A stretch of 50,539 nt of DNA from a virus. Taxonomy: Duplodnaviria > Caudoviricetes. The notes under the pieces were generated by a model. It ran no database searches. It had not been told where the DNA came from and saw only the letters and a list, made by a program, of their open reading frames with translations. The translations under genes were made by a program, and so were the position numbers. Below are positions 1-50,539 of this stretch, piece by piece (the first letter of the stretch is position 1; every line of letters begins with the position of its first letter). The stretch is from the IMG/VR virus record IMGVR_UViG_3300016644_000039, positions 1-50,539 of that record, one strand, 5' to 3'.

Positions 1-4
1 CATG

Positions 5-226
5 TCAGTCTCCTTTGAAGTCGCTCACTTTGAGCACGGGTTTGTCCAGGGCCAGCAGCATCCACTCGAGCGTCTGCTTGAGGTCCTGCGGGGTTTCGCT
101 GCCCAGGGTTGCTGGGGCGTAGCCCATGAGTGAGCCGTCGTCCTCGTAGAAGACTTCGTGGATTTCGACCCACGGCTCGTTGCCGTTCTCGTGGGCCAGG
201 TCGATCAGGCGGTAGTTCCAGTGCAT
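5..226 (-). CDS. hypothetical early protein (73 aa, MHWNYRL...)
   Basis: ORF track 5..265; GAGGA SD favours the ATG at 226; GC3-rich codons. Confidence 0.7.
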   Translation of the reverse strand: MHWNYRLIDLAHENGNEPWVEIHEVFYEDDGSLMGYAPATLGSETPQDLKQTLEWMLLALDKPVLKVSDFKGD

Positions 227-289
227 GGTGTCCTCATATCGGGTTAGGTGTTCGGGGCTGCCCATAGGGGATGGGCGGGGCGTACTCGG

Positions 290-496
290 TCACAGCTTGA
301 CCTCGTGGGTGTCGTGTTCGTAGTTGATCTGAACCCCCAGTTGCAGGATGTGCCGGAGGTCGGGCTCGGTGAGCGTTGCCTGATGCAGCAGGCTGGCGAA
401 GGTCTTGGCCTTGGGGCAGGCCGGGTAGTAGACGACCTTGCCGTAGAGGGTTCGCGGCTTGATGGTGATCGTGAGTGCTGCGGATGGGTTGTCCAT
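290..496 (-). CDS. hypothetical early protein (LYGKVVYYPAC motif)
   Basis: ORF 290..505; AAGGTG SD before the ATG at 496. Confidence 0.65.
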   Translation of the reverse strand: MDNPSAALTITIKPRTLYGKVVYYPACPKAKTFASLLHQATLTEPDLRHILQLGVQINYEHDTHEVKL

Positions 497-501
497 GGGG
501 G

Positions 502-663
502 TCACCTTGCGAAGCGTTGGGCCAGATACTCGTGGTATGCAGCCTCGGGGTCATCTGAGTCGAAGGGGTTGGGGGTGTCCTCGAGCTCGAATATGAAGGG
601 CTCGTCGTCCGCAAAGTCGGTGTCGCGGGGCGAGGGAATGGTGATGAGATGGGTTCGATCCAT
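502..663 (-). CDS. small acidic hypothetical protein (53 aa, MDRTHL...)
   Basis: Strong AAGGAGG SD before the ATG at 663; D/E-rich. Confidence 0.65.
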   Translation of the reverse strand: MDRTHLITIPSPRDTDFADDEPFIFELEDTPNPFDSDDPEAAYHEYLAQRFAR

Positions 664-703
664 GATTGGAATCCTCCTTTCGAGGGGTGGTTGGTGATTG
701 GGG

Positions 704-1204
704 TTACTCGGGGATGGCCGGCTTGCTGGCTCGGTAAGCGATCCACAAGGCGTTGGGGGCGTCCAGCCCTTTGGCCTCGAAGGCATCCAGCAGCTCCACA
801 ATCTGCTCGTGGGTCATGCCTTCGTATTGCTCGAAACCCGCCGCGCCTTGCTGGGCGTTCTTCCATGCCACCATGCTGCGAGGCAAGGGCATGTCCGTGT
901 GAGGGATGTTGCCGCCCTGGACTCGCAGGCTCTCGATGGTTGACCGGACGCGCTGATACTCAGGCTCAGTCCACGACGATGGCAGGTCGGCCATGAGGGT
1001 GTGGTATTCCTCGAAGGCCTGGTCTCGCTTGTTGATCTTGGTCGGCGCTGGCTGTGATCGCTGCGCTTGGGTGTTCAGTGTTTGGCGCTCGTACTCAGCG
1101 AAGAGTTTGCGGAGCAGGGCGGTTACCGGCACGAATTCATGCTCAGCAGCAGCGACCATCCGGGCGTGCTCGTCGTCAGGCAGGCGAAGGTTGACGTATT
1201 TCAT
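704..1204 (-). CDS. Arc/ribbon-helix-helix DNA-binding protein with C-terminal extension; candidate repressor
   Basis: N-terminus MKYVNLRLPDDEHARMVAAA..VTALLRKLF fits the RHH pattern; AGGAG SD. Confidence 0.65.
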   Translation of the reverse strand: MKYVNLRLPDDEHARMVAAAEHEFVPVTALLRKLFAEYERQTLNTQAQRSQPAPTKINKRDQAFEEYHTLMADLPSSWTEPEYQRVRSTIESLRVQGGNIPHTDMPLPRSMVAWKNAQQGAAGFEQYEGMTHEQIVELLDAFEAKGLDAPNALWIAYRASKPAIPE

Positions 1205-1236
1205 GGCTGGAATCTCCTAACAGGCAGTGTGAACGA

Positions 1237-1288
1237 AGTGTGTTTTGAACACACTCAAAGTATACACGGAATATACGCAGAACACACT
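1237..1288. promoter_or_regulatory. palindromic operator AGTGTGTT-ttg-AACACACT plus a half-site, flanking a leftward -10 (TATACT, 1259-1264)
   Basis: Perfect 8-bp inverted repeat at 1237-1255; AACACACT again at 1281-1288; just upstream of the RHH gene. Confidence 0.55.
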
Positions 1289-1310
1289 AACAGCAGGTGT
1301 TTTTTGGGCG

Positions 1311-1650
1311 TGTCTTGCCTAAATATTAAGCAAATAGACAAGACAGACGGGCGTCGAGACAGATGGCCAAGACAAGGCGCGTTCGTAAGTGGTTGATTTA
1401 TATAGGAAAAGACAACAAGACAGTTTTGGGAAACGATCAGCCAGAAATTAGGAGGTAGAGAGGGTATGTCGCCATGGGCTTGACCCCCTCTCTCCCCTCC
1501 AAAAGTCTCTGACCCTCTAAATAGCTGTCTTTTTGTCTTTTTGTCTTGAGTGAGTGAGTGAGAGTCTTGAAAGTCATGGAAAATCAACAACTTAGCGCAC
1601 CACGGGACTCAAGACAGAACTCAAGACAGTTTTGGAGGCTGTCTTGAGTT
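1311..1650. repeat. putative replication origin: 13 AGACA/TGTCT motifs and two inverted IHF consensus sites
   Basis: 8 forward and 5 reverse AGACA copies; TAAGTGGTTGATT at 1386-1398 and AATCAACAACTTA at 1582-1594; AT-rich and non-coding. Confidence 0.55.
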
Positions 1651-1675
1651 ACCTACTAACATACACACGTACTGG

Positions 1676-2182
1676 TCAGGCGGCGATGGCGGCCTTGGAC
1701 TCGGCCTGCTGGGCCTTGGCTTCCTTGGTGAAGTACTCGGCACCAGCGACCAGCTCGACGGCGGCGGCCTTGAGCTCCATCAGCTTGGACAGGGTGGCGT
1801 TGGGCTTCTGGGCTCCGGTCTTCTTGTCGGTCGTGTAGCCGCCCGACTTGGACAGCTTGACCTTCATGATGCGGGCTTCCATCTGGTCGGGCAGGGACTC
1901 GAAGGCGGCGCGGTTCGAGATGACGATGGGCTCGCCCAGTTGCGCGGCGAAGTACTCGCCAGCGGGCTTGTAGTTGCAGGTCGGGAAGGCGGCTTGCTTG
2001 GCGATGGCTTGGAGCCCGCCGTTGGCGATGCCGGCGCGGGCGGCCTGGCCCATCTTGCCCTTGGCGTTGGCCAGGGCCATCTTGGTGTAGGGGGAGGCTT
2101 GGTGCACGACGCTGAGCTGGCGCTCGGTCTTGGTCTTGCCGATGACGTCGATGATGGCGGGAGTGAATTGCGCGAGTTCCAT
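1676..2182 (-). CDS. hypothetical early protein (168 aa, MELAQFTPA...), first gene of the early transcript
   Basis: AAAGGA SD before the ATG at 2182; strongly GC3-biased codons. Confidence 0.8.
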   Translation of the reverse strand: MELAQFTPAIIDVIGKTKTERQLSVVHQASPYTKMALANAKGKMGQAARAGIANGGLQAIAKQAAFPTCNYKPAGEYFAAQLGEPIVISNRAAFESLPDQMEARIMKVKLSKSGGYTTDKKTGAQKPNATLSKLMELKAAAVELVAGAEYFTKEAKAQQAESKAAIAA

Positions 2183-2635
2183 GATGATTCCTTTGTGGAA
2201 GGGGTGATTGAAATGGACTAAGGCGATGCACACGGTATGCGCATCGTGTAGCCCACTTGCGTGGGGCTTTCGGGCTTGCTGTTCTTGGCGCCCGTGGATG
2301 CCTCACCGACCCTTGTGCATAGGTGGCCGGTACCTGCTAACGTCTTTCCGCTAGTCTCTGCCCGCAGGGATTCTTACCCGCTGGGTCAGCGCAGTCCCTT
2401 TACCCCGAAGGGTGACGCCCACCTGAGCGCCGGGTCGGCCGTGCCATAAAGGCCCGGTTGCATTGTCGGATGCGCTTTGAATCTCGCACCTATGGGCGTG
2501 CCAATAGCCCATGACTCCAGATTGTTAAAGATCGGCGGGTCAGTCCACGCCAGTCCCTCACAGCCCCGAAGTGCCGCCCGAGCCCCGTAGTGCTCAGAAA
2601 GAAGAACCTTTGCAGTCACGGTGCGATCACCGTCC
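2183..2635 (-). ncRNA. putative long structured leader RNA containing an rrn-type boxA
   Basis: Many hairpins, including cUUCGg and GCAA tetraloops on the minus strand; long-range pair CATAGGTG/CACCTATG; GATCTTTAACAAT at 2521-2533. Confidence 0.5.
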
Positions 2636-2692
2636 CACTGTAGGCGCAGTTCCTAACGGCCTGCCCTACACCATAGGCGCAACTCCTAACCG
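2636..2692 (-). promoter_or_regulatory. tandem leftward promoter-like repeats (GTTAGGAnnTGCGCC-TAYRGT) with a 33-bp period
   Basis: Direct repeat TAGGCGCAnnTCCTAAC at 2641 and 2674; each copy ends in a -10-like hexamer on the minus strand. Confidence 0.45.
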
Positions 2693-2858
2693 ACACCCCC
2701 GGTGGTGGGTCCAATCGCTCCGTGGCCCCGCCCCCGCGCCTACGGGGGCCTCACATCGCAAGCCCAAAATTCACGACATACACACGTTCCCAAAGTCCAC
2801 AACGCCACAGAACCCCGCACTCTCACGGCCGACCCCTTCACAAAACAGCAAAACCCCC

Positions 2859-2890
2859 TACAATGCACATACACACGTACCCCCTAACAC
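2859..2890 (+). promoter_or_regulatory. rightward promoter (-10 TACAAT) with an ACATACACACGTAC site near +1
   Basis: TACAAT at 2859-2864; motif at 2867-2880 recurs at 1659 and 2776. Confidence 0.45.
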
Positions 2891-2891
2891 C

Positions 2892-3017
2892 ATGAACTTC
2901 ATCAAGAACGTAGGCAACTGGGCCCTCCTGATCGCTCTGTCGGCGGTGCTTGTCGTGGGCATCGGCTTCTGGTCGCGCCTCATGAAGCTCCTGTTCTGCA
3001 TTGGCTATGGCTGCTGA
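2892..3017 (+). CDS. small single-pass membrane peptide (41 aa)
   Basis: MNFIKNVGNWALLIALSAVLVVGIGFW...; 3' end of ORF 2571..3017. Confidence 0.6.
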   Translation: MNFIKNVGNWALLIALSAVLVVGIGFWSRLMKLLFCIGYGC

Positions 3018-3018
3018 A

Positions 3019-3177
3019 ATGACCCGCAGGAACGTCTTCCTGCCAGACCCCCTCTACGACAAGGCCACCAAGCTGGCCGAGCGCAAAGGCGTCAAGACCG
3101 CCGACATCATCCGCACCGCGTTGGAGAAGTACCTCCAGGCCGTGGAGAAAGCCGAGGCCGCGCGTGCTACCCAGTGA
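3019..3177 (+). CDS. CopG/RHH DNA-binding protein (52 aa; absent from the ORF track)
   Basis: Translated by hand: MTRRNVFLPDPLYDKATKLAERKGVKTADIIRTALEKYL...; classic RHH pattern. Confidence 0.8.
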   Translation: MTRRNVFLPDPLYDKATKLAERKGVKTADIIRTALEKYLQAVEKAEAARATQ

Positions 3178-3688
3178 AGTTGACATCGGCGACGAGCCGC
3201 TCGAGTGGCGCCCGGCCACAAAGTCGTTCCCGCAGATCAGCGAGGAGATGGTCAGCTCCATTGCCCTGGGCATGGAAGACGAGCTGGTCGTTGCTGCTAG
3301 ACACGACATGTCTGTGGAGCAATACCAGGAGCTGCAACGTCAACCCTGGTTCCAGGCACAGGTAGCCGCCAAGCGGGCCGACCTCGAGAAAAACGGCGTC
3401 ACCTTCCGCGCCAAGGCGGCATGGATGGCCAGTGACCTGCTCGACCAGGTCTACCTCCAGGTGTCATCGAACGACGCCTCTCTGGCTCAGAAGCACGACG
3501 TGCTCAAGACCCTCATCAAGGCCGGCGGCCTCGAGCCCAAGGACGAAAAGCAGAAGGACACTGGGCCCACCTTCGCCATCAACATCGACCTGGGCGGCGG
3601 GCAGTCCATCTCCCTGACCAGCGGCAACACAATCACCCCGCAGGCCCCGCCCACCATCGACGTGGAGACGAAAGAGCTTCCTGAATGA
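3164..3688 (+). CDS. putative terminase small subunit
   Basis: Directly upstream of TerL with an ATGA overlap; C-terminal FAINIDL strand. Confidence 0.6.
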   Translation: MLPSEVDIGDEPLEWRPATKSFPQISEEMVSSIALGMEDELVVAARHDMSVEQYQELQRQPWFQAQVAAKRADLEKNGVTFRAKAAWMASDLLDQVYLQVSSNDASLAQKHDVLKTLIKAGGLEPKDEKQKDTGPTFAINIDLGGGQSISLTSGNTITPQAPPTIDVETKELPE

Positions 3689-5157
3689 GCAGTACCTACA
3701 AGCCGACCGAGACCCAGCGTGACTACATGCTGGACCCCCAGTACGTCCGCGTGCTCGCGGGCCCGGTGGGTGGTGGCAAGTCCGTCACCTGCGTGCACGA
3801 GCTCGTGCGCCTGGCCTGCGGGCAGGCTCCCAACGCGCAGGGCAAACGCAAAACGCGGGCGGTCATCGTGCGTAACACGGCCGACCAGCTTGCGCTCACG
3901 ACGCGCAAGACCGTCTTCGACTGGCTGCCCCCGGGCCAGGCAGGGGTCTGGAAGGCGGTGGAGAAGACCTTCATCCTCATCGCCAAGCTGCCAGACGGCA
4001 CGGTGGTGGAGTCGGAGTGGCTGTTCATCGCGCTCGACACCCCGGACGACGTGCGAAAGGCGCTGTCGCTGGAGACCACATTCTTGTGGGGCAACGAAGC
4101 CCGGGAGCTGCACCCGGACGTCGTCGACGGCCTGCTCGGTCGTCTGAACCGCTACCCGTCGATGAAGGACGGTGGGCCCACGCGGTCTTGCGCGCTCTTC
4201 GACACCAACATGCCCGACGAGGACACCTGGTGGCACGACAAGATGGAGAACCCACCGTCGAACTGGGCGGTGTACAAGCAGCCCCCGGCCATCATCAAAC
4301 CCGAGCGCTTCATGGAGGAGTTCGGCGAGGAGCCCGAAGAGGTCCTGCTGGACAAGGACGGCGGCGAGTGGGTGGTCAACCCCAAGTGCGACAACTACGA
4401 CCACCTGCCCAAGCAGTACTACCCCAACCTGATCCCAGGCAAGACCGAGGACTGGCTGCGCGTGTACCTGCGGTCCGAGTACGGGCGCTCGCTCTCGGGC
4501 ACACCGGTGTACGAGAAGACCTTCGTGCCGGACTTCCACATCGCCAAGGACAAACTCAACCCCATCCGGGGCGACGCCAACCCAGTCATCATCGGGATCG
4601 ACTTTGGACGCACACCCGCAGCAGTCTTCAAGCAGCGCGACCCGAGGGGCCGTGTGCTCACTCTTGGCGAAGTCACCGCCGAGAACATGGGCATCGAGAC
4701 CTTCGTCAACACCAAGCTCAACCCCTACATCGCCAACCACCTCTCGGGGTGCACCTTTGTGTGCGCTCCTGACCCGGCGGGCTTCGCCAAGCAGCAGTTG
4801 AACGAGCTCTCGCTCGTCGACGTGCTCAAGCAGGCGGGCTTCAAGTGCGTGCGGCCCCCGACCAACGACCCGGAAAAGCGCATCCAGGCGGTCGAACGGC
4901 TCCTGAACCAGCAGCTCGAGGGCCGGGCGATGTACCTGGTGGACCCCCGGTGCGAGACGCTCATCAAGGGCTTTCGCTACGGCTACCGGTACAAGATCAA
5001 GAAGAACGGGGACATGGAGGACAAGCCGGACAAGAACAGCTTCTCCCACATCCATGACGCCAACCAGTACGCCGACTCGGTGCTGGACATGAACGTGCGC
5101 GGCGTGGCCCATAGAGGGGGCAAGCGCGAGATCAAGAAGGCCGACTATACATACTAA
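3685..5157 (+). CDS. terL: terminase large subunit
   Basis: Walker A GPVGGGKS; WGNEARE; coupling motif DTN; nuclease GIDFG and HIHDANQY. Confidence 0.93.
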   Translation: MSSTYKPTETQRDYMLDPQYVRVLAGPVGGGKSVTCVHELVRLACGQAPNAQGKRKTRAVIVRNTADQLALTTRKTVFDWLPPGQAGVWKAVEKTFILIAKLPDGTVVESEWLFIALDTPDDVRKALSLETTFLWGNEARELHPDVVDGLLGRLNRYPSMKDGGPTRSCALFDTNMPDEDTWWHDKMENPPSNWAVYKQPPAIIKPERFMEEFGEEPEEVLLDKDGGEWVVNPKCDNYDHLPKQYYPNLIPGKTEDWLRVYLRSEYGRSLSGTPVYEKTFVPDFHIAKDKLNPIRGDANPVIIGIDFGRTPAAVFKQRDPRGRVLTLGEVTAENMGIETFVNTKLNPYIANHLSGCTFVCAPDPAGFAKQQLNELSLVDVLKQAGFKCVRPPTNDPEKRIQAVERLLNQQLEGRAMYLVDPRCETLIKGFRYGYRYKIKKNGDMEDKPDKNSFSHIHDANQYADSVLDMNVRGVAHRGGKREIKKADYTY

Positions 5158-5204
5158 CAGTGTGTCAAGTATGATATGGGGGACTACGGTGTGAGGAATT
5201 ACCC

Positions 5205-7325
5205 ATGCAACAACTCGGCCTGAAGACCCCAGCGGTCACTAACATCGGCGGAATTCTGCCGGTGCAGTCCCTTGCCTCCATGCAGGCAGAAGAGGACGAA
5301 GCTGCTGCGGCGATCAGCCGAGCGCAGGAAGCCAACAACCAGCCAGTGATTTCCTCGCTGGTCGCGCACATCAAGAACCACTGGAGCCTGGCCAAGAAGG
5401 CCAAGCAGCAGCCCGAGCTGGACATGCTGTCCGCCGTGCGAAGCCGCCGGGGCGACTACGACCCCGACGTGCTGGCACGCATCCGCAAACAGGGCGGCAG
5501 CGAGATTTACATGATGCTGTTCGCCACCAAGGCGCGACAGGCCAAGGCGCTGCTCACCGACGTGCTCATTGGCGCGGGCACCGAGAAGCCCTGGACCATC
5601 ACCCCCACACCCAAGCCCGAGCTGCCTCCCCAGGAGGTCAGCGCCATCATGCAGGCCGTGCAAGAGCAGGTCATGCAGCTCGAGATGATCGGGCAGCCGG
5701 CCTCCGTTGCGGACATCCGCCAGGCGCTGCTGGACGCCAAGCAGAACCTCGAGAACCAGGTCATGGAGACCGCTCGCATCTACGCCGAGCGCGCCGAGAT
5801 CAAGATCGAGGACATGCTGGTCGAAGGCGGCTGGCAGGAAGCCCTGGACCAGTTCCTGGACGACCTGATGGTCTTCAAGACGGCCTTCATCAAGGGCCCG
5901 GTCGTGCGCAACAAGCGCCAGCTCAAGTGGGAGCAGCAGCCCGACGGCACCTTCCAGCCCACCACCGTCTCCGAGCGCAAGGTCGAGTGGGAGCGCGTTG
6001 ACCCGTTCAACATCTACCCGGCTCCCTGGAGCCGCTCGGTGCACGACGGCTACCTGATCGAGCGCCACAAGCTCTCGCGCGGCGACCTGAACGAGCTCAA
6101 GGGCGTCGACGGCTACAACGACGACGCCATCACGGCGGTGCTGGACGAGCACGGTCGCAACGGCCTGCACGAGTGGACCCAGGTGGACAACATGCGCGCC
6201 CAGGCCGAGGGCCGCGACACCCTGGCGGCCAACCAGAACTACTCCGACCTCATCGACGCACTCCAGTACTGGGGCTGCGTGTCGGGCAAGCACCTGATCG
6301 ACTGGGGCATGTCCAAGGACGAGGTGCCAGACCCGTCCAAGGAGTATGAGGTCGAGGCCTGGCTGATCGGCAACTGGGTCATCAAGGCCGTCATCAACCC
6401 CGATCCGCTGTACCGCCGCCCGTACTACGCCGACGGCTACAGCCGCATCCCGGGCGCCTTCTGGCACAACAGCCTGTACGACTGCATCAAGGACTGCCAG
6501 GACATGTGCAACAGCGCCGCCCGCGCGCTGGCCAACAACATGGGCATTGGCTCCGGCCCGCAGGTGAGCGTGAACGTCGACCGCATCCCGGCCGGCGAGG
6601 ACATCACCGAGATGTACCCCTGGAAGATTTGGCAGACGACGAGCGACCCGATGGGCTCCTCGGCCAAGGCCATCGACTTCTTCATGCCGGGCAGCAACGC
6701 CAACGAGCTGATGGGCGTGTTCCAGAAGTTCGCCGAGCTGGCCGACGAGTACAGCGGCATCCCGCGCTACATGACCGGCCTGGCAGGCGGGGAGGGCGGT
6801 GCCGGCCGCACGGCCTCGGGCATGTCGATGATGATCGGCAACGCCTCCAAGCAGATCAAGCAGTCGGTCTCCTCCATCGACATCCACGTCATCGCACCTT
6901 CGGTCGAGCGCGCCTACCAGTGGCTGCTCCAGTACGACCCGGATGCGGACCTCAAGGGCGATCTGAAGATCGTCGCGCGCGGTGCGCTGTCGCTCGTCAC
7001 CAAGGAGGCTGCCCAGGTTCGCCGCAACGAGTTCCTGCAAGTGGCGCTCACCAGCCCGCTGGTGCAGCAGATCGTCGGCATGGATGGCGCTGCGGAGCTG
7101 CTGCGCGAGTCGGTCAAGGGTCTAAACATGAACCCCGACAAGGTCGTGCCCAGCACCTCGGTGCTCAAGGCCCGCGCCGCGCAGGCGCAGATGCAGCAGA
7201 TGGCCATGATCGAGCAGCAGCAAGCGCACGAGATGAACATGAAGCAGCAGGGCAAGTCCGGCTCCGGCCAGGAGCTGATGGACGGCGCCCCCGTCACCGA
7301 CAACTTCCAACCCACCCGCCAGTAA
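5205..7325 (+). CDS. portal protein
   Basis: 706 aa following TerL; RVDPFNIYP and RTASGMSM motifs; Q-rich tail. Confidence 0.85.
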   Translation: MQQLGLKTPAVTNIGGILPVQSLASMQAEEDEAAAAISRAQEANNQPVISSLVAHIKNHWSLAKKAKQQPELDMLSAVRSRRGDYDPDVLARIRKQGGSEIYMMLFATKARQAKALLTDVLIGAGTEKPWTITPTPKPELPPQEVSAIMQAVQEQVMQLEMIGQPASVADIRQALLDAKQNLENQVMETARIYAERAEIKIEDMLVEGGWQEALDQFLDDLMVFKTAFIKGPVVRNKRQLKWEQQPDGTFQPTTVSERKVEWERVDPFNIYPAPWSRSVHDGYLIERHKLSRGDLNELKGVDGYNDDAITAVLDEHGRNGLHEWTQVDNMRAQAEGRDTLAANQNYSDLIDALQYWGCVSGKHLIDWGMSKDEVPDPSKEYEVEAWLIGNWVIKAVINPDPLYRRPYYADGYSRIPGAFWHNSLYDCIKDCQDMCNSAARALANNMGIGSGPQVSVNVDRIPAGEDITEMYPWKIWQTTSDPMGSSAKAIDFFMPGSNANELMGVFQKFAELADEYSGIPRYMTGLAGGEGGAGRTASGMSMMIGNASKQIKQSVSSIDIHVIAPSVERAYQWLLQYDPDADLKGDLKIVARGALSLVTKEAAQVRRNEFLQVALTSPLVQQIVGMDGAAELLRESVKGLNMNPDKVVPSTSVLKARAAQAQMQQMAMIEQQQAHEMNMKQQGKSGSGQELMDGAPVTDNFQPTRQ

Positions 7326-7335
7326 GGAGCACACC

Positions 7336-7560
7336 ATGGCAACCAAACCATTCGCAGGCAAGGACACCAAGGCCGAAGAGCGCAAGGAGGCCAAGATGGT
7401 CCGCTCCGGCAAGATGACCCCCGCCCAGTACGCCGCCAAGGAGAAAGCCGAGGGCGGCAAGCACGCGAAAACGTCGAAGTCGACCTTCGAGGCGCGCGGC
7501 AAACAACTGGCCAGCGGCAAGATGTCCGCCGGCGCGTACGCAAAAAAGTTCGGCAAGTGA
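7336..7560 (+). CDS. small Lys-rich protein
   Basis: AAGGAG SD; internal duplication SGKMTPAQYA/SGKMSAGAYA. Confidence 0.75.
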   Translation: MATKPFAGKDTKAEERKEAKMVRSGKMTPAQYAAKEKAEGGKHAKTSKSTFEARGKQLASGKMSAGAYAKKFGK

Positions 7561-7570
7561 CTAACAGCGC

Positions 7571-7601
7571 TTGACAAGCTAACAAAAGTACGTTGTAGAA
7601 T
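7571..7601 (+). promoter_or_regulatory. sigma70-like promoter TTGACA-19-TAGAAT overlapped by CTAACA motifs
   Basis: Read directly; predicted +1 lies near the ATG at 7610, suggesting a leaderless mRNA. Confidence 0.5.
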
Positions 7602-7609
7602 TGCAACAA

Positions 7610-7804
7610 ATGGATCGCAACGCAGAGTTTGAACTGTTCACCCGGTTGTGCCGGGAGCCGAAACTCAAAGAGTGGCTTCAGAGCAAACTGGATGCAGAGA
7701 TTGCGGTCCTGTTAGTAGCTGAGGACGTGCGAGCAGCCCAAGGCAGGGCCAGGCTGCTGCAACAGATGATTGATCTTCTGGACGCCGCCAAAGCGAAGCT
7801 GTGA
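7610..7804 (+). CDS. small head-region protein
   Basis: AAQGRARLL motif typical of the small gene between portal and scaffold. Confidence 0.7.
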   Translation: MDRNAEFELFTRLCREPKLKEWLQSKLDAEIAVLLVAEDVRAAQGRARLLQQMIDLLDAAKAKL

Positions 7805-7869
7805 ATTAGCCGGTGTTCACCCGGCCACAACCTGAGAAACCCGAAAGACCGGGTACAGGAGAACCTTAG

Positions 7870-8838
7870 ATGGCACTGCCACGCGCAATTCAGGCTCAAG
7901 TCGAGCAAGCTAACGCCCTTCTGGAAGCGGCTAACAAGCCACCGGAGACCCCGGCCCAGGAGCCCCAGGCACAAGTAGCTGACCCCGCACCTGAACCTGA
8001 CCCCGCACCCGCAGCGCCTGAGCCGCAGGCAAATCCAGAGCCGCAGGCCCAGTCGCATCCGCAGCCCGACCCGTGGGAGCAGCGATACAAGACCCTCCAG
8101 GGCTTGTTCAACCGCGAAGTTCCCTCGCTTCAGACCAAGGTCAAGGACCTTGAAAGCCAGCTCCAAGAGGCTGTCGCCCGTCTGAATAAGGCCGCCGATG
8201 ACAAGGCCAAGCCCGCAGAGCCGGAGAAGCCCGTAGCCGACCCCAGGGATGTTGAGAACTTTGGTTCCGACCTGGTGGAGATGGTTCAACGCGTTGCCCA
8301 GCGCATGTTGGGTGCCGCAGCGAACGAGCTTCAGACCAAGGCAGCCGCCCTCGAGCAGCGTCTGGCGCAGTTGGAGCAGGCCCTCAAAGGGACTACTCAG
8401 ACCGTCGCCGTCACCGCAGAGCAAGCGTTCTTCGACCGTCTGACGAAGCTGGTTCCCGACTGGGAGTCGATCAATGCGAATCAAGCCTTCCTGGCCTGGC
8501 TCGCGGAAGTCGATCCGATCCTTGGCCAGCCCCGTCAGTCCGCACTGGACGCCGCTCAGCAGTCGCTGAACGCAGACCGCGCCGCCGCAGTCTTCAAGAC
8601 GTTTGCAGCCACTCTGCCGGCCGCTCCTAAGTCCAACCCCCTGGACAAACAAATCAGCCCCAAGGGCGCTGCATCCGCACCCCCGAGTGCGCCTGCGCAG
8701 CCGGTGATCTACACCCAGCAGCAGGTCGTGGACTTCTACAACGCAAAGCGTCGTGGCGAGTTCCGTGGTCGGGACAAAGAGGCGGCAGCCATTGAGGCCG
8801 AGTTGAACCTGGCCATTTCGGAGGGTCGAGTCCGTTAA
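7870..8838 (+). CDS. scaffolding protein
   Basis: P/E/A-rich N-terminus, coiled coil, C-terminal AISEGRVR; directly upstream of the capsid gene. Confidence 0.75.
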   Translation: MALPRAIQAQVEQANALLEAANKPPETPAQEPQAQVADPAPEPDPAPAAPEPQANPEPQAQSHPQPDPWEQRYKTLQGLFNREVPSLQTKVKDLESQLQEAVARLNKAADDKAKPAEPEKPVADPRDVENFGSDLVEMVQRVAQRMLGAAANELQTKAAALEQRLAQLEQALKGTTQTVAVTAEQAFFDRLTKLVPDWESINANQAFLAWLAEVDPILGQPRQSALDAAQQSLNADRAAAVFKTFAATLPAAPKSNPLDKQISPKGAASAPPSAPAQPVIYTQQQVVDFYNAKRRGEFRGRDKEAAAIEAELNLAISEGRVR

Positions 8839-8894
8839 GACTTAGCTCGGGAAATGGCCGCCCTGAACCAGTTCTTTTTTCTTAGGAGTGCCAA

Positions 8895-9878
8895 ATGGCT
8901 GCCATTTTCCCCGTCAACGCCCCGTTCAACACCAACCCGTCGTACAGCGGCACGTTCATTCCCGCAGTTTGGTCCGCCAAGCTGAACGAGAAGTTCTACG
9001 CCGCCTCCGTGTACGGTGACATCGCCAACACCAACTGGCAAGGCGAAGTCGCTTCCATGGGCGACAAGGTGTACATCAACACCGCTCCGACCATCACCAT
9101 CGCCGACTACAGCGCTGGTACCAACCTGAGCTACCAGGCTCCGACTCCTGACATGCAGGAGCTGCTGATCGACAAGGGCAAGTACTTCGCCTTCCAGATC
9201 AACGACGTGCTGGAGTACCAGGCCAAGCCCAACCTGATGGACATGTTTGCTGCTGACGCCGCCGAGCAGATGCGCATTGCCATCGACAGCACCGTGCTGT
9301 ACAACACCTTCACTCAGGGCGCAGCCGCCAACAAGGGCCTGACCGCTGGTGTGAAGTCGTCCGCCTACAACCTGGGCACCGACGCTGACCCCTTCGAGCT
9401 GACCGGCAGCAACGTGCTGACCAAGATTCTCGAGATGGCCTCCGTCCTGGACGAGCAGAACGTGCCCGAGAGCGACCGTTGGCTGGTCATCGACCCCGCC
9501 ACCCGCACGCTGCTGATGCAGTCCAACCTGGCTCAAGCCCAGTTTATGGGTGACGACACCAGCCCGGTCCGCAACGGCAAGATCGGCAAGATCGACCGCT
9601 TCACCGTGTACGTGAGCAACCAACTGCCCAAGGGCGGCGTGGACGCCAAGTGGGTGAGCGGCAAGGGCGACGAGAACAGCGTTGGCTCCGCCACCGGCGT
9701 TCTGAAGCGTCGTGCCCTGATCGCCGGCCACAAGTCGGCCATCACCTTCGCCAGCCAGATCACCAAGATGGAGACTGTGCGCAACCCCAACGACTTCGGC
9801 GACTTCATCCGCTCGCTGAACGTCTTCGGCTACAAGGTTGTGAAGCCCGAGTCCCTGGTGCTGGCCGTCGTGGCCTGA
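8895..9878 (+). CDS. major capsid protein
   Basis: FIPAVWSAKL N-terminus; NGKIGKIDRFTVYVSN; C-terminal FGYKVVKPE; highly biased codons. Confidence 0.9.
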   Translation: MAAIFPVNAPFNTNPSYSGTFIPAVWSAKLNEKFYAASVYGDIANTNWQGEVASMGDKVYINTAPTITIADYSAGTNLSYQAPTPDMQELLIDKGKYFAFQINDVLEYQAKPNLMDMFAADAAEQMRIAIDSTVLYNTFTQGAAANKGLTAGVKSSAYNLGTDADPFELTGSNVLTKILEMASVLDEQNVPESDRWLVIDPATRTLLMQSNLAQAQFMGDDTSPVRNGKIGKIDRFTVYVSNQLPKGGVDAKWVSGKGDENSVGSATGVLKRRALIAGHKSAITFASQITKMETVRNPNDFGDFIRSLNVFGYKVVKPESLVLAVVA

Positions 9879-9884
9879 TCGAAC

Positions 9885-9910
9885 GAGGGGGCTTAGGCCC
9901 CCTCTTCGTT
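9885..9910 (+). terminator. intrinsic terminator after the capsid gene
   Basis: GAGGGGGC-ttag-GCCCCCTC followed by TTCGTT. Confidence 0.7.
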
Positions 9911-9945
9911 AGCTACTGGCGCACACAGTGTTAGTAGGTTAGAAT

Positions 9946-9971
9946 GGCCCGGCCCACGCCGGGTTTTCTTT
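9946..9971 (+). terminator. second hairpin with T-tract
   Basis: GCCCGGC-ccac-GCCGGGT followed by TTTCTTT. Confidence 0.55.
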
Positions 9972-9981
9972 AGGTGATGCC

Positions 9982-10614
9982 GTGGTCAATCTGAGCCAGT
10001 TCTTTCCGCGCTTGATGCCCTACGTCGTGGGGTGCCCGGAGCCGCTCGCGCAGCAGGCTCTGCTGGACGCCGCCATCGAGTTCTGCACCAAGAGCAACGC
10101 GGTCAGCGTCATGCTCGACCCGGTCACCACCATCAAGGGCATTGCGACCTACGAGGTCGAGACGCCCACCCAGACCGGCGTGTCTGCGGTTCTCAAGCTC
10201 TGGCACGACGGCAACCTGATTCTGCCCCTGCCTTTCGAGCAAGCGACGTCGCTGTTCAACAACCCGAACGGCAGCCCGCGATTCTTCTTCGGCCAGTACG
10301 TGGACGAGACGTTCTGCATCACGTTGCTGCCCACCCCCGACAAGACTGTTGCCAACGGGCTGCGCATGCGCGCCGCACTGACGCCTACGCGCTCGGCAAC
10401 TCAAGTCCACGACATTCTGTACGACCGGTACGCAGACGCAATCGTCCAAGGGGCGATCTCGACGCTGTGCGCCGTGCCGGACCAACCGTTTACCGACTTG
10501 CCGCAAGCAGCCGCTGCGGCGATGCGGTTCCGCGCCGAGGCCAATCTGGCTCGAGGCGAAATCATGCACGGCAACGTGCAAAGTTCCTTGAGCGTAAAGA
10601 TGAGGGCATTCTGA
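9982..10614 (+). CDS. head-tail adaptor-like protein
   Basis: Position after the capsid gene; AAIEFC and AIVQGA motifs. Confidence 0.6.
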   Translation: MVNLSQFFPRLMPYVVGCPEPLAQQALLDAAIEFCTKSNAVSVMLDPVTTIKGIATYEVETPTQTGVSAVLKLWHDGNLILPLPFEQATSLFNNPNGSPRFFFGQYVDETFCITLLPTPDKTVANGLRMRAALTPTRSATQVHDILYDRYADAIVQGAISTLCAVPDQPFTDLPQAAAAAMRFRAEANLARGEIMHGNVQSSLSVKMRAF

Positions 10615-10615
10615 A

Positions 10616-11317
10616 ATGGCTATTACCGCGCAATCCATCGTTCGCCGCGTCGTCGAGACGCTGCAAGACAACACCTCCGTTCGCTGGCCCGTCAACGAGC
10701 TCGTGCGCTATCTCAATGATGGCCAACGCGAGATCGTGCTCTACCGCCCTGACGCGATGGTGACCAACTCCACCGTGACCTTGGTGGCGGGCTCCAAGCA
10801 GGCCCTGCCCGCCAACGGCGCAAAGCTGATCGAGGTGATCCGCAACAACACTGCCTCGTCCAAGCGCGCCGTGCGTCTGGTCAACCGCGAAATCCTGGAT
10901 GCCCAGTCGCCCGCCTGGCACAACATCGCCGGCGTCACCGAAGTGCTGCACTTCATGTACGACCCGCGCGACCCGAAGATTTTCTACGTGTACCCGCCGG
11001 CTGCCGCATCGGGCGCCTCTGTGGACATCGTGTACTCGGCGCTGCCGACCGACATCACCGAGCCCGCAGACGGCAGCACGTACAGCGCTGTGACCGGCAA
11101 CATCTCCGTGCCGGACATCTACGGCAACGTGCTCCAGGACTACATGCTGTACCGCGCCTACTCGAAGGACAGCGAGTACGCAGGCAACGCTCAGCGCGCG
11201 CAGGCGCACTACGGCGCGTTTGCCAACGCCCTGGGCATCGAGATGAAGGCCACGGTCAACTTCCAGCCCAACACGGTCGCTAACCCCAACCGCCAGACCG
11301 CTGCTCCGGCTGCGTGA
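10616..11317 (+). CDS. head-tail adaptor protein (DUF6682-like)
   Basis: RWPVNELVRYLNDGQREIV; FYVYPP; DYMLYRAYSKD. Confidence 0.7.
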   Translation: MAITAQSIVRRVVETLQDNTSVRWPVNELVRYLNDGQREIVLYRPDAMVTNSTVTLVAGSKQALPANGAKLIEVIRNNTASSKRAVRLVNREILDAQSPAWHNIAGVTEVLHFMYDPRDPKIFYVYPPAAASGASVDIVYSALPTDITEPADGSTYSAVTGNISVPDIYGNVLQDYMLYRAYSKDSEYAGNAQRAQAHYGAFANALGIEMKATVNFQPNTVANPNRQTAAPAA

Positions 11318-11325
11318 GGTAGCCC

Positions 11326-11658
11326 ATGGCCGAGAAGATCAAGCTCGTTCAAGGCGACACGAAGCCCGCGCTGGTGTGCAACATCACTGATGAGACCACG
11401 GGCGCTGCGATCAACCTGACGGGCGCAACCGTGCGCCTGAAGTTTCGCGCTGCGGGCGCTACCTCGCTGACCGCCACTGTGACGGGCTCCGTGACCAACG
11501 GCGCCAATGGCCAGGTGGCGTTCTACCCTGCCTCGGCCCCGGAGATGCTGCAAGGCGAGCCCGGAGACTACGAAGGCGAGATCGAGATCACGTTCGCCGA
11601 CAACACCATCCAGACGGTCTATGACCTTCTGAAGTTCAAGGTGCGCGAGGACTTCTGA
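11326..11658 (+). CDS. BppU-like Ig-fold virion protein
   Basis: QGDT...INLTGATV...GDYEGEIEITF pattern. Confidence 0.6.
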   Translation: MAEKIKLVQGDTKPALVCNITDETTGAAINLTGATVRLKFRAAGATSLTATVTGSVTNGANGQVAFYPASAPEMLQGEPGDYEGEIEITFADNTIQTVYDLLKFKVREDF

Positions 11659-13013
11659 TGGCAATCAAGGTCACGACCCTCAATCCGGTCGCGGGAGTCT
11701 CGAGCTCCCGGCCTCGGGTGAGCGTTGTCGTGACCGAGCCGACGGCTTCGGTATCCGCGGACCTCCTGGCCGCCGCGGCCTCTGCGTCGGTTGCGGGCGT
11801 CAACGTGACGGCCGTCGTGCCGGTGAGTCGCTTGAGCTACATCGCGCTGGCCACAAACGCAAGCCTCGACGCAACAGGTCGCTTCCAGTACGTCACTGAC
11901 TCTGCGCAGGTGGCTGACGCGGTTGCGCTTGCGCCCAGCAAGCTAGCCCAAGACAGCTTCGGCCTGTCAGATGCTGAGAGCTACGCGCTGGCCATGGCCA
12001 AGAGCGACTCGGTGTCGCTCACCGAAGCCTTCGTTGCTGTCTTGGTGTTCCTGCGGGATTTCACCGACGCCGCTCTGCTGTCCGACGCGCAGCAGCTCCA
12101 GATCGCCAAGGCGCTCGCCGACGCGTTCAGCACGGTCGACGTGCAGACGCTCGTGCTGGACAAAGCCATCGCCGACGGCGTGGCAATGAACGACGCCGCG
12201 GACCTCGAGGACGGCATTACGTTCCAGGCCGTGAAGTCGGTGATGAACATGGTGTTCGCAGGCGACGTCGCCGTGATCGACGTTGCACGCCCTGTGGCGG
12301 ACACGCAGGTTGTTGCGGACAGCACATCGCTCGAGCCTCAGCTTGCCAAGGCCGACAGCGTCGGAAGTTCCGACTCTGTTGCGCTGACCCCTTTCAAGGG
12401 GCTGTTTGATTCGCAGCAGCTCGCGGACGCCGCGCAGCTTGCCGTCGACAAAGCGATTGCGGACGCCGTTTTCTTGGTCGAATCGGTCGGCGTCAGCGCC
12501 GACAAGCCCTTGGCCGACCTCGCTCAAGTGGCGGACGCGAGCTCTATTCAGACGTCGATCCCGGAGGCAGATTCGGTTGCCGCGCAGGACAACGAGGCTT
12601 TTGATTTTTTGAAGTCGGCGCAGGACTCGACGACGGCCACCGACGCGGACGTGATCGAAGTTTCGAAAGCGCTGACCGACGCCTTTGCGCTCGCTGATGC
12701 GCCGCGGCTCTCCCACGACCGCCCGCTCGGCGACCAGATTCTCTTCACCGACTCATTGCTGACGTCCGTTGACCGCTTGGTGTTCGACGGCGTGGCGATG
12801 AACGACTCGGCCGAGGCGGCCGACGGTCTGTTGATTCAGACCACGCAATCCATCACCAACATGGCGTTTGCCACTGACGCCGTGGCGCTGTCGCAGTCGC
12901 TCAACGAAGCGGATGCCGCAGCCGTTGCGGATTCGGGGTCGTTGGTGAGCCAGGGCTACTGCGACCTGACCTATTTCGCAGCGGACTACGTCGGGGATGC
13001 CCGCACATTCTGA
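11658..13013 (+). CDS. acidic virion fibre-like protein built from 18-aa repeats
   Basis: About 19 units of D-x5-D-x7-K-like periodicity. Confidence 0.65.
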   Translation: MAIKVTTLNPVAGVSSSRPRVSVVVTEPTASVSADLLAAAASASVAGVNVTAVVPVSRLSYIALATNASLDATGRFQYVTDSAQVADAVALAPSKLAQDSFGLSDAESYALAMAKSDSVSLTEAFVAVLVFLRDFTDAALLSDAQQLQIAKALADAFSTVDVQTLVLDKAIADGVAMNDAADLEDGITFQAVKSVMNMVFAGDVAVIDVARPVADTQVVADSTSLEPQLAKADSVGSSDSVALTPFKGLFDSQQLADAAQLAVDKAIADAVFLVESVGVSADKPLADLAQVADASSIQTSIPEADSVAAQDNEAFDFLKSAQDSTTATDADVIEVSKALTDAFALADAPRLSHDRPLGDQILFTDSLLTSVDRLVFDGVAMNDSAEAADGLLIQTTQSITNMAFATDAVALSQSLNEADAAAVADSGSLVSQGYCDLTYFAADYVGDARTF

Positions 13014-13024
13014 AGGAGTGAACC

Positions 13025-13474
13025 ATGTTCAACGAAACGCTCAAAGTCACCGGCGACGTCACAGTCACGATCACCGGACCCGATGGCCAGGTCAAGGACC
13101 AGCGCCAGATCAAGAACCTGGTGGTCACCGCCGGCAAGCAGTTCATCGCTGCGAGCATGCTCAAGACCACGACCAACAGCCCTGCGGCCATGACGCACAT
13201 GGCCATCGGCTCTGGCGCAGTGGCGGCAGCCGCCGGCGACACTGCACTTGGCGCGCAACTTGGTCGCGTTGCACTCGCCTCGAGCACCGTCTCTGGCGCC
13301 GTTGTGACCTACACCGCGTCGTTCCCTGCCGGTACCGGTACTGGCGCTGTGACTGAGGCTGGCATCTTCAACGCGTCGTCTGCCGGCACGATGTTGTGCC
13401 GCACCGTGTTCGCCGTGGTGAACAAGGGCGCCGACGACGCCATGAGCATCACCTGGGCTATCACCGTTTCCTGA
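13025..13474 (+). CDS. tail/virion structural protein
   Basis: NLVVTAG..MAIGSG..TEAGIF pattern of tail-fibre N-terminal-like domains. Confidence 0.65.
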   Translation: MFNETLKVTGDVTVTITGPDGQVKDQRQIKNLVVTAGKQFIAASMLKTTTNSPAAMTHMAIGSGAVAAAAGDTALGAQLGRVALASSTVSGAVVTYTASFPAGTGTGAVTEAGIFNASSAGTMLCRTVFAVVNKGADDAMSITWAITVS

Positions 13475-13491
13475 TTCAAGGATTGAAGTAG

Positions 13492-16245
13492 ATGGCGTCG
13501 ATTACGACTCGCGCTGGCAAGGGGTCTCCGCTGACCAACGCGGAGGTCGACGCCAACTTCACGAACCTGAACACGGAGTTGGGGCAGAAGCTGCCGCTTT
13601 CGGGCGGCACGATGACGGGCGCCATCGCGTTTGCTGCCGGGCAGACGTGGCCCACGTTCAACCAGAACACCACGGGCTCTGCGGCTTCCCTGACGACAGG
13701 CCGCACGATTGGCATGACCGGCGACGTAACCTGGACGAGTGGTTCGTTCAACGGCACCGCCAACGTCACGGGCACGGCCACTCTGGCGAACTCCGGGGTG
13801 ACCGCTGGCACCTACACGAAGGTCACTGTCGACGCCAAGGGGCGCGTCACGACGGGTGCTTCGCTGTCTGCAAACGACATCCCCTCTTTGAGCTACCTGC
13901 CACTGAGCGGCGGTACGTTGACTGGCACGGTCGCGTCGACCGGGTTTATCGGGCAGCTTTTTGGCGCAGCGTCCGGTGCCCCTGACACCTGGATTTGGTC
14001 TGTCAGCCCAGCCAACCCAACCTGGGGCATCTACTACAACGAGGGCACCCCAGACGCCATTGAGTTCAAGGCGGCGGGGACGACTACGGCGTCCATCTTC
14101 TTGGACACCGGTGCGGCGAACTTCGCGGGCGCACTTACGCAGAACAACAACCAGGTTCTTCACGCCGGCAACTACACCAGCTACGCCCCCTCGCTGACTG
14201 GCTCCGGCGCTTCTGGCACATGGGGTGTCAGCGTCACTGGAAACGCAGCCACTGCCACGACTCTGCAAACAGCCAGGACCATCAACGGCGTCAGCTTCAA
14301 CGGCAGTGCCAACATCAAGACATCCGAGTGGGTTCACTCCGACCGTGACTTCGCGTCCGGTACGCTGGTCACGACTGACATCAACTACGCCGTCACAAAC
14401 GGTGATCCGTTTGTTCTCGAGATTCGAGGAAACTCGTACGGCGACGCCGTGCCGTACGACATCCAGTACCAGGGCTATATCTACTCCGACACGATCATCA
14501 ACCACGGTGGCTACTCGAACGGCACCAACATCACTGGCTTGGTGGCGATCAACGTCGGTGGCAACCTGTGCTTCTGGTGGCCACGCCAGTCGTACTGGAA
14601 CGGCTTCAACGTCCGTGTCTACACGGCGTACGCGACCGTGGCCGTGAATCGCGTGACCAGCATCACAAGCACAGCCAAGCCGACATCGACAAAAGAGGTT
14701 GCGCTATCGGCTAACATCCGTCAGTCGCTGCACAGCGGCAACTACAACAGTTACAGCCCAACACTGACCGGCACAGGAGCTTCTGGCACTTGGGGCATCT
14801 CGATCACCGGCTCGGCGGCCACCCTGACCACCGCCCGCACTATCGCCATGACTGGCGACGTCACCTACACGAGTGGCAGCTTCAACGGCTCCGCCAATGT
14901 GACGGGCACGGCCACCATCGCAGATGCCACGGTGAGCGGCAAGCTGCTCACAGGCTATACGGCTGGCACCAACACCGCGCTTGCCGCGACCGACTCGATC
15001 CTCGCCGCCTTTGGCAAGGTTCAGGGCCAGATCAACGCCCGCCTCACCGGCAACCAAACGATCACCCTGAGCGGTGATGCCAGCGGCAGCGGGGCTACTG
15101 CCATCGCTGTGACCCTCGCCAACAGCGGCGTCACGGCTGGCACGTACACCAAGGTGACAGTCGATGCAAAGGGCCGGGTCACAGCGGGCGCTTCGCTCGC
15201 ATCTGCGGACGTAACCACGGCGCTGGGCTACACACCCTACAACAGCACGAACCCGAACGGGTACATCACCAGCAGCGCCCTGAGCAGCTACCTGCCGCTG
15301 ACTGGCGGCAGTTTGACGGGTCCTCTGCTGGTGAGCGGTACGGGCGGGTTTCCTACCGACGCGCTCAACACCGCGGGCAACGTGCCCATCGTCGCAAAAG
15401 TTGGGACCAACGACACGTTCTTCGGGGCGCTTAATCAATACGGGTACCAGACGTTTGCTGTCAATATCACTGGGGCCACGAACACTTCCACGACCCGCGG
15501 TGTTATTGACTTCTACACCAAGACTAACGGAAGCTGGACCGCGGCGATGCAGCTCAACACCGCGTCTGCGCGGTTCCCGGGCGCGGTGCGTATTGGGAAT
15601 ACAGGGACTCCGGAAGGTTCATTCGACTTCATCGCTGGGAGCGACGTGCGCTGGCTGGCTCGAGCCGGTCGTCTCGATTGCGTCAACGATGCAAACACGT
15701 CGTACCAAAGCGGCACTCTTCGTGGTCTGAATCTGTATTTCAGAACCGCGGACGACGTTACGCGCTTCAGCGTCAATAGCGACGGTCGGCTGTACTTCAA
15801 TAACGGGTCTGCATCTCGCGGCACCGACGGCTACGTCTTGTCTGTGCGGAGTGACTCTCTGGCAGCCCCGCTGCGCATGGGCGGGTATCTCGAGTGGCTC
15901 TCTGATGTCGGCGCGATTGGCACAAGCTACTTCAACTCCGACGCCAGACTGAAAAAGAACATCGCCCCGACACAAGTCGCTGCGCGAGACGTAATCGACG
16001 CCATTGAGTTCAAGCAGTTCGAGTGGAACGAGTTCACTGACCTTGACGGCGTGCGCGTGCCGCTGGGCGTAATTGCGCAGCAGTTGCGGGAAGTCAATCC
16101 AAACTTTGTCAGCGAAATGACCGACTCCACGCTTGGCGTGCGCGACCCGGAGTTGCTGACCTATGCGCTCAAGGCCGTGCAGGAGCTGTCTTCGGAACTG
16201 AAGATGGTGCAGCAGGAGTTGGCGCGTCTGAAAGGAGCGGCCTGA
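13492..16245 (+). CDS. tail fibre with C-terminal peptidase S74 intramolecular chaperone
   Basis: Repeated fibre modules (GTYTKVTVDAKGRVT, TARTI); SDARLKKNI...GVIAQQL; terminal coiled coil. Confidence 0.88.
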   Translation: MASITTRAGKGSPLTNAEVDANFTNLNTELGQKLPLSGGTMTGAIAFAAGQTWPTFNQNTTGSAASLTTGRTIGMTGDVTWTSGSFNGTANVTGTATLANSGVTAGTYTKVTVDAKGRVTTGASLSANDIPSLSYLPLSGGTLTGTVASTGFIGQLFGAASGAPDTWIWSVSPANPTWGIYYNEGTPDAIEFKAAGTTTASIFLDTGAANFAGALTQNNNQVLHAGNYTSYAPSLTGSGASGTWGVSVTGNAATATTLQTARTINGVSFNGSANIKTSEWVHSDRDFASGTLVTTDINYAVTNGDPFVLEIRGNSYGDAVPYDIQYQGYIYSDTIINHGGYSNGTNITGLVAINVGGNLCFWWPRQSYWNGFNVRVYTAYATVAVNRVTSITSTAKPTSTKEVALSANIRQSLHSGNYNSYSPTLTGTGASGTWGISITGSAATLTTARTIAMTGDVTYTSGSFNGSANVTGTATIADATVSGKLLTGYTAGTNTALAATDSILAAFGKVQGQINARLTGNQTITLSGDASGSGATAIAVTLANSGVTAGTYTKVTVDAKGRVTAGASLASADVTTALGYTPYNSTNPNGYITSSALSSYLPLTGGSLTGPLLVSGTGGFPTDALNTAGNVPIVAKVGTNDTFFGALNQYGYQTFAVNITGATNTSTTRGVIDFYTKTNGSWTAAMQLNTASARFPGAVRIGNTGTPEGSFDFIAGSDVRWLARAGRLDCVNDANTSYQSGTLRGLNLYFRTADDVTRFSVNSDGRLYFNNGSASRGTDGYVLSVRSDSLAAPLRMGGYLEWLSDVGAIGTSYFNSDARLKKNIAPTQVAARDVIDAIEFKQFEWNEFTDLDGVRVPLGVIAQQLREVNPNFVSEMTDSTLGVRDPELLTYALKAVQELSSELKMVQQELARLKGAA

Positions 16246-16565
16246 TGGGCACTGAGTACACCTGGCTTATCTGGGATATGAAGCGCGACCCAAGCACTGG
16301 GAGCGTTGGTGAGGTTCACTTCCGAGTTGCAGCGCAGAAGGACGGCGCGCGGGCGATCAACGCGGGGTCGGTGACGCTCGTCGCGGACCCGAACAGCCCT
16401 TCCTTTATCCCGTACGAGCAGCTCACGCCGGAGATCGTTATCGCCTGGGTGAAGGAGAAGCTTGCTACGAGCGACCGACCCCCAGAGAGAATCTACGAGT
16501 GGCTAGACGAGCGTCTGGCGGAAAAGCTAGGCGCGGCGACCCAGAGTGGCGTCCCCTGGGCTTAA
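16245..16565 (+). CDS. tail-fibre-associated protein
   Basis: FIPYEQLT..VIAWV..GVPW; coupled to the fibre stop codon. Confidence 0.65.
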   Translation: MGTEYTWLIWDMKRDPSTGSVGEVHFRVAAQKDGARAINAGSVTLVADPNSPSFIPYEQLTPEIVIAWVKEKLATSDRPPERIYEWLDERLAEKLGAATQSGVPWA

Positions 16566-16606
16566 CGCACGGACCAAATCGTTTGTGAACCTTGAAAGCA
16601 GTACCA

Positions 16607-16834
16607 GTGGATAACCAACAACTCTTTAACCTCGTAGTCAGCATCGCAGCGTTTCTCGCCGTGTTCGTCTTCAACTGGATCACACGCAAGATTCAAAGGC
16701 TCGAAGACGAGATGAAGCAGCTTCCGCACGACTACGTGCAGAAGGACGACTATCGCTCGGACGTCAAGGAGCTCAAGGACATGCTTCGGCAGCTCTTTGA
16801 CAAACTTGACGCCAAAGCAGACAAGACAGGCTAA
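16607..16834 (+). CDS. putative holin-like protein (one TM helix plus coiled coil)
   Basis: Hydrophobic N-terminus; YVQKDDY..LFDKLD; first gene of the envelope/lysis block. Confidence 0.5.
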   Translation: MDNQQLFNLVVSIAAFLAVFVFNWITRKIQRLEDEMKQLPHDYVQKDDYRSDVKELKDMLRQLFDKLDAKADKTG

Positions 16835-16837
16835 CAA

Positions 16838-17458
16838 GTGAAATGGCTGTTGCTCCTATTGTTCACCGGACCCGTGCTGGCGCAGAACACCGCCACCGTG
16901 GACAACCTGTCGACAAACCAACAGGGCAGCAACATCACCAACAGCTCGAACTCGAACAACACGAGCCAGAGCACGACGTACAACGGGAACGCGCCCGGGA
17001 GCACACCACCTCCGAGCGCGATTGCGCCGAGCTACATGGGCGGCGGCCAGGACTCGTGCCTGATCGGGCTCTCTGGGTCGGTGTCGTCCAGCGTGATCGG
17101 CATCGGCGGAGGAACGTACCGGCGCGACGAGCAGTGCGAGCTGCTCAAGCTCGCCAAGACATTGAACGATTTCGGGCTGAAGGTCGCTGCTGTGGCAACC
17201 CTCTGCCAGGACACCAGAGTCTTTCAAGCGATGGCCATGGCGGGCACTCCCTGTCCGTACCTGGGCGCGATTGGAAAACAAGCCACGATCTTGTGGCAGC
17301 AGTACCCGGAGATGAGGCCCGACTATGAACGCAAACCGCTCAAACCCATTTCGCTCGCCACTGGCGTTCGTGCTGATGATTCAGGCTCTCTGTCTGATCG
17401 TTATCGCCCCAGCAAACGCGCAAAGTCTAACGACAAGCCAGCAGACGGTAGTAAATGA
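16838..17458 (+). CDS. secreted Cys-containing protein of unknown function
   Basis: Sec signal MKWLLLLLFTGPVLA|Q; PPPSAIAP, four Cys, AGTPCP. Confidence 0.75.
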   Translation: MKWLLLLLFTGPVLAQNTATVDNLSTNQQGSNITNSSNSNNTSQSTTYNGNAPGSTPPPSAIAPSYMGGGQDSCLIGLSGSVSSSVIGIGGGTYRRDEQCELLKLAKTLNDFGLKVAAVATLCQDTRVFQAMAMAGTPCPYLGAIGKQATILWQQYPEMRPDYERKPLKPISLATGVRADDSGSLSDRYRPSKRAKSNDKPADGSK

Positions 17459-18149
17459 CCTGAGCGGCGCTTCCAAGACCATCAAGAGCCAGGTCATGTT
17501 GGGCCTGGGTCTGAGCAACGCGCTGTCGGTCTCGGCCAGCAACGGCACCATCGTCGACCCCAATGCCTATTCGCTCGCCATCATCACCGAGCAACAGCGC
17601 CAGGCGTACAACACGTCGCTGAACACCTTCCAGACGACGAGCTTCTACAACGCGCAGCAGTTCTTCAAGGACCAGGCGACGACGGCCATCAACCAGATGC
17701 AGCAGTCGATCAGCTTCCTGGCTTCCAACGCCGTGGAGCTGCAAAAGGCGGCGACCGTTCACCAGATGGTGTCTGGTGTCGGCGACTCGGTGCAGGCCAA
17801 GCAGGTGCAGACCGCCATTGCCGCGAGCGGGCTCAGCTCCGAGATTCGAGCCGACACCGTGGCGAACTACAACTACAGCCTCGCGTCCGTGAACAGCTAC
17901 GCCACCCAGGCGGCGGCGTTCTTTCGCGCGGCGGACAACCAGCAGCTCACCAGCACCGTCGACCTGCTCAAGACCAACTACGGCAAGGACCTGGCCTACG
18001 CCGGGGCGCACTTCGTGTATGGCGACGCCCGGATGCTGGTGGGTTGGGCTGACGGCTTCAGCATCTCCATGGGGCCGGTACTGGACGCGTACCAGCAGTC
18101 CTCGCAGAGCTTCTACCAGGCTAACAACCTGATGTTCGGAGGTCAGTGA
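17325..18149 (+). CDS. secreted helical protein of unknown function
   Basis: Signal peptide ending ANA|Q; Q/A/N-rich; overlaps the upstream gene by 134 nt. Confidence 0.7.
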   Translation: MNANRSNPFRSPLAFVLMIQALCLIVIAPANAQSLTTSQQTVVNDLSGASKTIKSQVMLGLGLSNALSVSASNGTIVDPNAYSLAIITEQQRQAYNTSLNTFQTTSFYNAQQFFKDQATTAINQMQQSISFLASNAVELQKAATVHQMVSGVGDSVQAKQVQTAIAASGLSSEIRADTVANYNYSLASVNSYATQAAAFFRAADNQQLTSTVDLLKTNYGKDLAYAGAHFVYGDARMLVGWADGFSISMGPVLDAYQQSSQSFYQANNLMFGGQ

Positions 18150-18697
18150 TGGCGGACGAGAACAAGCCCACCGACAAGGTCGACCTGGCGTCGACCGAAC
18201 TCAAGATCGGCGGAGTCAACCTCAAGGGCAGCTACATCGTCTGGTTCATCGCGTGCGTGAGCGCCGTGGGCGGCGGCATCTACGCGGCGGGCGGCGAGTG
18301 GGGCAAGTACCAGAAGCTGCAAGAGGCGGTCTCGAGCTGGAAGGCGCCCGACATGGAGCCGGTCGTCAAGGTGACCGAGAAGGCGGCCAACCTCGAGGAA
18401 GAGATCGTCAACATGTCCAAGGCGGTGGCTGAGCTACAGAACCTCGGCAGCAAGCTGACAGTCGATCTCAACGCCGTGCAACGCCTCATGGAAGCCAACG
18501 ATGTGAGCAAGCTGCAAGGCGCCATCTCTCAGTTGCGCACCGCCGTCGAGGGCGTGCAGGTGTTTACCCGCGACGTGCAGGCCCTGCGTGAGCAGATGGT
18601 CGGCGTTCAGAAAGACATGGCCACCCTGAAGAAAGACGTGGACGCCCAGTGGAACGCCATCGACTCGATTGGCGCCGGGGCGCTGAAAGGCAAGTGA
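18149..18697 (+). CDS. membrane-anchored coiled-coil protein
   Basis: GGAGG SD; TM segment YIVWFIACVSAVGGGIYAAG followed by long heptad repeats. Confidence 0.75.
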   Translation: MADENKPTDKVDLASTELKIGGVNLKGSYIVWFIACVSAVGGGIYAAGGEWGKYQKLQEAVSSWKAPDMEPVVKVTEKAANLEEEIVNMSKAVAELQNLGSKLTVDLNAVQRLMEANDVSKLQGAISQLRTAVEGVQVFTRDVQALREQMVGVQKDMATLKKDVDAQWNAIDSIGAGALKGK

Positions 18698-18915
18698 TGA
18701 AGTACCTGCTCCTAATCACTCTGGGTCTGCTGGCGGGCTGTAGCGACCACTACCGCTACCCATGTCAGAACCCGGACAACTTCGCAAAGCCGGAGTGCCA
18801 GAAGCCCAAATGCCTGTTCACGCAGATGTGCCCGGAATACCTCGTAGCCCCGATCCTGGAGAAGCAGATCAATGGAAACCAACAACCAGCCTCAGAAGCA
18901 GCCCCTAACCGCTGA
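18697..18915 (+). CDS. small Cys-rich lipoprotein (72 aa)
   Basis: MKYLLLITLGLLAG|C lipobox; four further Cys; TGATG coupling. Confidence 0.8.
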   Translation: MKYLLLITLGLLAGCSDHYRYPCQNPDNFAKPECQKPKCLFTQMCPEYLVAPILEKQINGNQQPASEAAPNR

Positions 18916-19363
18916 CGACATCGAAGTCCGAATCTGGGGGTTCGTGGTCGTCGTGGTCACCCTGATCCTGTGCTTCATCGTCGTGTCCCTGCTGTACTCG
19001 GTGACGTTCGTCACCCAGCCGATCAAGTCGATGGCGCCCATCGACCAGGCCTACACGAAGATGCTCAACGACATCGTGCTGCTGATCGTGGGTGGCATTG
19101 GTGGCGTGATGTCCAAGCGGGCGACGGCAGCCGTGGCCAAGGCCATTGCCCCGGAGCCTCCCAAGCCCGCTGCACCGGGAGCTGAACCCCCAAAGCCCCC
19201 GGCCCATCCGGTAATGCCTGACTGGAACTGGATGGGCTATCAGAACCCGGACCTCGACGAGAGCTGGGTGCCGCCGCCTCCGCCGACGACCCCGGCCGAT
19301 CACCTGGACCCCTCGCGTGAGGAGATCGCCATGGAGCGCGCCCTTGCAAGGACCGAGTCATGA
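18872..19363 (+). CDS. two-TM membrane protein with Pro-rich tail
   Basis: Two hydrophobic segments; Pro-rich C-terminus. Confidence 0.75.
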   Translation: METNNQPQKQPLTADDIEVRIWGFVVVVVTLILCFIVVSLLYSVTFVTQPIKSMAPIDQAYTKMLNDIVLLIVGGIGGVMSKRATAAVAKAIAPEPPKPAAPGAEPPKPPAHPVMPDWNWMGYQNPDLDESWVPPPPPTTPADHLDPSREEIAMERALARTES

Positions 19364-19827
19364 ACAAGTACCTGATTGCTGGCGTCGTCGCGGTGCTCAC
19401 CGTGTTTGGCATCTACCGCTACGGCTTCCACAAGGGCTGGGGCGAGCGCGACGCCGAGATGCAGGCCGTCATCGCTCAGAAGAACGAGGAGGCCCGCCAG
19501 ACCGAGCAGAAGATGCTCGAGCTCACCAACACCACCGCAACACAACTGAAGGAGGCCAACGATGCCCTCGACCAAAAGTCTTCTGCTCTTGACCGTGCTA
19601 TCCGCGCTGGCCGGGTGCGCCTCCCCGCCCCGAGTTGCGTACAAACCTCCGCAGGTACCCCCGCTCCCGCCGGAGATAGCGCAGAAGCGCCCAGCGAATC
19701 TGAGCGACAGACTCTTGCAGCTATTGCAGCCATCGTCGCCGACGGCGACCGGGCCATCAACCAGCTCAACGCCTGCATCGACGCCTACAACCAAGTGAGG
19801 GAGCAGCTTAATGGCAGTAACCACTGA
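19360..19827 (+). CDS. i-spanin (Rz-like)
   Basis: N-terminal TM, coiled coil, GRVRL, QLNACIDAY. Confidence 0.85.
   Translation: MNKYLIAGVVAVLTVFGIYRYGFHKGWGERDAEMQAVIAQKNEEARQTEQKMLELTNTTATQLKEANDALDQKSSALDRAIRAGRVRLPAPSCVQTSAGTPAPAGDSAEAPSESERQTLAAIAAIVADGDRAINQLNACIDAYNQVREQLNGSNH
19562..19798 (+). CDS. o-spanin (Rz1-like) embedded in the +1 frame
   Basis: AAGGAGG SD; LAG|C lipobox; Pro-rich; fully nested in Rz. Confidence 0.8.
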   Translation: MPSTKSLLLLTVLSALAGCASPPRVAYKPPQVPPLPPEIAQKRPANLSDRLLQLLQPSSPTATGPSTSSTPASTPTTK

Positions 19828-20410
19828 ACAGCTCAAGGAGCTGCACATCGACCCCCAGTGGGTGGACGCCCTGAACGCGACGTTCGAGCGCTTCTACATC
19901 AACAGCAAGGTGCAGCAGGCGGCCTTCATCGGCCAGTGCGGGCATGAGTGCGGCAACTTCAAGGTGCTCGAGGAGAACCTGAACTACCGCGCCGAGACGC
20001 TGATGCGCCTGTGGCCCAAGCGTTTCCCGACGCTGGATGTTGCCAACCAGTACGCCCGCAACCCCAAGAAAATCGCCAACATGGTCTACGCCAACCGCAT
20101 GGGCAACCGTGACGAGGCGTCCGGCGACGGCTACCGGTTCCGGGGTCGAGGCTGCATCCAGCTAACCGGGCACTCGAACTACTTCCATGCCGGCAAGGCG
20201 TTGGGCGTTGACTTCGTGAAAGAGCCCGACCTGGTGGCGACACCGATGTACGCCGCGCTCACCGCCGGCTGGTTCTGGTCCACCCACGACTGCAACCGCC
20301 TGGCCGAAGTTCAGGACTGGAAGGGCCTGACCAAGAAAATCAACGGAGGCCACATTGGTCTGGATGACCGGATCAAGCATACGCAGCACGCGTTGGCCGT
20401 TCTGGGCTAA
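19811..20410 (+). CDS. endolysin, glycoside hydrolase family 19
   Basis: AFIGQCGHEC, EENLNY, RGRGCIQLTG..NY, INGG motifs. Confidence 0.92.
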   Translation: MAVTTEQLKELHIDPQWVDALNATFERFYINSKVQQAAFIGQCGHECGNFKVLEENLNYRAETLMRLWPKRFPTLDVANQYARNPKKIANMVYANRMGNRDEASGDGYRFRGRGCIQLTGHSNYFHAGKALGVDFVKEPDLVATPMYAALTAGWFWSTHDCNRLAEVQDWKGLTKKINGGHIGLDDRIKHTQHALAVLG

Positions 20411-20448
20411 GGCACTACAATCCAGTTAGTTGCTAGGCAAGGACGATC

Positions 20449-22095
20449 ATGGCTGTCATTACCATCCCGAAGTTCTCTGGCGTCGCGCCACGGGTATCGC
20501 CTAACAAGCTGTCGCCTGAAATGGCCCAGACGGCGAACAACGTGCGCCTGCTCGCGGGGACTTTGGCTGCGTGGAAGCAGCCGCTGACCGTGGTCTCCGG
20601 GCTGACCGCCAGCGACCCGTCGACCATCTACCGATTTGGCCAGGACCTCACCTCCGACACGCAGTACTGGTTTCACTGGGCGACCGACGTCGACGTGGTC
20701 AAGGGCGCCATTGCCGGCGACCAGACCGAGCGCACGTTCTTCACGCACCCCACGTTGGGCGCGCGGCAGACAAACAATTCGTTGGCGCTGACTGGTGGTA
20801 CGGGCAGCTACCCTTGGAACTCGGTGCCTTTGGGCGTTCCGGCGCCCACGAGCGCTCCGGCTTGCGCGGTTGCAACCAACGGCGACCCAAACGAACCAAC
20901 CGAGACCCGCGTCTACTGCTTCACCTATGTGACTTCGCTGGGGGAAGAAGGCCCTCCAAGCCCGACCAGCGCTGCGCTGAACCTCAAGCCAACAGGCGCA
21001 ACGGTTACTCTGACCGGGCTGGGCACTACGGCTCCGGCCGGGTACAGCGGGTACATTACCGCCAAGCGCGTCTACCGCACGCTGTCAGGCAACCTGACAA
21101 CGGAGTTTCAGCTTGTCGATGAGATTCCGATTGCGCAGGCTACATACTCGGACACCATCGCCAGCAGCCAGCTCGACGAGGTAATCCCGACCGCCACATG
21201 GCAGCCGCCTCCGTCGGGGGTGTTCGGCATCACGCAGATGGCCAACGGGATCATGCTGCTCTTCAAGGAGTACGACATCTACCCGTCTGAGGCCTACGTG
21301 CCTTACGCCTATCCGGTGGACTACCAGCTCTCAGTCGACTATCCCATCGTGGGCGGCAAGGCCGTGGGTTCGTCGGCGGTGATCGTGACGACCGGGCACC
21401 CGTACCTGCTCACCGGCTCGGACCCCTCGGCGCTGTCGCTTGTCAAACTCGACAACCCGCAGGCGTGCGTCTCCAAGCGATCATTGGCTCCCGCTGAAGG
21501 CGGAGTGATCTACGCATCCCCCGACGGCTTGATCTTCGTGTCCACCGCCGGCCAGGTGTCGAATCTGACTGCGCAGCTCTTTTCCCGCGACGAGTGGCAG
21601 ACCCTTGTGCCGTCGTCCATCGACGGCTACTTCCACGACGGGCGCTACTACGGCTTCTACAACAACGGCACGACTCAAGGCGGTTTCGTGTTCGACCCAA
21701 CGCAGGGCACAGGTGCCTTCACGTTCATCGACACCTACGCGACTGCCGGCTACTCGGACCTGCTCCAGGACGCGCTGTACCTGAAGGTCGGTACGAACAT
21801 CGTGAAGTGGGGCGCCGGCAGCACCAGTCAGACCTACACCTGGAAGTCTGCGGTGTTCGAGCTCACGACGCCCTCTAACCCAGGCTGCGCCCAGGTGGTG
21901 GCTCGCTCGTACCCAGCAACGTTCAAGCTCTACGCCGACGGCGTGCTCAAGCACACGCAGACGGTGGCCAACAGCAATCCGTTCTGGCTGCCGGCCGGCT
22001 ACCGCGCTCGATTCCTCGAAGTCGAGATCACAGGCACCGCTGAAGTGCTGGCCGTGCACGTCGCCTCTAGTCCGCAGGAGCTCAAGGGAACATGA
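20449..22095 (+). CDS. tail tubular/nozzle (stabilisation) protein
   Basis: Beta-rich 548 aa; GEEGPPSP; YASPDGL; YTWKS. Confidence 0.7.
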   Translation: MAVITIPKFSGVAPRVSPNKLSPEMAQTANNVRLLAGTLAAWKQPLTVVSGLTASDPSTIYRFGQDLTSDTQYWFHWATDVDVVKGAIAGDQTERTFFTHPTLGARQTNNSLALTGGTGSYPWNSVPLGVPAPTSAPACAVATNGDPNEPTETRVYCFTYVTSLGEEGPPSPTSAALNLKPTGATVTLTGLGTTAPAGYSGYITAKRVYRTLSGNLTTEFQLVDEIPIAQATYSDTIASSQLDEVIPTATWQPPPSGVFGITQMANGIMLLFKEYDIYPSEAYVPYAYPVDYQLSVDYPIVGGKAVGSSAVIVTTGHPYLLTGSDPSALSLVKLDNPQACVSKRSLAPAEGGVIYASPDGLIFVSTAGQVSNLTAQLFSRDEWQTLVPSSIDGYFHDGRYYGFYNNGTTQGGFVFDPTQGTGAFTFIDTYATAGYSDLLQDALYLKVGTNIVKWGAGSTSQTYTWKSAVFELTTPSNPGCAQVVARSYPATFKLYADGVLKHTQTVANSNPFWLPAGYRARFLEVEITGTAEVLAVHVASSPQELKGT

Positions 22096-24185
22096 GTTAT
22101 TCACCAGGCTCCATCCCGAACCTGCCGCCGAGCGTCGACCCGCAGCTTCGCCAGTTCCTCTCCGCGATCAAGGAGAACCTGGAAGTTCGCCTGCGCCAGC
22201 GCGGCAACGCACTCGACGCATCGCCCACATTCCGCGACCTACTGGATACCGGCATCCTCAAGATCAGAGAGGGGGTCACCACGATTGGCGGGCGCCAGTA
22301 CACCGCCGAGCAGCTTCTCGGGCTGGTGACAGGGTCGCTGCCGGACTGGATCACCTCCGACTCTGCGCCGCCCGCACCTACCGGCCTGGTGGTGGCCTCG
22401 GATGCCACCAACACGATTTTGACCTGGAATGCCAGCGAGTTCGATCAGTACTCCGAGACCGAGGTCTGGCGCTCAACAACCAACAACCTCTCGACCGCCG
22501 TCAAGATTGGGTCAACCTCCGGCGTGACCTTTACCGACGGGCTGCCGGACGTCGGGGTGGCGTACTACTACTGGATCAGGGACGTTGCGTTCAACCTGCT
22601 TCCTTCGCCGTTCAACGACGTCAACGGCTCGAGCACTAACCTGGGTCCGGGCCCGGTTACCGTCAGCTCGCGTTTCGTAGGGCAGGACGTGGAGCTGTCG
22701 TGGCCCACGCCGACCAGCAACCTGGCGGTTGCACTGTACCGAATCGAGTACAACAACGGTGGCTGGCTGCCGCTCGACATTGCCTCCGGCAACTCGTACC
22801 GTTTCAAGGCCAACTGGTCCGGCGCGCGGCAGTTCCGGGTGTCTGCACTGGACATCAACGGCAACCAAGGGCCCGGCGGCACCGTTACGGTCACCATCAC
22901 GGTTGCCACTGCACCCCAGGTGTCGGTGTCGTTCGATGGCGAACAAGTGCTGCTGTCCTGGGCGGAGCCCGCCAGCTCGCTACCCATCGACCGCTACGAG
23001 GTCTACGACACCTCGGTGTCCTCCAGCAACCTCCTGGCGACGCTCTACGCGACGGTGTTCCGCACAAAGGTCACGTTCGCATCCAAGACGTACATCGTTC
23101 GCGCCATCGACACTTCCGGGGCGGCTGGTGCGGAGCGTGCGGTGTCGGTCACGATCTCGCCTGCCGCGGTAACGTCCCTGGCTACGGAGGTCATCGACAA
23201 CAACGTGCTGTTCCGTTGGACCAGCGCCGCTGGCTCGCTGCCGATCCGCACCTACGAGCTTCGCAGGGGCAGCACCTACGCGGCCTCGGTGCTGATTGGC
23301 CTGAAAGACGGCGGCTTTACGACGGTGTTTGAGTCGCCGCAAACCCAAACGCAGTACACGTACTGGCTGACCGCGGTCGACACCGCCGGCAACTACGGCA
23401 CGCCTACAAGCGCCACGGCTACAGTGAACGTGCCGCCAGACTACGTGCTGGCGGCGACGTACGCATCCACCTTTGCCGGCACCAAGAACAACGCGGTACT
23501 CGACCCCAACACAATCGCCCTGACACTGCCAGTCAACACGGCGGAGACGTTTGCCCAGCACTTCACAACGCGGTCATGGGCAAACCCTGACGCGCAGATT
23601 GCCGCTGGCTACCCGATCTTTGCGCAGCCTGGCGCTACGACTGGGTATTACGAGGAGGTGCTGGACTACGGCGCGGTCCTGGTGGCGATGAAAATCACCG
23701 TCTCCTACCTGCTCGAGACGGTCGCCGGGACGTTGGCCGCCAGCGTTCAGATCACAACCGCGTTGGACTCCGGGTTCACAAGCAACGTTCAGACGTTCTC
23801 CGGCACACAGGCGTTCGCTGTCAACTTCCGCTATGTGAAGGTCCGGGCGACTGTCACCGCGACGAATGACAAAGGTGTCGGGGTCTTGTCGAACTTGACA
23901 ACCAAGCTCGATACCAAACTCAAGACGTTAACTGGCGCCATCTACGCGAACGCTGCGGACTCAGGCGGCACGACGGTCTACCTAACGGATGACAAGTCGA
24001 GCACCGGACCGAAGACATTCATTGACGTAGAATCCATTACGGTGGCCGCGCAAGGCACTACACCTCTGTACGCCATCTACGACTTCACGGATACCTATCA
24101 ACCTTTGAGCTTCAAGGTGCTGCTCTTCAACAGCAGCGGCACGAGGGTATCAGGTACCGTCAGTTACTCCGTTCGAGGTTACTAA
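22092..24185 (+). CDS. tail protein with fibronectin type III-like repeats
   Basis: Repeated L-x-W...Y-x-V-x-A-x-D-x-x-GN modules. Confidence 0.7.
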   Translation: MSYSPGSIPNLPPSVDPQLRQFLSAIKENLEVRLRQRGNALDASPTFRDLLDTGILKIREGVTTIGGRQYTAEQLLGLVTGSLPDWITSDSAPPAPTGLVVASDATNTILTWNASEFDQYSETEVWRSTTNNLSTAVKIGSTSGVTFTDGLPDVGVAYYYWIRDVAFNLLPSPFNDVNGSSTNLGPGPVTVSSRFVGQDVELSWPTPTSNLAVALYRIEYNNGGWLPLDIASGNSYRFKANWSGARQFRVSALDINGNQGPGGTVTVTITVATAPQVSVSFDGEQVLLSWAEPASSLPIDRYEVYDTSVSSSNLLATLYATVFRTKVTFASKTYIVRAIDTSGAAGAERAVSVTISPAAVTSLATEVIDNNVLFRWTSAAGSLPIRTYELRRGSTYAASVLIGLKDGGFTTVFESPQTQTQYTYWLTAVDTAGNYGTPTSATATVNVPPDYVLAATYASTFAGTKNNAVLDPNTIALTLPVNTAETFAQHFTTRSWANPDAQIAAGYPIFAQPGATTGYYEEVLDYGAVLVAMKITVSYLLETVAGTLAASVQITTALDSGFTSNVQTFSGTQAFAVNFRYVKVRATVTATNDKGVGVLSNLTTKLDTKLKTLTGAIYANAADSGGTTVYLTDDKSSTGPKTFIDVESITVAAQGTTPLYAIYDFTDTYQPLSFKVLLFNSSGTRVSGTVSYSVRGY

Positions 24186-24186
24186 C

Positions 24187-25350
24187 ATGGCCGACCACAG
24201 CAAACCAACAACCGCAAGCGCGTACGCCAACTTCACGAGCGAACTGGACGCGCGGTTTGATGACCTGACACTTGGGCTTGATCCGGCGTACGTCACTCCA
24301 ACCAACTTGCCTACGAACGCGATTCGTTTCTCGAGTGCGGCGGCCAAGTGGCAGCGGTGGAATGGCACCTCGTGGGTCGACCCCGTGGCCAGCAACACTT
24401 ACGCGATCAGCATCTCCGGCAACTCCGGTACTGTGACCAACGGCGTCTACACGACTGGCACTTACGCGGACCCCGCGTGGATCACGTCGATTGCGGGCAC
24501 CAAGGTCACGGGCAATATCTCCGGTAACGCTGGTTCGGCCACTGTCCTGCAAACGGCCAGGACCATCAACGGAGTCAGCTTCAACGGCTCCGCCAACATC
24601 AACGTCAACCTGAACAACGCGCTTTCGTTTGCCACCGACGGCTCTGGCGCCGCCAGTGGCGCGACGTTCAACGGTTCGGCTGCGCGAACAATCTCGTACA
24701 ACTCGGTGGGGGCCCCCTCAGCGAGCGGGGCAAACGCGACGGGGACGTGGGCAATCAGCATCTCGGGGAACGCTGCAACCGCGACCACGGCCTTGTCTGC
24801 CGACAACGCGACAAACGCGACGAACGCCGCGACTGCCGTCACTGTCTCCGACAGCGCGATTACAACCGCCAAACTCGGCAATGGGGCTGTCACATCCGCA
24901 AAAATGGCAACTGGTGCGGCGGTCGGAAACCTCGGGTTCACGCCCGTTCAGCAAGGCGGTGGAGCAGGCCAAGGCACCAACAAACTGTATATGGGTTGGT
25001 CCGGGGGCGGTCTTCGGTTCCAGGTCGACGCCACGGACTTCGGGTTGGATTGGCCGATGCGCTCGACAAACGGCGCGAAGGCCTGGGTCAACTTCGATTC
25101 CGGCGGTGGTGTTCGAGCGGCCTTCAGCGTGACGAGCGTGACAAAGCTCGACGTGGGGCGGTTTTACGTGAACTTCTCGTACTCGCTGCCAGACTCAAGT
25201 TACGCGGTTGTCGCAGGCGGCGGAGACGCGTCGAGCTTTGGCTTCGAGTCAGGGCACCCATTCCCATATGCTTGCTACGTCGCTATCCACAACACATTCA
25301 ACGGCGAATACAGAGACACTGCGTCTTGCATGGTCTCAGTTTTCAGGTGA
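24187..25350 (+). CDS. second tail fibre / receptor-binding protein
   Basis: TARTINGVSFNG; LGFTPVQQGGG; AKAWVNF C-terminal domain. Confidence 0.75.
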   Translation: MADHSKPTTASAYANFTSELDARFDDLTLGLDPAYVTPTNLPTNAIRFSSAAAKWQRWNGTSWVDPVASNTYAISISGNSGTVTNGVYTTGTYADPAWITSIAGTKVTGNISGNAGSATVLQTARTINGVSFNGSANINVNLNNALSFATDGSGAASGATFNGSAARTISYNSVGAPSASGANATGTWAISISGNAATATTALSADNATNATNAATAVTVSDSAITTAKLGNGAVTSAKMATGAAVGNLGFTPVQQGGGAGQGTNKLYMGWSGGGLRFQVDATDFGLDWPMRSTNGAKAWVNFDSGGGVRAAFSVTSVTKLDVGRFYVNFSYSLPDSSYAVVAGGGDASSFGFESGHPFPYACYVAIHNTFNGEYRDTASCMVSVFR

Positions 25351-25355
25351 ACAGC

Positions 25356-25613
25356 ATGAACCAAGTTATCGTCTACCCAAACCCTTCCGGCGGAGTTGCA
25401 TTCTGCTACCCGTCGCCCTGCGGACTGTCCGCGATGGAGATTGCTCGCAAGGACGTGCCCGTCGGCGTGCCTTTTCTCTTGGTGCCCGCAGACCAGGTGC
25501 CTACAGACCACACGTTTTTTGCCGCCTTCGAAGCAGATTTCAGCAGCCCGGATGGCTACGGGATCGGGCCCGAGGCCTGGTTCGCCGAGCAAGCAGCGAA
25601 GGAGCAGCAATGA
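25356..25613 (+). CDS. tail-associated hypothetical protein (85 aa)
   Basis: MNQVIVYPNP..IARKDVP; 3' end of ORF 24747..25613. Confidence 0.7.
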   Translation: MNQVIVYPNPSGGVAFCYPSPCGLSAMEIARKDVPVGVPFLLVPADQVPTDHTFFAAFEADFSSPDGYGIGPEAWFAEQAAKEQQ

Positions 25614-25843
25614 TTACCGTGAACCTGGGGAAGGCCAAACAACTCGGCCACGACATGCGCCGCCGTCAGCGAGCTGCTGAGTTCGCTCCGCTCGACGACC
25701 AGATTGCAAAGCAAATCCCGGGCGTTGACCATCAATTGGTGGAGGCCCAGCGTCAGGCGGTCAGAGACAAGTACGCCGCGATGCAAGTCGAAATTGACGC
25801 AGCGGAGTCCCCCGAAGCGATCAAGGCGGCGCTGGGGCTCTGA
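25610..25843 (+). CDS. tail-fibre chaperone-like protein (77 aa)
   Basis: AAGGAG SD; MITVNLGKAK..EFAPLD; ATGA overlap. Confidence 0.7.
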   Translation: MITVNLGKAKQLGHDMRRRQRAAEFAPLDDQIAKQIPGVDHQLVEAQRQAVRDKYAAMQVEIDAAESPEAIKAALGL

Positions 25844-25845
25844 CC

Positions 25846-26235
25846 ATGCCTTACGCCTTTCTCAACCCCGACGGCACGATCAAGCAGGTCATCGCCAAGC
25901 CCAGCCCCTTCATGCGGCTGGGCGACGGCGAGCGCATGGTCAACTACAACCCGCCCATCGTGGACGACGCAATGTACCGGACGGTGCCGACCGTCCCTGT
26001 GGCCGAAGACTTGCTCGACGTGGCGTTCACCGTGGAGCCCCTGCCCGACGAAGTGGTGTGGCCGGTGGTCCGCAGGCAGCGCGACGCCCTGCTGGTGCAT
26101 TCCGACTGGACTCAACTCCCCGATGTGCCGCTGCCGACCAAGGAGGCCTGGGCGACCTACCGCCAAGCCCTTCGAGACGTCACACAGCAACCCGATCCAC
26201 ACAACATTTCCTGGCCCACACCGCCTGGCGCGTGA
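25846..26235 (+). CDS. tail fibre assembly chaperone
   Basis: RDALL..SDWTQLPD..WATYRQALRD..WP motif. Confidence 0.85.
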   Translation: MPYAFLNPDGTIKQVIAKPSPFMRLGDGERMVNYNPPIVDDAMYRTVPTVPVAEDLLDVAFTVEPLPDEVVWPVVRRQRDALLVHSDWTQLPDVPLPTKEAWATYRQALRDVTQQPDPHNISWPTPPGA

Positions 26236-26280
26236 GGGTGTGTTAGGAGATAATGTGGCCTGTAAACAACTGGAGTACCT

Positions 26281-26520
26281 ATGTCCAATGTCGAAAAGCT
26301 GCTCGCAAAGGGCGCACAGATCGTCGGTGGTGACCTGATTCTTCGTCACCAGGTGGTGGGCATGTTCCGCTACGACGACTTCATCCTGACCCCTGAAGGC
26401 GAGGCTGAGCTTGAGATCACCGACGTGGTCGTCAAAGAGGAAAAGGCTGCCAAGGCCCCTCGCGCCAAGAAGGTCGACGAGTCCGCAGCCGCTACGGATG
26501 ACGTGACCATCGAGGTCTGA
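26281..26520 (+). CDS. small hypothetical protein
   Basis: GGAG SD; ORF track. Confidence 0.7.
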   Translation: MSNVEKLLAKGAQIVGGDLILRHQVVGMFRYDDFILTPEGEAELEITDVVVKEEKAAKAPRAKKVDESAAATDDVTIEV

Positions 26521-26936
26521 TGAAGCGGATCATCTCCGACCCGGCTCGCGTTTGGGCGTACGTCCACACGAAAGCCGGAGTTCCAGCCTCAGCCAACATG
26601 AAGGGGTTGGGGTTGGAACAGGACGGAGAGTTGATCGCTGGCGTGGTCTACGAGGGCTACACCGGCCATAACATCTGGATGCACGTCGCGGCGGAGCCCG
26701 GCGCCAGATGGATGACCCGTGAGTTTCTTCGGTACTGCTTCTACTACCCATTCGTCGAGTGCGGAGTTGACCGCGTGAGTGGTTGGGTAGAGGACAGCAA
26801 CGAGGCTGCGAAGAGGTTTGACGAGCACTTGGGCTTTCGTGAGGAGGCCAGGCTCAAGGGGGCCGCCAGAGATGGCGGTGATGTGATTCTGTATGTGATG
26901 TGGCGGAAGGACTGCCGTTATGTTGATCCCGAGTAA
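26520..26936 (+). CDS. GNAT-fold protein (P22 gp14-like position)
   Basis: N..A..FDEHLGFREEARL GNAT motif; precedes the ejection genes. Confidence 0.75.
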   Translation: MKRIISDPARVWAYVHTKAGVPASANMKGLGLEQDGELIAGVVYEGYTGHNIWMHVAAEPGARWMTREFLRYCFYYPFVECGVDRVSGWVEDSNEAAKRFDEHLGFREEARLKGAARDGGDVILYVMWRKDCRYVDPE

Positions 26937-27798
26937 ATTCAGCGGGTACCGCCAAGACGGCATCCGGTACTACCCCAAGAAGGGCGACGCGCCCGCGCCG
27001 GACCCTCGCATGGGCGAGGCTGCTCTAAAGCAGATCGAGCTCAACGAGAAGGTGTTCGACGCGTACCGCAAAGAGGACATGCCGTGGATGCGCGGCATCG
27101 CCGAGGAAGCCCTGGGCATCTCTCGCTCCAACGCTGCGCGCGCTGGCGCTCTGAGCGACTACCAGCTCGAGCAAATGAAGTTCAACGACAACCGCTACCG
27201 CACGGTTGGCATCCCGTTCGAGGACCAGCTTCTCGAGGACGTGAAGCGCTTTGACTCCGAGGGGTACAAGGCCCAGCAGGTTGCGTCCGCGATGAGCGAC
27301 GTGCAGCAGGGGTTTTCTGGAGCTGCCGAGCAGCAGCGCCGCGGGCTGGCCCGCATGGGGGTCAACCCCAACTCCGGCAAGTTCGCTGCCGCCAGCGCCA
27401 ACATGGGTTTCGAGCAGGCCAAGGCCATGGCCAACGCCGCCAACAAGACCCGCATGGCTGCCGACCAGATCGGCCTGTCCTCCAAGATGCAGATGTACGG
27501 CGGCATGAAGGGCCTCGCAGGTTTGGGCGCTACGAGCGCTGGACTTGCAACCGGTGCGATGGGTATGGGCAATTCGTCGGGCGCCGGCATGACGGGGGCC
27601 GCTGGCTCTTACCTCGGGGCGAACAACGCCGCCCTGTCGGGCTTCAACTCCGGTATGTCTGCTGGCATCCAGGGGCTGGGCAACTACAGCAACCTCGGCA
27701 TCCAGGCGGCCAGCGCCAACGCACAAAACGATCCGTTCAACACCATGCTGGGCGCAGCTACCGGCATCGGCACCAAGTGGGCTCTCGGAAAGGTCTAA
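26920..27798 (+). CDS. ejection/DNA-transfer protein (gp7-like)
   Basis: LARMGVNPNSG; G/A/M-rich hydrophobic C-terminus; synteny. Confidence 0.65.
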   Translation: MLIPSKFSGYRQDGIRYYPKKGDAPAPDPRMGEAALKQIELNEKVFDAYRKEDMPWMRGIAEEALGISRSNAARAGALSDYQLEQMKFNDNRYRTVGIPFEDQLLEDVKRFDSEGYKAQQVASAMSDVQQGFSGAAEQQRRGLARMGVNPNSGKFAAASANMGFEQAKAMANAANKTRMAADQIGLSSKMQMYGGMKGLAGLGATSAGLATGAMGMGNSSGAGMTGAAGSYLGANNAALSGFNSGMSAGIQGLGNYSNLGIQAASANAQNDPFNTMLGAATGIGTKWALGKV

Positions 27799-27801
27799 GT
27801 C

Positions 27802-29283
27802 ATGGCATCCGCATTCGCATCCGGCTTCAAGATGGGCGGGGACATGTTCGACTCCGCCGAACGCAACCGCATGCTCAAAGAGCGTCTCGAGATCGAGAAA
27901 GCTCAGGAAGCACGCAACGCTGAAGAGCAGGGCCTGCGCATCGCAGGCCTTCGCCGCGTCGACACGGCAACTCAGGACCTGGATCGCATTGCGCGAGTGG
28001 GCATCCAGAACCCCGACGCCATCAAGGCCAATGACGCGGACTTCGACATGGCGGTCGAGGCGACCGGCCGTGGGCTGCCCATGCCCGCTGCTGCGCCTCA
28101 GCAACCCGAGTGGCGCAAGGCCACGGGGCTTGAGCTCAATGATGCGCAGGCTCGCCTGGCCGCAGCCAAGGGCGACATTGCTGGCATGGAAGCCCTGCGC
28201 CTGGGTCGCAAGGGCATCGAGTTCGAAGAAGGCTACAAGAAGCACTTCGAAGACTGGAACAAGATGGACGACGCCGCCAAGGGGGCGCTCATCGACAAGC
28301 TCAGTCTGGACTCCGGCGTGCGCGGCTTCGGTTCCTGGGTGCCCGGCAAGGGCAAACAGGCCGGCTACATGAACTACTTGCCACCCGGCGGCGACCCGAT
28401 CCGGCTGTCCGCCAAGGAGGCCGGCGACCTGTACGTGCTGTCGAACCTCATGCAGGTGGACCCGATTCGTGCTCGCGCCGAGATGGACAAGGTCTCCGAC
28501 AAGGTCCGCGCTGTGGCCGCTCAAGCGTTCGACGCCGAGACCAAAGGTGTTACGGCCAACAACCAGGCCACGCGTTTCGCCAACGCCGATGACATTGCCC
28601 GCCAAGAGCTGGGCATCAAGGCTTCGGCCGCCAGCGCCCAACGCGACTACTACGGCGCCCTGCGCGACCGCGCTCAGCGTCCGCAAGCTGGCGACCTGCG
28701 CGAGTTCGTCAACGACAAAGGCGAAGTGACCATGGTGGACATCACCGGCCTGCCTCGTGGCAAGGACGGCACGATCCCACTGCCGGCAGGCCTCAAGCCT
28801 CGCACCGCCAAACCTTCGGTCACGCCGGAGGCCTATTTCCAGGCGCTCGAGCGCGCCAACAACGTGTACGGCGACCCGGCTCGTGCGCGCATGGCCGTGG
28901 ACCAGATGTTTGGTCTGACCGCACCCACCGCTCAAGTCGCAGAAACCCTCAAGGCGCTGAACGACAAGAAGGGCGGCAAGGCCGTAGCACCGACTCAGGC
29001 GCCCGCACAGACTCCGACCTTGGGGCTACCCCAACGCTTGAGTGGCGCCGTGGCTACCGACAACACCGCAGGCAACCGCAATCAGTTCCTTACCCTGGCG
29101 GCCGAGGCCGAGCGCAATGCGCCTGCTTACGCTCAGCAGATCAGCGTGCTGCGCAGCGCACTGGACCGCACCCGCACTCCGGGTGAGCGGGCCAACCTCG
29201 AGAACCGCATCGGCGAACTCGAGCAGGACCTGATGCTGTACACGAGCATCCTCGAGCAGCGGGGTGCCCAACGGGGGTACTAA
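27802..29283 (+). CDS. ejection/internal virion protein (gp20-like position)
   Basis: Helical; N-terminal FASGF; synteny. Confidence 0.55.
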   Translation: MASAFASGFKMGGDMFDSAERNRMLKERLEIEKAQEARNAEEQGLRIAGLRRVDTATQDLDRIARVGIQNPDAIKANDADFDMAVEATGRGLPMPAAAPQQPEWRKATGLELNDAQARLAAAKGDIAGMEALRLGRKGIEFEEGYKKHFEDWNKMDDAAKGALIDKLSLDSGVRGFGSWVPGKGKQAGYMNYLPPGGDPIRLSAKEAGDLYVLSNLMQVDPIRARAEMDKVSDKVRAVAAQAFDAETKGVTANNQATRFANADDIARQELGIKASAASAQRDYYGALRDRAQRPQAGDLREFVNDKGEVTMVDITGLPRGKDGTIPLPAGLKPRTAKPSVTPEAYFQALERANNVYGDPARARMAVDQMFGLTAPTAQVAETLKALNDKKGGKAVAPTQAPAQTPTLGLPQRLSGAVATDNTAGNRNQFLTLAAEAERNAPAYAQQISVLRSALDRTRTPGERANLENRIGELEQDLMLYTSILEQRGAQRGY

Positions 29284-29323
29284 GCCCTACAATCGCTAAC
29301 AGTAAACAGATTGGGCCCGTAAG

Positions 29324-32300
29324 ATGTTGCCAACCATCAAAGAGCTGCGCGCCGCTGCTGGCGGGCTGGAGAACCTAACAGACGAAGAGATCATCTCCGC
29401 CACGTACCCCGCCTACCAGCAGTACTACGGCTCTGTTGATGAGTTCGCAAAGTCGGTCGGCTACGGGGGCGCAGGGCGCGGCATGGCCAGCTCGCGCATC
29501 TCTGCCGGCATCGACAACTACCAAGCAGGCCTGCTGGGCTTGGGCGGCGCCGCCTCCCGTGCTGTCGGGCTCGATGGAGCCGCCCAGTGGTTTGACCAGC
29601 GCCGCGATGCCAACGAGCAGGCGGCGGCCTACGCTACCCAGCGGGCCCGTGACCTGGGCGCGGTCGACGACTGGCGCGAAGTCGATGGTGTCGGCTCCGG
29701 CCTGAACTACCTGGGCGGCCTGGCTGCCCAATCGCTCCCCTACCTGGGCGAAGCTGTCGTGGGCGGTCTTGCCGCTCGAGGCTTAGCCACCGGCGCCCGT
29801 GCTGCCCTGCGCGGGGCTACCACTGCCGAAGAGGCTGCTGCCGCAGGCCGACGCCTGGGGGCTATCCAGACTGGCGGCGCTGTTGCTGCCTCTTACCCCT
29901 CTGCCGTCGGCGACATCCTGGCCAACCAGCGCGAAGCAGGTGGTGAGGACCTGGGCTCCGCCCTGCTGGGCGGCGTGCCCTACGCTGCGCTCAATGCGTT
30001 TGGCGTGGAAGGGCTGGCTGCTCGAGGGCTGCGTCCGTTTGCTGCGGGTGAGGGCCGTCTTGCCCGCATGGCCACAGGGGCTGCATCCACCGCCATCGGT
30101 GAGGGCCTGGGCGAAACCGGGCAGGAGCTGGCCAACCAGTACTTCGGCCACATGGCCGTGGACCCCAACGAGACGCTGTTCAACGATGAAGCCAATCGCC
30201 GCTACCTCGATTCCTTTGTGGGCGGTGCTGCTCTTGGCGGACTGTTTGGTGGCGCTGGCGGTTTCCGACGTCCCCGCACTGTTGATGAGGGCCAGTTTGA
30301 CCTGACGGGCCGGGACCAGCCGCAAGGCGACTCCCTGCAACTGGGATTCAGTCCGCTGGCGGGCACCCCGGTCGTCTTCCCCGACGGCACTGTGGCGCTG
30401 AACGGCGAACAAGAGCTCGAGGCCCGATACGGCGTCGGAAGCCCCGCAGCGACGATCCCCGACATGGGGGAAACCCCTGTTGTTTCCACGCAACAGGAAG
30501 GGAAAACACCTACGACTCCGGGCATTTCGCAGTTCGACGAGGTCGACCAAGGCCTGACGGACATGGGCATCGCCATGGCCAGCGGCAAGAAGACCCGCGA
30601 GAAGCAGCGGGCGTTCTACCAGGACGCCGTAGCCACGGGCATCCCGCTCGACAGCGACCTGCTGACGCCCTACTGGACCGCCGTGTCCCAGAACCGCTTT
30701 GGTGACCGCACCAAGGTGCTGCTCCAGAACGCCATCGTCCAAGCCAAGAAGGAGGCTGCCAATGTCAGCCAGCCAAGCGCACCTGCCGGACAACCTGTTG
30801 GAAGCGGTGATGGACGGAGCGCTGCTCCTGTCGGAAGCATGGGCAATCCAGGATCAGTTCCTACTGGCCAACAGCCAGTGGGTGGAAATGCCGGAAATCC
30901 TCAACCCGCAGGTGGGCAAGTTGCTCCTGTGGCAAACGCCGGGGTTCAACGACCTGCCGCTGTAGCGCCGGTCGGCGAGAACACGTCCATCCTGGCAGGC
31001 GCCAACGAGCCGGCTTCGCCCGCCAATCTCGACTACGTTGAGGACCAGAACGCGCTGGAGATCGCCCGCCTGACCGGGCAGGGCGGCGTTGCTGAGGCGC
31101 TGGAGCAAGACGCGACCGGCCAGCGCGCTGACCGCGAGACTGCGACCGCCGAGGACGCCGAGCGCATCCTGGGCAAGTTCTTCGAGGAGTCGCCCACTGC
31201 CGAGCGCGACCGCCAGATTTTCGATGCGTGGCTCACCGCCACCCGCCCGGCTGGTCGAGGCGTCAAGGGCAAGATTAACGCCGCCATCGGCAAGGACTTC
31301 GATGTCGGCACCAAGCGCGTCGAGCAGATCACCAACACCAAGAAGCTCGTCGAGACTGGCAAGGCACTGGGCTACTCGGAGGAGCAGGTCTACGAGGCTT
31401 TCGGCCTGACCCCGCCCAACACCAAGGCGGTGGACCCCAACGCGGCGGTCAACCCAGAAGTCGCGGCGCTGCGCCGCGCAATCGAAGACTTGGGCGCTCG
31501 CGCCAAGGCCGCCAAGGGTGCTGAAAAGATTGAGCTCGAGGCGCAGCGCAAAGAGCTCCAGGGTGTCCTGTCTGGCATGGCCGAGAGCCGTTCCAACGAG
31601 GAACGTGGCGTGGTTGCCCGCGCCCTGGCCAACGCAGGGTTCACTATCGAAGAAGGTGACACCACCGGCTGGAGCCTGGACGACAACCGTGAGTGGCAGC
31701 GCGAAAGCAGCTCGGGCAACCAGGAAGGCGACGTCCTTCTGCGCTTTGGCAAGCAGATCGACGATCTGCGCTCGGCCATCGAGACGCTTGAGTCCCAAGG
31801 CTTGGGCAGCGCCGCCGCTGAACTGGAAGAACTGTCGACCAAGGTGGCCACCGAGCTGGAAGCTGCCAAGGCTGCGCTGCAAGCCACCAAGGTCCCGGCA
31901 GCGCCCAAGCGCGAAGTCTCCGCTGACCTGGCCGCCGCCAAGCAGAAGTTCAAGGACGTTGGTCGTGACGTGACCAAGATGGAGCCGGAGGAGCTGCGCA
32001 TGCTGCGCGGCGAGGCCGAGCGCTTCAAGAACAAAGAGTTGCTGGCCAAGATCGACGCCCAGTTGGGCGCTGCGCCTGTCGCTCCCGCTGTAGAAGCCGA
32101 GGCTGCACCTACCGCCGAAGCCCAGACCCAAGAACGCGAGCGCTTCCCCTACCCGCCGACTCTGCCTGGCGCCCCGGCCTACGTCGAGCCTGCTCAGCGC
32201 GCGGTCGTGGACTTCATGAACGGGGACCTGACCCGCGAGCAACTGCGCGAGCGCTTCGCCGAGCTGGGGATGACCGTTGCCCAGCAGCGTTCGGTGACCA

Positions 32301-35300
32301 ACCCCATCGAGTGGTTCCCTGCGGACTTCGACGCCGTCAAGGAGCTGATTGACGCCAAGAAGGGGGCCCCCAAACAAGACAGCGGCCAGACGCTGTGGGA
32401 GTCCTTGCGCGCGCAGACTCCTGACCTGGTCACTTACGAGGAGCTGACGGGCAACGAGCGTGGCTACTTGACCGAGCTGGCCGACCGTACCAACGGCAAG
32501 CCGACCATCAAGAACGAGCTGGGCCTGCAAGAGCTGATGGGCCGCACGACCGACGCACCTCCGTTCGTTCGCCAAAGCCGCAGTCGCTACCGCAGCGCCG
32601 ACCAGTTCGGCAACCAGTTCGAGTCGGTGGAGGCGTCCCTCGAGGAGCTGACCGGCCACTACCCGAGTGTGAACGTCGCCATCACGCGCCTGCGTGGCAT
32701 GGGTGTGGGCAACACGCTCGACGCCGTTCAATCCTGGCAGGTCACGCTCGACCCTGTGAGCTGGGATGCGATCTACACCGTCATGGACGGCAAGCCCACC
32801 GTCGTGCTCAGCCACGACGCAATGAAAATTCGTGAGATCGGCATTCTCGCCGTCATGCACGAGGTGGCCCACGCCGCCGACGGGGTGCAGGCAGGCGGCA
32901 AGTTCTCCGCCGACCGCGAGATGAAAGTCCAACTGGTCAACGGCATGCCGATGGCCATGCGTCCTGGCACCGCCATGGACGAAATCCTCACCCACTTCGA
33001 GGACTACGACTCGGGCCTGTCGCAGCTACTCCAGTACCCGCTGGATATGAGCGACCCCGAGAACCGTAAAATGTCCGCACGGGAGCTTCGTGAGGAAGTC
33101 TTCGCCCAGGTCTGGGCGTTCTCGAACACCTTCGGCGGCATGGAGTGGTTGCAGGACAACCTGCCGACCACCGCCGCATTCCTGGAGCGCGTCAATGCAG
33201 AAATCAAGCAAACCGACTACGGCCAGGCGGGTGCCCAACAAGGTGCTCAGCCAGGACAAGTTCAAGATGGGGCCGCTGGCCAAGGAAGCGTTCAGCGCGC
33301 AAGCCGGAGCAAAGCTGTCCCCGCCAGTGCCAAGGAAGAAGTCGGGCTCCTGACGAAGACGCTGCGCACGGCTGCCGGCGCTGCGCTCAACAAGGTCGTC
33401 TTCAGCGAGGACCTCTTCAAGCGGGCCTCCGACATGGGCCTGACTGCGGCCATGGACATGGACCGCATCTACCGCGAACGTGCGGCGCTCACCGGCAACA
33501 TCGAGCGGGAAGTCACCCGCATCGAGAACCTGTACAACCGCATCCCCACGGCGTTCAAGGGCACCGGCCCGCGCAGCGCCAACCAGTTCCTCTACGACTC
33601 GACGCGTGAGGCCAAGTGGGGCTTCGCGCCCAAGTGGCGTGGGCAGGCCGCATCCAAGGTGCAGGTCGACGCCGGGATGGCCCAGCGCTTCAAGGCGCTG
33701 CCCAAGGAAGCCCAGGAGTGGGTGCGCGCCGTGCTGGAGCACGGTGACAAGATGTTGGCTCTCAAGAAGCAGACGCTGATCGAGTCGACTAACTCCGAGT
33801 ACGACGCTCTGATCGCGGACGCCCGCGCACGCGGCGAGACCAACAAGGCCGACCGACTGGAGAACGACAAGCAGGCCAGCCTGCGCCAGTTCCAGCGCCT
33901 GTTTGCCACCAGCGAGTTCAACCCGTACGCCCCGATGCGCCGCTTCGGCGACTTCGTGGTGGTCGCCAAATCCAAGGAGTACATGGCCGCGCAGACGCAG
34001 GCCGAGCGTGCCAAGCTGGAGAAGGACCCCGACCACTACCACGTCTCGTTTGCCGAGAGCCGCGCCTCCGCGCTGGAGCTCGAGCGCCAGCTCACCCAGC
34101 AGGGTGCCTTTGCGTCCGTGACGACCCGGGCCAAGGAGGACGCACGCGGGGACATGTATGGCGGCCTGATGGACGCCTTCAACAAGCTGCGCGGCAACAT
34201 CGAGTCCGAGCTGGGCAACGCCACCGACCCCGAGGAGATTGCCTCGCTGCGCGCCGCGCGCGAGACCGTGGTCGAGTTGTACCTCCAGTCACTGGCCGAG
34301 AACTCCGCCCGCAAGGCCGAGATGCGCCGCCGTGCCGTGGCCGGCGAGATCGACATGCTGCGTTCGTTCAGCACCCAGGGCCGGGCCGACGCCCACTTCC
34401 TGGCCAGCGCCAAGTACAACCCGCAGGCGCAGGACGCTGTTGTAAAAATGCGACAACAGGCCAAGGAGGGAGGCAAGCAGCTCGAGAAGTCGGATGCCTT
34501 CAAGGAAATCCTGGCCCGCCACACGCAGTCCATGAAGTACGAGAACGGTGGCTGGTTTGACGTGGCCAACCGTGCATCTCGCGTGACGTCGCTGTGGATG
34601 CTGGCCACGAGCCCGATGTACTACCTCCAGAACTTGACCCAGCCGTTCGTGCTGTCGCTGCCGTTCATGACAGGCAAGCATGACTACAGCCAGGCGGCTG
34701 GGCAGCTCATGCGCTCGTACTTCCAACTGGGCGCGCTGCTCAAGAGCGCGAAGCTGGGCGAGGGCTTCGACTTCACCAAGGTCTCCACCGACAAGAACGA
34801 ACAGGACATGGTCCTCAAGCTCGTCGACCGGGGTCGTATCGACATCGGCATGGACACCGAGCTTGGCAAGGTGAAGCTCGAGGGCGACAGCACCGCCAGC
34901 AAGCTGACCAACCGCGCCGACCAGTTCCTGCGCTCGCTCTCCCAGAAGGTGGAGGCCATCAACCGCGTGTCCACCGCGCTGGCTGCGTATCGCTTGGAGC
35001 GCAAGGGCGGGGCGTCCCACGAAGCTGCTCTGGAGTACGCCGACCAGGTGATCGCCCAGACCCATGGCGACTACACCCGCATCAACGCTCCGCGTGCGTT
35101 CAACACGCCGGCCGGCAAGGTGGCCTTGCAATTCCGCAAGTTCCAGTTGATCCAGCTCACGCTGCTGACCAAGCTGGTCTACAACACCTTCAAGGGCGCA
35201 TCGCCCGAGGAGCGCGCCGCCGCCCGCAAAATGCTGGCGTTCACTTTGGGTCACACGGGGATGTTGGCCGGTGTCGTGGGCATGCCCGGCTTTGCGGCTG

Positions 35301-36091
35301 CGGCCTTCATCATCAACAAGCTGGCCGACGCCTTCGGCGACGATGACGAGCCGTACAACCTCGAGAACGAGCTCCGCAAGATGCTGGGTGACGGGGACAT
35401 GGCTCGCGCCATCATGCGCGGCGCTCCCACCCTGGCCGGCACCGACTTGTCGGGCAAGCTCGGCATGGGCAACGCCCTGTCCATCCTGCCGTACACGGAC
35501 TTCGAGGCAAGCCGCGAGGGCTTCAACGCCATCGCCACCGGCCTGACGCTGGGCGCCACGGGCGGCCTGGGCGCCAAGGTCTTCGAAGCTCTGGGCAACA
35601 TCAAGGACGGCGACTACTACCGTGGCCTGATGGGCTTGTCCCCGTCGCTGCTGGCTGGCGGCATCAAGGCTTTCGTGGAAGCCAACCGTGGCGAGACCAA
35701 CCGCAAGGGCGACGTGCTGGTGAGCGCAGACGAGATCAGCAACTGGGAGAGCTTCGCCAAGCTGATCGGCTGGCCGACCAGTGCCCAGAGCGAGCGCCGC
35801 TTCGACCGTCAGGTGGCCTACGACAACAAGGAGGCCTTCGAGAACAAGGCGTCCAAGCTCAAGAACGAGTACTCCCGCGCCGTGCGTGAGAACGATGCTG
35901 ATGGGCGCCGCGCCGCCATCGAGAAGTGGCAGCGCCTCCAGACAAGCCGCCGCGAAGCAGGCTTCCAGGCCCAGCCGCTGTCAGCTCTGATGAAGGCCCC
36001 GCAGGAGCAGGCCAAGCGCGAGCGCAACACCTCGGGCGGCGTGCAGTTCGACAAGCGCAACCGCCAGTTCGTGATGGAACAGACCCAGTAA
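29324..36091 (+). CDS. giant ejection / large polyvalent protein (HTH-like segment, HExxH metallopeptidase, PLxRFG domain)
   Basis: G/A-rich hydrophobic N-terminus; HEVAH at 32858-32872; PMRRFG at 33932-33949; ALQFRKF C-terminal region. Confidence 0.8.
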   Translation: MLPTIKELRAAAGGLENLTDEEIISATYPAYQQYYGSVDEFAKSVGYGGAGRGMASSRISAGIDNYQAGLLGLGGAASRAVGLDGAAQWFDQRRDANEQAAAYATQRARDLGAVDDWREVDGVGSGLNYLGGLAAQSLPYLGEAVVGGLAARGLATGARAALRGATTAEEAAAAGRRLGAIQTGGAVAASYPSAVGDILANQREAGGEDLGSALLGGVPYAALNAFGVEGLAARGLRPFAAGEGRLARMATGAASTAIGEGLGETGQELANQYFGHMAVDPNETLFNDEANRRYLDSFVGGAALGGLFGGAGGFRRPRTVDEGQFDLTGRDQPQGDSLQLGFSPLAGTPVVFPDGTVALNGEQELEARYGVGSPAATIPDMGETPVVSTQQEGKTPTTPGISQFDEVDQGLTDMGIAMASGKKTREKQRAFYQDAVATGIPLDSDLLTPYWTAVSQNRFGDRTKVLLQNAIVQAKKEAANVSQPSAPAGQPVGSGDGRSAAPVGSMGNPGSVPTGQQPVGGNAGNPQPAGGQVAPVANAGVQRPAAVAPVGENTSILAGANEPASPANLDYVEDQNALEIARLTGQGGVAEALEQDATGQRADRETATAEDAERILGKFFEESPTAERDRQIFDAWLTATRPAGRGVKGKINAAIGKDFDVGTKRVEQITNTKKLVETGKALGYSEEQVYEAFGLTPPNTKAVDPNAAVNPEVAALRRAIEDLGARAKAAKGAEKIELEAQRKELQGVLSGMAESRSNEERGVVARALANAGFTIEEGDTTGWSLDDNREWQRESSSGNQEGDVLLRFGKQIDDLRSAIETLESQGLGSAAAELEELSTKVATELEAAKAALQATKVPAAPKREVSADLAAAKQKFKDVGRDVTKMEPEELRMLRGEAERFKNKELLAKIDAQLGAAPVAPAVEAEAAPTAEAQTQERERFPYPPTLPGAPAYVEPAQRAVVDFMNGDLTREQLRERFAELGMTVAQQRSVTNPIEWFPADFDAVKELIDAKKGAPKQDSGQTLWESLRAQTPDLVTYEELTGNERGYLTELADRTNGKPTIKNELGLQELMGRTTDAPPFVRQSRSRYRSADQFGNQFESVEASLEELTGHYPSVNVAITRLRGMGVGNTLDAVQSWQVTLDPVSWDAIYTVMDGKPTVVLSHDAMKIREIGILAVMHEVAHAADGVQAGGKFSADREMKVQLVNGMPMAMRPGTAMDEILTHFEDYDSGLSQLLQYPLDMSDPENRKMSARELREEVFAQVWAFSNTFGGMEWLQDNLPTTAAFLERVNAEIKQTDYGQAGAQQGAQPGQVQDGAAGQGSVQRASRSKAVPASAKEEVGLLTKTLRTAAGAALNKVVFSEDLFKRASDMGLTAAMDMDRIYRERAALTGNIEREVTRIENLYNRIPTAFKGTGPRSANQFLYDSTREAKWGFAPKWRGQAASKVQVDAGMAQRFKALPKEAQEWVRAVLEHGDKMLALKKQTLIESTNSEYDALIADARARGETNKADRLENDKQASLRQFQRLFATSEFNPYAPMRRFGDFVVVAKSKEYMAAQTQAERAKLEKDPDHYHVSFAESRASALELERQLTQQGAFASVTTRAKEDARGDMYGGLMDAFNKLRGNIESELGNATDPEEIASLRAARETVVELYLQSLAENSARKAEMRRRAVAGEIDMLRSFSTQGRADAHFLASAKYNPQAQDAVVKMRQQAKEGGKQLEKSDAFKEILARHTQSMKYENGGWFDVANRASRVTSLWMLATSPMYYLQNLTQPFVLSLPFMTGKHDYSQAAGQLMRSYFQLGALLKSAKLGEGFDFTKVSTDKNEQDMVLKLVDRGRIDIGMDTELGKVKLEGDSTASKLTNRADQFLRSLSQKVEAINRVSTALAAYRLERKGGASHEAALEYADQVIAQTHGDYTRINAPRAFNTPAGKVALQFRKFQLIQLTLLTKLVYNTFKGASPEERAAARKMLAFTLGHTGMLAGVVGMPGFAAAAFIINKLADAFGDDDEPYNLENELRKMLGDGDMARAIMRGAPTLAGTDLSGKLGMGNALSILPYTDFEASREGFNAIATGLTLGATGGLGAKVFEALGNIKDGDYYRGLMGLSPSLLAGGIKAFVEANRGETNRKGDVLVSADEISNWESFAKLIGWPTSAQSERRFDRQVAYDNKEAFENKASKLKNEYSRAVRENDADGRRAAIEKWQRLQTSRREAGFQAQPLSALMKAPQEQAKRERNTSGGVQFDKRNRQFVMEQTQ
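30762..30965 (+). CDS. nested +1-frame small protein (67 aa) inside the polyvalent gene
   Basis: AAGGAGG at 30749-30755, 6 nt before ATG; codon bias shifts to this frame. Confidence 0.65.
   Translation: MSASQAHLPDNLLEAVMDGALLLSEAWAIQDQFLLANSQWVEMPEILNPQVGKLLLWQTPGFNDLPL
33195..33353 (+). CDS. second nested +1-frame small basic protein (52 aa)
   Basis: GGAG 7 nt before ATG; GC3 bias shifts to +1 across the linker. Confidence 0.45.
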   Translation: MQKSSKPTTARRVPNKVLSQDKFKMGPLAKEAFSAQAGAKLSPPVPRKKSGS

Positions 36092-36101
36092 GGAGAAGAC
36101 G

Positions 36102-36386
36102 ATGCCGAGCAAAGACCCCCGACTGGCACGCGCAGGCGTGTCGGGCTACAACAAGCCCAAGGCCACCCCGAACCACCCGACCAAGAGCCACGTCGTCGTG
36201 GCCAAGTCGGGCGACCAGGTCAAGACCATCCGCTTCGGCCAGCAGGGTGTGCAGGGCAGCCCCAAGAAGGCAGGGGAGTCCGAGGCGTACAAGAACCGGC
36301 GCGAGAGCTTCAAGGCTCGCCACGCCGACAACATCGCCAAGGGGAAGATGAGCGCCGCGTACTGGGCCGACAAGGTCAAATGGTGA
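36102..36386 (+). CDS. small basic hypothetical protein
   Basis: AAGGAG SD; HPTKSHVVVAK..IRFGQQG..SFKARH..AYWA. Confidence 0.8.
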   Translation: MPSKDPRLARAGVSGYNKPKATPNHPTKSHVVVAKSGDQVKTIRFGQQGVQGSPKKAGESEAYKNRRESFKARHADNIAKGKMSAAYWADKVKW

Positions 36387-36394
36387 CCTGAGCC

Positions 36395-36580
36395 TGGTAC
36401 AAATTTGGTACACCACGGGGGCTAAAACCCGCTATCGGTGTACCAGAGGGGTCATCGTAAGTCGTTGAATTTGCAAGCCAATTCAACGCAGTGTTGTAAA
36501 AATGGTGCTGATGAGAGGAGCCTAGGATTCCAGTATCCATGAGGGTTTGCTGGCAGCTTGGTACACCTATGGTGCACTAT
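36395..36580. other. attP: tRNA 3'-end core with arm-type repeats and an IHF-like site
   Basis: Reverse complement of 36503-36520 is CTCCTCTCATCAGCACCA; TGGTACA(CC) repeats on both sides. Confidence 0.75.
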
Positions 36581-36587
36581 TGCTTTC

Positions 36588-37592
36588 ATGCCTACCTATC
36601 AAACGCGCAATGGACGGGTCCGCGCCATCGTCCGGGTCAAGGGCTTCGAGGCCGCCTCTGACACCTTCCCCACCAAGACCAGAGCCAAGGCTTGGGCGCT
36701 CAAGACCGAGGCTGAGATGCGCGACGGCACCTACGTCGCCCCGACCAAGCAGACGTTCAAGGCGGTGGTCGAGCGCTACCTCAAGGAAGAGAAGTGCGAC
36801 CGTTGGACGACCAACCGACTCAAGGCGCTGCTGCGCGACGAGAGGTGGGTGGAGCTTCCGCTCTCCGAAGTCCACGACCCGGTGGCTCATTGGGTGGAGA
36901 AGCGCCGCAAGGAGGTCAAGCCCAACACCGTCCGGCGTGAGGCGACCATCATCTCGAGCGTGTTCACGCACGCCATCAAGCGCTGGCGGATCAAGCTCAG
37001 GGCCAACCCCATGCGTGACGTGGAGCTGCCGGCCAAGGACAAGGCTCGCAACCGCAGGGTCCGCGCCACCGAGATCGCTGCGCTGTGGACCCACTTCGGC
37101 ACCAAGGTGAAGACGACACGCTCGTACGTGCCGTGGATGTTCGAGTTCGCCTGCGAGACCGGCATGCGCCTGGGCGAGCTGACTGAAATCGAGTGGAGTG
37201 GGGTGAACCTGGAGGAGCGCTGGGTCTACGTGCCGCCGTCCAAGAACGGTGATGACCGCCATGCGCTGCTCACTGACCGGGCGGTGGAGCTGCTCAAGCT
37301 GCTGCCGCGACCGAACGACCGGGTGTTCCCGGTCAACAAGGGGTCAGTGGGGACGGAGTTCAGGGATGCCACGAAGGCGCTGGGCTTTGCTGACCTCCAC
37401 TTCCATGACAGCCGGCACGAGGCCTGTACGAGGTTGGCCAAGTTCCTGACCGTCATGGAGTTGGCCCGAGTGATCGGGCACAGGGACCTCAAGAGCCTGA
37501 TGGTGTACTACAACCCGACTCCGGCTGAGCTCGCTGCGAAGCTGCCCGGTGCTGTTCAATCCACTGCTCCACATCCTTCACCGACCACATGA
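36588..37592 (+). CDS. int: tyrosine integrase
   Basis: TGMRLGE, SKNG, HDSRH, GHRD..Y catalytic motifs; probable start MPTYQ. Confidence 0.93.
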   Translation: MPTYQTRNGRVRAIVRVKGFEAASDTFPTKTRAKAWALKTEAEMRDGTYVAPTKQTFKAVVERYLKEEKCDRWTTNRLKALLRDERWVELPLSEVHDPVAHWVEKRRKEVKPNTVRREATIISSVFTHAIKRWRIKLRANPMRDVELPAKDKARNRRVRATEIAALWTHFGTKVKTTRSYVPWMFEFACETGMRLGELTEIEWSGVNLEERWVYVPPSKNGDDRHALLTDRAVELLKLLPRPNDRVFPVNKGSVGTEFRDATKALGFADLHFHDSRHEACTRLAKFLTVMELARVIGHRDLKSLMVYYNPTPAELAAKLPGAVQSTAPHPSPTT

Positions 37593-37719
37593 GCTTGCGG
37601 CTCGGGGTGTTCAGGCGGGGTGGGAGCTTGTCCGGGTACTTCGATGCGTACTGCTGGATCGTGGTCACCGGCAAACTCAGAGCGACCGCCAGTTCCTTGG
37701 CGTCAAAAACGAGTTTCAT
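37489..37719 (-). CDS. excisionase / AlpA-like HTH protein
   Basis: ELAVALSLPVTTI..LPP..W...DVEQW; convergent with int and overlapping it by 104 nt. Confidence 0.75.
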   Translation of the reverse strand: MKLVFDAKELAVALSLPVTTIQQYASKYPDKLPPRLNTPSRKLMWSVKDVEQWIEQHRAASQRAQPESGCSTPSGS

Positions 37720-37730
37720 TGGAGTGCCTC

Positions 37731-37760
37731 AAAAAGACCCCCGCCCGAAGGCTGGGGGTT
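37731..37760 (-). terminator. intrinsic terminator between primase and xis
   Basis: Minus strand: CCCCCAGCC-TTCG-GGCGGGGG then TCTTTTT. Confidence 0.7.
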
Positions 37761-37800
37761 GATCCACACAAAGGAGCTAACATGGCGATTAGCGAGGGCA

Positions 37801-40785
37801 TCATACATCGCCGACCGCTTTCTCGCCAACGTCAGTCGCAGGGTTGTTGCTAACCAGTGTTAGGGCGTCCTTGTCCAGTTTGTTGGAATCGACCACGAAG
37901 CAGCGGGCCTGAACCAGAGGCACATCCGTACCGCGAGTGAGCGTCACCTTGTCGTGGCGCTTGACCAGAGCGCCTGCACGCTCGAGCGAATCGAGCATTG
38001 CGTTGAAGTCGACGCGGTTGGTCATGCACCAGTCGCGCGCTTCCTTCTGGTTAATCATGATGTGCCCGGCATGGGCCCGTGCGTTGGTGTTGCCCAGCAC
38101 CATGCGGCCCGCGATTACGCCCTGCACGCGGTTGCGTGGCGTTTCAGGTCCTGACTTCTCCTGACGGTTGCGGAACTCCTGGGTCACCAGGATGCGACTT
38201 GCGATGGAGGCCATGAAGCGGCTGAACGCGTCCTCGGTCGTCACCGTGTTGGTCTCGGTAACGGTCTCGGCCAGGTCCTTGAGCAGTTGCACCGTGAAGT
38301 CGAAGAGCGCATCGAGGTCGAAGTCGATGATGCCCAGCTCCTTGGCCACCTTGGCGATCACCAGCGTGCACGCGCCGTGGTTGCGGTAGAAGCGGTACTT
38401 GGTGCCCGGGATGTGCTCGGCCAGTGCGTTCATGACATCGCGCACGGCGTCAGCCAATTGGCGCTGGTGAGTCACTACATGCCGCAGCATCGCATCGCCC
38501 GCAGCCCCTGCGTTGGCCTTCATCGCGTCGACTGCGGACTGAACGAGGTCAGCCTCGACGTGAGCATCGGCGTGCAGTTGCACGACCGGGTAGCGGTCCA
38601 CGGTGATCTGAATGAGACGCACGGCTTCGGCTTGGGAGTTGGCCTGGTTGGTGGCCAGCAACCCATGGAAGTCGCGGTTGCCTGTGACGAACGGCGACAT
38701 GCGCCACACCGCCGTGTTGGCGAAGCCGACCACGCCGCCCTTGGAGGTCATGCGGACCTTCTCTTCGCCGCGCGAGATGCCGTAGGCCACCGAGGAGAAC
38801 GTCGGGCCGTCCATGTTGGTCAGCTCGTCGAGCAGCACCGGCAGGTTGTTGAACGCGCCCAGGTACGCCCACAGGCCGTTCTGCGTGAAGCCGTCTTCGG
38901 ACTTGAGCGTCATCTTCTCGGCGTTGCCGAACGCATACAGCGAGGCGTAGCAGGCCGTAGTCTTGCCCTTGCCGGAGTCGCCGCCCGTGAGTGCTACGAG
39001 CAGGCCCTTGTAGAGCTCTTCGCCAAACGGCGTGAGGACCGAGCCCCAGCCCGAGCACACGGCGTACTGCCAATGCTGGGCGCCTGGGCGGTTGTACATG
39101 AAGTTGATGGCGCTCGCATAGCGCTCCAGCGTGCCCTTGGCGGGCGGCAGGTGTTGAGCGAACTTGCCGGCCCCGGAGCCGACCAGAACTTTGCGGACCG
39201 TGCCGTCCTTGTGGTACAGGCGGTCCCCGACGAGGAACCCGGACATGTCCGGGCGCCAGCCGAAGCTGGTGAGCGTGTTGACTTCTTCGACGTTGCGCTT
39301 GAGCGCCTCGAGCTGATCGCGGAGGTAGGCGGCCATGTGGTTTCCTGCGTCCTTGTGGTTCGACTGCATGAGTTCGTACTTGGCCAAGGAGCGCAGCATG
39401 TCGGTCTGACTGGCCATCGCCTCCGTGGGCATGTCGAAGTCGCGGACCTTGTGATTGGGCAGGTGCATGCGGATGCCGATGCGATAGGTGCCTTCCTCGG
39501 TACGGATGCGAGTCGTTGGGTAGAACAGAATGGTGCTGAATGGGAACGGCTGGAGCACGCCTTCCTTGTCGGGCAGCATGCGGGCCATCACGCCGTTGGA
39601 GTACGTGTAGCCGGAGATCAGTGCGGGCACTTCGACCTCGATCTGCTGGCCTTCTTCGGTGACCACTTCCTCGACGGTCTCGGTGTTCTCGGGCATCTGG
39701 CGGCCGAGCACGAGCGGCGTCTTGATCTTGCCGCGCATGGGGCAGCCTTCGCACGCGCCACAGCCGTTGGTCTCGAAGAACTCGCAGGTGGTGGGGCCCG
39801 CAGACCACGACTCGTAGCGGATGTCCCAGTCGAGCTGGGCGTGGCCAGTCTCTTCGCGGCGTGCGCTCCACTGCTCGGCCAGCTCGCGCCCGTTCTCGCA
39901 GTGTTTCAAGATACCGATGACACCGCGCCAGTGTTCGTAGCCCACGTCACCCTGGGTGTCGCGCATCGCAGCCACCTGACCGCACTTGTTGGCCACCTCG
40001 TCGGCGTCCACCGGCAGGTCCGGGTACTGAGGCAGGTGGGCGATCAGGTCGTCGTTCAGGCCATTGCTCACGAACTCCCGCTTCGGGGTCTCCTTGATGA
40101 GCTTGACGCCATGCTCGACCATGTAACTCTGTAGGGCAGAAGCTAACACAGCAGGCTCACTGGGCGAGCCTGGGCGCTTCACAGCCACTGGTTTTGCTTC
40201 GCCGTTCTTGCGGTTCACTGAGCCAGCCGGGCGCAGGATCGACGCGAAGTCGGCGGTACGGGTCGGGTCGGCGATCACGCCGCAGTGGTGCAGCGTTGCC
40301 TTCAAGCCCTTGGCGACCTTCACCCACTTGTCGTGGGGGATGTCCTTGGTGAGCGGCCAGTAGGCGTGGATGCCGTTGCCGGAGTCCACCAGCATGGGCT
40401 TGGGCCAGCCCACTTCCTTGGCGAAGGTGTCAATGGCCACGGCCGCATCGCGCTTGGTCAGGTAGCCATCGCCCTTGGCGTGCTTCTCCTCACCGCAGTC
40501 GATGTCCACCCAGAAGCTCTTGGCACGGTGCCAGTTCTCGGGGATGCGGTACTTGCGCTTGGTCTTCTCGCCGTCCTCGATCTCGATGACAGCGCGCTGG
40601 TAAGTGGCGCAGGCGTGGTAGATGGACAGGCTCTTGCTGCCGGCCATGTTGTCGATGGCGTCGGCCATCGTCTCAAGGTCCGTGTAGACCTTGTGAGCAG
40701 GAAACTTGTAGCCTTCCTTGAACAGGGCCAGGTAGTGGATACCGTGCTCAGGAAGAATCGTTTGGAGGAACTCGAGGGTGTTCAT
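37801..40785 (-). CDS. primase-helicase (AEP-like N-terminus, Cys cluster, DUF927-type helicase)
   Basis: WVDID, DSGNGIHAYW, LRPAGS; C..CGACEGC; Walker A GDSGKGKT; LLDE. Confidence 0.85.
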   Translation of the reverse strand: MNTLEFLQTILPEHGIHYLALFKEGYKFPAHKVYTDLETMADAIDNMAGSKSLSIYHACATYQRAVIEIEDGEKTKRKYRIPENWHRAKSFWVDIDCGEEKHAKGDGYLTKRDAAVAIDTFAKEVGWPKPMLVDSGNGIHAYWPLTKDIPHDKWVKVAKGLKATLHHCGVIADPTRTADFASILRPAGSVNRKNGEAKPVAVKRPGSPSEPAVLASALQSYMVEHGVKLIKETPKREFVSNGLNDDLIAHLPQYPDLPVDADEVANKCGQVAAMRDTQGDVGYEHWRGVIGILKHCENGRELAEQWSARREETGHAQLDWDIRYESWSAGPTTCEFFETNGCGACEGCPMRGKIKTPLVLGRQMPENTETVEEVVTEEGQQIEVEVPALISGYTYSNGVMARMLPDKEGVLQPFPFSTILFYPTTRIRTEEGTYRIGIRMHLPNHKVRDFDMPTEAMASQTDMLRSLAKYELMQSNHKDAGNHMAAYLRDQLEALKRNVEEVNTLTSFGWRPDMSGFLVGDRLYHKDGTVRKVLVGSGAGKFAQHLPPAKGTLERYASAINFMYNRPGAQHWQYAVCSGWGSVLTPFGEELYKGLLVALTGGDSGKGKTTACYASLYAFGNAEKMTLKSEDGFTQNGLWAYLGAFNNLPVLLDELTNMDGPTFSSVAYGISRGEEKVRMTSKGGVVGFANTAVWRMSPFVTGNRDFHGLLATNQANSQAEAVRLIQITVDRYPVVQLHADAHVEADLVQSAVDAMKANAGAAGDAMLRHVVTHQRQLADAVRDVMNALAEHIPGTKYRFYRNHGACTLVIAKVAKELGIIDFDLDALFDFTVQLLKDLAETVTETNTVTTEDAFSRFMASIASRILVTQEFRNRQEKSGPETPRNRVQGVIAGRMVLGNTNARAHAGHIMINQKEARDWCMTNRVDFNAMLDSLERAGALVKRHDKVTLTRGTDVPLVQARCFVVDSNKLDKDALTLVSNNPATDVGEKAVGDV

Positions 40786-40845
40786 GTCACCCTCATGCGA
40801 TACCGCACGCTCCTGTTGGGAAAAAACAACACATCACAGACTCCA

Positions 40846-40874
40846 GAAAAGCGAAAAGCCCGACGTGCGGGCTT
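40846..40874 (-). terminator. intrinsic terminator upstream of the primase gene
   Basis: Minus strand: AGCCCG-cacgt-CGGGCT then TTTCGCTTTT. Confidence 0.55.
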
Positions 40875-40891
40875 GCTGGGTAGAACCTAAC

Positions 40892-41071
40892 TCAGGCGGC
40901 GCCTGCGTCAGCGGTGGCTTCTGGAGCCTTGGGTGCGTTGGCGGCTTCTTGAGCCTTGACTTGCTGGAGGATGTGGTCGAGGACGCGGCGGGAGACCTTG
41001 TGGGGCAGTTCGTCCAGCGCGGCGAAGATGACGTTAACTTGATCGGCTGTCAGATTGATGTTGAATTCCAT
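40892..41071 (-). CDS. small hypothetical protein (59 aa; absent from the ORF track)
   Basis: Translated by hand: MEFNINLTADQVNVIFAALDELPHKVS... Confidence 0.7.
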   Translation of the reverse strand: MEFNINLTADQVNVIFAALDELPHKVSRRVLDHILQQVKAQEAANAPKAPEATADAGAA

Positions 41072-41127
41072 GGTGCGCTTTCTGTGTTGTTGGTGTTAGG
41101 AGGAAAGGGGGCTGGGCCCCCTCCCGA

Positions 41128-42093
41128 TCAGTCGTCGAAGTTGATGCCGTCGAGGTCCAGGTCCACGTCGTCAGCGACCACTGCGGCCGGCTTGGCGGCG
41201 GGCTTGGCCTTGGCGACGGGCTTCTCGGCGGCTTGCACGGCCTCGGCCACTTCGTCGTCGGTCACGGTCTTGGACTTGGAGACGACCGGCTTGGCAGCCG
41301 CAGCCTTGGGCGGGGTGCCGGACAGAGCCTGCTCGACCTCGGGGTCGGCGGCGGGCTCGGCGGGCAGGGCCATCGGGCTCGAGCCCAGGATGTTGGACAC
41401 CACGTCCGACTGCACCATCTCCTGCACTTCGCCGAAGGCGGCGTCATCCAGGAAGCCCACGGGCTTGAAGGTCAGCTTCGGGGACTCGGCTTCCTGATCG
41501 AAGCCGATCTTGGTGACCACCATGTTGTAGCCCACGCCGCGCTTGGCCAGCATCTGGCCGTACTCGCCCAGGGCCTTGATGGAGGCGGGCGGCACGCGCA
41601 GCAGCATCGGGTCGTTGATCTGGCCGGCGGCGGCCACGGCCATGCGCACGGTGTCGTTACAGGCCTTGCCCTTGGAGGCGCCCTTCTCGGTGATGCGCGA
41701 GCCCCACTGGTTGTGCGGGCAGGTGGCGCACTTCTTGGCCTGCGGGGTCTGGGCGTCAGCGGCCGGGGCGATGCCGTCGCTGGAGTAGCAGTCGGGCTTG
41801 GCGCCTTCGCTGTCCTTGGGGTCGTAGCCCTTGAGGTAGAACACCTTGCTCGTGCCCTTGTTGGCCTTGAGCAGCACCACGTCGATGCTGGTGGCCGGGG
41901 ACTCGGGGTCCTTGGGGTTCGGGAGCACCACGCGCTCACCGTCGCGCACCACTGCGAAGACCTTGCCCTTGATGGAGATCACCGGGAAGCCGCCACCGGC
42001 GTGGGCCGTCAGGTCCGAGTTGATTTCTGCGACGTTGAAGGACTTGAGGTAAGAGGGCAGGTTCTTGCTGCCGTCGAAGGGGATGATGTTCAT
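41128..42093 (-). CDS. ssDNA-binding protein-like
   Basis: CYS.DG, CATCP, C Cys cluster; acidic tail DDVDLDLDGINFDD; AGGA SD before MNIIPF. Confidence 0.7.
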   Translation of the reverse strand: MNIIPFDGSKNLPSYLKSFNVAEINSDLTAHAGGGFPVISIKGKVFAVVRDGERVVLPNPKDPESPATSIDVVLLKANKGTSKVFYLKGYDPKDSEGAKPDCYSSDGIAPAADAQTPQAKKCATCPHNQWGSRITEKGASKGKACNDTVRMAVAAAGQINDPMLLRVPPASIKALGEYGQMLAKRGVGYNMVVTKIGFDQEAESPKLTFKPVGFLDDAAFGEVQEMVQSDVVSNILGSSPMALPAEPAADPEVEQALSGTPPKAAAAKPVVSKSKTVTDDEVAEAVQAAEKPVAKAKPAAKPAAVVADDVDLDLDGINFDD

Positions 42094-42119
42094 GTTGATT
42101 CCTGTGTGGGGGTAGAAGT

Positions 42120-42506
42120 TTACGCGGAACGGCGGATGTTGACGACACGTTCCTCGCGGACGTTGATGCCCGGGGGCAGCTCGTCGTCGTTGGCGGAACG
42201 GAACTGCTCGACTGCGGTCTTGGAGACGCGCACTTCCAACAGAGCCCATTCCTCGTTGGCCTTCACGAAGTCCATGAAGGCGTCACGGTCAGCGATGCTG
42301 GCCGAGGTACGCACGGTGGCGTATGCGGTGCCGAACTCGGTCTTGACGGAGTCCATGCCGGTCTGATTGAACACGTCGAGGAGCTTGGCCTCGAGCTTGT
42401 CCATCTTCTCTTGAAGGGGTGCCACTTGGGCGTCGAAGTCTGCCTTCATCTGGGCTTTCTGGTCGCGCAGCTTGATGTACAGACTAACGGCTTCCGAGAG
42501 TTTCAT
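42120..42506 (-). CDS. conserved replication-cluster protein (coiled coil, SVKTEFGT, LPPG)
   Basis: AGGAG SD; has its own promoter. Confidence 0.75.
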   Translation of the reverse strand: MKLSEAVSLYIKLRDQKAQMKADFDAQVAPLQEKMDKLEAKLLDVFNQTGMDSVKTEFGTAYATVRTSASIADRDAFMDFVKANEEWALLEVRVSKTAVEQFRSANDDELPPGINVREERVVNIRRSA

Positions 42507-42531
42507 TGTTAGCTCCTGTTGTATGACGATG

Positions 42532-42560
42532 AATGTAGTTGCTCAGGTTCGGGTTGTCAA
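42532..42560 (-). promoter_or_regulatory. sigma70 promoter TTGACA-17-TACATT
   Basis: Near-consensus, read directly; CTAACA next to the downstream RBS. Confidence 0.75.
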
Positions 42561-42570
42561 GGGGTACCTC

Positions 42571-44142
42571 CTAACTTTCGGGTCGTTCTTTCATCATGTC
42601 GAGCAGCAGTCCCTGCATCGACTGCTTGTCCTGCAAACGCTTGTACACACGTCGCTCCACGTCCGAGCCTGCGATGTGCACGATCACCGTGGTCCGGGTC
42701 TGTCCGGGGCGGCGCACCCGGGCGCATGCCTGCTCGTAGACCTCGTTGCTGTGCACCGGGGCGTACCAGACGATGGTGGTCGCGGCGGTCAGGGTCAGCC
42801 CGTGGCTCATGGTGGCGGCGTTGGCCACCAACACCCTGGGGTCCACGCCACGCTGGAACTCGCTGAAGATGCGGTCGCGCTCGCCCTTGCTGGTGCCGCC
42901 ATGGATGGTCTCGACCGTCCAGTCCTTGCGCAGCTCACTGGCCACGGCCTCGAGTGCGCCGGTCAGGGGCACGAACACGATCACCTTGCCTTCGGACTCC
43001 TCGATCACTTCCTTGAGCACGTCCAAGCGGGGCTTGGCCGGCAGCACGACTTCGTCGCCACCTGTCCCGTAGGCGACACCACATGCGATCTGGATCAGCT
43101 TGTTGGCCTTGATGGCCTCGTTGACCGCAAGAATCTGCCCACCCTGGTACTCGGTCGCCAGCTTGGACAGCATGTCCTTGTAGGCTTTCTTCTGTTCCGG
43201 GGTCATCTCCACTTCGCGGGTGATGAAGGTTTGCTCGGGCAGGTCCGTGCAGTCGTCCAGGCTGAAACGGATCGCGGGTTGCATCATCTGGTAGACGACG
43301 TCGTTGGCCTCGGGGCGGGGTACCCACTTGAACTGCGTGAGCTGGCGCATGACGCGGTCGCGGAACGCCGAGAAGTACTTGGGCACCAGCGGGTTGTCGG
43401 GGGTCACCAGTCGGCACTGCGCCCATGCGTCGGTCGGTGCGTTGGGAGTCGGCGACCCCGTCATGCCCCACACACGGCGCACGCTCTGCTTGTTGCAGAT
43501 GTTGTTGAGAATCTTCCAGCGCTCGGTGCTCGAGTTGCGGGCCAGGGCCAGCTCGTCGATCACGATCAGGTCGATGTCCGGGCGGTTCTTGAGCTCGTCG
43601 GCGATGGCCGGCAGTCCGTCGATGTTGATGATGTAGACGTGCACGTCCTGCTTGAGGAGCTTGAGCCTGCGCTCTCGCGTGCCATGCAGCACCGCGCAAT
43701 CCAGGTGAGGGAAGGTCTGGAAGACCGAGTCCGCCCAGGTGCGCTCCATCGTGGACAGCGGGCACACCACAAGCATTTTTGTCACTTGCTTCGTGCGCCG
43801 CAGGTAGTCATACGCCCAGAGGGCGCTGTTGGTCTTGCCGGTGCCCATGCCATTGAGGCAGTAGGCCCTGCTGTGCATCGCCAGGAACGAGGCGGTCTCG
43901 CGTTGTGCGTTGAAGGGATCGTGCCGCCCACTGACCTTGGGCCACTGATAGTGGATGGGCATCGGGTCCGGCACGTCGAACCCCAGGTTGCGCAGCACCC
44001 GGGTCTCATCCGGTCGGTGCGGCACTGCCACGATCTTCTGTCCTTTGTGGTCCACCACGACTGCGGTGGGGATGACAGTCGTTACTCGCGCCGGGTTGCG
44101 CAGCTTGAGTACGACTGCCTTTTTGTCTTTGTGAATCAGCAT
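42571..44142 (-). CDS. SNF2-family helicase
   Basis: GMGTGKT, VIDE, MTGSP, HGLTLT, QACARVRRPGQ. Confidence 0.9.
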   Translation of the reverse strand: MLIHKDKKAVVLKLRNPARVTTVIPTAVVVDHKGQKIVAVPHRPDETRVLRNLGFDVPDPMPIHYQWPKVSGRHDPFNAQRETASFLAMHSRAYCLNGMGTGKTNSALWAYDYLRRTKQVTKMLVVCPLSTMERTWADSVFQTFPHLDCAVLHGTRERRLKLLKQDVHVYIINIDGLPAIADELKNRPDIDLIVIDELALARNSSTERWKILNNICNKQSVRRVWGMTGSPTPNAPTDAWAQCRLVTPDNPLVPKYFSAFRDRVMRQLTQFKWVPRPEANDVVYQMMQPAIRFSLDDCTDLPEQTFITREVEMTPEQKKAYKDMLSKLATEYQGGQILAVNEAIKANKLIQIACGVAYGTGGDEVVLPAKPRLDVLKEVIEESEGKVIVFVPLTGALEAVASELRKDWTVETIHGGTSKGERDRIFSEFQRGVDPRVLVANAATMSHGLTLTAATTIVWYAPVHSNEVYEQACARVRRPGQTRTTVIVHIAGSDVERRVYKRLQDKQSMQGLLLDMMKERPES

Positions 44143-44342
44143 GTGAGTTTCATTGCGGTGAGTACGGCCATAACGCACTCGTCAGTTTGTTCGAAGGGCA
44201 TCTCGTGGATTTCAGGGTCGTCTTTGACGCGCCATCGAACCATCAGTTGGTACTGCGTGACGTCGAACATCAGAGAGATGCTTGTGACCCGCTCCGGGAC
44301 CGTCCTACCAAACCATGGGAGCGCCAAGGCTCTCGAGTACAT
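44136..44342 (-). CDS. hypothetical protein (68 aa)
   Basis: 3' part of ORF 44136..44507; fills the gap between neighbouring genes. Confidence 0.5.
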   Translation of the reverse strand: MYSRALALPWFGRTVPERVTSISLMFDVTQYQLMVRWRVKDDPEIHEMPFEQTDECVMAVLTAMKLTC

Positions 44343-44364
44343 CGGAGGACGGTTCCAGCTCGCG

Positions 44365-44631
44365 TCACTTATCCGGGTTGTAGCTGCCACTGCCACGGCG
44401 CCACCCCCTGTTCTGCTCACGAGACTGCACCGCCAGGTTGCTCTTGGCGTTGCTGCCGCCGTTCTCGAGCGACTTCTTGTGAGCCACGTCCTTGCCGTCG
44501 CCGACACGAACCTTGCCCTGCTTCATCATCTCACGGCGTGCCGCGTTGTTGGCAACTCGCTTCTTCACTTCCTCGGGTCGGGCGTTGTACGCCTTCTGGT
44601 ACTCGAGCTTGCGCTTGGTGCTCTTGGTCAT
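44365..44631 (-). CDS. small HNH-like endonuclease
   Basis: DGKDVAH..GGSN..NL....NR. Confidence 0.65.
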   Translation of the reverse strand: MTKSTKRKLEYQKAYNARPEEVKKRVANNAARREMMKQGKVRVGDGKDVAHKKSLENGGSNAKSNLAVQSREQNRGWRRGSGSYNPDK

Positions 44632-44930
44632 AGGTTGTATCCCTCCAGGATGTCGAACAATGGAATGAGGCTGTCTGTGCTGTCGGCCACGACGGCGATT
44701 CCGCCGTGCGCCTTGATCTCGTCAATAACTCGCTGCTGGTTGGCAGTCACGGTGTGCATCTTGCCCGGTGCCTTGGTCTCGATGGCTATGAAGGTGCCGC
44801 GGTAGCAGCAAACGAAGTCGGGGATGCCGACCTGGCCCATGCCGTTCTGCACGGGTTGGTAGTACCAGCACCCCTTCGCCTTGAGGAAGTCACGCACTGC
44901 TTTCTTTACTTTTCCCTCGGGAGTCATCAT
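44628..44930 (-). CDS. VRR-NUC nuclease
   Basis: PEGKVK, GIPD, IETK, Q motifs. Confidence 0.85.
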   Translation of the reverse strand: MMTPEGKVKKAVRDFLKAKGCWYYQPVQNGMGQVGIPDFVCCYRGTFIAIETKAPGKMHTVTANQQRVIDEIKAHGGIAVVADSTDSLIPLFDILEGYNL

Positions 44931-45583
44931 CAGGCCTTCTTCTTGTTGAACTCACACGAGGTGACTGGGCACCAGCCATTACACAGACCGGACGTTTTTG
45001 CGGGCCAACGGTCACGCTCGTAGGCGGACTCTAGCTTGGCCACACGGGGAAGGAAACCTTGCCAGACCACGGGGAGCTGGTCTCTTGTCACCTTGCCCCA
45101 ATCGAGCTTGCGCTCCTTGAGCCAGACGAAGCCGGTGTTCACGACCGACACCTCTGGGTGATGGGCGAAGACGTAAGTGGCATACAAATCAAGCTGTTCC
45201 GTGGGCTTGCGCTTGCCAGTCTTGTAGTCCATGACGGCTGCCTTGTTGCCGTGGATGACCACCAGGTCGGCGATGCCACGGGTCCAAGAGCCCTTCCATT
45301 CTGTTGGCTGGAAGTTACGGTCCAGTGCGTACTTGAACTCCGTCAATTTCTGGCCGGGCAGGGCAGCGATCTTGTTAGCCAGCGTTTGCCACTGGGTCAT
45401 GCCCTCGGGCAGCAACTCCCCGTGGAGCATGAAGTTCTCGAACGCGGTGTGCACTCGGGTGCCCCACTCTGTATGGACAGTGGGCGGCTCGATGACGTCC
45501 TTCTTGACCTTGGTGTGATAGAACTTGCGGGGGCAGGTCTCAAACGTGTCGAGCTGCGAGTACGTCCATGCAGGGTTTGTCAT
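44930..45583 (-). CDS. Cas4-like PD-(D/E)XK exonuclease
   Basis: CPR..GTRVH..GIAD..DYKTG..QL.LY..C.WC....C. Confidence 0.85.
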   Translation of the reverse strand: MTNPAWTYSQLDTFETCPRKFYHTKVKKDVIEPPTVHTEWGTRVHTAFENFMLHGELLPEGMTQWQTLANKIAALPGQKLTEFKYALDRNFQPTEWKGSWTRGIADLVVIHGNKAAVMDYKTGKRKPTEQLDLYATYVFAHHPEVSVVNTGFVWLKERKLDWGKVTRDQLPVVWQGFLPRVAKLESAYERDRWPAKTSGLCNGWCPVTSCEFNKKKA

Positions 45584-45655
45584 GTGGCTCCAATGGGGTT
45601 GCGCCCCAGGGCACCATTTGGTGGCTGGGGGCGTCGTTTGTTTGTATCTACTCTA

Positions 45656-46243
45656 TCACTTCTTTAGGGCGTTAGCTAGTGCCTTACCGAATCCCGTCTT
45701 AGGGGTTTTCGGCACCTCGACTTTGTACTTTCGCTTGACCGGCCCGTGGGCCTTGGCCTCGGCGATCAGGGCGTCGAGCTCGTGCTCTTTGCGGTCCCAG
45801 AAAGCCCGGATGGCCTCGTTCTTCTCGACCCACGGCATGTCGCCCTTGGTGGCCAGGTACTGCTCGCGCTCGCGGTTCCAGACCTCGTACTGGCGCTTGA
45901 GCGTCTTGGCCTGCACATCCTTGGGCTGCTTCTTGCCGGTCATCAGCTCCTCGAGTTCCAGGACCTTGCGATCCCGCTTCCTCTTGGCGGCCATGTACTC
46001 GCGCTGGTAGTCGTTCTTGCCGCCGCGTTTGAATTCCGCAACGGCGATCAGGTTCTCCATCGCTGTGACGTTCTGCCGACCAATAACCAGTAGCTCGTTC
46101 AGAACTTCTGCGTCTTCCTTAAATGGAAGTGCGCGTGGTTTCTCAACAGTGTTGCGCAACTTCTTGATGTGATGGTGGAAATAGGAGGAGTCCACCAGGA
46201 ACTGAACCGCTTGCCGGGCTCGCGCCGCGTCGTACCGGATCAT
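45656..46243 (-). CDS. hypothetical basic protein
   Basis: ORF track; coding-like codon bias. Confidence 0.7.
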   Translation of the reverse strand: MIRYDAARARQAVQFLVDSSYFHHHIKKLRNTVEKPRALPFKEDAEVLNELLVIGRQNVTAMENLIAVAEFKRGGKNDYQREYMAAKRKRDRKVLELEELMTGKKQPKDVQAKTLKRQYEVWNREREQYLATKGDMPWVEKNEAIRAFWDRKEHELDALIAEAKAHGPVKRKYKVEVPKTPKTGFGKALANALKK

Positions 46244-46308
46244 GTATTAGCCTGTGCCGTCGTGTAAGCAACCTCCGCAGGCTACACCGTGTTGACTCCT
46301 CCTTCAAG

Positions 46309-48270
46309 TTACTTCGCTTCGCCGTAGCAATCTGCGATGTCACCTTCACTCCATGTCACAAGTTCCGGCCACCAACTGACACCCGCACGCATGATGCCTT
46401 GCAGCGTATCGAGGTGCTCCTGTGCCTGCTTTTCAGGCACTACGTACACCAGCTCGTCGTGCACCATGAGTGCTGGGCGTAGGCCGGTCTGCTTGAAGAA
46501 CTTCACGGCATGCTCGGCGATCACGTCGCGGGCAAGCGCCTGCACCAGGTTCTCCACGCCCTTGCCGGCGTAGATGCGTGCGCGGCTGCGGCCGTTGCCG
46601 TACCACCATTCGGCCTTGCCCTTCTCGTCGGTCTGGCGCACCAGGTCCGGGTAGTAGATGCGGCGTCCGCTGGGCAGACGCACAGCCTCGTGCTCGGTGA
46701 TGCAGTGGCCCCACGGGTCGATGGCTTCCTCGGTGCCTTGCTTGATGGCGCGCAGACAGTCCTGGAACCTGCGCCAGCCGTTGGCGATCTCGCCGTGGGC
46801 CTCGCGGTAGGTCGTCACCACCCGAGTGGCTTCGTCCAGGTCCATGTCCACACCGCCCATCAGCTTGGCGACCTTCTGGAACGTAGCACCGCCTGCGCCG
46901 AACCCCAGCCCCAGATGTGCAACCTTGCCGACTTGCCTCTGTTCTTTAGAGACTTGTGCCTCTTCAATTCCGTACAGATCGTTCGCAGCAAAGTACTTGT
47001 ACAGGTCTGCCTTATCAGGGCTGGCCGCAAAGAGTTCCATCGCATAGGGCACCTTCCAGAGAAACATGTTGACGCGCAGCTCGATGCCGGACAGGTCAGC
47101 CACGATGACCTTGTGCCCGACAGGCGCCTTGAGAGACATGCGCAGCGCGTCCGACGGTCTCGGCTTGGGGCCGATGCGCGGCAGGTTCTGCATGTTGTAC
47201 TGCTCACCAGACCAGCGGCCAGTGGTGTCCGCCCCTGCGTACTTGAGCGGAACGGGCAGCTTGCCGTCGCACGCATCAGCAGCTCGCAGGAACGCCTCGA
47301 GGCGGGTCTCCAGCAGCGTGGACTTGACCTCAAGACGGGCGCGGGCAGCAGCGGCTACGAGCGGGTTGCTGTGGTTCTGGAGCGCGATGAACTCGTCGTC
47401 GGTCTTGGCCAGGGCTGCGGTCGGCTTGCCCGTGGTCTTGCTGATCTTCGTCGGCGTCTCGACCCCCAGCTCGTTCAAGAGCTGGCCGAACTTGGCGGAG
47501 CTGGCGAGCATGGCCCGCACGTCTTCCTCGAGGTCCGGCTGGTTGAGCCCGAGCGCGTCCGCAGCTTCGTGTGCGGTGTCCAGCCCCAGCGTTTTGGCCA
47601 GGTCCAGCAGCGACTGCTTCTTCTCGGCCTTCACGTCCTCGAGCGCTTTGTCCACCAGGCTGTAGCTCAGGATGAACTTGGGCTCCACCAGCATGCGCGT
47701 CGTCATGTCGATGAGCAGCATCTCCTGCTTGGGGAAGCTCGGGTACAGCTTCTTGAAAATCTCGTAGCACAGCTCGGTGTCGACCTTGTTGTACTCGGTC
47801 ATCGCAGCTATCTCTTCGGGTGTGAAGTCACACAGGTGCTTGCCCTTGGTGTTGGTCGCCTCGAGGTCGAGCTTCTTGCCCACGCCCAGTTCGGCAGCCA
47901 GCTTCTTAAGGGATACGCCAGTGAGGAACTTGCCCCCGACGTTGACGCCCGTCTTGCTGTACTGCGAGCGGGCCATCGCTGCGGTACATCCATACATCTT
48001 GGGGCGCACTCCCATGCGCCAGGCCAGAATCATCGAGTCGAACCCCGACATGTTGTGGCCGACTGCCATCGCGTCCGACCAGTCGATGGATTGCAGGTAC
48101 TCGCGTATCGTCTCCTCCCCGAAGAGCACGTAGGTCGGCTCACTGCCGATCTTGATGGAGACCGACTGAATCTCCGTCTCGGGGTGCATGATGTACTCGG
48201 TCGGAGACATCTTGCTCAGGGTGTGGTTCGAGTCCCAGTAGGTCTCGAAGTCCAGGAATATCGCTTGCAT
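46309..48270 (-). CDS. DNA polymerase family A with 3'-5' exonuclease
   Basis: LDFET, HNMSGFD, TTGRWS, DLSGIELR, KVAHLGLGFG, VHDE. Confidence 0.93.
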   Translation of the reverse strand: MQAIFLDFETYWDSNHTLSKMSPTEYIMHPETEIQSVSIKIGSEPTYVLFGEETIREYLQSIDWSDAMAVGHNMSGFDSMILAWRMGVRPKMYGCTAAMARSQYSKTGVNVGGKFLTGVSLKKLAAELGVGKKLDLEATNTKGKHLCDFTPEEIAAMTEYNKVDTELCYEIFKKLYPSFPKQEMLLIDMTTRMLVEPKFILSYSLVDKALEDVKAEKKQSLLDLAKTLGLDTAHEAADALGLNQPDLEEDVRAMLASSAKFGQLLNELGVETPTKISKTTGKPTAALAKTDDEFIALQNHSNPLVAAAARARLEVKSTLLETRLEAFLRAADACDGKLPVPLKYAGADTTGRWSGEQYNMQNLPRIGPKPRPSDALRMSLKAPVGHKVIVADLSGIELRVNMFLWKVPYAMELFAASPDKADLYKYFAANDLYGIEEAQVSKEQRQVGKVAHLGLGFGAGGATFQKVAKLMGGVDMDLDEATRVVTTYREAHGEIANGWRRFQDCLRAIKQGTEEAIDPWGHCITEHEAVRLPSGRRIYYPDLVRQTDEKGKAEWWYGNGRSRARIYAGKGVENLVQALARDVIAEHAVKFFKQTGLRPALMVHDELVYVVPEKQAQEHLDTLQGIMRAGVSWWPELVTWSEGDIADCYGEAK

Positions 48271-48707
48271 CAGTAGAGTCCTTCCAGGTCGGGCGGCGCG
48301 TACTTAGGACCCTTGGCGATCTTTCCGTGCTCGTTGAAGATGGGGTGACCTTCGTCATCGAACTTGCTCCAGTTGGATGTGTTCACACGCTCGATAGCTT
48401 CCGCGCCGTCCATGCCAGCGCAGTGCGCAGCACCGATGCCAGTCACTACCTGATCGGCGATGGAGTCGAGGAAGTCCTTACGGCCATGAATCTTAGCCTT
48501 GCCTGCGCCGCTCTTGAGTCGCTCGGCCAGGCGCAGCAACGCCTTGTGCGCCACACTCGCTTCGCGTGCGGACTCGAAGTCGAACGCCAGCGCGTCGAAC
48601 ATCTCGCACACCTCCTCGAAGTGGCACCCGAGCTGCACGTTGAAGTGCTCCTCGGTAGGTTGGGGGCGGGCACGAACGTGCCACAGGTCTATGCTTTCGA
48701 CGGTCAT
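48270..48707 (-). CDS. MazG-like nucleotide pyrophosphohydrolase
   Basis: EEVCE, DSIAD, VNTSNWSK, GKIAKGPKY. Confidence 0.75.
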   Translation of the reverse strand: MTVESIDLWHVRARPQPTEEHFNVQLGCHFEEVCEMFDALAFDFESAREASVAHKALLRLAERLKSGAGKAKIHGRKDFLDSIADQVVTGIGAAHCAGMDGAEAIERVNTSNWSKFDDEGHPIFNEHGKIAKGPKYAPPDLEGLY

Positions 48708-49028
48708 TTACTGCTCCAATGCGTTGATGGCCATGATCCGAGCGATCACGTCCGTTACCTTCTCGTCGTCCTTGACGATGTAGATTTCGTGTTGCCAGTC
48801 GCTGTGATGCGACTTGGTGGGTCGGTATTGAGACATCTTCACGAGCTTGCCGTTCGCGCACTTGATGACGGTGAACTGCATCTGCGGCATGTTGATGTCG
48901 GTGGGGTCGTTGCGGGCGACCTCTGGGGTAGCGATGGCCGCGCCGAAGCTGTCGCTGTCCTTGGCGGTCTTGGCTGCCTTGAGCGCGTTGTGTATGAAGC
49001 GCCCGATCTTCACGGTGAGCCAGCTCAT
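48708..49028 (-). CDS. hypothetical protein
   Basis: GGAGG SD; ATGA overlap. Confidence 0.7.
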   Translation of the reverse strand: MSWLTVKIGRFIHNALKAAKTAKDSDSFGAAIATPEVARNDPTDINMPQMQFTVIKCANGKLVKMSQYRPTKSHHSDWQHEIYIVKDDEKVTDVIARIMAINALEQ

Positions 49029-49321
49029 GCCTTGTCCTCCAGCCTGAACGCCACGATCTGCGCGGCGATGATTTCGTTGACCTCGGTGATGGACGAGGCG
49101 ATGTGCGTCTCGTACTCGTAGCCTTCGCGGGTGCCGATGCTGACCACATAGCCGTTGGTCACTTGCAGCACTTCGATGTTCCCGTGGAACACCTTCTTGT
49201 TGTGGCTGTACGTCTTCGCCACCTTGGCGGCCACGCCATGCCCAACTGCCTGGCCGAGCGCGGTGCCCTGCGCGGCGTTAGCCAGTCCTGCCCCGAACAT
49301 GCTGTGTAGTAGGTCACCCAT
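49025..49321 (-). CDS. hypothetical protein
   Basis: AAGGAG SD; overlapping gene chain. Confidence 0.7.
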   Translation of the reverse strand: MGDLLHSMFGAGLANAAQGTALGQAVGHGVAAKVAKTYSHNKKVFHGNIEVLQVTNGYVVSIGTREGYEYETHIASSITEVNEIIAAQIVAFRLEDKA

Positions 49322-49583
49322 TGAGTCGCTCCTTCAGGTGGTCAACGACTAACGTCGCGTAGCCGGAGATGTCGTGCCACGAGTCGATGTAATCGGGGTC
49401 ACCGTTCACGATGCGAGCGATCTTGTGGCAGATCATGTCCAGCGCTTCCTTGTGCACGGCGGTGAACGTGTCGTCCATGCGAGCGCGTATGGCGTCCTTC
49501 AGTTCTTGGCAAAGCGCCGCGTTGTCCTCGAAGGTGCCGTAGCGGCCGCCGCGCTCCGCGAGCGTGTTCTGAATGTCAGTCAT
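49314..49583 (-). CDS. DUF6378-like protein
   Basis: LAERGGRYG..HKIARI..DSWHDISGYA. Confidence 0.75.
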   Translation of the reverse strand: MTDIQNTLAERGGRYGTFEDNAALCQELKDAIRARMDDTFTAVHKEALDMICHKIARIVNGDPDYIDSWHDISGYATLVVDHLKERLNG

Positions 49584-49806
49584 TGCGTTTTCCTGTTCTC
49601 GGGTTGAGGTTCATTGCTTCCATCAGCTTGAACACCTTGGTCTCGATGCGAGCCAGGCGCTTGCCGGTGGGTTGGTCTTGGGCGAACTCGAGGCGCTCGA
49701 GGTCTTCGGCGTCCATGCGAGTGGGCAGACCCATGTGCTGCTGGATGCGGGCGATTCGGGTCTCGATGCGAATGAGGCGTGCTGTGAATTCGTCGTTGTC
49801 GGTCAT
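49576..49806 (-). CDS. hypothetical protein with duplicated RL.RIET motif
   Basis: AAGGGA SD; RLIRIETR / RLARIETK. Confidence 0.7.
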   Translation of the reverse strand: MTDNDEFTARLIRIETRIARIQQHMGLPTRMDAEDLERLEFAQDQPTGKRLARIETKVFKLMEAMNLNPRTGKRND

Positions 49807-50282
49807 GTCCCTTCCTTGTTACTAACGATTGGTGTCACCAGGCGTAGCTCATGCTCACGACGTACTAACTCTGTAGCACGTTCGATGTCCTTGACTACAC
49901 ACAGGTCGAGTTGAGCGTCATGGAGTTCCATGACGGTGTTGAGTGCGGCCATCTCCGGGGCACGTAGTATGAACCGGTTGTTAGCTGCTCCCCTAGTCCC
50001 CACGGCACGCAAGGCTTCAAGTCCCTCTTTCACAACATCGCCGTACTGACGGCCGAAGCCCATGCGGTACAGTGCCTCGGTGACGTTCAACGATGCGATC
50101 AGCGTGTCGATGTCGGCCCGAGTGGCCCGGCCTTGGGTGAGGGCGGCGAGCGCCGCGTGGTTCTTGATCTTGAGGGTCATGAGGATTCCGCCGTGCTGAG
50201 CGATGGGGGTGAGGCTTTCCTTGACGTACGCCATGGTGTCCAGGCGTACGCCCTTGGGGCGGTACTTGCTGCGTTTTCTCAT
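49803..50282 (-). CDS. hypothetical protein (MRKRSKYRPKG...)
   Basis: ATGA overlaps at both ends. Confidence 0.7.
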   Translation of the reverse strand: MRKRSKYRPKGVRLDTMAYVKESLTPIAQHGGILMTLKIKNHAALAALTQGRATRADIDTLIASLNVTEALYRMGFGRQYGDVVKEGLEALRAVGTRGAANNRFILRAPEMAALNTVMELHDAQLDLCVVKDIERATELVRREHELRLVTPIVSNKEGT

Positions 50283-50419
50283 CGGCTGTTGACGTACTTG
50301 ACCCAGCACTTGGCGCAGAACCACTTGTTGCGCATGTCGACGCCGCCCGTGGCCTCTGCGTTGCTGCCGCACTTGTCGCAGACCTTAAGGGGCTGCGAAC
50401 GCCGTTGTTTCTCCTCCAT
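50279..50419 (-). CDS. small zinc-finger protein (46 aa)
   Basis: CDKC...CAKC. Confidence 0.6.
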   Translation of the reverse strand: MEEKQRRSQPLKVCDKCGSNAEATGGVDMRNKWFCAKCWVKYVNSR

Positions 50420-50537
50420 CGTTTCGGGGCGAGAGCTTCTCGAAGGCGTTGGCTGTGTTCTGGAATTCATCGAGTATCTGTGGGTTGGTTACGGCGAGCC
50501 AGTTCATGAACTGGATGAGCTTGGCGTTGACGTTGGA
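50385..50537 (-). CDS. partial hypothetical protein (5' end outside the window)
   Basis: Open frame ...NAKLIQFMNWLAVTNP...AAP*. Confidence 0.5.
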   Translation of the reverse strand, partial: SNVNAKLIQFMNWLAVTNPQILDEFQNTANAFEKLSPRNDGGETTAFAAP

Positions 50538-50539
50538 GA

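Follow-up and report, generated by a model that had tools for sequence, protein, structure and literature searches.

The window, by which we mean the whole 50,539 nt stretch of the IMG/VR record IMGVR_UViG_3300016644_000039, carries five coupled genes, here named A to E, directly upstream of a set of spanin and endolysin genes. The region is laid out as follows.

16592..16834, + strand: upstream gene with a single TM segment and a coiled coil; matches phrog_462 'lipoprotein' (E 1e-9)
16838..17458, + strand: A, 206 aa, GTG start; phrog_20531
17325..18149, + strand: B (class B1), 274 aa; alternative starts at 17370 and 17376
18146/18149..18697, + strand: C, one N-terminal TM segment and a long coiled coil
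18697..18915, + strand: D, small lipoprotein of 72 aa with lipobox LLAG-C
18872..19363, + strand: E, predicted two-TM protein; phrog_25359
19360..19827, + strand: Rz-like i-spanin; phrog_1327 (E 8e-12)
19562..19798, + strand: nested Rz1-like o-spanin lipoprotein; phrog_3198 (E 1e-5)
19811..20410, + strand: GH19 endolysin; PF00182 above cut-off, phrog_181 (E 1e-78)

Gene content and coding evidence

The first-pass annotation had described five coupled, envelope-targeted genes at this place, and all five ORFs are indeed present on the + strand with a dN/dS below 1. The pairwise values, computed from five close relatives and restricted to unsaturated dS, are 0.07-0.09 for A, 0.59-0.66 for B, 0.14-0.32 for C, 0.03-0.13 for D, and 0.05-0.07 for E. 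GC3 ranges from 0.73 to 0.89 per reading frame, A and B overlap by up to 134 nt, and D is absent from the supplied ORF list because of the first-start rule used to make it. Contigs from related strains span the A-E region with in-frame variation; one contig joint that skips 17206-18745 probably represents a different organism and was left out. Envelope-targeted genes additional to the spanins and the endolysin had also been claimed, and we find such genes, which are conserved. None of the five has a Pfam or NCBIfam match above the curated cut-off, and their PHROG matches are of unknown function only (phrog_20531, the family of A, matched 0 of 14 control genomes).

The gene at 16592-16834 had been called holin-like. 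The gene exists, but no holin match was obtained, and since its sole match is the phrog_462 'lipoprotein' the label is putative. It occurs at a minority of D/E loci only, and is a flank outside the core of both modules defined below.

In the window, A to C lie between tail-fibre and virion genes, a position that would suit virion structural proteins. This reading is very improbable given that signal-peptide-like N-termini, called by our own heuristic and not by SignalP, are found in 89 of 94 A and 79 of 93 B proteins versus 10 of 152 control ORFs. A TM anchor is present, the same trio is shared by podo-, T4-like, and other virion types, and no structural PHROG is matched. We rejected virion proteins on the basis of the export-type N-termini, the anchor, and the spread over virion types.

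A-B-C and D-E are separately inherited modules

The first-pass annotation read the five genes as one machine spanning the envelope, and listed gene-neighbourhood co-occurrence as a check. We examined 98 A loci (42 distinct A cores), 22 of which are cut by contig ends. C lies downstream of A in all 76 viral loci with room for it, A and a B2-class gene lie upstream of C at all 32 C loci that have 4 kb of preceding sequence (80 examined), and the trio is linked in 24 of 26 metagenome loci, C being inverted in the other two. The check thus holds for A-B-C, which almost always occur together, but mostly not for D-E with A-B-C: D was found at 8 and E at 10 of the 72 A loci with room after C, and A was found at 11 of the 62 D loci preceded by 2.5 kb or more of sequence and at 2 of 60 E loci. 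D and E keep other company. E follows D in 79 of 80 D loci, the pair is accompanied by Rz/endolysin at 70/70, and both Rz and endolysin lie downstream at each of the 72 E loci with room. The stretch A-E is made of two separately inherited modules, A-B-C (16838-18697) and D-E (18697-19363), and the latter belongs to the Rz/Rz1/endolysin group.

Some observations do speak for a single five-gene trans-envelope machine: A-B-C is coupled to D-E in the window and in three other genomes (L001, L005, L006), and trios of both B1 and B3 type precede D-E. The co-occurrence counts largely refute it, and the predicted actinophage DSL-LC01 carries homologs of D and E (E 1e-16 and 8e-22). The host of this phage is predicted, not cultured, and such a host would be without an outer membrane. 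We give the one-machine reading hardly any credence.

D has four conserved Cys beyond the lipidated one, and Asp at +3 in nearly all homologs. The description of E as a two-TM protein stands in part: a strong TM spans residues 14-51, whereas the second hydrophobic stretch is weaker and falls below the hydropathy cut-off of 1.5. E further has a conserved predicted external loop (VTQP..) and a Pro-rich tail. As in class II holins, there are two TMs (the second weak by hydropathy) and the gene adjoins endolysin and spanin genes; no holin family matched, the only hit being phrog_25359, of unknown function. E is likely a holin candidate and D its lipoprotein regulator. D would sit at the outer face of the cytoplasmic membrane, bound to the external loop of E, and so set or delay the timing of lysis. 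RI of phage T4 acts on the holin T in this manner. T4 T/RI and phiKZ gp142/gp143 (PMC12894885) resemble D-E in that a small additional gene within the lysis cassette forms a tight pair with one for a membrane protein. D-E differs from them in the lipoprotein nature of D, with its four conserved Cys, and in the two predicted TMs and short loop of E, and homology between D-E and either pair was not detected. D-E is a separate, common candidate holin-regulator system of freshwater phages.

Components and distribution of the trio

C had been described as a TM-anchored coiled coil, in agreement with the one N-terminal hydrophobic segment and the long coiled coil indicated by hydropathy and coiled-coil-type matches. 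The window protein ends in GAGALKGK, whereas those of the GenBank phages named below end in NPL. An HMM built from 66 NPL-ending proteins matches it at E 2e-16, and by this sequence criterion it is a member of a family usually ending in NPL. The single N-terminal TM followed by a predicted periplasmic coiled coil is also the arrangement of an i-spanin. Yet the constant partners of C, A and B, are not lipoproteins, and D follows C at only 8/72 loci. Compared with two-component spanins (lambda Rz/Rz1), the trio shares with them the type II inner-membrane topology and periplasmic coiled coil of C and a frequent location in the lysis region, but it lacks a lipoprotein partner, adds a swappable exported gene, and coexists with real Rz/Rz1. 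Trio and spanins occur in one genome in the window and in L049, L053, L064, L082, and L127. We rejected the trio as a spanin replacement, since separate and complete Rz/Rz1 pairs are present.

The four Cys (74, 100, 123, and 139) and the Gly-rich stretch reported for A were both found. The protein starts with a predicted signal peptide (1-15), followed by an Asn/Thr/Ser tract (16-55; 73% of these residues, highly variable in length) and a PPSAxAP linker (57-66). Then come an uncharged amphipathic beta-hairpin (75-95) closed by C74-C100, a helical domain with C123-C139, and a trio-specific helix (143-153). The motif of this last helix occurs in 97 of 98 trio A's and in 0 of 14 chromosomal A homologs. 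In the column profile of 236 non-redundant homologs, residues 75-92 have almost no charge or gaps, and hydrophobic and small residues alternate along the hairpin. Covariation recovers the hairpin register 83-88 (mean z 2.45) and the C123-C139 pair. Between the linker and strand 1, the best antiparallel register (i+j=143, mean z 1.0, 13 pairs) is weak and was chosen post hoc, with a Meff of 178, and the AF2 model of the hairpin has a pLDDT of about 47-50.

YadA-type trimeric autotransporters likewise have a signal peptide, a low-complexity N-terminal part of variable length, and a C-terminal anchor with small inward residues; their anchor consists of four strands at the chain end. This layout is also seen in stand-alone bacterial A homologs. 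A differs in having one two-strand hairpin, which is followed by 60-110 further residues including a disulfide-bonded helical domain instead of forming a terminal four-strand anchor, and it has no Pfam or fold match. A homologs without B and C occur on alphaproteobacterial chromosomes (14 loci) and in Achromobacter phages, and 28 proteins are longer forms of A (363-456 aa) in which Pfam finds no domain. The curlin Pfam family does not match the A tract, nor does it match a true phage curlin-associated protein (L363:3872-4561). A fold search with A returned only uncharacterised viral homologs in BFVD and Z scores of at most 2.5 with VIA, which does not prove a new fold, and the ESM Atlas gave only hypothetical viral clusters. 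The single match in a PDB sequence search was rejected as a chance match.

The B slot is occupied by at least three unrelated classes of exported proteins that interchange.

B1: helical
B2: variable domains, an acidic stalk, and a conserved C-terminus
B3: Cys/Trp repeats and a Pro/Ser stalk

The window protein is of class B1 (37 homologs), and is predicted to be exported and to form mainly a helical bundle, to which a small beta sheet is added at the C-terminus (AF2 pLDDT 90.5). Foldseek gave no match for B at E 0.001 or better, which does not prove a new fold; VIA gave generic helical matches with Z below 8, and the ESM Atlas nothing. Comparison of B1 with the C-terminal domain of B2 did not detect homology (hhalign probability 0.4%). 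The term 'adhesin' is used here for the architecture only, since B1 has no adhesin-like domain and none of 38 other B-slot proteins matched Pfam. B evolves fast, with a dN of 0.47-0.58, about five times that of A, and this fast change, together with the swapping, suggests an external partner.

The trio is widespread. In IMG/VR, about 6,200 stretches have a match to A, with 4099 clusters at 90% identity, and the trio is found in cultured pelagiphages and roseophages. GenBank trios of the same family and gene order include HTVC023P gp45-46-48, HTVC202P gp24-26, Mosig_00202-00200, CRP-207 gp75-73, and CRP-810 gp53-51, the last two with class B1 as in the window. Their genes have no label in GenBank, or a wrong one (OmpA family, lysozyme, TonB). 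We found no paper on either the A-B-C trio or the D-E pair.

A putative surface-display device and its alternatives

The closest comparison for the trio is the phage curli/T8SS cassette (csgF-csgG-curlin-FecR) of pelagiphages and Melnitz (PMC7029224, PMC9599517, PMC9004378). Both are accessory multigene envelope cassettes that move between phage families, with an outer-membrane component (predicted in the trio) and exported partners. The T4-like genome L127 is 72-75% identical in DNA to the curli-bearing L363 and L352 over the spanin region; past it, L127 carries the trio, after three small genes, and the same slot in L363/L352 carries csgF/csgG. The exchange is seen in a single trio genome, which is a contig assigned to a MAG. 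The two cassettes were never together in the records tested. CsgG (PF03783) was not detected in any of 48 trio records, HTVC008M serving as positive control; 37 of the 48 do not count as 90% or more complete, among them 8 GenBank phage records that come with no completeness figure. A was found in 0 of 46 CsgG-bearing contigs, a comparison of little power as these are short fragments with one near complete. The trio differs in having three genes, including an inner-membrane coiled coil, and in that A is not a lipoprotein. No match of A-E to CsgG or CsgF was found in family libraries, nor a sequence or fold relation of A-C to CsgG, CsgF, or curlin.

Gene linkage, the independence of the modules, the conservation patterns, the swapping of non-homologous B's, and the one curli slot exchange lead us to favour, at somewhat less than even chances, a reading in which the trio is likely a late-expressed surface-display device and D-E likely a holin with two TMs plus its lipoprotein regulator. 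A and B would be exported by Sec. The A hairpin would insert into the outer membrane in oligomeric form, its hydrophobic face (76/78/82/87/89) turned towards lipid and its Gly/Ser/Gln face inward, and the PPSAxAP linker would run antiparallel to strand 1, placing the Asn/Thr tract opposite the helical domain, as in an autotransporter. The trio-specific helix might bind either C, at its tip, or B, at its C-terminus, and C would tether A from the inner membrane. B, exported and swappable, would likely be kept at the cell surface or close to it. At the surface, B could contact something outside the phage, such as new host cells, particles, or grazers, making progeny likelier to find a host or to survive. 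Against this reading, the large disulfide-rich B2 and B3 would scarcely fit through a small hairpin barrel, so that B may remain periplasmic until lysis, and cultures infected by Melnitz did not clump although curli pore genes are present (PMC9004378).

The trio could instead be a periplasmic lysis accessory, where C and A form an extra bridge between the inner and outer membranes and B is a scaffold or spacer, stabilising the envelope during assembly or aiding release once peptidoglycan is removed. The late-operon position in the window, the i-spanin-like topology of C, and the easier fit of folded disulfide-rich B's in the periplasm point this way, and curli pores have likewise been proposed as lysis timers (PMC9004378). 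A lysis-annotated gene is a near neighbour at 12 of 34 sampled trio loci; the other 22 have none, and primase, gp32, or terminase lies next to the trio in some cases. The trio also occurs alongside complete spanin pairs, A is found in HTVC023P but not in its sister HTVC027P, and the rapid change and swapping of B suggest a partner outside the cell. We consider this alternative unlikely.

Two further readings appear improbable, to a similar degree. The trio could shape membrane vesicles formed after lysis, or progeny wrapped in membrane. A and C would pin both membranes, and B, facing outward, would direct the vesicles or clusters of virions to new cells. The late position fits this, as do anchors in two membranes and a variable partner on the outside, but B has no fusogen-like fold. 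Alternatively, the trio could exclude competitors or import solutes, with A as a gated outer-membrane channel or B masking the host receptor against superinfection. The pore-like hairpin and variable B agree with this, as does the slot shared with CsgG, a pore with proposed roles in uptake and in defence against superinfection (PMC9599517, PMC7029224). Against it, the window trio is late-operon and not an independent moron, and the conserved linker seems packed on the inward face of the hairpin. The first-pass suggestion of a pore-forming secreted effector is not favoured either, as A in trio phages always has an inner-membrane-anchored partner.

A bolder version of the surface-display reading, which we regard as speculative and rather unlikely, is that A belongs to an unrecognised class of self-anchoring outer-membrane proteins, an oligomeric barrel with two strands per subunit that threads its own Asn/Thr stalk outward. 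Thousands of aquatic phages would have supplemented it with C as a periplasmic tether and with B as an exchangeable adhesin, causing dying cells to stick to new hosts. If true, this would be a second and commoner answer to the problem addressed by the phage curli cassette.

The trio crosses phage families and is carried by phages whose hosts rank among the most abundant aquatic bacteria. Its components match no characterised family or fold and are wrongly labelled in GenBank. Should it serve to display a variable protein on infected cells, models of viral spread, aggregation, and grazing of such cells would change, and the idea of 'sibling capture' would become testable in cultured pairs, with HTVC023P carrying the trio and its sister HTVC027P none, and with CRP-207 and CRP-810 carrying the B type of the window.

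Genomic setting and linkage of the five genes

Genes A to E lie on the late strand of the window, with a tail-fibre region on one side and virion genes on the other, and are followed 3' by Rz-like, Rz1-like and GH19 endolysin genes.

16838-17458, + strand: A, first gene of the trio
17325-18149, + strand: B, middle gene of the trio
18146/18149-18697, + strand: C, of a family usually ending in NPL
18697-18915, + strand: D, lipoprotein gene of the D-E pair
18872-19363, + strand: E, second gene of the pair

The IMG/VR record is linear and 87% complete, and carries terminase, capsid, PolA and integrase genes. The first-pass annotation had described five coupled genes, and we recovered all five open reading frames, each with high GC3. 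In pairwise comparisons of the window with five relatives, leaving out saturated dS values, the dN/dS of B was about 0.6, and those of A, C, D and E were all far below 1. None of the five matched a Pfam or NCBIfam family above the curated cut-off, and A and E matched PHROG families of unknown function (phrog_20531 and phrog_25359, respectively). We regard it as highly improbable that A, B and C are virion parts. No publication on either the trio or D-E came up, nor did identifiers such as phrog_20531 and QGZ17674 lead to any, although supplements and subscription journals might still mention these genes. Elsewhere in the window, the 2255-aa product of 29324-36091 (phrog_10089), DarB-like in its C-terminal part, is probably an injected internal virion protein, and an acyltransferase-like gene (26520-26936; phrog_4470) sits among virion genes.

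Relatives of A number 4099 at 90% clustering and 2552 at 50%; an estimated 6,200 or so IMG/VR stretches match its patterns. A was also found in 11 of 50,697 GenBank phage records, among them those of six pelagiphages and two roseophages; eight of the 11 regions were inspected. We assembled 98 viral A loci (10 from a first search, the 8 GenBank regions, and the best 80 matches of a pattern scan), which are not independent: at a threshold of 90% identity they reduce to 42 distinct A cores. Twenty-two break off inside A, B or C. A C-family gene lies downstream of A in all 76 loci with room, usually as the second gene after it, and an HMM of 66 proteins that end in NPL matches the window's C at E 2e-16. 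The reverse scan was run with an alignment of 13 C sequences from trios, and is hence biased to that subfamily; among the 80 C loci that it yielded, A and a B of class B2 (variable domains, acidic stalk, conserved C-terminus) were present in 32/32 with 4 kb upstream, and the B2 C-terminus in 67/68 with 600 nt upstream. In two loci C is inverted and converges on B2 (L503:6638-7039 and L519:6578-6979). The sister pelagiphages HTVC027P (L301) and HTVC023P (L014) differ in the presence of A and offer a natural test pair. In MW202675, a small gene 5' of A (L384:886-1101) is a shortened paralog of A with a weak match (E 0.0013).

The D-E pair has its own linkage. In the best 80 matches per scan, which lean towards close relatives, E is present in 79/80 D-anchored loci, Rz and endolysin in 70/70 with 1.6 kb downstream, and A in 11/62 with 2.5 kb upstream. 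Likewise, D occurs in 79/79 further E-anchored loci, with Rz and endolysin in 72/72 with room and A in 2/60. Conversely, D occurs in 8 and E in 10 of the 72 A loci that extend far enough past C. The linkages of A with C and of D with E therefore stand, but trio and pair are mostly apart, and the single trans-envelope system of five genes proposed by the first-pass annotation is very hard to sustain.

Anatomy of A and the exchangeable gene B

Across 236 non-redundant homologs, residues 75-92 of A, between C74 and C100, have almost no charges or gaps; positions 76, 78, 82, 87 and 89 are mostly hydrophobic, and 77, 79, 81, 83, 88, 90 and 92 mostly Gly/Ser/Ala/Gln. We take this pattern to be that of a membrane hairpin requiring partners for barrel closure. 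AlphaFold2 places two strands there with low confidence (pLDDT about 48), followed by a confident helical domain. In a simple analysis of covariation over 471 sequences (Meff 178), the C123-C139 pair and the hairpin register emerge; more weakly, the PPSAxAP linker pairs antiparallel with strand 1 (mean z 1.0), so that the N-terminal tract would sit at the tip of the hairpin, on the other side from the helical domain. This tract (32% Asn, 25% Thr, 16% Ser) spans about 40 residues in the window and several hundred in some homologs.

Homologs of A also occur without B and C. Among 42 GTDB loci, 14 (L128-L141) are chromosomal, mostly in Hyphomonadaceae, Caulobacteraceae and Micropepsaceae, and the other 28 resemble phage contigs that were binned into MAGs. 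Each of the six chromosomal loci inspected in full is a lone gene with a long Asn/Gly tract and housekeeping neighbours, and these stand-alone homologs are candidates for unrecognised bacterial surface proteins. A helix with the motif [IVL]GxxA follows the last Cys in 97/98 trio A proteins and 0/14 chromosomal ones, a distribution that marks it as a likely B/C-binding site. The Achromobacter phages phiAxp-2 (E 4e-12) and ART carry an A homolog without B or C, preceded by a Gly/Ser/Ala-rich gene whose start resembles a signal peptide and whose products share 52% identity; the gene pair possibly encodes a fibre subunit and its anchor.

L550:44598-45710, - strand, and L552:1323-2399: Achromobacter phage two-gene variant, Gly/Ser/Ala-rich gene then A homolog without the trio helix

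The middle gene B is predicted to be exported but is exchangeable. Among the 76 A loci, 61 have B2 and 11 the helical class B1; the HMMs left 4 unassigned, three of which group by BLAST with pelagiphage B2 proteins; a third class with Cys/Trp repeats, B3, was found in D-anchored loci. The window's B is of class B1, as in CRP-207 and CRP-810; AlphaFold2 models the window's protein as a confident helical bundle (pLDDT 90.5) for which fold searches returned no match. Because B overlaps A, database calls of B (window:17421-18149, P0121) begin at an internal Met, giving 217 aa, and lose the predicted signal peptide. In GenBank, B is left unannotated in MW202675, as is A in MW202481.

The D-E pair as a candidate holin with regulator

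The +3 Asp of the D lipoprotein is nearly invariant, and Glu-Asp is the commonest combination (54/99), Ser-Asp being found in the window. In E. coli, Glu-Asp acts as a signal for retention in the inner membrane. The pair also occurs in DSL-LC01, whose host is predicted to be actinobacterial from iPHoP, HostG and WhiB genes (PMC10611076), in which case it would act at the cytoplasmic membrane. We found no match of D-E to a known holin family; the simplest reading is a candidate holin with its regulator, by analogy with T4 T/RI and phiKZ gp142/gp143 (PMC12894885). A phrog_32327-like gene, with an N-terminal amphipathic helix and a C-terminal TM, is a further undescribed lysis-region family: it is widespread, precedes D-E (upstream of D in many of the loci L142-L300), follows many trios, and occurs in L057, L066, L083, L095 and L116.

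Readings of the trio and comparison with phage curli

We tentatively propose that the trio would serve surface display, with D-E as holin and regulator, a joint prediction that we hold to be plausible rather than probable. Among its weakest links is the crossing of the outer membrane by a large folded B. A periplasmic lysis accessory is an unlikely alternative, though one to keep in mind, and vesicle targeting is improbable, as is, to the same degree, a role in exclusion or uptake.

The pelagiphage curli cassette (PMC9599517, PMC7029224 and PMC9004378) is the closest functional precedent. CsgG turned up in none of the 48 trio records, a set that includes 11 with at least 90% completeness. The trio occurs in Mosig and CsgG in HTVC008M, each without the other, and the 11 A-positive and 10 CsgG-positive GenBank records do not overlap. 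The T4-like genome L127 shares 72-75% DNA identity with L363 and L352 across a membrane gene and the spanin pair. Past the spanins, L127 has three small genes and then the trio, whereas the other two carry csgF, csgG and curlin-type genes together with small TM genes; with one trio genome, this comparison is only suggestive of an exchange of trio and curli in the same slot.

Follow-up and report, generated by a model that had tools for sequence, protein, structure and literature searches.

A 67-residue protein is very probably encoded within the gene for a giant virion protein, in its +1 frame, by a real and deeply conserved gene of an unnamed family. Host and nested gene lie on a virus record of 50,539 bases (the window, by which we mean the whole stretch of DNA that was analysed), together with genes for terminase, portal, capsid, tail, lysis, integrase and DNA polymerase. 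Three properties mark the nested frame as an embedded overlapping gene: it is contained in another coding sequence on the same strand and in another frame, it has conserved initiation signals of its own, and purifying selection acts on its own frame. Judged by these sequence features, it is in all likelihood translated.

The giant gene and its nested reading frame

The features under discussion, in window coordinates, are:

19562..19798, + strand: Rz1 embedded in Rz at frame offset +1, the internal control (PHROG Rz-like spanin, E 1e-5)
29324..36091, + strand: giant host gene, 2255 aa, DarB-like/polyvalent-type (PHROG 10089 at E 2e-60 over aa 1469-2244; tblastn matches to DarB-like/PLxRFG proteins)
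29474..30283, + strand: Gly/Ala-rich conserved N-terminal region of the giant, from alignments; a bait for collecting homologues that is independent of the nested gene
30518..30757, + strand: domain of the giant of about 80 aa, from alignment, just upstream of the nested gene; swapped among homologues, its last residues, KKEA, encoding the Shine-Dalgarno sequence
30749..30755, + strand: Shine-Dalgarno sequence (SD) AAGGAGG, 6 nt before the nested ATG; anti-SD duplex -11.7 kcal/mol
30762..30965, + strand: nested gene, 67 aa, +1 frame of the giant; ATG at 30762, TAG ending at 30965; net charge -7
31025..31408, + strand: HTH-like region of the giant, downstream of the nested gene (alignment, model, weak sigma-4/HTH fold rows)
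32858..32872, + strand: HEVAH (HExxH) metallopeptidase motif of the giant
33195..33353, + strand: second nested ORF, 52 aa, basic; +1 frame, GGAG 7 nt before its ATG, 112 codons after the HExxH motif

The C-terminal third of the giant matches DarB-like/PLxRFG giants of cultured podoviruses. Such relatives, and a position among virion genes, make it likely that the giant is a virion ejection protein, packaged and ejected; JC1 virions are reported to contain a DarB-like giant (PMC9144972). Polyvalent features are the HEVAH motif in the giant and the presence of portal and terminase in the window. Pfam found no domain in the window's giant, LPD23, LPD39 and ART-PolyVal domains being confined to homologues. 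For the HTH-like segment of the window, Foldseek gave no match at E ≤ 0.001, its top rows being sigma region 4/HTH, and two homologues match Sigma70_r4 at E 0.01-0.02, so that the HTH assignment in the window is weakly supported. At five homologous loci (L005, L050, L046, L028 and L049) the giant seems split or shortened, the ORF with the N-terminal region ending at 700-1500 codons (in L005 the pieces are 9815-12853 and 16624-20781).

A preliminary description of this DNA had reported a perfect AAGGAGG, a gap of 6 nt, and an ATG opening a 67-codon +1 ORF inside the giant, all of which we recover on re-reading the sequence. It had also reported that the third-position G/C bias moves to the +1 frame, and two measures agree on this. 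Over the nested bases, GC at the three codon positions is 0.81/0.67/0.34 when read in the main frame and 0.67/0.34/0.82 when read in +1, the values for the whole giant being 0.68/0.47/0.82. With a codon model built from 19 other window genes, the log-likelihood difference (+1 minus main) over the nested ORF is +50; 20,000 synonymous recodings of the linker gave a mean of -55 (sd 10.5) and a maximum of -14. In these recodings, which keep the main-frame protein fixed, the +1 frame was open in 75%, the SD present in 67% and the ATG in 5%, and all four features (open frame, SD, ATG and stop) coincided in 0.08%. An open frame and an SD are thus unremarkable alone, because KKE readily spells AAGGAGG.

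The codon model flips from main to +1 at only two places in the giant, the nested ORF and about 33195-33353. Rz1, put forward earlier as a control with the same signature, behaves in the same direction (+1 frame, AAGGAGG, a fall of Rz-frame GC3 from 0.90 to 0.63) with a weaker signal. In three Gly/Ala/Leu-rich N-terminal stretches of the giant (29740-30290) main-frame GC3 falls to about 0.57 without a frame flip. The HTH-like segment starts about 237 nt past the nested stop, close to the 230 nt first estimated. No sigma-70-like promoter was found in 29000-36600, and a five-pair hairpin around the nested ATG was discarded, as it is not kept in L001.

Conservation and selection

Homologous loci were gathered mainly by the giant's N-terminal region and not by the nested ORF. 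The 88 loci matched comprised 59 distinct ones; one truncated duplicate and five genes of fewer than 600 codons were left out and L013 was added via its C-terminal region, giving 54 giants including the window's. The tree used is a quick tree, and the N-terminal row of L013 is unreliable. The nested family is found in 24 of the 54 distinct giants, in each case intact, nested, on the same strand and in the +1 frame, at 66-76 aa; eight of these carriers served to train the profile and several are closely related, so the number of independent cases is below 24.

A start codon stands at the aligned position, within the 10-codon stretch searched, in 24/24 carriers (16 ATG, 7 GTG, 1 TTG). An SD duplex of -5 kcal/mol or lower accompanies it in 20/24, against 16% of 3346 control +1 start codons, with a spacing of 5-9 nt in most. 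Residue 2 of the nested protein is S, A or G in 22/24, the start region folds less than the gene median in 23/24, four loci have an in-frame stop 2-5 codons upstream of the nested start, and all three types of stop codon occur. Neither +1-frame stops nor loss of the SD and start, named at the outset as signs against the gene, is the pattern in these 24 homologues. The slot lies mostly early, 15-30% along full-length giant genes.

The other 30 giants are without the family. In 20 of them the slot is taken by an unrelated nested family; the remaining 10 contain neither, and two of these are complete genomes with no member of the 67-aa family anywhere. SD-led +1 ORFs occupy the slot in L039 (62 aa) and L005 (47 aa), with no significant family match (E 0.67 and 6.8).

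The frame-specific GC3 and substitution check that had been suggested for homologues favours the nested frame. On one shared DNA alignment of eight loci, conservation is higher in the nested than in the main frame for 28/28 pairs. In the closest pair, the window and L003, 11 changes are silent only in the nested frame and 1 only in the main frame (p=0.0013); over the N-terminal region the same pair differs at 17/6/97 sites in codon positions 1/2/3, as an ordinary gene would. Among the 23 public-contig variants listed, with the variable loop 30866-30880 left out, 16 leave only the nested protein unchanged, 1 leaves only the main-frame protein unchanged and 6 alter both, and the stop codon changes from TAG to TAA. 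Phages BA3 and vB_ValP_FGH, described below, are neutral in the site test (11 vs 13), with residue identities of 45/63 in the nested frame and 37/63 in the main frame, and the test loses direction in the most distant pairs. Nested codons 35-40 (30864-30880) form a hypervariable stretch of constant length when near-identical strains are compared; they map to the loop that joins helices 2 and 3. The G/P/A/Q linker of the giant would be mostly a by-product of the nested gene read out of frame.

Reach and structure of the family

Protein searches returned 25 and 44 matches, nearly all of 64-72 aa, on contigs that are mostly 0.5-3 kb where shown, which suggests that gene callers pick it up only on fragments where the giant is broken off; P0036 and P0063, matching in multiple stretches, were not counted as members. 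Of 83 members, 79 carry a negative net charge, and L8, L12, E25, W27, D31, L34 and P44 are at least 90% conserved among the 83. The nested protein is modelled as three helices (10-17, 23-35 and 45-58; mean pLDDT 75) with no strand of three or more residues. Neither Pfam nor PHROGs has a family for the nested ORF, nor a consistent one for the 83 members, and Foldseek against the PDB gave no match at E ≤ 0.001, with a best Z of 4.0 in VIA-align. Leads from the ESM Atlas were not borne out: PAS identity was rejected (three helices and no sheet, 0/83 members matching a PAS family at E ≤ 0.1, about 130/256 shared features), and TraJ and YodL were dropped for low shared-feature counts.

The one clear fold match is BFVD A8HNW3, of 110 aa (TM 0.76, rmsd 1.0 Å over 57 columns), which is probably BA3_0004, its accession range pointing to phage BA3 and its length being equal. 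Thalassomonas phage BA3 has a 110-aa CDS, BA3_0004 (ABV74289.1), in the +1 frame inside the 2631-aa BA3_0002; its GenBank annotation goes no further than 'hypothetical protein' and begins at an ATG lying upstream, the SD-led start giving 63-64 aa. The BA3 copy matches a family profile built without it at E 2e-9, and profiles without it also match vB_ValP_FGH and VvAW1, where the copies are unannotated. Each of the three phages has an SD, an ATG and an open +1 frame of 61-64 aa in an LPD38-type giant, so that the hosts of the family comprise LPD38-type giants and the window's DarB-like type. In their N-terminal regions, the giants of BA3 and VvAW1 bear only a faint resemblance to that of the window (hhalign probability 12.6 and 4.8). 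P0053, a distant member from the protein search, is nested in +1 right after an inorganic pyrophosphatase (InPase) domain.

All 29 copies with DNA context (the 24, L016, L096, BA3, vB_ValP_FGH and VvAW1) are nested in +1, and no free-standing copy was found among them. Nothing was found by an initial metagenome scan, a scan with the upstream domain or a scan with P0048, and no plasmid match was found for the BA3 copy. Matches by tblastn in Xanthomonas phage Kintu (a minor tail gene) and Stenotrophomonas phage Moby were taken as chance. Many distant members, including the BA3, vB_ValP_FGH and VvAW1 region loci, end in H or Q (LH, RH, VQ), close ones in LPL; a C-terminal His can be a Lon signal.

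Other nested reading frames in the giants

Candidate nested ORFs across the 54 giants number 81 in +1 and 2 in +2, a raw count in which +1 is intrinsically favoured, and they form six families of four or more. The second nested ORF of the window, absent from the preliminary description, has the same codon signature as the 67-aa gene. Its family occurs in 6/54 giants, all with GGAG 7 nt before the ATG, and a different family occupies the same place in nine others; these families lie 109-115 codons after the HExxH motif in 15/15, and 30 giants have such a motif. For the second ORF the selection test, made on one pair, shows no clear preference (5 vs 4). Should some nested genes be tied to a particular domain, the HExxH-linked families are better candidates than the 67-aa family.

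The unrelated family in the slot of the 67-aa gene, of about 80 aa and also in +1, is seen in L006 (11712-11972) and 19 other giants of one clade. No giant has both slot families, and the confinement of the unrelated one to a single clade of 20 points to one replacement event. A basic +1 family of about 50 aa that begins MPFKS is nested in 26/54 giants, L006 (13011-13172) and 25 others; it has short matches (E about 6e-4) to free-standing genes of Streptomyces phages, FlowerPower gp48 among them, and to an unannotated intergenic ORF of P-RSP2. In L006 (11972/11973) and L011 (11789/11790) two nested +1 ORFs stand back to back, the stop being followed at once by an ATG, an arrangement that resembles a small operon inside the giant. 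A further 75-aa +1 ORF with a positive codon signal lies inside the VvAW1 giant (L093, about 9604-9830). GenBank has a second +1 CDS, BA3_0003, inside the BA3 giant (L090, 5036-5380), whose sequence looks unlike that of a real protein.

Function of the nested protein

We propose a model where the nested gene, by independent initiation on a late mRNA shared with the giant, would yield a small acidic protein, predicted to form three helices, that assists assembly of the giant ejection protein. The protein would be a non-essential assembly helper, such as a chaperone or loading factor, and not an inhibitor of a neighbour. We give this guess at its role a probability of roughly 0.4. It is prompted by the constant nesting across giant classes, by the acidic, helical nature of a protein with conserved hydrophobic residues, and by precedent in P1. 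The small gene may once have been free-standing and become engulfed by read-through as the giant grew. Where GC3 is high, the reading on the host side seldom runs into a stop. Since the slot is held by an unrelated family in 20 giants and empty of both families in 10, the role would have to be replaceable or dispensable. Several findings count against it: the absence of the family from 30/54 giants, two complete genomes included; weak tracking of the N-terminal region (Spearman 0.32); the faint N-terminal resemblance of the BA3 and VvAW1 giants to the window's; the neutral site test for BA3 and vB_ValP_FGH; and the loss of direction of that test in the most distant pairs. Constant nesting, too, may reflect only entrapment of the gene in the giant. 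It is tempting, if on balance doubtful, to go further and view giant ejection genes as compact operons whose disordered linkers are small conserved genes read out of frame, with this family as an ancient, dedicated chaperone or loading factor housed inside its client, common to unrelated giant classes and replaced non-homologously in one clade.

Nearly as likely is that the nested gene is a passenger. It would then encode a real late phage protein that acts on something other than the giant, be it a host protein, a defence system or a different protein of the phage, and would have been engulfed and kept because the giant tolerates a floppy linker. Its independence of both neighbours fits this account, as does its cassette-like behaviour: public contigs match the ORF and then diverge at its 3' end (runs X2, X7 and X9) and 5' end (X2 and X9). 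At least six nested +1 families occur in the giants, and one of them, the MPFKS family, has free-standing relatives. Against it stand the lack of any free-standing copy among the 29 with context and the persistence of the gene in giants of different classes, mostly in the same early slot. Between the two, an assembly helper is our best guess.

The preliminary description had gone beyond a hidden gene, and its two parts fared differently. The gene stands, conserved in frame; its proposed role, that of a cognate inhibitor or antitoxin by which the producing cell or lysogen would keep the adjacent HTH-like (or upstream) domain silent, is unlikely in view of the neighbours. A chaperone, also suggested there in looser terms, may still be right. 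The nested proteins of the window and L001 are 93% identical and precede unrelated downstream regions (similarity 0.04), and nested proteins in the 76% identity range likewise precede unrelated ones. The 24 copies fall into four groups and five singletons by upstream neighbour, and into four groups and three singletons by downstream neighbour. Over the 21 loci long enough, pairs have a median similarity of 0.33 in the nested protein, against 0.07 in the upstream and 0.05 in the downstream region. The nested genes of BA3 and vB_ValP_FGH, alike in 45/63 residues, are followed by different downstream sequences, the nested gene of L096 follows an InPase domain, and the neighbours in these two phages, VvAW1 and L096 differ again from those of the other copies. 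In L009, a complete phage, the two flanking domains of the window type are both present (E 2.5e-16 and 1.5e-19) with a Pro/Ala linker between them, and no member of the nested family occurs anywhere, in a search that recovered the three cultured-phage controls. The gene is thus neither in fixed pairing with one adjacent domain, nor is the would-be effector always accompanied by its immunity gene, although L009 may have an unrelated substitute. In favour of an inhibitor, the nested protein is small, acidic and helical, most downstream regions in the phage group hold by eye an HTH-like stretch, so that a partner recognized at the level of fold is conceivable, and of three weak correlations with nested-protein similarity (Spearman 0.32 for the N-terminal region, 0.32 upstream, 0.46 downstream, the pairs not being independent) the downstream one is highest. 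When the nested protein was predicted as a four-chain complex together with the HTH, upstream and N-terminal regions, the score was 0.00, the partner folds being uncertain.

Two other accounts of the ORF are very improbable. The ORF could be a relic: a gene that was real in the past, became fused out of frame and has ceased to be expressed, its codon bias a fossil; genes remodelled out of frame reportedly occur in E. coli, and the neutral BA3/vB_ValP_FGH site test would agree. Against a relic speak the selection visible among near-identical strains (16 vs 1; 11 vs 1), a stop codon that swaps TAG for TAA and the lack of an internal stop in any copy found. Least credible is a programmed +1 frameshift, in which slippage at the SD-like site would yield a shortened giant with a 67-aa tail: internal SD sequences can stimulate frameshifts, as in prfB, and the +1 frame is open for 33 codons upstream of the nested ATG in the window, but the start codon is kept in 24/24 copies while swapping among ATG, GTG and TTG, SD spacing and residue 2 are largely conserved, and four loci have the upstream in-frame stop.

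Comparison with known systems

Embedded genes are known from phage lysis cassettes; what appears to be new is embedding inside giant polyvalent/DarB-like virion genes. Our searches of a mostly open-access literature found no report of nested genes in such giants, a passing mention in the BA3 genome paper being possible. A single unnamed family, without a counterpart in Pfam, PHROGs or the PDB, is shared by uncultured phages and three cultured marine ones. It follows that annotation overlooks several genes in each giant, that some linkers should be read anew, and that a mutation or deletion made in such a giant may strike a second gene. The nested gene is a concrete candidate for a factor that may keep giants soluble and load them into capsids.

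The giant resembles the polyvalent proteins of Iyer et al. 2017 (PMC5512222) in its HExxH motif and shuffled domains, and in the LPD23, LPD39 and ART-PolyVal domains of its homologues. In the main text of that paper the word 'overlap' is absent, 'nested' is used only for a hairpin, and nested genes are not described. The model for a helper role comes from P1, where the accessory genes for Ulx and DdrB are linked to the giant injected protein DarB; Ulx, an ORF adjoining darB, helps DarB to localize and itself occurs in the head (PMC9024508), a point to set beside the preliminary suggestion that the nested protein would not be injected. Unlike the nested gene, those are separate genes, and the resemblance is by analogy only; no sequence link emerged from a PHROG search with 83 members at E ≤ 0.1, which gave no named match. 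BA3_0004 is of the same family and likewise in +1 inside a giant, and differs in being annotated as 110 aa from an upstream ATG.

The closest likeness in layout is to lambda Rz/Rz1, where a small gene lies entirely within another of the same strand, reads in +1, carries its own SD and escapes gene callers (PMC6139136). The nested protein is not an o-spanin: unlike Rz1, its 67 residues have no Cys and no lipoprotein signal, and its host gene is not Rz, the i-spanin. No partnership with the host product is known. Also unlike Rz/Rz1, the host is a virion protein of 2-3.6 kaa, selection favours the nested over the host frame, and several unrelated nested families are common to one host gene.
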